NCBI GenBank assembly: GCA_964035545.1
Contig: OZ037773.1
Location: 9,949,751 to 10,013,750 of the forward strand
DNA: 64,000 bases
Reading direction: 5' to 3'
DNA from: Bugula neritina
Taxonomy: Eukaryota; Animalia; Bryozoa
Part shown: positions 1 to 64,000 of the stretch, piece after piece
Layout of the letters: every line of letters begins with the position of its first letter
How positions within the stretch are numbered: position 1 is the stretch's first letter
Translations under genes and position numbers: made by a program
Notes under the pieces: generated by a model
What the model saw: only the letters and a program-made list of their open reading frames with translations
The model's database searches: none
Told to the model about the DNA's origin: nothing

Positions 1-471
1 ATTTCAAAAAATAATGGCTAATAAATTGTAAAAGGCCAACTTAGATAAAAGTTTTAAAGAATATAATAGTGTTCAGCATTCAATATTTTTAAGTAGCAAG
101 CTTGCAGTGTGCTTTATTTTTGAAATGCTTTTCTGGAAGGCTCAAATATACATGCTCGTAAAATATTATTCCAATAATTTCCGTTCACACATTAATCAAC
201 TCACTTATAATGAACTCAAACTAACGCATTAAACCTGAAATAATCAACAAAGGCTCAAAACTTTCATTTAACAGAGTTGAAATTAACCTCTATGTTTATA
301 TAAGGTTTTCCAACACTTTGTACTTAAAACTTTCAGTTAACTGCAGTTAAAGAATGAATCATTGGTGTTGTATCACTATGGTGACAGGTAAACATATAAT
401 TTTTTCTGATATAGTCTGCATTTAATAGGGTAGCTTTTCATATGCTGAAACAACTTATTGATCGATTACAG

Positions 472-609
472 TTGATGGAGGCTGGTCATACTGGCCCAAC
501 TGGTCCAGAAGTTACAGAGGCAAAGTCCAGACCAGAACCAGAACCTGTAGCAGACCTCACCCAAGATGTGGAGGAAGATACTGCAGAGGACCCAAGAGCC
601 AAACCAGAT
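472..609 (+). pseudogene. G0: TSR2 exon of a small Tyr/Arg-rich TSR paralog; 5' exons lie outside the window and the 3' end is disrupted
   Basis: 138-nt exon ttacag|TTGATGGA...ACCAGAT|gtgagt encodes VDGGWSYWPNWSRSYRGKVQTRTRTCSRPHPRCGGRYCRGPKSQTR. The expected last exon is present only in inverted form at ~630-650, with its acceptor AG changed to AA. Confidence 0.7.
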
Positions 610-1924
610 GTGAGTTTCACAAAATAATATTATAATACCCAGAGTTTACAGCAAGAAAACATGTTCACGGTTAGAAAACTCTCAGGTTAATAGTTTGTAA
701 ATTCTCTGCAGATTAACTAATTAGCAAATTTTATGTATATACAGCAAATTTTATTAAATCTTATTGCAGTGAAACATATTGACATAATGATTTAATATGG
801 GAATACTAGCTTCTATGTGTAATAAATAATAATATGACTTTCCTTTAATACAAGATCATTATTTTCATTCAAATTTTTCATAAATTGAATGGTATATAAT
901 TTTTATTTATTTAATTTTTGAAGAAAATTTGCTTCAAAATTAATTACCAAAATTAAAAAAAATTGGAAATAAATTTGATATTATTATAGGCTGTTATTTT
1001 ATACTAAACATAATATAGTACCTGATAATAACAAGTATACCTGAATACTTATTATATGAGCAGGTTTACTGGATCTTTTCACTTAAACCTATAACATGTA
1101 TGTGACATGAAGGATATAATAATGTGAATAGATGTACACCGGATACTAACAATAAATTGAATGGTATTACATTATTATTACGTAATGTAATACCAGTAGG
1201 TAAAAAATGCTTTGCTTAGTTAAGTAAAGTGAAACAGCAAGTGCACGTTACATAATTAGGAAAGTATCATACTTCTTGTGTGTAGCATGGAGAGAAATTG
1301 TCTCCTTTACCAATTCTCAAGTTCCCAGGTTTGGGAAGAAAAGTCAAAGGAAACGAAAAGAAGCTAAACTCAAATTTAAAGATGTAGCAGGATGGGAATA
1401 AGTTGTGAAGAAGCTGAGAGAGTATAGATATATTGAGTAGATGGAGGTGTCCTGGCGAACATTAGACAACAACTTACTGGCTCTTTTATAAATAAATTTA
1501 CTCTCGTGAGTATTGTAAAATGCTCATAGAAGATATTCTCCTTGATGAGAACTTTGCATATGTAAAAATATCTAAAAGTATCATTCTGCTTGTTTTTTTT
1601 TTGGTATAAAATACCAATTGGGTGGTTTTTAAGACATAATTTACAGCAGATATATTACTGTATAAAAGCAAACCTTCCATGTTCTACTTTGCAACTTTTC
1701 AAAAAACTTTGCTGATAAGAGAAACAAAATAATATATTTAAATGCTAAACTGTTTATTTAGATTCAACATAACAAAGTTGGATAACAAATTTCATTAAAA
1801 GTTCATTAGCAATAAACAACATTCAACAAATCAATTAATCAAACAGTCTTGAAGTCATTGTGTGAATATCTAGTCCTGGTTTCTTCATGTGAAATGACTT
1901 TCACGGGTCGGGTTTGGGAGGTGT

Positions 1925-4257
1925 TTAGTAGTATCCAGAGTCTGCAAGAATTGAATACATTTGATTTGTCTTCATACAATGTATTACCTTATTGTGTTTA
2001 TTAGATATCATAAAATTATAATATGTACTTATTTTCAAGCATTTATCTGTATTGTGATTAAAATAATATACAACTCTGCATGTCCAACTTTTAGCCTGTT
2101 ATATTGCACTTTATTCAAAATATCTACTAATTTACTATTGTACAAAACTGTACTTTTGCTTGAATTAAATTGCTACAAATTTATTTAGTTTATGAATTTC
2201 CAAGTGCATGAAATTTTGCATAGCAGTTAGTTTTTAAACAAAACAACAAAATACGCTATATGTTTCTTGTATTACTCTTTCATATTCTATCTCTCGGTAG
2301 CATATTTTAGCATTCTATTGTTCCTGTCAGTTGTTAACTGTTGAGCAGAATTATGCTTAGTAAATGAGTTAAGACAATTGACATATGATGTCTATAAATA
2401 CATTTGACTCACATCTGGTTTGGCTCTTGGGTCCTCTGCAGTATCTTCCTCCACATCTTGGGTGAGGTCTGCTGCAGGTTCTGGTTCTGGTCTGGACCTT
2501 GCCTCTGTAACTTCTGGACCAGTTGGACCAGTATGACCAACCTCCATCAACTGTAATCAATCAATAAGTTCCTTTAGCATGTGTGAAGTTAGATTATTAT
2601 TTGTAAACTACCTATCATATAAGTTATATACTCAATACCATTGTGGTGAGACAATAACTATAATATAGCTGATAATAGTGGAAAATATTGCATACTTTAA
2701 GTCCTTTTTACCGGAATGTGCTTTTAGTTTGCACATTCAATGACTTGATTACATATATAGCTCTTCTAAACATATTTATCGCTTGCTATCTATAGTTGCC
2801 CTGACAACAGCATAGCATCAAAGAACCGTTACTAAGAGTTATTCACTAACCTGGGCAACATCCGTAGTTGCAGTATCTAGTCTCGTATGATTTGCCATAA
2901 CATCCTCTGCTGCTGCTGCCGTGGTGGTATCCATATCTAGTCAGGCATCTTCTTGATCGGCTTTGAGTTCCAGTACCACAAGTCTTAGAGCATCTGGACC
3001 AGCTGCTCCAGCTTCCCCAGTATCGGTATGCTAAAATATAATTTATTTGTTAGAGAAAATGCATGTGCAATAATAACTCAAAGACTATATGTAGTAGTGG
3101 CTGCATCTTAAAATATTTAGCATTAGTGACTAACTTATTATAGCAAAACAAAATTTGAATATCAATTATGTTACTTATTGCTTATAAATCAAATCCAAAT
3201 ATATTTGTGCATAAAATGCTATCAGAATGATAATTTAAAAACTGGTAGTCTTAAATTTATTGCTCAAATGCATAAAAAGAAATTAATGACGAATGCATAA
3301 CATATATACAAATTTTGTAGCTACATTCAAGTTGTTCAAATGACGTATGAAGTGCAACCAAAATAAATTTCCTTAACTTCTGCACACATAAATTTTGACT
3401 ACCTACATTTTCCGTGAGAACCTTTATGAGGGCTGTAGTATCCGCTGGCTGCAATGCATCCTAAAAACATAAACCATAATGAATGTTATTTCAAAGGGAT
3501 TTTAAGTTTGAACTAAGAATGATATTTTATTTAAATTTATTAATTTCATCAGATGAAACCAAAGTTAGCGTAGGAAAAACACAGTTATTGCAGTTTTACA
3601 AAACGTAAACTCACCAATGATGCCTGCAAGGAGGAGAACGATCAAAACTTTTCGGTCTGAAATTATACAAACAATTATGGTAAAATGATAAAGCATTAAT
3701 TGAATAAAGAATAAAAAATATTTCAACATTGTAATTTTTTTGCAGCTTTTGAACACTCTTCATGTTGTTTTGTGATTTTATTTTACACTCTGGTAAAGTT
3801 TGGCTCAAAAACATTAACACTAAATATATATGTGAAATGATATTTTTATAAATTTTATTTATATAATTATTGTGTAGAGGTAAAATACTTCAAATAAAAA
3901 TTATAGAAGTGCTAGAACAGTCTATTAATTAAAACATTTCTTTTTTCTTTGCATGTAACATTGTAGCACACAATGTCTTCAAAAAGTTGCTGTAAGAAAG
4001 TTTAGTTCAAGTTTACTGCTTTACAAAAATTTTTAAAAATTATAACTAGGTAAATTATTGGTTATTTAAATATTTAAGTGAAAAATTATCACTTACAAAA
4101 CCGATTTTACTACTGCCCAATAAGATTGCAATGTGAAAATCAAGTTTTAGTTGCTTTTCACAAATTCAAATCAATATATTAAGTGTTGTTATAAATTTAA
4201 AAGTAAAAATAATATAATATTAAAAAATCAAAAAACACCCTATATCAACTTACCCAT
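1925..4257 (-). CDS. G1: secreted small basic Tyr-rich protein with TSR1 + reduced TSR2, 144 aa
   Basis: Exons 4254-4257, 3615-3656, 3407-3460, 2851-3030, 2413-2550, 1925-1941, all GT-AG and phase 1. MDRKVLIVLLLAGIIGCIAASGYYSPHKGSHGKSYRYWGSWSSWSRCSKTCGTGTQSRSRRC...CNYGCCPVDGGWSYWSNW...QTRYSGYY*. TATA at 4327-4333; AATAAA at ~1753-1758. Confidence 0.92.
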
Positions 4258-4500
4258 GATGCTTTGGGTGGTAGTTTAGATTTCAGCTGAATCTGAGACT
4301 ATGATTTGAGATGCAAAACTCTCTCCTTATATACTCTAGAAAAGTCATCAATCTTTCACATTAATTCTTTGATTTGACGGCTCACTTCTAAATAAGGAAA
4401 CACTGCTGTAATTTATCACAAATAATGTTTATCTGTACGCGTGAGGAAAAGGAAGAAATATTTATTTGATTGATATAGTTGGTGAGTTAATTTGGTATCA
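4258..4500 (-). promoter_or_regulatory. G1 5'UTR and promoter (conserved cluster promoter block)
   Basis: TATATAA about 70 nt upstream of the ATG; block nearly identical in G2-G5. Confidence 0.75.
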
Positions 4501-5216
4501 GTTTGTGTCTATATGAATATAATTACGTGCAGTATCTCTAGACACAATAATACTATATGATTTATTATGAAGGATTGTGTTACAAACTTAAATCTAAATA
4601 ACGCTCTAGCTCTAAAGTCATGAAACTACTTGATTTTAAATAACTATCCTACATTTTGGTAAAACTATTTAGATTTTGCTAACATCTTATTTTGACATTG
4701 AAGTTAGGTTTACATGCTTTTTTATTTTCAATTTCAATTTTTCGAAACATGTAGTTCATTTTAGATAAATGGCAACTTTTTAATTAAAATTTGTATCTGT
4801 TGCCAAAGTAATTTTTACACAAAAATTTATCTAATAGTTTGAGAAAAGTGCAATTAGAACTTTTAGCCTAATTAGGCAGAATACTGTATTTCAAAAAAAA
4901 ATTTTGCAATCATAATACTTTAGCACTTTATTAGGACTGCAGCTTTACATCCTCTGACAGTATAAAACAGATACATCCTCCATTTTATTCAGGATCTGTG
5001 GTCATGCAATTTAAGGAAGGAAACAATGTGTCTTGTGCTTAACTCTAATTAATAGCTTTGTGTATATATATCACTAATTATCACGTAGACTTATACTTCT
5101 ACTCCTTGTAGGTAGTCAAATAGCAGTCTATCAGATTAGTGAAAAGGTCTTTCGCAATAATTGTAGAGTACATTGATTACATTTTAGTCATGGTGCTATA
5201 AGTCAATTTTTCAGTA

Positions 5217-5292
5217 AAATTATATGGATATATATTTGAAATTATATGGATATATATTTGAAATTATATGGATATATATTTGAAATTATATG
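5217..5292. repeat. 22-bp tandem repeat (GAAATTATATGGATATATATTT), about 3.5 copies
   Basis: Directly visible. Confidence 0.85.
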
Positions 5293-5589
5293 TTTATATG
5301 CTGAATCTATATAGAACAAACAATTACAGCATCAAGCTCAAGGTATATACCTGTCAAACTTTTATGATGTCATTACGATGATGACTGATGCAGATAAATT
5401 TTATGATATATAAGCTGCTGCTAATCAAAGATTCATATTATCAGTTCATCTGCAGCTTCTTTTCAATTTAGGCTGAGCATCCTAATGAAAGGAGGAAATG
5501 TTTTTCCAACTAGCCATTTTCGACAAATAATTGAGTATGGAGCAGACATTTCTACTTGTTATAAATAAAATAGTTAGATTTCTAGCACG

Positions 5590-6097
5590 GTGTTTTGACA
5601 GTGTTATACAGTGCTGTGACAATGTTATACAGCGTTGTGACAATGTTATACAGTGTTGTGACAATGTTATACAGTGTTGTGACAATGTTATACAGTGTTG
5701 TGACAATGTTATACAGCAATGCGACAATGTTATACAGTGTTGTGACAATGTTATACAGTGTTGTGACAATGTTATACAGTGTTGTGACAATGTTATACAG
5801 TGCTGTGACAATGTTATACAGTGTTCTGACAATGTTATACAGTGTTGTGACAATGTTATACAGTGTTGTGACAATGTTATACAGTGAATTGTGACAATGT
5901 TATACGGTGTTGTGACATTGTTATACAGTGCTGTGACAATGTTATACAGTGTTCTGACAATGTTATACAGTGTGGTGACAATGTTATACAGTGAATTGTG
6001 ACAATGTTATACGGTGTTGTGACAATGTTATATAGTGTTGTGACAATGTTATACAGTGTTGTGACAATGTTATACATTACTGTGACAATGTTATACA
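5590..6097. repeat. 21-bp minisatellite (TGTGACAATGTTATACAGTGT), about 24 copies
   Basis: Directly visible; explains the four repetitive ORFs at 5482-6158. Confidence 0.95.
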
Positions 6098-9000
6098 TGC
6101 ACTGCTGTATTATATAGGATGCAATACTAAAGCTACTTCTAGCTACTTTGCAGCCCAAAATACCCTATGAATAATATAGCAAACAATTATACATATTACT
6201 ATTAGTGTAATTGACATGTATATAGTATACTATAGACATTTGTTTTTAAAGAAATTAGAAAAATATTGCACTTGAAAATAATTAATATGACTATTATTCT
6301 TCTTTCATTTCTTCCACTTTTTTAAAACATGTTTTATTATTGAGCACTTCCTATTAACAACAATTGATAGTTGCATAAACCAAACATTCATGCAGTTCAT
6401 GTCATCTGTACAAACAAATCAAAAATCAAATTAATTATGAATGTAAATTAAAATTTACATAATTAAAACACACTATTTCAATAAAAAGCTTTATTAGTCT
6501 TTTAGGGTTTCTGTACTACTTTAAACAAAACACATGGAAATGGACAATTAGGGCTCATAAACCAATATAGTAAAGTTTTTAATTAAAAAAACAGGCATAT
6601 AGCAGATTACAGGTGATGAAGGATCATGGGCTTTTAATGAAATTTTTTGGTATCTTTATTCTGCTTCTACTTCCTATTCTTTTATCACTTACTTTTTAAG
6701 CTCTTCCTTTTTCTACCTGACAATTCTATGAATAAATGCTAAACTTTTTATGCATTATTATATAGTTGAGGTAAATAATAGAAAAGCCTCCGTGACCAAC
6801 ATTGAACTTTACAAAATCGGTTAGGATGATGCAAAAACTTGAGAATGTAAGAAATTGCAGAAGTATGTGTGTGAATGATTGGCATGAATCATTATGATGT
6901 CTTCCCAATTTCCTTTTCAGGTAAAAAGTAAAAAAAAGGTTTCATGGCTGTTATTTGTGTTTTATTTTGTTGAATACACTCATCATATCATTTAATACCC
7001 TGTGTATAATCTGTGGTCATTACCAATTGGTATAGGCTACATTCTGGCACCATGCTGTTAGCATTTTTTATTCTATTTTAACATTATATCAATTGACACA
7101 ACTGAAGTTATACTAACTATAATAGTGCTATAGCTGATGTAGAAACTACACTATCTAATAACTCAAACTATATCAGCTTGTAAACAATTAATTAACAATT
7201 ATAATATCAAGAAACAGCTGCAATGGTTGATAAAATTGTATATGACATGTTCGTATAAGAACAGTATTATGAATGCAACAATTTAGGCTAAACTATTTTT
7301 AATTTTGTGGTGTTGATTGCAATTTAGTAGATTATTCGAAAGTTTTATTATAAGAAAGTATAAAAACCCATCAAAACAAGACTCTTGTTCAAAATGAATG
7401 CTATACCATGACAAAAAGCTCAAACTCTCCCATGGGGGAGTTTGGTGTTAAATTTAAACACACAAAATTAAATACTATAATTTTATATGCTATATTATAT
7501 AATAATAATATATAGCTGATATTAATAATAATGTGAATTTTACTATAATATTGGTAATATTATATTATAGTACTGCACGCTATACTATAATAATTTATGC
7601 TAAATATTATAATAACTTATATTTTGAAATAATGCAAGTTGTAAAGACAGGCTGAAGACATGCATAACAACAATTATTCAATGTATAACTGGAAGCCAAG
7701 TACAAAGTGAATTGGAAAACTTCAGTGGTTAATTTCAACACTCTGAAATGCAATTGTTGAGCTAATTGTTGTCATTTATTTCAGTTTTAGGAGTTATTTT
7801 GATCAGCGACTTGCAACTGACTTGATTAATGTGAAAATATAAGAAGTAGTTGAAAATATATTTTAAAAGCACGAAGCATTAACTAAAATGTAATTGGTTC
7901 ACCTTTCCACTATTGCACAAGACCTTTTTAATTTAATCCGTTGAACTGCTATTTGACTACTCACAAAGAATCGTGTAGAAGTATAAGTCTATACGTGATA
8001 ATTAGTGGTCTACACAAAGCCATTAATTAGAGTTAGGCACAAAATAGATTGTTTCCTTCTTTAAACTGCATGGAGCTATAATAATCCTGAATGAAATGGA
8101 GGTTGCATCTGCATTATACTGTTGAAGGAAATAAGACTGCAGTTTTAATAAAGTGCTAAAGTATAGTACGATTGCAAAATTTTTACGCAATGCAGTATTT
8201 TGTGATTTTATAATTCTTATTATATACCTCCGATAATTCTTTTTCCAAGAACTTAAAAACTAAATTGTAGCTATTAGTATACAATGTAGATTACTTAAAC
8301 AGGGGGTAGATTAGTTCAACAATATGACATTTGCATTGACAGATATTTAACAGAGTCAAAAAATATAAATATTTTATTGCATAAGGAATGGGCATTATGA
8401 TTGAATTGTTAACATTTGAATAGGTTATATAATTTGAATATATGATTTTTTTTACATAAAGTGAATGTTTAAACACCATGCATAACAAATTATTAGTTAT
8501 ATAATAGCTATTTCTGCAGTAAACCGAAATTTTAACTAGTCGATTTTTTAAAAGTTTTTAATTTAATAGTATAGCTAAAATTTATCGCATGTTTTGATAC
8601 CGCAATTTGATAAAAAGCGCACTGTTGTTACAGTATTTTCTTAGAGTCAGCATGGGCAGCATGGTCAGCCTGATTTATGTATTCAACCAATAAAATTTTC
8701 TTTTAGCTAATTTCTCAATGGTGCATAAATACTGTGAAATTCGAATATGCAGCAAAACAAATGCCTAAGATTTTCAAGGAATTACCAAATGAACTGCATA
8801 TCGCAGTTCATTTTCAAAGCTGTTTTATTAAAATAAAATATTATTGGTTTAGCAGTAAAACCACACATTGGCTATTAGAATAAGTGTACATAGAATGCTT
8901 CTATATCAGCTTGAGAAGATAAGTTGTATATTTTGTACTATTTGTAAAAGATTTTTGTGTAAGAAATAGTTAGTTTTAGCAATATAACAAAAATGATTAA

Positions 9001-9319
9001 AAAGTTGCTGTATGTTTGTCCGACAACTGCGTGTTTTAGAAATTAAAGATAAAAATAAAGAGGCAAATATAAAGCCTTACTTTAAGATCAGAATGAGCTG
9101 TTAACAAAATATAAATATAGTTTCACCAAAGTGTAGGACATTTAATTGAAAGCAAGTTACCTAGCTTTATAACTTTAGAGCTAAAGCATTAATTTATAGA
9201 TTTATTTAATAAAATTGATACACAGTTTTTTATAATAAATCATGATATAATATACTGTAATTATATTCGTATATATTCATAACAGTATAATATGATACCG
9301 TGATTATGTTTGTATGAAC

Positions 9320-9566
9320 ACAAACTGACACCAAATTATCTCACCAACTATCAATCAAATAAATATTTCTTCCTTTTCCTCACGCGTACAGATACACAAA
9401 ATTTGTGATAAATTACAGCAGTGTTTCCTCATTTAGAAGTGAGCCGTCAAATCAAAGAATTAATGTGAAAGATTGATGACTTTTCTAGAGTATATAAGGA
9501 GAGAGTTTTACATCTCAAATCATAGTCTCAGATTCAGCTGAAATCTAAACTACCACCCAAAGCATC
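9320..9566 (+). promoter_or_regulatory. G2 promoter and 5'UTR
   Basis: TATATAA 9491-9497, ATCAATCAA 9350-9358, CACGCG 9381-9386; conserved across paralogs. Confidence 0.75.
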
Positions 9567-12119
9567 ATGGGTAAGTTGATATAAGGTGTTTTTTTTTCTT
9601 TAATATTATATTATTTTTACTTATAAATTTATAACAACACTTAATATATTAACTTGAATTTGTGAAAAGGAACTAAAACTTGATATTCACGTATTGAGCA
9701 GTGGTAAAATCAGTTTTGTAATGATAATTTTTCACTTAAATATTTAAATAACCAATAATTTACCTAGTATTTTTTAAAATTTAAAAAAAAACAGTAAACT
9801 TAAACTAAACTTTTTACAGCAACTTTTTGAAAACATTGTGTGCAGCAATGTTATACATGCAAAAAAAACAGCAATGTTTTAGTAGACTTTCATAGCACTT
9901 CTATAATTTTTACTTGAAGTATTTTATCCCTACACAATAATTATATATAAATGAAATTTATAAAAATTTCACATATATTTTTAGTGTTTATGTTTTTGAG
10001 CCAAACTTTAATAGAGTTTTAAATGAAATCACAAAACAACATGAAGAGTGCTTAAAAGCTGCATAAAATAACAATGTTGAATTATTTTTTATTCTTAATT
10101 CAATTATTGCTTTATCATTTTACCATAATTGTTTGTATAATTTCAGACCGAAAAGTTTTGATCGTTCTCCTCCTTGCAGGCATCATTGGTGAGTTTACAG
10201 AAAATTTTTAAATCTAGTCATTATTGAAGTTAAATACGTTTTGTAAAACTGCAATAACTGTGTTTTTCCTACGCTAACTTTGGTTGATCTGATGAAATTA
10301 ATAAATTTAAATAAAATATCATTCTTAGTTCAAACTTAAAATCCTTTTGAAATAACATTTCTATGGTTTATGTTTTCAGGATGCATTGCAGCCAGCGGAT
10401 ATTACAGCCCTCATAAAGGTTCTCACGGAAAATGTAGGTATTCAAAATTTATGTGTGTAAAAATAAAGGAAATTTATTTTGGTTGCACTTCATGAGTCGT
10501 TTGAACAACTGGAATGAAGCTACAAAATTTGTATATATGTTATGCGTTCGTCATTAATTTCTTTTTATGCATTTGAGCAATAAATTTAAGACTACCAGTT
10601 TCTAAATTATCATTCTGATAGCATGTTATGCACAAATATATTTGAATTTGATTTATAAGCAATAAGTAACATAATTGATATTCCAATTTTGTTTTGCTAT
10701 AATAAGTTAGTCACTAATGCTAAATATTTTAAGATGCAGCCCCTACGGCATATATAGTCTTTGAGTTATTATTGCACATGTATTTTTTCTAACGAATAAA
10801 TTATATTTCAGCATACCGATACTGGGGAAGCTGGAGCAGCTGGTCCAGATGCTCTAAGACCTGTGGTACTGGAACTCAAAGCCGATCAAGAAGATGCCTG
10901 ACTAGATATGGATACCACCATGGCAGCAGCAGCAGAGGATGTTACGGCAAATCATACGAGACTAGATACTGCAACTACGGATGCTGCCCAGGTTAGTGGA
11001 TAACTCTTATAAATACGTAATGGATTTTTGTTGCTATGCTATTGTCAAGGCAACTATAGATAGCAAGCGATAAATATATTTAGAAGAGCTATATGTAATC
11101 AAGTCACTGAATGTGCAAACTAAAAGCACATTTCGGTAAAAGGGACTTAAAGTATGCAATATTTTCCACTATTATTTGCTATATTATAGTTATTGTCTCA
11201 CCACAATAAAAAACTCACGCAAGTTTAGAGTCACTATCCCTGTGAGAAACCCCTGATGGAAAGGGTTTTTGTTAGAACGGGCTAAGGACTTATTTAAATG
11301 AGGCACAGGAGCAATTATGACTGGATGCTCTTCCTAACATTACCAATGGCCTTTGTCAGGGCTCGAACCCATGACCTTCGTGTTTACTAGGCAAACGCTC
11401 TAACCCCTAGACCACGGCTGCTCCCTCACCACAATGGTATTGAGTATATAACTTATATGATAGGTGGTTTACAGATAATAATGTAACTTCACACATGCTA
11501 AAGAAACTTATTGATTGATTACAGTTAATGGAGGCTGGTCCTACTGGTCCAACTGGTCCAGAAGTCACCACAGCAAGGTCCAGACCAGAACCAGAACCTG
11601 TAGCAGACCTTACCCAAGATGTGGAGGAAAATACTGCAGAGGACCCAAGAGCCAAACCAGATGTGAGTCAAACGTATTTATAGACATCATATGTCAGTTT
11701 TTCAACTCATTAGCATAATTTTTTTCGCCAATCAATAAGTGACGGGGACTAAAGCATGCTGAAATGTGCTACTTATGAATTAAATATACAAGCAGAGCAA
11801 TATAGGGAACCTAACGTACTCTGTTGTTTTGGTTGAAACTTCACTGCTAAGCAAAGTTTCATTTAGAAATAAGCAATTAAATATTGTTTGGTAATTTTAT
11901 TAAAAAAATTCTATTTTGTAAAATGGTTAATGTTTTAAACAAAGTGTATAATAACTGGGTTAGTAAATCTAGACTGGCTAAATGTTGGACATGCAGAGTT
12001 GTATAATATTTTAATCACGATACAGATAATTGCTTGAAAATAATAAACACAATAAGGTAATACATTGTATGAAGACAAATCAAATGTATTCAATTCTTGC
12101 AGACTCTGGATACTACTAA
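9567..12119 (+). CDS. G2: secreted small basic Tyr-rich protein with TSR1 + reduced TSR2, 144 aa
   Basis: Exons 9567-9570, 10147-10188, 10380-10433, 10812-10991, 11525-11662, 12103-12119; intact frame ending YSGYY*; AATAAA 12284-12289. Confidence 0.92.
11208..11424 (-). mobile_element. tRNA-derived SINE, 217 bp, in G2 intron 4
   Basis: 11-bp TSD CTCACCACAAT (11197-11207 and 11425-11435); G1 and G3 carry the empty site. Minus strand has A-box TGGTCTAGGGG, B-box GGTTCGAGCC and a T-run 3' end. Confidence 0.93.
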
Positions 12120-13074
12120 ACACCCTCCAAACCCGACCCGTGAATGTCATTTCACATGAAAAAACCAGGACTAGATATTCACAATAACTTCAAGACCGTT
12201 TGTTCAATTGATTTATTGAATGTTGTTTATTGTTAATGAACTTTTATTGAAATTTGTTATTCAGCTTTGTTATGTTGAAACTAAATAAACAGTTTGGCAT
12301 TTAAATATATTTTGTTGTTTCTTTTATCAGCAAAGTTCTTGAAAATCAATGCAGGGTACAAACTAGAACATGGAATACCTGCTTTCATATTGCAAAATAT
12401 CTGCTGCAAATTACTTCATAAAAAACACTCAGTTAGCGTTTTATGCTGACAAAAATAAGCGGAATGATAATAATAGATATTTTTACAAATGCAAAGTTGT
12501 AATCATGGAGAATAACTTTCACTAGTTAAAATAATACTCATAAAAGTGAATTTACCAATAAGAAAGTCTGTAAGTTCTTGTCTGCTGCATGTTTGCCAAG
12601 ACACTCCTATATATTCACTACATCTCTCAGCTTCTTCACAACTTATTCACTTCTTGCTACATCTTTAGGTTTGAGTATATAACTTAGTCCTGTTTCCTTT
12701 GAGTGTTCTTTTCCAAAAATTGTAATTTGAGAATTTTTTGAGGAGACAATTTCTCTTTATATCCTATACACACAAGAAATATACATGTAATATTTTCCTG
12801 GTCGGGAATAAGTTATTAAGTCACATGACTTGCTGTTTGACTTTAATGAATCAAACCAGGCAATTGTTATATCTAATGGTATTACATTGGATAATGTGAT
12901 ACCATTCGAGTTAGTGTTAGTATCCGTATTCGTGTACATTTATTCACATTATTATATCCTTCATGTCACATATTCATGTAGGTTTCATGCATCAAAAATT
13001 ATTACAAAATAATATGATGTTAGATAAAGCTATTTTATATTTGTGCTTTAAATACAATAGGTTAAAGATAAAAA

Positions 13075-13232
13075 CACCACTGTGACATATGTTATACATT
13101 ACTGTGACAATGTTATATAAACACCACTGTGACATACGTTATTATATACACCGCTGTGACAATGTTATAGTTATACACCGCTGTGACAATGTTATACATG
13201 CACTGCTGTGACAATGTTATACACTGCTGTGT
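13075..13232. repeat. Short degenerate copy of the 21-bp minisatellite at the G2/G3 duplication junction
   Basis: Several TGTGACAATGTTATAC units, followed by sequence homologous to 6100 onward. Confidence 0.85.
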
Positions 13233-15330
13233 TATAGATTCAATACTTAAGCTACTTCTAGCTTTGTAGCCTTTAACATATCCTGCGTATGAATAATAAT
13301 ACTGTATATAAGCAAGCATTTCTATTAGTGTAATTGACATGTAATAGATGAATTTGTTTTTAAAGAAATTAGCAAAAGATTGCACTTGAAAATAATTAAT
13401 ATTACTATTATTATTTTTTTATTTCTTCCACCTTCTTAAAACACTTTTTATTGTTGAGCACTTCCTATTAACGATAACTGATAGTTGCATAAACCAAACA
13501 TTCATTTGTACAAACAAATCTAAAAATCAAATTAAATATGAATGTAAATTAAAATTTACATAATTAAAACACACTAATAAAAAGCTTTATTAGTCTTTTA
13601 GGGTTTCTGTACTACTTTAAACAAAACACATGAAAATGGACAATTAGGGCTTATAAACCAACATAGTAGAATTTTTAATTGAAAAAACAGGCATAGCAGA
13701 AGACAGGTGATAAAGGATCATGGGCTTTTAATGAACATTTTTGGTATCTTTATTCTGCTCTCACTTCCCATTCTCTTATCACTTACTTTTTAAGCTCTTC
13801 CTTTTTCTACCTGACAGTTCTATGAATAAATGCTAAACTTTTTATGCATTATTATATAGTTGAAATTAATTAATAGAAAAGCCTTTGTGACCAACATTGA
13901 ACTTTACAAAATCGGTTAGGATGATGCAAAAACTTGATAATATAAGAAATTGCAGAAGTATGTGTTTGAGTGATTGGCATGAATCATTATGGTGTCTTCC
14001 TAATTTCCTTTTCAGGTAAAAAGTAAAGAAATGTTTCATGCTGATATTTGTTTTCTATTTTGTTGAACACACGCATCGTGTCATTTTATATCCTAGCTGT
14101 GTATAATCTGTGGTCATTACCAATTTGTACGCTACATTCCGCGGCACAATGTCGTTAACATTTTTTATTCTATTTTAACATTATATCAATTGACACAACT
14201 GAAGTTATACTAACTATAATAGTGCTATAGTTGATGTAGACACTACAATATATATCATAACTCAAACTATATCTGCTTGTAAACAATTAATTCAAAAGTA
14301 TAATTATATCAAGGAACAGCTGCAATGGTTGATAAAAGTTTCATATAAGAACAGTATTATGAATGCAACAATTTAAGCTAAACTATTTTCAATTTTGTGG
14401 TGTTGAATGCAATATAGTAGATTATTTGAAAGTTTTATCATAAGAAAGTATAAAAACCCATCAAAACAAGACTCTTGTTCAAATTGTATTATGACAGAAA
14501 GCTCAAAGTCTTCCAATAGATGTAAACAAACAAAATTGAAGCATGTAGTTATTAAATAGAAAGCAGAATAAAATATAATACATTTTAATTTAATAATGTG
14601 AATTTCATTCTTAAAATTTAACATGTTATTATACTGTTATTTTATATGCTAATATATTATATAATAATAATATATAGCTATTATTAATAATATAGTGTGA
14701 ATTTTAATATAATAATTATTGTATATATTATGTTTTAGCACGGCACGCTCTACTATAATAATTTATGTTAAATATTATAATAATTTATATTTTGAAATAA
14801 TGCAAGCTGTAAAGAAAGGCAAAAGAACTGTATTATCATTTTTGTTGTAGACAACAAAAATGATTCAATTGTTTAAATGGAAGCCAAGTATACAAAGTGT
14901 TGGTTAATCTTATAATAACACTCTTACATGAAATTGTTATGCTATTTGTTGCAAATTATTTCAGCTTTTACGAGTTATTTTGAGTTAATTAGGTGAAAAT
15001 ATAAGTAGAAGAAACAATATTTTACAAGCATGTAAAGCACTATGACTAAAATGTGATCAGTTTATTCTTCAGTTATTACACAAGACCTTTTCACTAACCT
15101 GATAGACTGCTAATTGACTACCTACAAAGAGTAGGAGTATAAGTCTACGTGATAATTATAAGTGATATATTAATTAGAGTTAGGCACAAGAGAGATTGGT
15201 TCCTTCCTTAAAATGCATGGCTACAGATCCTGGATGAAATGGAGGATGTATCTGTCTTATACTGTCAAAGGAAGTATAACTGCAGTCCTAATAAAGTGCT
15301 CAAGTATTATGATTGCAAAATTTTTGCGAA
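13230..15330 (+). repeat. Segmental duplicate of ~6100-8200 (upstream regions of G2 and G3)
   Basis: Long co-linear similarity, e.g. 6480-6920 versus 13575-14020. Confidence 0.9.
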
Positions 15331-15734
15331 ATCGCACTGTTCTGTCTAATTAGGCTAAAAGTTCTAATTGCACTATTCTCAAACTGGTATGTCAATTTTT
15401 GTGTAAAGAATTACTTCGGCAGCAATTGAAAAGGTTAATTAAAAAGTTGCCATTTATCTAACATGAACTGCATGTTTTACAAAATTGAAGTTAAAAATAA
15501 TATAATTAGGCATGTAAACCTAACTTCAATGTCAAAATGAAATGTTAGCAAACTCTAAATATTTTTACCAAAATGTGTGATAGCCAATTACACTCAAGTG
15601 GTGTCATGACTTAGAACTATATAGGACCTTATTTTCTGGATTTAATTCTATATAACATAATTATTTATTAAAATAATTGAATCATATAGTATTATTGTTT
15701 GTAGAGATATTGTAATTATACCCAATGGACAGAA

Positions 15735-15977
15735 GCTGACACTGAATTATCCCACCAACTATCAATCAAAGACTTATTGCTTCCTTTTCCTCACGCGTAC
15801 AGATGCACATTATTTGTGATAAATTACAGCAGTATTTCCTTATTTAGAAGTGAACCGTCAAATCAAAGAATTAAGGTGATAGATTGATATCTTTTCTAGA
15901 GTATATAAGGAGAGAGTTTTACATCTCGAATCATAGTCTCAGATTCAGCTGAAATCTAAACTACCACTCAAAGCATC
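15735..15977 (+). promoter_or_regulatory. G3 promoter and 5'UTR
   Basis: TATATAA 15902-15908; same conserved block. Confidence 0.75.
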
Positions 15978-18255
15978 ATGGGTAAGTTGATATGGTGTTG
16001 TTGAAATTTTTTGTAATATTATATTATTTTTACTTTCAAATTTGTAGCGACATCAAAATTGCAAACCTGCACTTAGCAAAAAAGCTAAAGCTTTATTTGA
16101 GAAGTATAAAAACAGTTTCAATAAGTAATAACTTCAATTAAAATTAATATTTTTAGAATGATCTTTTAATTATCATTTTAAAAACCTTTTAAAACTGAAA
16201 CTAGATAAGACTGAATTTAAAATTCTATTTATGATTTTTAGAAACAAAAAACTAAATTGTCTCTACATGAAAAAATGCAATCTACTAAATATAAAAAGAC
16301 AAATGTTGAATATTTATATTTTTTAAGCGATTTGAAATTGCTTGTTTTTATGAAGTATAATAAATTAAAATTACAAAAGAACATATAATGACTGCTTTAA
16401 AGCTGCAAAAAATAGCTTATTATTATAGATTATATGTTTAGTTGTTATATTAGTATTGTATTTTACCGCCATTTTTTGTATGTTTTTAGACCGAAAAGTT
16501 TTGATTGTTCTCCTTCTTGCAGGCATCATTGGTGAGTTTATCAGACTATTAGATGAATTTATATGTGTCTTGTTTGTTATTAGGTTGAAATTACTTTGAT
16601 TGAACTGCATTCCTTGTGTTTTTACTAAATCATCTTTAGTAACATATTATATACCTGCACTACTTTTTGAATAACACTTTCTGGTTTATGTTTTTAGGAT
16701 GCATTGCAGCCCGGGGATATTACAGCCATTATAAAGGTTCCCACGGAAAATGTAGGTATTCAAAATTCATGTGTGTAAAAATAAAAGAAATTTATTTTTG
16801 TTGCACTTCATGCGTCATTTGAGCGACTTGAATGTAGCTACAAAATTTGTATATATGTTATGCGTTCATCATAATTGTCTCCCTGTCAAGCATTTGAGCA
16901 ACAAATTTAAGACTGCCACTTTTTAAGTTATCATTCTGATAGCATTTGATAAATACTTGAATTTGATTTATAAGCAATAAGTAACATAATTGTTATTCTA
17001 ATTTTGTTTTTCTATAATAATTTTAAGTTAGTCACTAATGCTAAATATTTTAAGATGCAGCCTCTACGGCATATATAGTCTTTGAGTTATTATTGCACAT
17101 GCATCTTTTCTAACGAATAAATTATATTTCAGCATACCGATACTGGGGAAGCTGGAGCAGCTGGTCCAGATGCTCTAAGACCTGTGGTACTGGAACTCAA
17201 AGCCGATCAAGAAGATGCCTGACTAGATATGGATACCACCACGGCAGCAGCAGCAGAGGATGCTATGGCAAATCATACGAGACTAGATACTGCAACTACG
17301 GATGCTGCCCAGGTTAGTGGATGACTCTTAGAATACGTAATTATAGATCTTTGATGCTATATGCTGTCGTCAGGGCAACTATAGATAGCAAGTGATAAAT
17401 ATATTTAGAAGAGCTACATTATATGTAATTCAGTCATTGAATGTGCAAACTAAAAGCACATTCCGGTAAAAAGGATTTATAGCATGCAATATTTTCCACT
17501 ATTATTTGCTATATTATAATTATTGTCTCACCACAATGGTATTGAGTATATAACTTATATGATAGGTGGTTTACAGATAATGTAACTTTACACACGCTAA
17601 AGAAACTTATTGATTGATTACAGTTGATGGAGGTTGGTCATACTGGTCCAACTGGTCCAGAAGTCACCACAGCAAGGTCCAGACCAGAACCAGAACCTGT
17701 AGCAGACCTCACCCAAGATGTGGAGGAAGATACTGCAGAGGACCCAAGAGCCAAACCAGATGTGAGTCAAATGTATTCATAGACATCATAAGTCAGTTTA
17801 AACTCGTTAGCATAGTTTTGTTCACCAATCAATAACTGATGCATGGAGACAAAAGAATGTTGAAATGCGCCACCAATGAAATAAATATGAAAAAGCAATA
17901 TAAGAGACTTAATGTACTTTGTTGTTTTGATTGAAACTTAACTGCTAAGCAAAGTTTCATCTAGAAATGATAAATTAAATATTTTTGTTTTGGATACATT
18001 CATTCAAACAAAATCAATTTTGTAAAATGGTTAAAATTTTAAATAAAGTGCATAATAACTAAGTTAGCAAATCTAGACAGGCTAAATATGTTACAGACAT
18101 GCAGAGTTGTATAATATTTAATCACAATATAGATAATTGATTGAAAATAAGTACATATTATATTTTTATGACATCTAATAAACACAATAAGCTAATAGAT
18201 TAAGTGTGAAGAAAAGTCAGATGTATTTAATTTTGCAGACTCCGGATATTACTAA
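15978..18255 (+). CDS. G3: secreted small basic Tyr-rich protein with TSR1 + reduced TSR2, 144 aa
   Basis: Exons 15978-15981, 16490-16531, 16698-16751, 17133-17312, 17624-17761, 18239-18255; exon 3 encodes GCIAARGYYSHYKGSHGK; ends YSGYY*. Confidence 0.92.
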
Positions 18256-20421
18256 ACATCTCCCAAACCCAACCCGTGAAAGTCATTTCACATGAAGAAA
18301 CCAGGACTAGATATTCACATTGACTTCAAGACCATTTGTTTCATTGATTTGTTGAATGTTGTTTATTGTTAATGAACTTTTAATGAAATTTGTTATCCAA
18401 CTTTGTTATGTTGAATCTAAATAAACAGTTTAGCATGTAAGAATATTATTTTGTTTCTTTCATCAGAAAAGCTTTTTGAAAAGCAATGCAGACTATTTAC
18501 AAAGTAGAACATTGAAGGTTTACTTTTATAAAGTATAATATCCGCTGTAAATTATGTCATAAAAAAACACCCAATTGGTATATTATACTAAAAAAAATAA
18601 GCAGAATGATGATTTTAGATATTTTCACATATCCAAAACTCTTATTTTGAAAAATAACTTGTACTAGCTTGTAATACTCATGAGAGTAAATTTACCTATA
18701 AAAGAGTCTGTAAGTTGTTGTCTGCTGTTTGGCAGCACACTCCCATCTACTCCCTATTCTCTCAGCTTCTTCACGACTTATTCACTTCTTGCCACATCCT
18801 AAACTTAAGTTTTGTTTCCTTTGAGTTTCCTTGCCTAAAAATTTGAGAATTTATTGAGGAAACAATCTTTCTTTATATCTTAGGCACACAAGATACACAT
18901 GTAATATTTTTGTGGTCGAAAGTAAGTTATTAAGTCACATGACTTGCTGTTTGACTATAATGAATCAAACCAGGCAATTGTTATCTAATGGTATTACATT
19001 AGATAATGTGATATACCATTCGAGTTAGTGTTAGTATCCATATTCGTGCATCTATTCACATTATTATACATTCTTCATGTCACATTGATGTATAGGCTTC
19101 AGTGAAAACGTCCAGTAAAGCTGCTCAAATACATTGTGTGTGGCCAGTTGGATTTGTCATAACCATGTACTATCATGTTTATTGTAAAATGATAAGATGT
19201 TTAATTAATGGCAATTGACTATACTCTTTGATAAACTGGCAGTGATCTCACAAACTACATAATGAAAAATTTGGAGCATGCTTCATCCATAGCACAGTAG
19301 TTAATTTAAGTGCTTTGTATCACTGCCATGCAGATTTCATGTAGCTTCTAGAACAATAAGTCTAATAACTTACTACAAAAACAACAAAAGATATTTGCAA
19401 TTACTGCATCATATTGCAGTAATAGTAGCAAGGATTTCCTACATTGAAAATTATTACAAAATAACGTGATGCTTATAGATGAAGCTATTTTAAGTTTGTG
19501 TGTTAAATACAATAGGTTAAATTAGATAAAAAATGAAAGCCAATAACTTTGATATGGTGAATTATGAATCGCCCACTTTCCATTCTATAACCCATTCCAT
19601 TCTTTGCAGGACAAATAATTGCAGCTATCATTTTTTGAACCTGAACTGCAATAGATAAAAGCTTACTTTGCATTTTGAAAGAAGCTTGCCTTCAATAATT
19701 TTTACATCTGCTTTTTTTAAAAGCTGCAACAATTGAAGTTTGCATATCGTATATAATTATATACTGAAACACAATAAAACGACAAGACTTGAATAATATG
19801 GAAGTGGGTAAGAAGTTGAGGCTAGGAAAATTTATTATAATGCATATCAATAAAACAATATTATATTCATTGTTTTAGTCATGTTTTTCTAAAAATTAAA
19901 TGAAAAACAACCTAAACATTTATATAAATATGCAAGAGCTTCCAGGTGCACGCATTATATAGAAGATGAGAGCAGGACTAAAGTATTATACAATGCATTT
20001 CACAGAGAATCTGCGATTAACTTGTACTACAAGTTTATAAACATCATTATTTTCAAAATTTCCTCCATTATATGCGCTGCAAAAGCAAATAACTTGAGTA
20101 TACAAATATCAGTGCAAAGCACTATATAAACATGCTATATGTATTTCATTCATATTATTATGTTATATGATTTGTGCTTTGTAGAACTTTTCTAAGTCAC
20201 ACTGCTTAATAAAATAAGTCTATAGTGAAATTTTGTTTGTCAAACAGATTTATTTAACACAACTAACTAAAACAGCAAAATATATTAAAAACAATTATAT
20301 TCAACGGAAAGTAAATTAACAAATCAAAATCAATTAAGCGAATTGTCTTGGGGTCATCATGGATATTCTGCCATGTTTCTTTTAAGTGAAATCACTTGCA
20401 AAGCACAGTGTTGGACAGGGT

Positions 20422-22250
20422 TTAGTAATATCCAGAGTCTACAACAAGAAAACATGTTCACAGTTAGAAAGCTTTTATTCTATGTACAGCATATAGCAAA
20501 TCTTATGTATATATATAGCAAATTTTGTTAAATTTTATTGCAGTAAAAACATATTGGCATAATGATTTAATATGGAAATATACTAGCTTTTAGATGTAAT
20601 AATATGACCTTTCTTTAATATATTCAATATCATTAATTTCATTCAAGGTTTTAATAAATTGAATGTCATATTCTTATTTATTTAATTTTTGAAGAAAATT
20701 TGCTTCAAAATTCAACACCATAATTAAAAAAAAATTTGAAGTAAATTGGTTTATTGTGTTTTGTGAAACTCACATCTGGTCTGTTTGGTGGGTCCTCTGC
20801 AGTATCTTCCTCCACATCTTGGGTAAGGTCTGCTACAGGTTCTGGTTCTGGTCTGGACTTTGCTTCTGTAAGTTCTGGACCAGTTGGACCAGTATGACCA
20901 ACCTCCATCAACTGGACAGCATCCAGTGTTACATCGTCTAGTCTCGTATGACCTGCCATAACATCCTCTGCTGCTGCTGCTGTGGTGGTATCCGTATCCA
21001 GTTATGCATCTTCTTGATCGGCTTTGAGTTCCACCACCACATGTCCTGGAGCATCTGGACCAGCTGCTCCAGCTTCCCCAGTATTGGTAAGCTGAAATAT
21101 AATTTACTTCCTATTAAACTCTTGTGTAATGATTGCTATATTTATAATTATAATTTTACTTTATAAAACTTGAAAACTCAACAACTATAATGAGAAGTGA
21201 ACAGAAAATTTGGATATAAATCATGCCGTTTAATAGCTATATATCAGTCATATTCCGTGAAAATTTAGTAATAATTTCACTTTAGAAAATTTGAAAAAAA
21301 CTGGAAAAGGCATCAAACTAATTTGGTAAGTAGTTGTGCATAAAACTATATGTTTGTTGCCTGAATGCATAAAATGAGAAAAATTTCGTTATACAGTTGC
21401 TTATACAGATGATATGCACTTAAATCGCAACCAATATAATTTGCACAAGATTTTGTGCATATGTAAATTTTGAATACCTACATCTTCCGTGAGATACTCG
21501 ATGATGTCCACCTGGGTGGCCGTAGTATCCTGCAGCTGCAATGTATCCTGAAAGCAGAAACCGGAGCAAATGTTATTCAAAAGTATTATAGGTTTGGTGT
21601 TTATATACTTGCTTATTTTGATAGAATATGAAGTAAACTGGTGCGTCAGTTTTATCAAATTAGATTTAGCTTATTGACAGACACAGAGCATATAAATTGA
21701 TTCAATAATCTGATAAACTCACCAATGATGCCTGCAAGAAGGAGAACGATCAAAACTTTTCGGTCTAAAAACATACAAAGAGTTTCAATGAAATGGCAAT
21801 ACTATATAACAATTAAACGGGTAATTAACTTAGTTGCTAAGTTATGGAGCTCTTGAACAGTCATTAAGATTTTTTGTGATTTAATTTTTACTCTATAAAG
21901 AAGATCACACTGTTTGAAAAATAATGTAAACCCTGAGCGCATGTATGTTTACTTATATTTGATAACAATTTTCTATAAAGGTACACTAGTTTTATAGCAA
22001 AACTGGCTGAAGTCTAAGTTTAAAAATATAATTTCAAAGACTTTAGAAAATTTGGAATTGAAGTAATTTGGTTACAAAAATCTATATATATATATAAATT
22101 ATTGAAATTACTATTTATTAAAACTGCTTTTATTCTTACTCAAACCAAGTTGCAATTGTCGTTTGCCTACCTCAGGTTGATATTACAAAACTAAATGTAA
22201 AAATATTTAATAATATAAGACATTTAAAAACATTAATAAAACTTACCCAT
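20422..22250 (-). CDS. G4: secreted small basic Tyr-rich two-TSR protein, 148 aa, with the two TSR exons fused
   Basis: Exons 22247-22250, 21723-21764, 21482-21547, 20774-21091 (318 = 180+138 nt), 20422-20438; exon 3 encodes GYIAAAGYYGHPGGHHRVSHGR. Confidence 0.9.
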
Positions 22251-22500
22251 GATGCTTTGGGTGGTAGTTTAGATTTCAGCTGAATCTGAGACTATGATTT
22301 GAGATGTAAAACTCTCTTCTTATATACTCTAAAAAAGTCATCAATCTTTTACCTTAATTATTTGGTTTGACAGCTCACTTCCAAATAAGAAAACACTGCT
22401 GTAATTTATCACAAATTATGTGTATCTGTATGCGTGAGGAAAAGGAAGGAATAATTATTTGATTGATAGCCGGTGAGTTAATTTGGTATCAGTTTGTGTC
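22251..22500 (-). promoter_or_regulatory. G4 promoter and 5'UTR
   Basis: TATATAA 22320-22326; conserved block. Confidence 0.75.
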
Positions 22501-23640
22501 TATTGAATATAATTACAATATCTCTCTACAGACAATAGTATATTTTGATTTATTATATGAAATTGTGTGATATCCAGTTTTTCAAATAAATCTAATTAAT
22601 ATTCTAGCTCTTAAGTCATAAAACCACTCAACTTTAATTGAATGTCCTACATTTTAGTGAAACTATCTTGAGCTAATTGCTAACATTGCACTTTGGATGG
22701 CACTGAAATGAGCTTTTATGTGCCTTTTAGTTTTTAAACTTTGCCATTTGTGGTTATAAAGATAAATTGCAACTTTTAGATTAAATTTGTTATTTGTTGC
22801 CAAAAATATTTAAGCAAATTCTCTTTACAGAAAGATATTTTGGACATAGTACAGTTTTATACAAATGCAATGCTTTAGCTAGCAACAGCGAGTTTTTTAC
22901 ATGCTATGGTACAATTTGATCAAACTAGCCAAGTGAACATAAAAGCCAATATAGTTTTTCACCCAAGTATTCATGAGCCTTGCTTTTTCTTTCAGCTCCT
23001 TAATCTAAAGTTGTACAGACTTATTTAATATCTAAAGATGCATATCTTTTTTCAGATAAACAAATCTTCTATTAAGTTAAAATGCATTTGCAAAAATATT
23101 AACACCTAGTTTTTAAATTAAAGTGATATGCTTTGTACGCAGATAGCAATTACAGCTTGTTCCCGACTAAGATAGTAGCTAAACTACAACACGGGCAAAG
23201 GTCATAGTTCACAGGTAACTTTGCTATTTCATCCTAATTGTTAATATTATAGTGTTCAAAAGCAGTGTTTCCGTTTTCGCTCTTTCCTATTAATTATAAG
23301 AGGCGCGGCTGTTTATTTGTTATGGAATGGCTATTATTTTACCACCAAGTTATATGAAAATATTTTACCAATAATAAAAAAAATAAATTGTTCAAATGCA
23401 TAGTGAAAGTATTTATTTATGATATATATTAACTTAGCTTGTATTGCCATACATCATATATAGCTGACAAGACTATAAATGTTTTCTAATGTGGAATTAC
23501 TACACTATGTAGTCATTGAGCTATTATCAGATATTCAGTTATCTCAGGAATGAAATCTATTAGCATATTATACTCATTGTGTCATCACTATGGCAACAGA
23601 GATGTTGATAGTCTTGATCTATATAATGAGATAATATATG

Positions 23641-23685
23641 CTTTGCTGATGAGGGGACAAATCCCGAAACAGAGGCTGACCACAG
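23641..23685 (+). ncRNA. Degenerate minimal type I hammerhead ribozyme (probable Penelope-like element relic)
   Basis: ctttg-CTGATGA-gggg acaaa tccc-GAAA-cag agg ctg-AC-cacag. Both core boxes and stems II and III are present; the cleavage triplet reads GAC instead of GTC; stem I has one mismatch. Confidence 0.65.
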
Positions 23686-25234
23686 ATTGAGGTGTATATA
23701 TTTATATACACATGCACGCACGCAATGATGGCCATTTTGAAAAATAATATTGCCTAATTTTTAATTAGCAAGTTAACTACAATCTTTTTGTGAAATGGTG
23801 TTAATAATACTTTATCATATGTTCTGCTATTATTTAGTTTTTTTTCTACTGCATATTGTTGAAATTTCTTGCATAAATATAAAATATTAAAGAATAATTT
23901 TGGTTGAATTAATATATTATTTTTCAGTAGAACATGAAACTCATTAAGAATATTTTGCTATAATACATTGGCTCAACTTTCTCTGCAATTTAATCAGCTT
24001 ATACATTTTAGCAGCTGAAATATTCTTTATATGCACTCACTTTTTAAAGCCTGAATTATTGTGTCATATAGTATTTATTTCAGTAAACATTTTATAATTG
24101 TTGCAGTTCTAAAAGTTAGCTGATATTTAAAAAAATAATTGAAAGAATGGAGGTTGAACTTTTAGAAAGCTTTCTTCAGAATTCAAAGTAAACTTTTCTC
24201 TGTTGCATTTCAAGTTCAAGAAATAGTGGCTGTAATTATTTTTTCATGTAGCACTCCATGATCATGTGTAAACAATGGTATAATATGTAGAAATTGCTGC
24301 TATATAGATGAGAAGGAGCGGAAAAGTTAATAAAGATTCACTACCATATTGTAAGTACTACTTTCCATGTTTTATTTCCCACTTCTACTGATTGAAGCAC
24401 AATTAAACTAATATTTTTTGTCATTAAATTATTCTGTAATAATTTCAGATATATGCAATACTTCTATAGTTGGTATTATATACATAGCTTTTTTCTGCCA
24501 GCATTATTTTTCGATTATATATTGTTATAAAAGCTATCAGACAAATGAAAAGTACATGACATTTACAGAAATTGTTTCCTCAATTCACTAATGAATTCTT
24601 ATTTTTAGAAAAGAAAAAGAAAAGGAAACAAAACTAAGCTATGCTTAAAGTTGAAGATGTAGCAAGAAGTTTATAAGCTGTGAAAAAGCTGAGAGAATAG
24701 TGAGTATAGATGGAGGTGTGCTGGCATACATGGAGCAGGCAAAAACTTGTGGGTAGCTTCTGTTATAACATATAAGCAAACTTCTACCTTCATTCAATGA
24801 TATAGGTACAGGTATTTGAGAGTATTTTATTGTTACAGGTTATTCTTATTGATGAAAACTAGAGATATGTGAAAATATCTAAAATTATCATTCTGTTTAT
24901 TTTTGTCAGCATAAAACACCAACTGAATGTTTTTTATGAAGTAATTTACAGCAGATATTTGCAATATGAAAGCAGGTATTCCATGTTCTAGTTTGTACCC
25001 TGCATTGCTTTTTAAAAACTTTGCTGATAAAAGAAACAACAAAATATATTTAAATGCTAAACTGTTTATTTAGACTCAACATAACAAAGTTGGATAACAA
25101 ATTTCATTAAAAGTTCATCAATAACAAACAACATTCAATAAATCAATTAGGCAAAAGGTCTAGAAGTCATTATGAATATCTGGTTCTGGGTTCTTCATGT
25201 GAAATAACTTTCACGGGTCGGGTTTGGTGGGTGT

Positions 25235-27237
25235 TTAGTAGTATCCAGAATCTACAAGATATAAAACTTGAATAAGTACACATGACAACACTTTATGCAA
25301 TTTAGTAACTTTTTGGGTTGATTACAGTTTATTAAAGTTTATGTTTATATTGTCTTAGTTTAGGCAATTAAATGAATCTTGTGTAATATATTCAACTATA
25401 TGTATATGTGAAATAGGCAGCCAAAGTATAAGTATCAGTTGTGTGTCATTTATATTATCCACTCAAAGGGTATACAAAGTTGTGATGAGTTAATATATCA
25501 CTGAATAAGTAATTAATTTTTTACTTTTTATGAAATTTTTCATCAGTTATTTTTCACCTCAAAAGAAAATTTTTAGCTTTTGAATTTTTATTTAAATTTT
25601 AATCAGTAGTAACTTGTACGAAATTTTCATCCACTCATAGTTATAGTCTGCTGGGCAAAGTTTTTCTTATATTTATATAATGTACAAAACTGAAAGATAT
25701 AAACTTGTCAGACTCACATCTGGTCTGTTTGGTGGGTCCGCTGCAGTATCTTCCTCCACATGTTGGTTGAGGTCTGTTACAGGTTCTGGTTCTGGTCTGG
25801 ACTCTGCTGTGGTAATTTCTGGACCAGTTGGACCAGTATGACCAACCTCCATCAACTGGGCAGCATCCAGTGTTGCATCGTCTAGTCTCGTATGAACTGC
25901 CATAACATCCTCTGCTGCCACCATGGTGGTATCCGTATCTGGTCTCACATCTTCTTGATCGGCTTTGAGTTCCACCGCCACATGTCCTAGAGCATCTGGA
26001 CCAGCTGCTCCAGCTTCCCCAGTATTTGTAAGCTGTAATACAATTTACTCCTTATATAAAACTCATGTTTAATAATTGCTATATTTGAGAATTTAGTAAT
26101 AATGTTACTTTATATAAAACTTGAAAACTCAACAACTTATGAGAAGTGAACATAAATTTAGAATATAAGCCATGTGAACGTTTAATTATCATTAGTTAAA
26201 ACTCAACAGTAATTGTGCAGAAAACTCTAACTTCATAAAATAATTGCTTTAAATTGTTTACTCCAATGCATTTTATATAAGAAAAAAAAATTAGTGTTAT
26301 AGCTTTACTACAGTCACTCAACCAGATCACATATGAAATGCAACCAAGCATAAGTTTTTTAATTTCTTACAGAAATAAAGTTTGAACACCTACATTTTCC
26401 ATGTCCTCCTGGGTGGCTGTATCTACCAGCCGCAAAGCATCCTAAAAGCAGAAACGAAAGCAAATGTCTGAGAAATCATTTTAGGTTTAAAGCAAAAATG
26501 AAAACTTGTTTATATACTTACTTATGCTGAAAAAAGTTTAAATAAACTGATGCCGAAGTTTTATTCAAATATTTTTAATTTAATAACAAACCCAGAGCAT
26601 ATAAACCAATTTATTAGTCTAACAAACTCACCAATGATGCCTGCAAGAAGGAGAACTATAAAACTCTTCGGTCTAAAAGTATACAAAAAAGTATTAATAT
26701 AAAACATGCATAGCCATGCTTATTAGACAGAAGGTATGTTCAATGGGTCATCTGTGTAGTGCAACATTGTGTAATGAAATATTACGTAATATTTGCTGAA
26801 AAGACTTTCATCTTGAAAAACCAAAATTGGTGGGAGTTAAAGGATTATTACTATAAATCATAAAAAGTGTGTTTACTAAAAAGTATGTTTATAATCATTT
26901 TAAACTTATATAGAGATTGCAAAAATTTTATTTAGTAAATTTTGTTTTAGTATTTTAAATGCTTTGATAAAATATAATAAACTTTATAAGTTTAACAATT
27001 AAATACATACTTGTTACCAAATTTTAGACTATATATAATATATTCATCCACAGTGTTGGCTGTTTTCATTGTAAGAGTTCAAATAAAATAATAACTTTTT
27101 AAATATTGTCTTGTAAGGTTTTAAAAACCAACTCATGTTAATATGCTCAATTTAATTATAAAATCAAAACTAAAACTAATACATATATATATAATATTAT
27201 AAAAAATTGAAAAACACCCTTATATCAACTTACCCAT
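25235..27237 (-). pseudogene. G5: small two-TSR paralog with a 1-nt deletion in the signal-peptide exon (pseudogene, null allele or assembly error)
   Basis: Exons 27234-27237, 26632-26672 (41 nt instead of 42), 26394-26441, 25718-26032, 25235-25251. Reads MDRRVL* (TAG); all other exons and splice sites are intact. Confidence 0.75.
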
Positions 27238-27475
27238 GATTCTTTGGGTGGTAGTTTAGATTTCTGCTGAATCTGAGACTATGATTTGAGATGCAAAACT
27301 CTTTCCTTATATACTCAAGAAAAGTCATCAATCTTTCACCTTAATTTTTTGATTTGAGGGTTCACTTCTAAATAAGGAAACACTGCTGTAATTTATCACA
27401 AATTATGTGTATCTGTACGCGTGAGGAAAAGGAAGGAATATTTATTTGATTGATAGTCGGTGAAGTAATCTGGTG
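27238..27475 (-). promoter_or_regulatory. G5 promoter and 5'UTR
   Basis: TATATAA 27307-27313; conserved block intact. Confidence 0.72.
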
Positions 27476-29729
27476 CCGCCCAGTACCTGACTGTGAATAT
27501 TGTTACAGCTTCTCTAAAACAATCTTTTGATTTATTATTTAGAGTAGGTGTTAGTCTATTTCTAGAAATCTATGATTAAATCATAGGAGTTCATGAGGTG
27601 AAACTCAAAATAGGAAATGCGAGTCAATCAACATGTTGCATGCCATAATAAGATTATACTTTACTTTGTGATTATATTATGCTTATACTTAAATTGATTA
27701 CTTTTATATTATTTTCCGAGTATACGTTTATGCAATTATTTTTATCTGCATACATTTTTATTGCCCAGAATATGCATGGTTGCTTATAAGATTTTCAACA
27801 CAGATAGGTCTCACCGGGGATTTATATATGCACAACCGCCATAACCCAACTTAAGTGCATTAGTTTAGATAGTTTCAATAGCTAAATTCTATTAGTTTGT
27901 AAATAAATGTTGGTTTGGGGCACAGGTTGAAGTTCTTAGAAGTTTTTGCTGCATTTATAATGTGAAAATCATCATTTTCTCAATTTCTCGATTACGGCAT
28001 GACCTGCTTCCAAAGTTAAAATGTTTTCCCTACATTTTCTTTTGAACCACTTAGTTTTCAGAAAGCTCAGAATTGTATAAACTTATTACTCTAAGTTATG
28101 GAACTAACTTAAGGTAATATAAGTTTTAAATCAATTTGTTGTATTCTGGGAAAATTTTTAATTTTAATAAAGTCATCGACAAAGGTTTCATATAAATCAA
28201 ACATTTCCAAGCAATCTGCATCATTTTTACTCAATCTTATCCACTTCACTAGCCAATTAGCAGACCCTGGTGTCTGACTGAAACTAACCATCATTTTTAT
28301 AACTGGCCGTCATGAGCTCTTGTTCTATAGGAGGTGTGATAGGAAGTATTAAAAGTTGAACATATGCACACTTTATATTCAAACTCATGTTTATTTCATA
28401 TGGTAATGGTGTTTAAAAATAAAGAAACAGAAATAGATAGAATGTTTGTGTAATATTGTTCCATGTGCTATTGAAAAGTTAAAAAGTATTATAATGTTTG
28501 AAAATATTATGTTAAACAGTTTAAGGCACATTTAAGGCAAATAATATGTTTGACTTTGAAATTCTCTGCTCAGTTGTAGGTAAACAATTCATACTAAAGT
28601 GGGTCATGATACAAACATTATTTTTACCAAAAAATTAAAGATTTAATTACATGATAATTCATCAAAAAAGTTTTATTTTTGCCATTGTGATAGTGTTTTA
28701 CCGAAAATTTTCTTATATAATTATTAATACCAGCGGCCAAGAAAATGTGAATTTTTAATGCTCACTTTTTTCAGAAGTTAGACACAAATTACATGAATCA
28801 CACTTCTTCTTTAACCCTCTCAAGTGCTTAGCTCGTTTAATTATATTTAATGCTATTAATAGTTTGCAGTAACCGGCCATTTTCTACTTTTTTGGATAAT
28901 TGACAAAAAAGCTCTGAAAAAAATTATCAAGTCTTCCTTACAGATAATTTGCTTGTCATTTGAAGCCAAGTTATATTCTAGAGCATGTTTTGTGACCCAT
29001 GGTTGACCTTGGCTGTTTTCTAAAAATATGATTTATATCTATTGGCGCTAGAAGAATTATGTAATTACAAAAATTGTATATGTTGTTTATCTATATATGT
29101 GTAAACACAAATGGTATATAAAAATCCTAATACAGACCATAATAATCTTATAAATAGAAAATGTTTTTTCCTAGTTTTATTTCAAATTTTTGTTATCAGG
29201 AAATAAGAGTGAATAATTTCTTATATTATTTAGCTGATGCAAACCAAATACAGAAAATTCCTGCTATTGAAAAATTTGGTAATTTTTTTAATTTAAGACA
29301 TGTAGCATGTTTATGTTGTTTTTAAAGATGCAATACATTAGTTATGGTAATTTTATTGGTTGTCAAGGTTATGTGTCAAGGTTATGCTAAATACTTATCT
29401 GATTGTTTGAAACATAGCCTGTGATTCAATACAGTAGAACTGAGAATCTACATCTAATCCGCATATCAACTCAACGTCTTGTAGGCATGCGAGAGGAGAC
29501 AACTCTATTTTCATGTCAATGAATATTTATTTTATCAACTAACATAAAAAATTAGTCATAGAAGCACATTTGTTCCCAAATAATGCTAAAAATCAAATAT
29601 GTTAGTTTAAATTACAAAGCAATAATTCCTAAATAAATTGTGAGAAATGCTAAAAGTAAAAGAGGTAAAGTTAGAAATCTTCCCAATCCCGTATAAGACA
29701 TCATGTCTTGTTAGTCACTTGAAATCTTT

Positions 29730-33608
<3,879 letters not shown>

Positions 33609-34030
33609 GTTGTCTATTAGATGTAAGTTTAGATAATGCTGTAGAAGTAAAATTTTTCTATCTTATATAGCAAATTATTGCCAAGGCACTTTGGGTTTGA
33701 GATTTTAGGGCATCGATTGTAGAAAATGAATATTCCACCTTCTATTTATTATCATAATTATTTAATTTTTTGTTAATTACAGCAAATTTTAGTCTGTTGA
33801 AGTGTCAGTTATAAAACAAATATTTGAGCAACTTAGTGCATTCAAATATAGCTTAGGGCGGTTTGGCTTCAATACAACGCCTTTCGCTGCATTATGTTAT
33901 CTATTTATGAAATATGATTGAAAAGATATTGAGGAATTTAATTAATTAGCAATTAACATTTGTTTGTCATTTAAATTATTATAATAATTATTATAATATA
34001 GTGTCTCTTTGTGTCAACATGTCTTTGTCA
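33609..34030 (-). promoter_or_regulatory. G6 promoter, homologous to the G8 promoter
   Basis: TATA plus shared blocks CAAGGCACTTTG, ATTTGAGCAACTT, AGGGCGG, TTTAATTAATTAGCAATT, ATTTGTTTGTCATT (plus-strand spelling). Confidence 0.65.
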
Positions 34031-36648
34031 ATTAAAACAATTGTAATTGCTTTTGCATAATAGAAATTATCTAGAAAATATGATTAGCAAATTCAGCTAA
34101 GAGAATTTCAATCACGTCATATATAATGCATAGCATGTAGCTATACTAGCCCCAAACACAGCAAAGTGATTGTATAGCAAACGTTAACATCAACAGTTTT
34201 TTGCACAAAAGCCTTTTTATACTCTACAGAAACATGGATGTGTCTCACTAGAGAACTAACGCTGTCACCTCATGACCTCGCTGTCATCTCATGACCTTGC
34301 TGTCAGAAAAGCTGTGAATAGACACCAGCTCCCTTCAAGATATGACATTTTCTGTCTTATACAATAATGTTAAAAAAAATTGATTAAGATGTCATGTAAT
34401 GGTTATAATTATACACCATTATTTATATAATGTCATCCTTTTTAGATGGGAGCTTTTTTAATCAAAATATGGAGTTTTATGATCATGATATATCATATTA
34501 GATCATATTGCACTATTTTACATTATACTGCATTACATTATTTTATATTACTTTATGTTAAATTATATATAGCGTTATATCACTTTATACTATATTACAT
34601 TACATTATATTAAATTATATTATGTAATATTAAATATTGTTTTTTATATTACATTATATATTAATTTATTTTACAACTCATGTATTTTTTATAACATAAT
34701 TTTAAATGTAGAAAATGATATATTTAAATTTTTAAAATTCTTTGTTTCTTAAATTATTACTTATTATATCTACCAATACAGACTAAAAACGTTTAATTTA
34801 ATTCGTTTAGATTACCCTTTAATATTAAATTAATTATTGAATATATTTTTTAATTTCCACGCCTCCAGGATGTCACTGTGTTCCTATAAACTAATAAATT
34901 AGCAGCACAAAAGTACATGACTTACATAAAGTTATTAGAAAAGGTATTTATGCCAGTTCTAAGGCAACTACACCCTTTTCACTAATTAGGCTACGAAGTT
35001 AGGTAAATTATGCGTTGCTTGGTGACACAGGGTCTGCTAAAGTTATCATGACCTGAATGGTGCGCATCTAAAACTCTAATTGATGAAGAGTTTTTATAAT
35101 TCATGCTACAAATGATACACCCAGGAAAACTAAATGGATTTTTAACACTTGTGTCAATTAACTCGAGTTAGTAATTACTGTAGAAATACCTTAACCTTTC
35201 AAGTATGTATGTCTTGGGAAACAAGATGTAGATATATTTTATACTCTCAACTTACTTTGTATTTTGGTGATCGGCTTTTTTCAGGAACACACTACTATTC
35301 ATTAGACAAGCAGAACAGGAAATAAACTAGAAAGTAGTACACAAGATGAGAGCTACAAAAAGCTATAATAATAACAAAACAACTAGCTGAGAGAAAGTTG
35401 ATCACAGTAGTGAATAAAAGCATAGAAAGTCATGACTACGTATACTATGATAAATTTTTTTCGAGTGTGTGATGTATAAAACTTTCAATACTTTTTACCC
35501 GATAGGTTTTATATTCAATGTTTATATAACTTAATAAACTATATACATATCATACTAAACTATATACATATCATACATGCATATAAAGGAAATCAGTCTG
35601 TTTATAAAATGATTGGCTTATTATTAACTCAGACTGATACAGCTTTAACAACATTTTGCAGGAAAACAAATCAGCTTACACTGACACCTGAGTCATCAGA
35701 GTTTAAAGATTTTAGTGTAAAAAATCTTCAAAGTAATCTTGAACAAACAAAAAAGAATAAATCCTGTGTATTGTTTTCGAGCACACAGCTTAAGGACCAG
35801 GCATGTATATTTACTTTTGTAGGCTTGTTTATATTTTTATTTACTGAAAATATAACAACTTTATTCAATTCCTTATAAAACCCTCAACTGCAGTTTCTAG
35901 TTCACTGAATTTTATATAGATTGCAAGATTAGAAGAAGTATGGCATAATGTCTTTTCTAAAGAACTATAGCTTGCATAGGTTTACTAAAAAGTAGTTTTA
36001 TGTATTGCATTTCAATGTTTCTATACTTTTGCTACAATCTATTTTAGATGTAATATATATAACTTGATATTTACTATGTTTATATATAAGCTATTATACG
36101 TGTCATATGGCACAAGAAAAACTTTGGTTTCTAGTTTGCTAAAGTCGTTAAATTTCTAAACTTATCTTATTAAGACCATAATGTTGCTTGCTGTTTTATA
36201 TATTATATATGAATGTATTATATACGGTAATTTTTTATATGAAAAACACTAACAATAATTGCTATCATTGTTGCTATATTATTGTGTCAATTTTTGTGAA
36301 CTTGTACCTGCTTATGTTTTTCCTTCATTTAAAATGATTTGTAAACTTATAAACGCAGCTTTATGTGTTATCATGTAATCTTTGCTAATTAATGTTACAT
36401 AATATAAAATCATAATTTATTTTGTTCTCCAGCTACATTTATTATGTCATCTAGTGTACTAAAAATGACAATTATATAAGTTGTCAATAATGAAATAACA
36501 TGTTGTTTAGGTTTACATTTAATATAAAGCAATTATTGTTAAAACCTATAATAGAAAAACATAACTTTATAGAAGCAAGAATGCGTGAACATATAGAAAT
36601 AGAACATACAGCACGTTGCATCGTGTCCTTCTATGAACCCTGAATATA

Positions 36649-38545
36649 CTAATCATCAGCAGTTTCTCCATAAACTACAGAAATAATAAATACAACAACA
36701 TGAATATATGTATTATAAATATTGTAGGTGCATGTATCTAACCAATTAAAAGCAAATAATAAAGTGTTAAATAATTGAAATTGAAGAGCCCAAAGAGATA
36801 ATTTTAGACATTTAAATAACAATTTTAGGTTTTCGTGATTATAATGCTTAGTATTAAATTGAAAAGAAAGTTTTCAAACAATCTTTTTTTATAAATCTCG
36901 ATGAATAGAATAATTCTCTTGTGTCTAGCCACACATTCAGACAAGGAGTTCTGAATGTGTTTTCTTAAACAAATATTAGATCTTTTGCAAGAACAGCCAT
37001 CAATTAAGAAGTATTATTTACACTTCTGTCACTATATGGCATAACATAATGAACATGATATTATTAAAGGAAAAAGTTTTTTACCCCAAAATCTTTTTTA
37101 AAAACGTGATTTAAATTTCACATTCGACAACTTTATTTCATGGCATCTATTTAAAGCTGTAGATGTTGTAAGCTGCTTTGTTGCTATGACAACAGCTCAG
37201 TATTTTACTATTGCTAGAAGTTGCACACTCACCTCTGCAGCAGGCTCTGCAGAATCGATCTTTTGCTGAAAGTGGAACAGCTGGACGTCTGCTTCCGATC
37301 AAGGGGCGAGTAGTTGGGCATTGCATCATGTCACAAGTCTCGGAGCATTTTTCCAGGCTGAGCTGTGGTCTCGGGTTTGCTAAAAATAACTTATTTGTGA
37401 AAAAATGGGTGCGCAATAAAACCGTACTTCTTTTTGAAATATCTCACTTTATAGCCTATAGGAAAACAATATCGGAGCTTAACTTGTGTTACTACATATA
37501 CTTATAAATCAAATCAAGATACTGTATTTGGGTATAAAATGCTATTATAATTTAAAAATGACAATTTTAAACTTGGTGTTAAAATGCATAATAAAGGCAA
37601 AACTTCCTTAATCTTTTAAAGTCACTGTGGTAATATGTAAAATGTAATCATGATATTTCCTTATTTATTCTTAATGTGTTAGAAAAGTTTATACATGTAT
37701 CAGTTCTTCTAATTGGTCTGGGTCTCCTACGTCCACCTAGTCGTCTAGCCGAAATGCATCCTAAAAACATAAATCATAATAAATATTTTTACAAATTAGG
37801 ATTTGAGTTGTGAAGTGAAACAAATGATTTGTATAAACATGGCTGTTATGTCTGACTATGTCAATAAAACTGATAAAGTTTGCACAGTATATAAGACACA
37901 TACACTGAAATTTTATCAACAACATTTTAATTTAATAAGAAGCATAAGATAATTAAAAATAGTCTAAGATATATTCAGTAAACTCACCAATAAGGACTGC
38001 AAGAAGGAGAATTATCAAAACTTTTCGGTCTAAAAATAATAGTATGTAAGAACATATGATACTGCATGGTTAAACATTTCTCAGACTTCTTTAGCTAAAC
38101 AAAGTACAAGAACTTTTTGCAAAGATTTGAAGTTATATTTTAATCATGACAAATATTCTATTTATAGAGAGATAGTGTAGGTTTTAATTTATTGTGAATT
38201 TTCAAACAATTAAGTATAACAGTTAAATAAAATTTATGTCAAAATATGTAACTTGAAAAGAATTAACACACGTTTTTGCATCCTTAAAATAATACTATAA
38301 GTTATTATATATGTATATATAGTTTCATGACTATATAAAGTTTTCATTCATCATATAGAGCTAGGTAATACATAGGCATTCAATTGTTGTAGAGTTCAAA
38401 AATAAATAATAAAGTAAATAAAATTTATTTTAATATAATATATTTTAATATAATTATATTATATTTAATTTGCTCACACTGTTAAAATAAGAATATGCAA
38501 ATTGATATTATAAAAAATCAATAAACATTATACCAACTTACACAT
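36649..38545 (-). CDS. G7: secreted Arg/Pro-rich peptide with a six-Cys degenerate TSR-derived domain, 94 aa
   Basis: Exons 38542-38545, 37988-38029, 37695-37760, 37233-37379, 36649-36674. MYRKVLIILLLAVLIGCISARRLGGRRRPRPIRRTDTSNPRPQLSLEKCSETCDMMQCPTTRPLIGSRRPAVPLSAKDRFCRACCRVYGETADD*. Frame is open across all phase-1 junctions; the exon 3 donor (GTATAA) is weak. Confidence 0.78.
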
Positions 38546-38672
38546 GATGCTTTGAGCCGTAGTTTAGATTTCCGCTGAATCTGAGACTATGATTTGAAAT
38601 GTAAAACTCTCTCCTTATATACTCTAGAAAAGTCATCAATCTTTTTCTTTAAATTCTTTGGTTTGATGGTTC
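38546..38672 (-). promoter_or_regulatory. G7 5'UTR and core promoter of the G1-G5 type; distal block not retained
   Basis: Near identical to G1 4258-4385 including TATATAA, then diverges. Confidence 0.7.
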
Positions 38673-40247
38673 AATTTTCCGCAAAGAAATGCACTGAAAA
38701 TGCTTCAATTTATTTTTAATTATTAGTATTTGTGTGCTTAGTTAAAAGGAAATGATGCCTGTTTGTTTCATGTGATTGGCATCGCTAGCTACTAGACTAG
38801 GTGTCTAGAGATGATCATATCATTTAGTACTTGGAAAAAAATATTCATCCATCATCAAAGTCTATAACTACAGTATATGAAGCATCACTTTGAGTTAGCT
38901 TCAGCTCCCATATTGGTTGAATAAATACTGTAGTAGTTTCAATTAGTTTAATTGCTCACTCATTACTTGTTCGTTCAGCAGAGTTTATATCTCTTTTGTT
39001 AATGATGCTTTAAAGGTTATATAAGTGCAGTTATATAATTAGTAGACTGAGTAGCTATAAGTTACCAAATAACTACCATGAAGTACAGTTTTTACTACTA
39101 TCGATTAGTAGAATGCAGTTTGTGGAAGTACACTATGCTGAATAGCTAGTATATAGATATAAAATCATGATAAATACTTTATTCAATTATATAGAAAGAG
39201 CATTGAGTTGTATGTGTGAGGTGTGCAGAGTTGCATAATAACTTAACAATATATATTTTTGTAAGAAACATTCTACATAGAATACACTCCTATATGTTAA
39301 CTTGCAGCTGTTTATTACTTAAACACTCTATAATATAACACACTTCATCCATGCAACAATAAAATGCTTATATATGTTTTAGCTATCTGAGGGCTCTTGC
39401 TACAAAACTATTGCACCTAATTAGAGCTCTGTCAATAACATCTTCCTGTTTTTGCTATATGTATGTTTATGTATTATTTTCTTTAATTTAAACCAATGAC
39501 AAACAAACATTATTCACCATAATCAGAACAAGCAATGAAGAAGCAAAAAAGTTGCACCATTACTATCATTTTTAATAAGAAATTATATAAACTCTGTTAT
39601 TATATAAAAAATTATTGATAGCAAGCAGATGCTGGCATTAAAAGAATAAAATTTTAATGTAAACAAGTATAATTTATAGACTGATAAACTTCATGTGAAA
39701 CTATACAATTATTTTCAATAATCTGCAAAGCTTTTTGGATTTATCAAAATATTTCATTGCAGTAATTTTGTTGTGTTCAATCTATTTAATAAACACGTTA
39801 TAATTATGTTAACATTGCTTGTTTTCATAATAGATTCTTATACAAATTATTCTCATTAATGCTATATTATTGCGACCATGTTCTTTGTGTTGAAAATATA
39901 CAATTATTTTGTAAAATGCTGCAAGTTGATAAAAGTCTTCAAGCTATCTTCCCTTTGTTAATTTGACTTCTAAACAGAGCAGATTTGATTGCAAGTTACA
40001 TAATATACAAAGATATTTTTTTCAACCATAGCTGAATTTATTACATCATCTAACATGCCACAATTGCACAAAACATAATTATAAAAGTTATTATTAATAA
40101 AATATGTTGTTCATATACTATAAAGCAAGTATTTAAACCTATATTACACGTGTATAATTATGTGAAAGTAAGAATTCGTGAAACTAGAAATGGCTTTTCA
40201 AGGGGTATACAACCCTTAATCATATCTTTCTATAAATCTTTTGGCTC

Positions 40248-43200
40248 TTAATCGTTGGAAGTTTTTCCATAATCTACAAAACAATAAATACAATTAATTT
40301 GATATTTTTATGTTGAAAGGAGTGAAAAAGCAGACAAAATGCTATAATTATAAACTATTTAATAACATAATTTAGAAAGAGGTAATATCAATATATAAGA
40401 AAGAGAGTTTGGCTGATAATGCTTTATTCCAAAGTGGTATATTCAATTTCCAACATTAAAAAACTTCAAACTCTTCTGTTAGCTTAGAGTTTTCCTAAAG
40501 TTGCTTTTTATTTCTTTAGCTCTCATAATTTATTCACATCATCACAGCAACCATATCTGTTTTCCTAAAGCTTTGTTCGCGTATAAGTTGTATACAGTTG
40601 CAACTTTTATTTGGGAATTATCTGATCATGTACAATTTGGAGTTGCTCACCTCTGATCTCTTCTGGCTTTCCAGAGCAGTATTTCCCATTGCATGATGGG
40701 AAGGGTCGACTGCAAGTTCTTGTTCTCTTCTGGATGGTAGACTTGAGTCCACCATAACTCATCCAGTGTGACCAGTAGGACCATTGTCCATCAACTGTGA
40801 GTAGACATGGTCACCATTAAAGTTGCAAAATAAAAGATCAATATAACAAAATAAATATTATTTTCAGTTTTTTATCAGTGCAGGATAAATAGTCAAACTT
40901 TTTAAAAGTAATTTATTTTTGATATATTTTCAACATCAGTTAATTTTTGTTACTTTTATAATAAGCAATTATTTAGTGAGTTGAATTTGATTTAAATTTA
41001 AAACTTTTTTACTTTTGAAAGTATTATTTAAAGCGCCGACCTTATAAATTTCAAAAAAGAATATATAAGCCATTTAGATATTTACCGAGTTCTTAGAGTT
41101 TGAACAGGTTTTGATAAAAGAGTTAGAGACAGTATAATAACTGAACAAGTTTTTTTGTCAAGAATAATGAGTTCTTGGTTGTCAAAATGAGACAATTTAC
41201 CTGCACAGCAGCCCAAGGTACATGCCCGTCTCTCAACTACTGGACCAGTGCATCCATGTGCAAGCCTGGTGTCACAGTGCTTTACTCGACTTCGCACCCC
41301 AACTCCACAGCTTGTAGAGCAACCAGACCATGGACTGTACAGACTGGCAGTCTGTTGTGCTGTGTTAATGAAATATAGAACAATAAAATAAAGCAACAAT
41401 TACATAAAACATGCACTGTTCTAATAAAGAGATTGCATAGGTCTGCTCAAACAGCTGCAAGGAATAAAATAGTTATAACTGTGAAATACACTACAATAGT
41501 TAAAATATATACTGAGGTAAAAGTGGTTAAAGCTTCTGAAGATTTGGATTGATACTAAATGATATCTAGGTAGGAAACAAGCTAGATCTAAGTTGAAATT
41601 AGTTTTGTTGGATGTATTGAAAGACAAGTTATACATATAATATAAAAAGTTACCAAAATGAGGGAGTCCTAAAGATCCGTGGGCAACTGGTTGATAAACT
41701 TTTGGGTCTTGTTGTCCGCTATTTGGCACAGCTGGTGCATGGTGAGCTGGAGCCGGTGCATGGTGGGCTGGGGCCGGTGCATGGTGAGCTGGAGCTGGTG
41801 CATGGTGAGCTGGAGCTGGTGCATGTTGAACTGGAGCCGGTGCATGGTGGGCTGGAGCCGGTGCATGGTGGGTTGGAGCTGGCGCATGGTGAACAGGAGC
41901 TGGTGCATGGTGGGCTGGAGCTGGTGCATGGTGAGCTGGAGCCGGTGCATGGTGTGCTGGAGCTGGTGCATGATGAGCTGGAGCCGGTGCATGTTGAACT
42001 GGAGCCGGTGCATGGTGGGCTGGAGCTGGTGCATGGTGAACTGGAGCTGGTGCATGGTGGGTTGGAGCCGGTGCATGGTGAGCTGGGGCTGGTGCATGAT
42101 GACTTGGGGCCGGTGCATGGTCAACAGAAACTGATGTAAGAGGAACTGGAGCCGGTGCATGGTGGGCTGGAGCCGGAGCATGGTGGGCTGGAGCTGGTGC
42201 ATGGTGGGCTGGGGCCGGTGCATGGTGGGCTGGAGCCGGAGCATGGTGGGTTGGAGCCGGAGCATGGTGGGTTGGAGCCGGTGCATGGTGGGCTGGAGCC
42301 GGTGCATGGTGGGCTGGAGCTGGTGCATGGTGGGCTGGAGCCGGTGCATGGTGGGCTGGAGCTGGTGCATGGTGGGCTGGAGCCGGTGCATGGTGGATTG
42401 GAGCCGGTGCATGGTGTGCTGGAGCCGGTGCATGGTGGGCTGGAGCATGGTGGGCTGGAGCTGGTGCATGGTGGGCTGGAGCTGGTGCATGGTGGGCTGG
42501 AGCCGGTGCATGGTGGGCTGGAGCTGGTGCATGGTGGCCATGTCCAGCAATTATTGAGTGATGAGCAGCCATTGGTTTGTGCACATCATGGTAAAGCTGC
42601 TTTCCATGAACCGGCTTTACAGAGTCTGCTGAGATGTGGCCTGAAGCAGAAACAAAGTAAGAATATTAACATGCCACTGATATAGTATGGCTTCTAGTGA
42701 CTACATTGGAATATCCCACAGTTTGATGACAGTTTCTTTCTATAAAAGTTTCGTTCCCTCCACTGGGATTCAAACTGGAGACCTCTGGCTTTCAAGCTAA
42801 TCATTACACCACAAGAGCTACAGGGTGAACTCAACACTGAACTCTTTATGTTACAAAGTTAAATGCCTGTATTGAAAGTCAATTATCTTTTAAAACATTC
42901 CATAGCTCACTCAAACCATTACCCTTCAACTCTTAATACTGACTGATAAATGCAGGACATCACTCGAAATTTACTAGTTTAGTTTTAACATGAACCGTTC
43001 AATCTTTATATATTGCTATCTAACACATTTGATTACCTATTCAATTATAGTATGAGAAATATAATACTTACCAGCCACAATCACAAGCACTAGTATGGAA
43101 AGACTCTTGGTATCTAAAAATGAAAATGTTACAAGGTAAGCATAGAAGTAGCATAGAAATTATAAACAATGCAATCATTTTAGATCTCCAGATGTGTAAG

Positions 43201-43818
43201 AAGCATATAATATATTCCATCAATTGTTTTATGATTAGAAACTCATAAAAACTCCTAATTTTTATACAAATATAAACCAGCTGTTCACTTGTATTATTTA
43301 TGTTTTTTCATCGTTTAAATAAAACTGTAAACATGCATGCATGCTATACCACGTATTTATTTATTTTTTATTATCATTTTATTTACAAGTCAGCTGTGAT
43401 TCAACACTAGATTTTTTCACTTTTAAAGTAAACAGAACTAACTTAGTAATCTAAGAATACAATAAGACAAACACAAAAATAATTTTTGTTAAAAAATTAT
43501 ATAATAAATCATTTAATAAAAAGTTATAAAATTATAAAAAAATTGAATTTTTAAATGCCAAACAGGAAAACTTTTTATTTCGTTTAACATTTGACTTTTT
43601 AAAACATTAACAAATTGTAATAATACCATTTAGTTATTGGTAAATGATGTTTTTTGAATAAATATATTTCATGCAGCGTTTAAATCAAACTATTCAGATT
43701 ATTTACGATGTTGAACATTAAAATTTGATATAATACAATGCTCTATATGAATAAAAGGCAATACAGTAAAATAGAACTCTGTACAATAATAAAGTATTTA
43801 CTCTGTCTACTTACACAT
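40248..43818 (-). CDS. G8: secreted (HHAPAPA)n protein with C-terminal TSR1 + reduced TSR2, about 453 aa
   Basis: Exons 43815-43818, 43072-43113, 41654-42640 (987 nt), 41201-41359, 40651-40794, 40248-40273. MYTKSLSILVLVIVAGHISADSVKPVHGKQLYH...; ends DYGKTSND*. TATAAAA 43872-43878. Confidence 0.9.
42753..42826 (-). mobile_element. Degenerate tRNA-like SINE head in G8 intron 2
   Basis: Minus strand reads ccctgTAGCTCTTGTGGtg...gaggtctccaGTTTGAATCCcagtggaggga (A-box and B-box like); not seen in the homologous G6 intron. Confidence 0.5.
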
Positions 43819-44190
43819 CTTGGCTGCTCAACCCACTGTTGGTTAATGCCAGAAAAGAAATCAAAATGCTGTTTTATAGCAAAGCTGGTTGCTCAAGGCA
43901 CTTTGTCATTTGAAAGAAATGTACCCCTCCTTCTAATAGAATGACTATTCTGATACTTTGTTAATTAACTCAAAATAGCAGTGGTGTCAACTGGAAAGAG
44001 GCATTTGAGCAACTTGGTACGTTCACATTTAGCAGAGGGCGGGTCTTTGCAAATCAAATGCATTTTAATGGCGTTATGTTATTATAATCTAAAAAATGTT
44101 GTGGTATTTAATTAATTAGCAATTACTATTTGTTTGTCATTAAAATTATTATATTAATTATTATATTATAGTTCCTCTTAGTGTCAACAT
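43819..44190 (-). promoter_or_regulatory. G8 promoter
   Basis: TATA plus blocks shared with G6. Confidence 0.65.
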
Positions 44191-44597
44191 AATATGTATT
44201 AGCAAAAGTTCTTGTCAAACATAAATGTAACAATTATAATTGTACTATCTTACAACTGTTCAAGGAATATGATTATATAGTGTTATCATGATATCTGTCA
44301 TGTTTAACAGAAATCTACAATCAAATCAATGTGATTGCAAAATAAATCAACATTAGATTTCTAGCCTATATATGTACCTACACAATTTTAACCAAACTCA
44401 ACAAGACTGTATAGTGAAAGCATGTCCAAATGTCTGCAGGTGTTTAAGATTTTATTATATCATCTTAGCCACTATGATTTAGAATGGCTGGTCTAATGAT
44501 TATAGAAGACAGTCTATTTCGTAGATAGCTCTTTTTGGTTAAAATAATACACAGCATATCCTGTAAAACATAAATCAGCCATGATGCAGTAGACAAG

Positions 44598-44990
44598 TGG
44601 TCTAATTGTATAATGGCCTGGTGGTCTAATAGTCTAGTGGTCTAATGGTCTAATTGTCTAATGGTCTAATGGTCTAATGGTCTAGTGGTCTAATGGTCTA
44701 ATGGTCTAATGGTCTAATGGTCTAATGGTCTAGTGGTCTAATGGTCTAGTTGTCTAATGGTCTAATGGTCTAATGGTCTAATGGTCTAATGGTCTAGTTG
44801 TCTAATGGTCTAATGGTCTAATGGTCTAATGGTCTAATGGTCTAGTTGTCTAATGGTCTAATGGTCTAATGGTCTAATGGTCTAATGGCCTAGTTGTCTA
44901 ATGGTCTAGTTGTCTAATGGTCTAGTTGTCTAATGGTCTAGTGGTCTAATGGTCTAGTTGTCTAATGGTCTAGTTGTCTAATGGTCTAGT
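44598..44990. repeat. 8-bp tandem repeat (TGGTCTAA with TTGTCTAA and TGGTCTAG variants)
   Basis: Directly visible, roughly 45-50 units. Confidence 0.95.
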
Positions 44991-46412
44991 GCAGGTCAAC
45001 TCTGACACATGTCTTAAGTTATCTATAGGCCTATGAGCAAATGAGAGCTCTTGTAGTTGAAAACATAGTACTGCCTTGTATATGAATTTGCAAAGAATAA
45101 AAATGCAATGTGTATTTATTGGAAATTATGTTTGTTACATAATATGTTATTATATTCAATGTAAGTGTTCAGAGAAAAAGTTATAGAAAGCTTTCGGTTG
45201 GATAGCTAAAGCAGACTTTGTAGACTCAAGGCATTTTCTCTCAACGCCAAACAAATTTATTACATTTTTTTTCCATGTAACCAATATCATACCAATATCA
45301 TACAATTAATCATATAATCAAAAACTTCACAACAAACCACAGATTAATTATTTGTTCAGCTAAAGCACACTTTGTTTCTTTTTCGAAGAAGACACACATC
45401 TTTATAAAATAAACAAACTTTTATTAAAAAAAACTTGGCCAGTATAATTTAATAATGAGTGAGGGTGTGGGGTAATTAGTATTTCTTCAATTATTAATAA
45501 TAATGTCATGCCATCTTACCTAATTAGATGTCAGCTTCCATCATATAGATATTAAAAAATTATTACCGCTATATTAAAGTTTAAACCTGCATGTTTAGGC
45601 TATATTGACTAGAGATCGTGCAGCAAATAAGCAGTTTATGTAACACAATATAATAATTCTCTGTTGTTTATAATAGCTTTAATATATTATTTAATGAGAT
45701 ATGTTTATATATGCTTTAATTTCCAGTCCATAAATAATAATTTTAGATATTCAAAACTATTGTGATTTTGGATATTTTGTTTCGGCAAATTTTATTTTAC
45801 GAAAGCAGCGCACTAATTAGAATCTGTTTTAAGTTTTCAATAAGAAAGAAAACATTACCATATAGTTGTATTTATCAAGTTATGTTTTGAGTTTAAACAG
45901 ACTTTAAGAGTTACTTTTATCTTCCGACTAAAATTTCGCTATGACATCATAAATAGAAGAATAAATAATATTTACTGTATATATTATGCAAGCTGCAAAC
46001 AGCTCAAATGATTATGCAAATTTAAAGATAGTCACACCTTGTTCACTTATTAGTCTAGAGTGATAAGTAAATTACATATTGGTTGGTGACACAGGGTCTA
46101 CATTATGAAGAAGGAGTGAAGTGGTTGAAAATTTTAATAATTTGTGTGACAAACAATACACCCAGCAACACAAAATTAACCAAAACCATGTTGTGTCTTA
46201 CCAGTTTAATAATATTATGTAGATTTACTTCTTAACAATTTCTCTGTTGGCTAACTTTTATAAAAGCATTCGTGAAAAGTTGAATTTTACCCAATACTTT
46301 GAATTAAAGCTAATCATGAGGTAATTATTGAGAAATTATCTAACATACGTTTACCTTTTAAGTCCTTATAATAACAAGTTAATGTGAAAAGTGATTTATT
46401 TGTTCTTATCAA

Positions 46413-46609
46413 GGGAGCAGTTGTTTGCCTATTGAACACAAAGTCATGAGTTCGAACCTGGACAAAGGCTATTGATGTTAGGAAGAGCATCCAGTCATAA
46501 TTGCTCCTGTGCCTCATCTAAACAAGTCCTTAGCCCGCCTTAACAAAAACCCATTCCATGAGGAGTTTCTCACAGGGATAGCGACTATAAACTTGAGTGG
46601 GTTTTAATA
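46413..46609 (+). mobile_element. Second copy of the tRNA-derived SINE, A-box region deleted
   Basis: Reverse-complement homolog of 11208-11424; 11-bp TSD GTTCTTATCAA (46402-46412 and 46610-46620). Confidence 0.9.
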
Positions 46610-46926
46610 GTTCTTATCAACATATATATAGTGGAACGTGTAATTTTTAGATTAAACATGTATATTTTTGTATTTCAACACTGAAGTGTTGCTAAATGAA
46701 AACTCATTATGTTAAGCCAGATTTCTGCTTCATTTTATGAAATAAAAAACAATCCATTTATAAATGGGGTTTTTCCAAATCTTGTATCATTCTATTATCT
46801 AGATTTAACTTTCTAATTTCTGGTAATGTTCAGTTTTCAATTTAATTTTTTTAACTATAATTTTAATGTTGCGCATTTCTTTGCAATAGAAACCACAAAG
46901 TTGAGGTCATGTATTGTAAAACAATT

Positions 46927-47197
46927 CTAACATCAACAGTGAGTGTCACAGCACATAACAGTGAATGTCGCAGTATCTAGTAAGACTGTCAGAGCACCTG
47001 CTGAGAGTGTCACAACTTTTAAGGACAATTTAAATGTAAGAAAAAATCAAATATTTTTACATGCTAACATCAACAGTGAGTGTCGCAGCATTAACAGTGA
47101 ATGTCGCAGTATCTAGTAAGACTGTCAGAGCACCTGCTGAAAGTGTCACAACTTTTAAGGACAATTTAAATGTAAGAAAAAATCAAATATTTTTACA
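46927..47197. repeat. Direct tandem duplication of a unit of about 137 bp
   Basis: CTAACATCAACAGTGAGTGTC...AAATATTTTTACA occurs twice (starts 46927 and 47064). Confidence 0.9.
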
Positions 47198-48780
47198 GGC
47201 GAAAAACCTATTTTTATAGGCGTTATTTTGACTTTAGCCTAACCTTTCATACACAGCATCTACATAGTTGGACCTCAGTCCAGTGTGCTTAAATACAATC
47301 AACAATTTATGCAGTGCTGTGGTATTTTGATGAAAATTATTTTCAATTTCATTTTTTCATTTTATCTCAAATAAAGTAGCTTGGGTTGTTTACGCTCCCA
47401 GTATTAACAGAATATAAATCATGTTATGGATATGATTTGTAACAAACAATGTTAAAGTACAAATTAACAACAAAATAATAGTTTAAAGTAAGAATCAATT
47501 TGGGTGGATTTTGTAAAACTACTTTAAAGACAACTTCCACCTATTGGTTGACAAGCAATCATTTTCTTATTAGCTCTCCCTTAGAACCCTCCCATCTGTA
47601 CAGCAATCACATGATGTATACCAATACCTTATACAAATAAACTGTATGCTATTACTAATAATAGACTAATAGCTGAACATATGATATAGTTTGAATACTT
47701 TGGATGTCTTTTACTTGGTACTCCCAGTAACTACTTTATTGGTTAAGTATGACTATAGGCATACTAATGTTTTGCTAATTAACTTGAAGCATTTCTGTAC
47801 ATTTTAAACTAATTTATGCACTAAAACAATGGAAGAAGCCATACAAGTAAATAACCCTAAAGAATGCATATACCAGTTTTGTCAGCTACCTACATGAAGA
47901 TTAAAAAATGAGCTTATATATATATTATATTATACTACTAGTTTAGAGAATTTTATTGAATGTGTAATTGAAGTAATGATGCCTTTTAAAAGTCAGCAGG
48001 CTGTATAAGATAAAGCTTAACCTTTAAATGCTGCTGTTGATTTTATAATCCATGAAAAGCAATCAAGAAAGCATGTAAATGCGAGTTTTGAAGTTTATGA
48101 TAGTTTTTTGTAAGAATTGATATAATTTGTTGGAATTTTCATGTACTATTCACAACTTTCAATTTTTAAGTAACATCTAAGCAATGTTTAAGCTTTGTAC
48201 CCATTGTATTTCGCTCAATTTTCTTTTAAATTGCAGCATGAATTTTGCTAAAATTACTACAATTGTTGTGTAAAAAGTGTTGCACCTGCCTTTGATTATG
48301 GAGAGTGTTGCCTGTTGTGCTGTAAACAGAATGACTATAACTTAACTTCTAAATCACAAAACTTATTTTAAGACATGACATCCTGTGGTTTAGCAAGTCT
48401 AAGCTAAAAACTGATGTGGGAAAACATTATAATATTTGTAGATGAATTGTGGTAAAATATTGATATTCTTCTGAAAACCTCCTCTCTATATATATGGCAA
48501 CCACTAACATGAACTAGTCATAAATATGTATATTACGTATTATATAGTGGTAGAATGTATGGCATGTCATTTCAAAGTGTCTTGCTACATTCTTATGTCC
48601 ACCACTTGTAATGAAACACCCAAACTGTGCTAGTTGCACTGTAGCAAATCCATCATCTTCTGCTTTTACATCCATTGCATATAGTTATTTATATATTTTA
48701 TATATCATATATTATGTATTATATAATATATAAGGCATACTATATAATATGTAATATATTATAATATATTACAATGTAAC

Positions 48781-48861
48781 ATATATTGTATACCATATCC
48801 TGCCACCCGAGCACGACCATGGTGGTGTAAGGTGACCACCACAATATATTGTATACCATAT
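48781..48861. mobile_element. 45-bp GC-rich insertion flanked by an 18-bp direct repeat
   Basis: ATATATTGTATACCATAT at 48781-48798 and 48844-48861. Confidence 0.6.
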
Positions 48862-50209
48862 ACTACATTGTAGAGCATTTGAAAGCTGTTTGAATATATA
48901 ATTTTCTTTAAACGGAGCGTTTATTAGCTTTAGCCCAAGTGTCAACTGAAGGTCCTAATGTAATTGCACTTAAAGACTTGGGCCGAGCCCTTTTCAACTT
49001 GTATTTACTAACACGGACAACTGGAGGTCACATATTTATGAATGTATTTACAAATCATATTACATTAAACATAATGAATATTTGATTGATTTATTACAAT
49101 ATTCCTGTTATTTCAATTCATAATAATTTTCACTTATCAGTATATTATTAGTATTAACATAAAGATATGAGCCAAAAGAACTCACCATGAATATGTTATG
49201 TATATATATTATATACAATATTATTGAATCAATAATATATTTTGCTTTGTAGTAACAGTTTTTGCTTGAGCCTCGCGTTATTTGGCAGCTGTTAGAATTA
49301 AAGCTAAATGAACTTGAATTAAACTGTGTGGGTTATATAACATGAGGGCTTTATCATGAAGCAAAATTACTCATATACAGAGCCCTTATGAAACAGGATA
49401 TCATGCAGGCCTCTGCCCTCTATAATAGTAGACACTAGATAGACACCTGACAAACACCTATTGGTAGAAATCTATTAGATACCTAGTAAACAATTAGTAT
49501 ATACACCTATATATATAGCATACACCTATTAGACACTTGGTGAAAACCTATAGTAGACACCTAGTATAATAGTGTCAATTCTGTGAGCTACACGGAACTT
49601 TATTTTCCATCAGTTTATATGAAAATTGAAATGTTACAGTTATACAGACTTGCAGTTTATATTCTCTGTAAAAGCAGTTGTTGGTTTCACGTTTTCATAA
49701 CTGAAAATACCAGAACATTCTTTTAGGTAATCCTGAGGCGGCAGTACAGTAGAAAGGTGTACAGAATCCTAGAAAGGTAGGCGGTACCCTATGTAGAGGC
49801 GGCTCCTTATGAGTGAAGTGGGCGGTACCCTATGAGTGGTCAGTGTAGTTATTAAATGTCCATCACTCATGTCACTGAGTACAACATCCATTAGATTGGC
49901 ATGGTCAATGGGTGTTTCACACCTGTACCATTATTTGTTTGCTAATTTACAATGGTAATTCTTTTATACCTTGTGTGCATGCAAAAGTCACGAAAGCAAA
50001 AAATCATATTTCCCAATTCATTATAGTCTATATAACCCATATACTGCAGCTATACAAATAGCATAGTAACTTCTGATGGATTTGTCTTCCCTACTCAACC
50101 AAATACTGCAATTAATCAATTGACCATTGAATTTTTGATAACATCTTTATTTTATTCTTTTAAGAAGTTACTTGATGATTTCCACGAAACAATACTGCTC
50201 GTTATAAAT

Positions 50210-50332
50210 AGTTGCTATAGTTGCTAGTTGACAGTTGCTAGTTGACAGTTGGTAGTTTCTAATTGACAGTTGCTAGTTGACAATTGCTAGTTGGCAGTTG
50301 CTAGTTGGCAGTTGCTAGTTGGCAGTTGCTAC
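50210..50332. repeat. 14-bp tandem repeat (AGTTGCTAGTTGRC)
   Basis: Directly visible. Confidence 0.85.
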
Positions 50333-52010
50333 ACAACCTGAACTAAGCTCAATCACGGAAGTGACATGCTCATTCTGATTGAAGTCACTGACAGTGATGA
50401 GCATTTATCAACACAGAACCTGATGCTCAATCATTTGAGCTAGTATATATTGGATATTGTCAACACAAGTATATGTCTATTTTATTGACAAGCTAAAAAC
50501 CTAAAAACAAAAACCATCTAACTTAAGTTACACCTATTAACAGAAGTTTAAAGAGCTGTTTACACCAACATGCACAATCACGAGGTAAATTAACACTTAC
50601 AAGAATTCTGTCATTATGTTGAACATTGTATATAATCTTTATGCAGAATACAACAGCAAGGAATGCATAAATACAGCCTCACATAGCTGACTTCTCTCCA
50701 GTTTAGTTTCTACATGTATGCTGTACTGTCTCACGTAATATGTAATAGCCAACAACAAGCATTGCTACATAAATGATGCCAAGCAAAATATCGTAACCCT
50801 TTACAATTAAATTCTAACACTTTTATTATTTGATGATCAGAGTGCTTTTTCTATACCAGATGAATGGTACAGATTGTGATAGTTTTAGCATTACTGTAAC
50901 CTTATAAAATACGTAGTTATTCCTTCAAATGTTTTAATTTAGTTTTTCAATTCAACTTATACCAGCAGTAATAAGGTTCCATGTCGTTTACAGCATATAT
51001 AGTATAACAGATAAAAGTACTGCATGTTTCAGTACTTGCAATATACTTTGCTAGCACTTCATCAGCTAGATTTTATACTGCACGTGTATATGAAGTGCAA
51101 AGTGTCCATTAACAAATAGAAAAAAGATTGTTATTTTAAATGCTTAATAAAAAATAACTTGAAGTATAGTAGATCCATCAACATATTTGAAAATATTACA
51201 TTGCTTAGTTGTTTCTGATTACAAAAGCCAATAAAATCATATTTTGCTATCTAATATTTATAATACTTTACAAGTGTATTTTTATTAAGTATATAACAGC
51301 TAGAGCATTGGGACATGTCAATAATAATCTGTTTTGTTTTATAATGATACCATGTAAAGCGGGATTGTTTAAAAATGATTTAATTAAGAAAACCTTTTAT
51401 TTTCAAGCTTTCATAAATATGTACTGGATTTTTTAGTGTAGATTATTCTAGAGAAAGTGTCAGATACTTTCAGGGAGAAGACAAATCTCAATTAAACTAC
51501 TTGAATAGCATCTATTGAAAATGCTCTACATAAAGCCCATATATTCTAAGGTAATGAATTCATTAGGCATGTTCATGTTATAGACTAAAAGACATATATT
51601 AATGATGATTTAAACTTTATAGCGGCCATCCAAACAAACTAGTAAAAAAGGTGGTGTGGAATGGTCACTCAGTCTTAATTATTTTTCAACAGTGCTGTTA
51701 ATGTAAGTCTTTTGAATAACCCACTTTTTATTTTATAATATTCATAATCTTTTAAATCAATTTTGCTTATATCATGACGAATTTGCTACAGATCATAAGC
51801 TATTGAGGCTATGCTTGCATCGTTTTATTTATTCAAATATAGTAATGGGGCAGTAAACAATAGAAAAACAAAAACAGCTTTAGGCTCTGCTGCTAACAAA
51901 GAAAATGCAATTCAACAAAACATGGCTGTGTAAGAACTTATAGTCAAATCCAAATGCGTTGTCCAAATCGGGAAGGTAAAATCTGTTCAGATGAAATCAC
52001 TTTAAGTAGC

Positions 52011-52615
52011 TTAATAGCGTCCATAATCTGAAATGAAGTTAAAAGACATTGAGAGTTTACCAATTGTTGCTCGATAAAAATAAATATATAAGACGCTTGT
52101 TAACTTTAACTGCAATGCATAACAAGCAAGAGTCTAACAGAAGAACCTACGTCCACAAGATCTGTAGGGACAGTATCTGGTCTGGACACTGGATCCAACA
52201 CACCCATGGTGACCATAATTTCTACCGTAGACACAACGTCTTGATCTAGTCTGTCTCTCTCTCCTGCCACAGTGGTTGCTACATCTGGACCAGTGGGACC
52301 AATTGCCCCAAGTTCTGTACCCTAAAATGCCAAGAAATCGGTTTTTGCCATTTAATAAATTAAATAAAAAAATCACTTGAAGTAAAATAATGTTGGTAAT
52401 AGTTGTATATTAGTTAATGATAATACTTTGCTACATTAGAACTACTATATATATTATGCGTGTATTATATAATGTATATATATAGTATATATATACTAGA
52501 TTTATAAAGTTGTGCAATTTAAAATTCTGGAAACTACTTTGTGGTTATGCTTAAAACTTCGACTAAAAATGTTTATACCTTTACTCTCACATATTGCCAT
52601 CAGGTACGATAACAC

Positions 52616-52713
<98 letters not shown>

Positions 52714-54164
52714 GGTATCTCATTTATGCATTATACACCATATATCATGTAAGTTTTAACTATAACTTCCAAATACATACATTTCTATCAATTCTAAGAT
52801 TAAATGATATAACAATTTTAATGATTTAGATATAATTGAAAGTTTTTATTTAGAAAGAGCAGAAAAAAATCTCAATAATAATTTACACCTAATTTTCAAA
52901 ATAATTTCTATCAATAATGTTTGCATTGTAAACTAAAATTACCATCATGTAATGCCCTAAAGAGCTGTTTTCCTCGTCAAATATTCATTTTGATGTAAAT
53001 TTCAAAAAAGAGCAATTTTTGGACAAAAGATTTATTTCTATCACATGTTAATGCTTTTTTAAGCTTCAAGTTGAAATTGAACAAATTTCTATCATGAGTA
53101 GTAATATACGACTCATTAACGGATAAATTATTATTATGTTAACTTATAATTATATGAGTAAAAGTTAGACGACATTGCAGCACTAGCTATAGAATACTTT
53201 TGAAATGTATAGCCTAAGATCTACAGAATAAACTTACTTGATCCATGGATGACTCCACCGTGTCCCCCATGAGGAGCACCACTTCTATATCCGCCTCCAA
53301 CAATGCAGCCTAAGGAAAGCAAAGACTATTTATAATATCATATCTCTTTATTAAAAGAGTGAATTATACATCTAGCAACTTCCATGAGTAGCATCGCCCT
53401 ACAGATTTGTAGTCCTCTAGCTGCTTTACTGTTCTTAAAATGTAAAACCAGCAAAAAAAGAATCTATATAATTGTTCAAGAGATGTATATCTGATGTATA
53501 TTTTATTGTATACAGCTACTAATATATAATTATGAATATGCAGCTATATATAAAAATATAAGGAATAAAAATAATTCTCAGTAATTTAATTCTAATATTT
53601 ATTACTAAAATATAGCCACTTTAAATGATTGATACTAACTCACCCATTAGACTAGCCATAATCAGCACAGCAAAGACTTTGGTATCTAAAATGTTGAATT
53701 TACTATTATTACATATAACATTATAATATTATAATATTGTTATATATAACATAATATTATAATATTGTTATATATAACATAATATTATAATATTACTTCA
53801 GATATATTATCATACTATATAAATGTTACATAGAATGCAATATTATGTAACATGTAACATATACAATTGTCACAGTAGTATTATAATGCCACCAAGCTGG
53901 TATTACATAATATATAATCACCACAATAAAAAGAAATTAATGTACTTTATCATAATTTGTGTATAGCAATGTTACAATTCAAATTAAACTTTAAAGAGTA
54001 TAACAATTGATGTTTTCTATTTACTTTGGGAATAAAATTAAATAGTCAAGTCACACTTTGTGAATTTTTAACAAAATTGCATGTTACAACAGTTTATATT
54101 AAGTTAACTATAAAACAAAAGAATAAATAAATATTTACGAAAGAAAGAAAGAGTACTCACTCAT
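52011..54164 (-). CDS. G9: secreted basic Gly/His/Tyr/Arg-rich single-TSR protein, 101 aa
   Basis: Exons 54161-54164, 53644-53685, 53238-53309, 52151-52321, 52011-52027. MNTKVFAVLIMASLMGCIVGGGYRSGAPHGGHGGVIHGSRYRTWGNWSHWSRCSNHCGRRERQTRSRRCVYGRNYGHHGCVGSSVQTRYCPYRSCGHYGRY*. TATA 54245-54251. Confidence 0.88.
52618..52711. repeat. (TA)n microsatellite in G9 intron 3
   Basis: Directly visible. Confidence 0.97.
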
Positions 54165-54923
54165 GGTTGCAGAGGTGCAGTGTTCTGGTTGATGAGAAGA
54201 TTAAACTTTCTTAGCTGTCTGCTATCCCTTCTTTCTGCTCCAGCTTATATACGATCTCAGAAAATCTGTTTTGGACCGTCAACTGAGTTGTTGAATTCTA
54301 AATTAGCAATGATTCAGGACTTATGTTAAAGGATGACATTTTGCCGAATATTATGTAAATGTTTTGGGTTTCAGACTCCTACATACGATTTCAATATATT
54401 ATTTGATAATACATTTCAAATAGACGAGGAAATACAGTGATTGTTGTAATTAGTAGCGATATACAAGATTATAGACAAGGGAGGGGCATATACCTACAAC
54501 ACTTGTTATACTCACCTGTGATATTATAATACGACTAAATTGCCTGTAAAATTAGACTTTTTCTAATGAAAAATGATGCAATAAAATGCTATTGCATATT
54601 GTGCTTTTTTGAAAAATGAAAATTCTTCATCAATTCCTATATTGATCAATACGGTATTACAATGTGTACTGAAATCTTAACCAATTAAGTTCCTTTCTTA
54701 ACAACATGAGTATATTCTATAGCTATTATCATAAGTTATATTTCCTATATACTTCTGATAAATTTGAAACAAATATAAGTTAATTCTTTCAGCTAAACAA
54801 TTTATACTTCATTTCTTTGTGAAAATAAAGTTTCCAAATTATTCTTTTATAAAATTTAGCATTGTAAGGTATTTAACTAGCATAGCAGCTGGTTGCTAAT
54901 GAAGCAATTTTAATAAAAAAGTG

Positions 54924-54964
<41 letters not shown>

Positions 54965-56496
54965 AGGATTGAAACTGAAATCAAGATAATACTTTACAAT
55001 AAGATACAATTCAATGTGAAATATTACCTACATATTAATTATAATATTATCTCAATATATTCCTATAATATGATATATAAAATTAGAACAAAATAACTGA
55101 AACCACTTATTTAGTTTAAGAGATACGACATTTCAGAATCACTATAAGAATACTGCACTGGAGATTTCCTGTGATAATATTTGACTCGTAAAGATTATGC
55201 ATTGAGATAAGCTATAATTATGAGTTGAAGTTTGCCTTCCTTTTTTATTTGAGTAAAAATACAGCTATACTGCAGACAAGTAAAGACCCTGTAATTAATG
55301 TATAGGCTATATACAGCACGGCTACAAATGTTTATTATATATAATGATACTGTTGACTTCTCTACATTGTAGTTTAGTATAGGTGATGTATATATATAGT
55401 CACTCTGCTATATGTACAAGTTTAGAGTGAGCTATATAACAGTCTAGGTCAGTGCTGTTAAGATTATACTTACGAAGTATTCTCCAGAAAGAAAGCTTGC
55501 AACAATTTAGTTTCCTAAAATAAATTATTAGCACGGCTTTTGGAAAATAATAAAAAAATGCACCTGGAGTTAAATATGGAATAATGGCCATTACGTTTAT
55601 TTTTAGAATTTTAGATGAATTATGCTTTATATGTCAATAAATCACACGATATCAAAGAGGTAAAATACGGCTCCTGAGTGATTAATCATTATAGGTGTAA
55701 TAATATTTTCACAAGTTTAACGGACATGATGCTTTCATTGGGATCAAAAGAATGCTTTTACTAAACGGTTTAATAACCTCACATTAATCAAGAGTCCTGT
55801 TTCTATTATCGTGTAGCAGTCAAGCTTACAACAGCTTCTTTTCAAAAGCATTCTTGCGGAAAAAATACTCAAAATAGGAAGTTTTTTCATGGTATTAAAA
55901 CTAGACCAAAACCTGTCAGAATGTTGTAACACTAACACTTCTTTGATGCATCAACAGGGAACATAGAGAAATCTTTCACACTCTAATAAATAACTGGTGA
56001 AATGTAACGTGACAATGACAGTTTTAGCACTGGCAAGTCAATTTGTGGAAGCATGGATGAGACTGATTAATGACTTTTTACTGGTTTACAACAGATCCTT
56101 ATAACTTCTCTATATATTGTCAAGATCTATATTTAATTCAGATGGGAAACTGATCTAGACATTACTACGCACTATAGAAATGCTAAAAATTCCCATATCA
56201 AATTTTACCTAAAAATTTGCATAAAAAAAACACTGTACCACTTTGCCCGTTATCGCTCTTCCTTGTTAGCCTGGTATATTTTATTCCATTTGAATATCTA
56301 ATGCACAGTGTGAATAAATTAATAGAATTTTTGCATGAATTAGACAGTTTGACTTTTGAGTTGAATTTTATGCTTTTATGCAGTAGTGAGTAACTGCTAT
56401 CCCAACAAATTCAAGTTCATAATAGCTTATTTTTATTATATAGAGGTGAAGTTGTTTTTACGGGCTACCTGTAAAATAAATTCTTGCTCTCCTCAC

Positions 56497-57120
<624 letters not shown>

Positions 57121-58448
57121 CCCTTACTTGTCTCTTTCAATCTCCTACTTTGTGGTGCATTATAGGTAAAAAGCCTAACGGAAATGTCAAATATATTTGT
57201 CAATGCAATGAATACAGCTTTATAAAGTGTGTCATTGATTTGTAAAAAATACTTTTTTGAAGTTCAATAACAAATACTTTGCTGTCAACAGTAACATTCC
57301 TACATAATTTTCTATCAACAACAAAGATTTCTGACAACTTTCAGCTTTAAAAGATATGCTGATTAACAATGTAGTCATATGAATATAAGTTATATTTATA
57401 ATAATATAATATAATGTTGCGTGTTAATTCACACATTAAACATTACATTAACTGCATGCGGTTAATAACAAACTTTATCTAGTAAGATGGGATTAGTCTT
57501 TTCTTCTTCTTTCTTCTTCATGTAATAATATTATGCTTGCCACAAACAACAATTTAGTGAATGAAGTAAAAGGGTTAAACACGATAATATTTTTCTAAAA
57601 GCTAAATGAAAGATGTAAGGAGATTAACTTTATACAATACATATAGCCGGCACAGCTTTGTTACTATAATAAGTATAGCTTATATTCAGTTTAGTTTAAC
57701 TCAAAGTTTGCTGAAAGCTACATGATTCATTATAGAGTGTCTAAACAGCATTAATCAATTTCATATCCTACCTAAGCTGGGTGCAAATAGTACATAGATA
57801 CTGTATAGGAGATGAAAGTCAATTGACACAAATCTAAAAAAAGCTGCTGCAGCATTAGCAATAAATTCAAAATGACAAATAGCCAGACAGAATTATTATT
57901 GAAACTAAAATTTAAAAGTTCATTACCCTTATTATAGAAAATTGTAATTCCTAAATACATCTTTTTTGTTGAAAATTTCGAAATTATAATATATCATACT
58001 TTCTATTTTTACGTGTCTCTTAAAAAGAGATTGTTGACCTTTTCCATAGTGATTTAGGGCTGCGACACTTCCTACTAATAACTAAACTTTTAACTTAGGC
58101 TCAATTCATTTTGTTTAAAAACAATTGAAAATTGTCAATATAATTTATTACATTTAATTGTCTAAATTGAATATTTTAGGCCTGGACTGCCAGCATGTTT
58201 GAAACAATGACAATCAAAATATTTAGCAGAATGACATTATTTTGGCAGCAAAAGAAAATGTGTCGCATCCCAGCTTTGAAAACATCCTGTGCATTCTTTT
58301 ATGGAATGTTATGAATTATGTTATATCTGAGTTTCCCATCTTTCATATCAGTTTAAAAGTCACTACATCAATAGACTCTCCATCATTCAGAATCTATTAA
58401 CCTGGAGACTGGAGCTTCCTAGCTGCTAGACGTTCATACAAAGACATC

Positions 58449-61888
<3,440 letters not shown>

Positions 61889-63780
61889 TAGACTGGAAAG
61901 AGAAGTAAATGATCATATTTCGAAGAGTGCACTGATGCATTGTGGGAAGGGGTTTGGATAAACTGTGTATAATAATATAAATATTATATAAATAAGCTTA
62001 CTTGGTGTTTATAGTATTATTGCTCCAATCATTTGCCTGGTTTGTAGAGCGTAGAGCAATTTTTATAAGTTTAATAGTCTGTAGAATGAAATTGTAGTTT
62101 TATGGAATGGTGCAACTTTTAAAGAATATAACATTTTGACAAAATAATAGGATTTTAAAATTATAATATAACTTTTAGATGCAGAAATCAAAAGCATTAA
62201 ATCAAAAGCTACTGTCTGTATTATATATAATGAATTTGTTTATTTATTTTGAGAAATTAGTAAAATATTTGATTTTTTTAACGATTGTTGACGTTATATG
62301 TTGTTTTCCTACACCAATTAATAAAAGGCCAACTTTCTTTACTAGTATATGTATGGCAATATTATGATGAGCTAAAATATAGCAGGTGCATCACATTACA
62401 TATAAGGAAAACATAAAACTGTGCAACATTACGGTATATCTGGGATTCAGCTATACCAACCAGTCAACTTTGTACAAGTAATGCATATTATTTACACAGC
62501 TGCTTATAGAATACCATACCCATGACTGAGTTATCACAAAGGTATTGCCACTGGCCTTTATATAAAGCAGTTTCACCAGATACAAATACAGGTAACTGTC
62601 AATTAGATATGTGCAAGCTTTCATTTTTGAGTTAGAGAAGTGGGAAAACTTAGTTATGTCAAATTCAATTCTAATAGGAGTGCAACATATATGCAATGCC
62701 TTGTGTCAATCACAGAGATTAACAAATTCAACTTTTTATGGAGATATCTGCATGAAGGAATTTATTTATAAGTAAAGAGTAAAAAATTAGAATAATAAAT
62801 CATATATATATTTGCACAATTACAGATATCCCAATGACACATTAGTACCGTTGCAACAGTAACACTGCAAGGCTTTGGAATCTTGCACTTTTATAGCAAA
62901 CACTTATAGGTGAATTGAAAACTTCCATGTCCACATAAAATAGGAAAAAGAGAAAATATATTAGGCAGTACATTCATGATAAAACCACCTTAACACACCA
63001 ACTGACATAACTTGACAGCTGGATACAGATGACAGAGTGTCAGCAAAGGAATGGGATAACAAAATACATTGAAGTGATTCGTAGAAAGTGCTCATGTGAC
63101 TACAAATGTATATCTGCCCCTTAGATAGGCTATAGCTCTAACCCATGGTACTACGAAAGCTCATATTCATTGGTTAGTTACACATTATATAATATAATAT
63201 ATACTAACTGGGCATGCTAAAAAGATAAAAGAATGTAAATTATAAGTTATACCGGAGAGTATTTAGAATATAAATATATATTTAAAATTTTAAGTAAGGA
63301 GATATTCCAAGAACCTACTACTTTGCCAGGAGCGGACAACTCAGACATGGCCTGAGGTAATTCCGTCTACTAAACACCGGCATACCTCTAACCCATCAAC
63401 ACAGATGCATAACGCAAGCACTTAGATATTCTACTTCAACAACCATAAAAATTGAAACAACCGGATAAAAAATTGTTGAAATAAATGACTAAAAAGATAA
63501 TACAATCAATAAAATATGAAAAAAAATTGAAAACAGTAAATAAATTCATTAAATATGTGTACGTCGGATTTGTAGTGCTTGAATGACAACTCCAAAATCT
63601 TCTCATCCAGTCACATCTTTACTAGTGACGTCATCAGTTGTTGTGTGAAGGCATCATCACCAGTTATGGGGTACTATACTGTGACATCATCACATATAGC
63701 AGTTCTGGTGTAAACGTTGCCAGTTAGCTCAGCTGAAAAGCGACAAGTAGAATTGTGCGACTATGACAGCTTGTTGACCA

Positions 63781-63883
63781 ACACAGAGCAGCATATAACA
63801 ACACAGAGCAGCGTATAACAACACAGAGCAGCACATAACAACACAGAGCAGCACATAACAACACAGAGCAGCGTATAACAACA
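63781..63883. repeat. 20-bp tandem repeat (ACACAGAGCAGCRYATAACA), 5 copies
   Basis: Directly visible. Confidence 0.9.
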
Positions 63884-64000
63884 TGAAGATGGCTTACAAT
63901 TAACATCTTCGAGGGAGAGTCAACACATTAAGAGTTTTCTCTCCTAATAATTGTAGCAGAAAAATACTGACCTCTTATTAGCCTGAGAACCCTCCTCGGG

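What the first reader, a model, noticed from the sequence alone, without database searches (positions are those of the whole stretch)
36649..38545. G7: a TSR gene remodelled into an antimicrobial-peptide-like product
Seen: the predicted mature N-terminus is RRLGGRRRPRPIRR. The TSR exon has lost every Trp and the Arg ladder but keeps CSETC (equivalent to CSKTC) and C..CC (equivalent to C...CCP), six Cys in total, with an open frame and an acidic tail ETADD. The TSR2 exon is absent. Known: RRRPRP opens the proline-rich AMP PR-39; penaeidins combine a Pro/Arg-rich N-terminus with a six-Cys domain; mussel mytilin precursors have anionic C-terminal extensions. Inference: convergent origin of a defence peptide with a new disulfide pattern from a TSR gene. 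No homology to those AMPs is claimed.
Basis: partly seen in the sequence, partly recalled or inferred. Interest (0 to 1): 0.75.

Follow-up and report, generated by a model that had tools for sequence, protein, structure and literature searches.

The report
Bryozoan TSR gene turned cationic peptide

Summary
A five-exon, all GT-AG, minus-strand gene (38545-36649) encodes an open 94-aa product: a signal peptide, an Arg-rich N-terminus, a 48-codon exon with six Cys and no Trp, and the tail VYGETADD. There is no TSR2 exon.

Descent from a TSR gene is shown at DNA level. Promoter, exons and introns align with five small two-TSR paralogs. New here: G7 is a mosaic. Promoter to early intron 4 is small-class. 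The late intron, last exon, 3'UTR and poly(A) signal are large-class, so one recombination explains the TSR2 loss and the tail is inherited.

The proximal promoter (94/100) and signal exon (86-88%) are conserved. The Cys exon is only 50-53% identical yet keeps parental GC (53%), 5 of 7 Cys and an open frame, which neutral decay almost never reproduced. As a protein it is no longer a TSR (no Pfam hit; hhalign 0.8%) and it has no relatives among 1.84 billion proteins.

The antimicrobial reading is untested and weaker than stated. Cationicity is inherited, Pro is 11%, and the RRRPRP stretch depends on a weak splice donor. The scan has noted sister TSR clusters on this chromosome, but no G7-like copy.

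The parts
38546..38700 (-). Promoter and 5'UTR of small-class type, with a TATA box (TATATAAGG) at 38613-38621, 76 nt before the ATG
   Evidence: 80-82% identical to five small-class paralogs over 155-169 nt, and 94/100 (ungapped) to paralog C in the last 100 nt. Only 43-49% identical to the large-class promoters.
38542..38545 (-). Coding exon 1 (ATGT, phase 1)
   Evidence: ATGN|GTAAGT is present in all eight full genes of the cluster.
37988..38029 (-). Exon 2, the hydrophobic core of the signal peptide (phase 1-1)
   Evidence: 86-88% identical to the small-class exon 2. Same architecture as the annotated B. neritina protein P0001.
37695..37760 (-). Exon 3: end of the signal peptide (GCISA) plus the Arg-rich N-terminus. 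The weak donor CAT|GTATAA has its G at 37694; alternative in-phase donors have their G at 37730 and 37736
   Evidence: The exon start GATGCATT is shared with the paralogs. LGGR aligns with PGGH of paralogs E and F. See the GC step and donor analysis.
37233..37379 (-). Exon 4: the remodelled TSR1 exon (147 nt against 180 nt in the parents). Six Cys, no Trp, GC 53%
   Evidence: Positional homologue of the TSR1 exon, with homologous intron flanks. No Pfam hit. hhalign probability 0.8%. Neutral-decay simulation. AF2 predicts two helices.
37041..37232 (-). 5' part of intron 4, derived from a small-class intron 4
   Evidence: The blastn alignment with paralog B continues to 37041. Flank alignment.
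36675..36863 (-). 3' part of intron 4, derived from the last intron of a large-class (G8-like) gene
   Evidence: blastn 36863-36400 against 40446-40001 and the alignments. The 177 nt between 37040 and 36864 match neither class, and no TSR2 relic is found.
36649..36674 (-). Terminal exon encoding (V)YGETADD and the stop codon
   Evidence: Homologous to the G8 terminal exon (DYGKTSND*) and the G6 terminal exon (DYGKSSND*).
36400..36648 (-). 3'UTR of large-class type, with AATAAA at 36438-36443
   Evidence: The 491-nt block aligned here (last 190 nt of the intron, terminal exon and about 270 nt downstream) is 61% identical to G8 and 51% to G6, against 41-43% to small-class 3' ends. The AATAAA aligns in G6, G7 and G8.

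Best explanation
G7 is a lineage-specific mosaic gene of the Bugula neritina chromosome-9 TSR cluster, and it is probably live. SHOWN: One recombination or deletion joined two parts. The first runs from the promoter of a small two-TSR gene to early in its intron 4. The second is the last intron, terminal exon and 3'UTR of a large-class (His-repeat) TSR gene. All internal exons are phase 1-1, so the loss of the TSR2 exon kept the reading frame. After that, the promoter and signal peptide stayed conserved while the mature-peptide exons diverged at least as far as the introns. Even so, they kept an open frame, coding-type GC and 5 of the 7 parental cysteines. The parental C3 and C4 were both lost, and a new Cys arose at a former Ser codon, so the count is again even (six). 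INFERRED: The product is a secreted, ~74-aa, net +9, three-disulfide peptide that can no longer form the Trp/Arg-layered TSR fold. It may instead form a disulfide-stapled helix-loop-helix (CSETC on one helix, C-RAC-C on the other). It is expressed from the same promoter type, and so probably in the same cells, as the small-class TSR proteins. It most likely acts by electrostatic binding of its Arg-rich N-terminus to polyanionic surfaces. My odds for the specific role are: host defence/antimicrobial about 0.3; non-defence matrix or adhesive accessory about 0.3; other (signalling, inhibitor, toxin) about 0.2; no function about 0.15-0.2.
For: Gene model and open frame. Homology to five paralog loci over 0.9-1.9 kb. 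Exon 4 as the positional homologue of the TSR1 exon. Promoter of small-class type (80-82%, and 94/100 in the proximal 100 nt), not large-class type (43-49%). 3' module of large-class type (61% to G8 against 41-43% to the small class), with an aligned AATAAA. No TSR2 relic. Segment identities (promoter 80-82, exon 2 86-88, introns 47-66, exon 3 47-64, exon 4 50-53) and GC (exon 4 53% against introns 20-25% and parental exons 50-52%). Neutral-decay simulation to 52% identity: open frame in 0.4-0.5% of runs, at least 5 of 7 Cys kept in 0.28%, GC at or above 50% in 0 of 5000. Cys kept 5/7 against non-Cys 8/52, Fisher p=0.004. No longer a TSR: no Pfam hit at E<=10 while parental exons score about 39 bits; hhalign probability 0.8% against the cluster's own TSR1 profile. 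AF2: G7 exon gives two helices at pLDDT 69. The control parental exon gives three strands at pLDDT 80 and matches thrombospondin-1 and properdin TSRs. Charge and composition. Splice architecture validated by the annotated B. neritina protein P0001.
Against: Neither the word search nor the exhaustive search found the product, so it is absent from the searched collections of predicted proteins. Exon 4 is no more conserved than the introns, so a gene that was functional for long and died recently cannot be excluded. The neutral simulation uses substitutions only and a simple model. The Cys-retention test uses an alignment that is partly anchored on Cys. The G7 fold model is single-sequence and of modest confidence, its coordinates could not be inspected, and it has no PDB match. 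The exon 3 donor is weak and has a stronger-looking in-phase alternative. Co-expression is inferred from promoter similarity only.
Confidence: 0.7

Rival explanations
1. One reading: G7 is a gene-encoded antimicrobial or host-defence peptide. Its Arg/Pro-rich N-terminus and new six-Cys domain would work like penaeidin, hyastatin or PR-39-type peptides.
For: Secreted, net +9, with 8 Arg in the first 14 residues and two PRP motifs. RRRPRP is indeed the start of PR-39. The evolutionary mode (conserved promoter and signal, hyperdivergent mature part, retained Cys scaffold) is the one typical of defence peptides and toxins (established knowledge: frog-skin AMP precursors, conotoxins). The CX3C...CX3C pattern with two predicted helices recalls the alpha-hairpinin defence peptides.
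Against: No activity, induction or expression data. Cationicity and the acidic tail are inherited from the parental genes. Pro is 11-12%, below the 25% PrAMP criterion. The Cys spacing differs from penaeidin-1. The gene is a singleton, not an expanding family. The predicted helix 1 is acidic or neutral rather than cationic-amphipathic. The RRRPRP segment depends on a weak donor. The promoter is that of the TSR paralogs, not an independently evolved one.
Confidence: 0.3
2. G7 is a non-defence accessory of whatever extracellular material the cluster makes (cuticle, glue or matrix). It would be a small polycation that binds acidic or sulfated partners, co-secreted with the Tyr/His-rich TSR proteins.
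For: Same promoter type as the small-class genes, at 94/100 in the proximal 100 nt. It sits between two large-class genes carrying about 1 kb of His-rich repeats. It keeps the Y-G motif of the C-terminal tail that is shared across the classes (YSGYY, HYGRY, DYGK.., VYGE..). Polybasic segments are common in this genome's TSR families according to earlier scan notes (unverified leads).
Against: G7 has lost nearly all the Tyr, His, Gly and Trp that characterise the presumed material-forming paralogs (1 Tyr against 16, 0 His against 5, 4 Gly against 23). The function of the cluster itself is unknown, and I found no paper on it.
Confidence: 0.3
3. G7 is a non-functional relic: a recombination by-product that lost its TSR fold and is drifting, with a frame that is still open by luck or because the gene died recently.
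For: Exon 3 and exon 4 identity to the parents (47-64% and 50-53%) is no higher than intron identity. The TSR fold determinants are all gone. The exon 3 donor has decayed at 3 of 6 positions relative to the paralogs. No matching protein exists in public collections.
Against: Under neutral decay to the same divergence, an open exon 4 occurs in 0.4-0.5% of simulations, at least 5 of 7 Cys are retained in 0.28%, and GC at or above 50% occurs in 0 of 5000. The ATG, the donor GT and acceptor AG dinucleotides of all four introns, the TATA box and the AATAAA are intact. Promoter and signal exon are far better conserved than the adjacent introns. The net 33-nt length change in exon 4 is a multiple of three.
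Confidence: 0.17
4. The gene is real but uses the upstream donor (G at 37730). The mature peptide would then start RRLGG-P-NPRPQ..., lack RRRPRPIRRTDT, and carry a much lower charge.
For: GAC|GTAGGA shares GTAGG with the GTAGGT donor used by all five small-class paralogs (B-F) and keeps the +5 G. The homologous site has become GTATAA. Both are in phase 1.
Against: The 36 nt in question have 42% GC against 22-25% in the next 72 nt. They are open in frame and end at the positional homologue of the paralogs' donor. Donors lacking +5 G are used elsewhere in the cluster (GTAAAT in G8 and GTAAAG in G6).
Confidence: 0.3

Closest known systems
Small two-TSR secreted proteins of the Bugula neritina chromosome-9 clusters (for example UniProt A0A7J7J5T6, auto-named 'C9', P0001)
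   Same: The promoter, 4-nt first coding exon, signal-peptide exon, exon phases, position of the Cys exon, CS-x-TC, and R-x-C...CC-x-G at the exon end. Both are strongly basic, secreted products.
   Different: No Trp ladder, no Arg ladder and no C3-C4 pair. No TSR2 exon. A large-class 3' end. 74 aa mature against 127 aa. Tyr 1 against 16, His 0 against 5, Gly 4 against 23. No Pfam TSP_1 hit.
Penaeidins (shrimp) and similar chimeric crustacean peptides with a Pro/Arg-rich N-terminal part and a Cys-rich C-terminal part
   Same: The overall layout: signal peptide, unstructured cationic N-terminal region with a PRP motif, and a six-Cys C-terminal domain containing a CC doublet. Pro content is about the same as full-length penaeidin-1 (14%).
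   Different: No sequence similarity and no Pfam hit for the Cys exon. The Cys spacing is C-x3-C-x4-C-x22-C-x2-CC, against C-x-C-x11-CC-x5-CC in the penaeidin-1 sequence printed in PMC7736402. Different phylum and an independent origin from a TSR exon.
PR-39 and the proline-rich AMPs (PrAMPs)
   Same: The hexamer RRRPRP opens PR-39 and occurs at residues 6-11 of the predicted mature G7. G7 has two PRP motifs and a net positive charge.
   Different: Pro is 11% (12% in the N-terminal 17 aa), against at least 25% required and 49% in PR-39. G7 has a disulfide domain. Activity and intracellular target are untested. The motif depends on a weak splice donor.
Alpha-hairpinins (plant defence peptides and trypsin inhibitors with C-x3-C...C-x3-C on two antiparallel helices)
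   Same: G7 exon 4 has CSETC and C-RAC-C. AF2 places each on a predicted helix, at exon residues 8-17 and 38-47.
   Different: Six Cys rather than four. A Cys lies inside the second motif, which the family definition excludes. The Pro-rich loop has 27 residues between the motifs. This is an animal, not a plant, and it is not homologous. The model has modest confidence and no PDB fold match.
Secreted-peptide families that evolve with a conserved signal or prepro region and a hypervariable mature part (conotoxins, frog-skin AMP precursors); established knowledge, not tested here
   Same: Promoter and signal exon are conserved (80-94%), while the mature-peptide exons are at or below intron-level identity with the Cys scaffold preferentially kept.
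   Different: A single gene rather than an expanding family. Here the divergence also removes a recognised domain fold.

Membership tests
Thrombospondin type 1 repeat (Pfam TSP_1, PF00090) | Profile HMM score at or above the gathering threshold (21.6 bits) | tested here: not met
   No Pfam family at E<=10 for the 48-aa exon or the 98-aa ORF around it. Parental TSR1 exons score 38.8-39.7 bits. hhalign against the cluster's own TSR1 profile gives probability 0.8% with 8 columns aligned.
Thrombospondin type 1 repeat (Pfam TSP_1, PF00090) | Trp ladder (WxxWxxW) and Arg ladder (RxRxR) that stack to form the fold | tested here: not met
   0 Trp in the whole product. The parental QSRSRRC aligns with QCPTTRP.
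Thrombospondin type 1 repeat (Pfam TSP_1, PF00090) | Six-Cys set with the pairs C1-C5, C2-C6 and C3-C4 | tested here: not met
   C1, C2, C5 and the terminal CC are kept. C3 and C4 are both lost, and a new Cys sits 4 residues after C2. Actual disulfide connectivity is not testable here.
Thrombospondin type 1 repeat (Pfam TSP_1, PF00090) | Three-stranded elongated fold | tested here: inconclusive
   Single-sequence AF2 gives two helices at pLDDT 69 with no PDB match. The control parental exon gives three strands at pLDDT 80 and matches TSP-1 and properdin TSRs. The two runs differ in alignment depth.
Bugula neritina chromosome-9 small secreted TSR gene family (membership by descent) | Shared promoter, ATGN first exon, signal exon, phase 1-1 exon scaffold, and intron homology | tested here: met
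   G7 is a mosaic of the small-class 5' part and the large-class 3' part.
Proline-rich antimicrobial peptides (definition of PMC7736402, Box 1) | Proline content at least 25% | tested here: not met
   8/74 = 11% in the mature chain and 2/17 = 12% in the exon 3 part. Criterion.
Proline-rich antimicrobial peptides (definition of PMC7736402, Box 1) | Net charge at least +1; PRP motif (indicative only) | tested here: met
   Net +9. PRP occurs twice (RPRPI and NPRPQ).
Proline-rich antimicrobial peptides (definition of PMC7736402, Box 1) | Antimicrobial activity and an intracellular target (DnaK or the 70S ribosome) | not testable with these tools
   Needs peptide synthesis and assays.
Penaeidins | Sequence or profile similarity and the family's Cys spacing in the C-terminal domain | tested here: not met
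   No Pfam-A family hits the Cys exon at E<=10. The spacing differs from the penaeidin-1 sequence printed in PMC7736402. Only the two-part layout is alike.
Alpha-hairpinins (definition of PMC7191063) | Motif XnC1X3C2XnC3X3C4Xn with X not Cys, forming helix-loop-helix with the C1-C4 and C2-C3 disulfides | tested here: inconclusive
   CSETC and C-RAC-C are present, and both lie on predicted helices. However, the second motif contains a Cys, there are six Cys in all, and the loop has 27 residues. Disulfide connectivity is unknown.

The most novel reading that the evidence does not exclude
A thrombospondin repeat exon, freed by a recombination that removed its partner repeat, has switched from the three-strand Trp/Arg-layered fold to a new disulfide-stapled helical hairpin. 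It has become a secreted host-defence peptide, which would be the first gene-encoded antimicrobial peptide described in a bryozoan. It would also be a datable natural example of fold change within a tandem gene cluster in which all intermediates' relatives are still present side by side.
Probability: 0.15. Interest if true: 0.75.

Novelty: new variant of a known kind. Interest (0 to 1): 0.42.

Why it matters
If the gene is live, it is a clean, internally controlled case of how a new small cysteine-rich peptide can arise. The mechanism would be exon-scaffold recombination between paralogs, followed by wholesale rewriting of a domain while the promoter, signal peptide and part of the cysteine framework are kept. 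The parents sit a few kilobases away, so every step can be read from one locus: which Cys went, which was gained, and where the recombination joint lies. It also gives a concrete, cheap candidate to test for bryozoan innate-immune or secretion biology. My two literature searches on B. neritina (with 'thrombospondin' and with 'antimicrobial peptide') turned up no gene-encoded effector of this kind. If the gene is not expressed, the finding reduces to an unusually well-preserved recombinant relic in an expanding gene family, which is ordinary.

Tried and rejected
(1) Compensated-frameshift origin of the divergent exon middle or of the lost Trp ladder. The other two frames of exon 4 contain stops. 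One local similarity (frame 0 against the G8 TSR1 exon, z=4.1) and the frame-tracked DNA alignments were not consistent between paralogs, so I treat this as inconclusive and dropped it.
(2) TSR2 relic in intron 4: none found by blastn or tblastn.
(3) Relatives outside the genome. The word search found none. The exhaustive phmmer search over 1.84 billion representatives gave one hit, P0007. It is a translated 53-aa tandem repeat matching at about 26 bits per unit, which I judge to be chance. PDB sequence search: none. ESM Atlas: no usable hit. Exact 24-nt scan of metagenome contigs: none.
(4) Paralogs of the G7-type exons in the same genome: only self-matches for exon 4 and exon 3.
(5) Fold search with the G7 model: no match.
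(7) The bacterial promoter and terminator scan does not apply to a eukaryote and is disregarded.
(8) Literature on this family in Bugula: nothing specific found.
Searches were done exon by exon, by reference. The joined translation was made only inside local scripts to check frame and composition.
Full report
ORGANISM AND CONTEXT. The window is G000:C9:9949751-10013750 of a 216,009,554-base eukaryotic assembly with about 30% GC. A canonical paralog exon is 96% identical to a 147-aa Bugula neritina protein (UniProt A0A7J7J5T6, auto-named 'C9'). The published chromosome-level B. neritina assembly is 216.00 Mb (PMC11480708), so this is B. neritina. The window holds a tandem cluster of TSR genes. 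Five are 'small-class' genes, here called B to F: signal peptide, GYY/His-rich N-terminus, TSR1, TSR2 and a ...YSGYY end. Two are 'large-class' genes, G6 and G8, which carry about 1 kb of HH(A/E)PAPA repeats before TSR1 and TSR2 and end in DYGK(T/S)SND. There are also single-TSR genes. All eight full genes of the cluster (B-F, G6, G7, G8) start with the same 4-nt coding exon ATGN|GTAAGT.

OBSERVATION. On the minus strand, exons 38545-38542, 38029-37988, 37760-37695, 37379-37233 and 36674-36649 are all bounded by GT-AG and give an open 285-nt CDS of 94 aa. The product has a typical signal peptide ending GCISA. It then has RRLGGRRRPRPIRRTDT, a 48-codon exon with CSETC, a further Cys four residues on, and RFC-RA-CC. 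It ends in VYGETADD. The mature chain has no Trp and six Cys.

DESCENT FROM A TSR GENE. The G7 locus aligns with five small-class loci over 0.9-1.9 kb, at E values of 1e-53 to 1e-68. Exon 4 lies exactly where their TSR1 exon lies. The end of intron 3 and the start of intron 4 are homologous, and the exon begins with the same T|...ag|CA junction. CSKTC aligns with CSETC, and RYC-NYG-CC-P-G| aligns with RFC-RA-CC-R-G|. The exon is 147 nt against 180 nt in the parents, a difference of 11 codons. Exon 3 is also homologous: the same GATGCATT start, and LGGR aligning with PGGH of paralogs E and F. The Arg-rich N-terminus therefore replaces an already basic His/Tyr-rich one.

MOSAIC ORIGIN (new). G7's promoter and 5'UTR are of the small-class type. 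They are 80-82% identical over about 160 nt, and 94/100 in the last 100 nt including the TATA box, against 43-49% to the large-class promoters. The 3' end is different. The last ~190 nt of intron 4, the terminal exon, the 3'UTR and an aligned AATAAA are of the large-class type: 61% identical to G8 and 51% to G6, against 41-43% (background) to the small-class 3' ends. Intron 4 is small-class for its first ~190 nt (to 37041) and contains no TSR2 relic. Every internal exon of this scaffold is phase 1-1. One recombination or deletion between a small-class intron 4 and the last intron of a large-class gene therefore explains both the missing TSR2 exon and the tail. VYGETADD is the homologue of DYGKTSND, made more acidic by K-to-E and N-to-D changes. 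It is not a newly evolved anionic extension.

GENE OR RELIC? Identity of G7 to the small class is 80-82% in the promoter and 86-88% in the signal exon. It is 47-66% in the introns, 47-64% in exon 3 and 50-53% in exon 4, whereas the paralogs keep 91% identity among themselves in that exon. The mature part has therefore diverged at least as far as neutral sequence. Yet exon 4 has 53% GC, like the parental exon (50-52%) and unlike the introns (20-25%). I simulated neutral decay of a parental exon to 52% identity using the introns' base composition. It gave an open frame in 0.4-0.5% of runs, at least 5 of 7 Cys kept in 0.28%, and GC of 50% or more in 0 of 5000 (mean 34%, maximum 46%). Cys are kept 5/7 against 8/52 for other residues (p=0.004, with the caveat that the alignment is partly Cys-anchored). 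The ATG, the GT and AG dinucleotides of all four introns, the TATA box and the AATAAA are intact. Conservation stops at the edges of functional elements; intron 1 next to the promoter is unalignable. This points to selection rather than gene conversion. I put the probability that the gene is, or was until recently, under selection as a coding gene at about 0.8.

NO LONGER A TSR. Pfam finds nothing in the exon at E<=10, while parental TSR1 exons score about 39 bits for TSP_1. A profile of the cluster's own TSR1 exons recognises only 8 columns around CSETC (hhalign probability 0.8%). The Trp ladder and the Arg ladder are gone. The parental C3 and C4, a disulfide pair in canonical TSRs (established knowledge), are both lost. 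A new Cys arose where the parents have a Ser codon (AGC to TGC in the in-frame DNA alignment). The parents have 7 Cys in TSR1 and 3 in TSR2. A single-TSR gene in this window ends ...RSCG, with one Cys instead of CC. This fits an earlier scan note (s1-442916) that the extra Cys of the doublet bonds to TSR2. G7 kept the CC although TSR2 is gone, so the new Cys may be its partner. This is inference.

STRUCTURE. Single-sequence AlphaFold2 predicts two helices (exon residues 8-17 and 38-47), carrying CSETC and C-RAC-C, at pLDDT 69. This model has no PDB fold match. As a control, a parental exon folded with the cluster alignment gives three strands at pLDDT 80 and matches thrombospondin-1, properdin and BAI1 TSRs. 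A fold change is plausible but not shown.

RELATIVES. Exon 4 and exon 3 each match only themselves in the genome. Nothing was found by the word search. The exhaustive search of 1.84 billion representatives gave only a chance match to a tandem-repeat ORF. The PDB sequence search, the ESM Atlas and a metagenome pattern scan also found nothing. G7 is a singleton orphan at the protein level. The look-up of encoding contigs, which might have given an independent B. neritina allele, was closed.

THE ANTIMICROBIAL READING. It remains possible but rests on resemblance only, and several supports weaken on inspection.
- Mature G7 is +9 over 74 aa (+0.12 per residue). The small-class parent is +21 over 127 aa (+0.17 per residue), so cationicity is ancestral.
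- What is new is the loss of Tyr, Trp, His and Gly, and the concentration of charge (+7) in the first 17 residues.
- PR-39 does begin RRRPRP. However, G7 has 11-12% Pro, below the 25% PrAMP criterion (PMC7736402).
- The Cys spacing differs from penaeidin-1.
- The CX3C...CX3C pattern recalls the alpha-hairpinins (PMC7191063), but with extra Cys and a long loop.
- The RRRPRPIRRTDT segment lies between an in-phase GAC|GTAGGA and the weak homologous donor CAT|GTATAA. GC content (42% against 22-25% downstream) favours the long exon, but RNA data are needed.

The evolutionary mode does fit defence peptides and toxins: conserved promoter and signal, hyperdivergent mature part, retained Cys. It fits any fast-evolving secreted peptide equally well. 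I give host defence about 0.3, a non-defence matrix or adhesive accessory about 0.3, other roles about 0.2, and no function about 0.15-0.2.

PROCEDURE NOTES. Exons were searched by reference, and the joined translation was made only inside local scripts for frame and composition. Earlier scan notes were used as leads only.

VERDICT. TSR origin is confirmed and extended by the mosaic finding. The gene is probably live. The defence function is unproven. This is a new variant of a known kind, of moderate interest.

Noticed in passing
window 31050-32650 (-) and 41650-42640 (-): The two large-class genes flanking G7 are G6 (ATG at 33608, stop near 29734) and G8 (ATG at 43818, stop near 40248). Each carries an exon of about 1-1.6 kb of HH(A/E)PA(A/P)PA repeats (His/Ala/Pro-rich) ahead of TSR1 and TSR2. 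These exons account for the GC-rich, GC-skewed blocks at 30-34 kb and 40-44 kb.
   Followed up: partly
window 20754-21110 (-) and 25644-26051 (-): In small-class genes E and F, TSR1 and TSR2 lie in one continuous exon (CCP-VDGGW...). Genes B, C, D, G6 and G8 have an intron there, so E and F show intron loss within the cluster.
   Followed up: no
window 52040-53700 (-): Gene H is a single-TSR member. Its N-terminus is GCIVGGGYRSGAPHGGHGG..., its TSR exon ends ...RYCPYRSCG with one Cys instead of the CC doublet, and its terminal exon reads HYGRY*. This is consistent with the extra Cys of the doublet serving an inter-TSR bond.
   Followed up: partly
window 1925-4257 (-), 9567-12119 (+) and 15978-~18200 (+): Genes B, C and D encode identical TSR1 exons. 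B and C are about 89% identical even in their 3' flanks and lie head to head, which suggests recent inverted duplication or ongoing homogenisation.
   Followed up: no
window 56386-57245: A (CT)n microsatellite of about 0.8 kb. It explains the strong negative GC skew at 56-58 kb and produces spurious 'SLSLSL' and 'RERERE' ORFs.
   Followed up: yes
window 29790-29960, 52640-52710 and 61700-61830: Long (TA)n or (TATA)n microsatellites lie inside or next to cluster genes. One sits in the last intron of G6.
   Followed up: no
window 11200-11430 (+) and 42760-42830 (-): Introns of gene C and of G8 contain stretches that look tRNA-derived by eye (SINE-like). ARAGORN finds no tRNA gene in the window.
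   Followed up: partly
window 37147-37232 (-): The reading frame of G7 exon 4 stays open for 28 codons past the GTGAGT donor and adds three more Cys (...GECATSS...SCCH...). An intron-retaining transcript would therefore give a nine-Cys product. This is probably chance.
   Followed up: no
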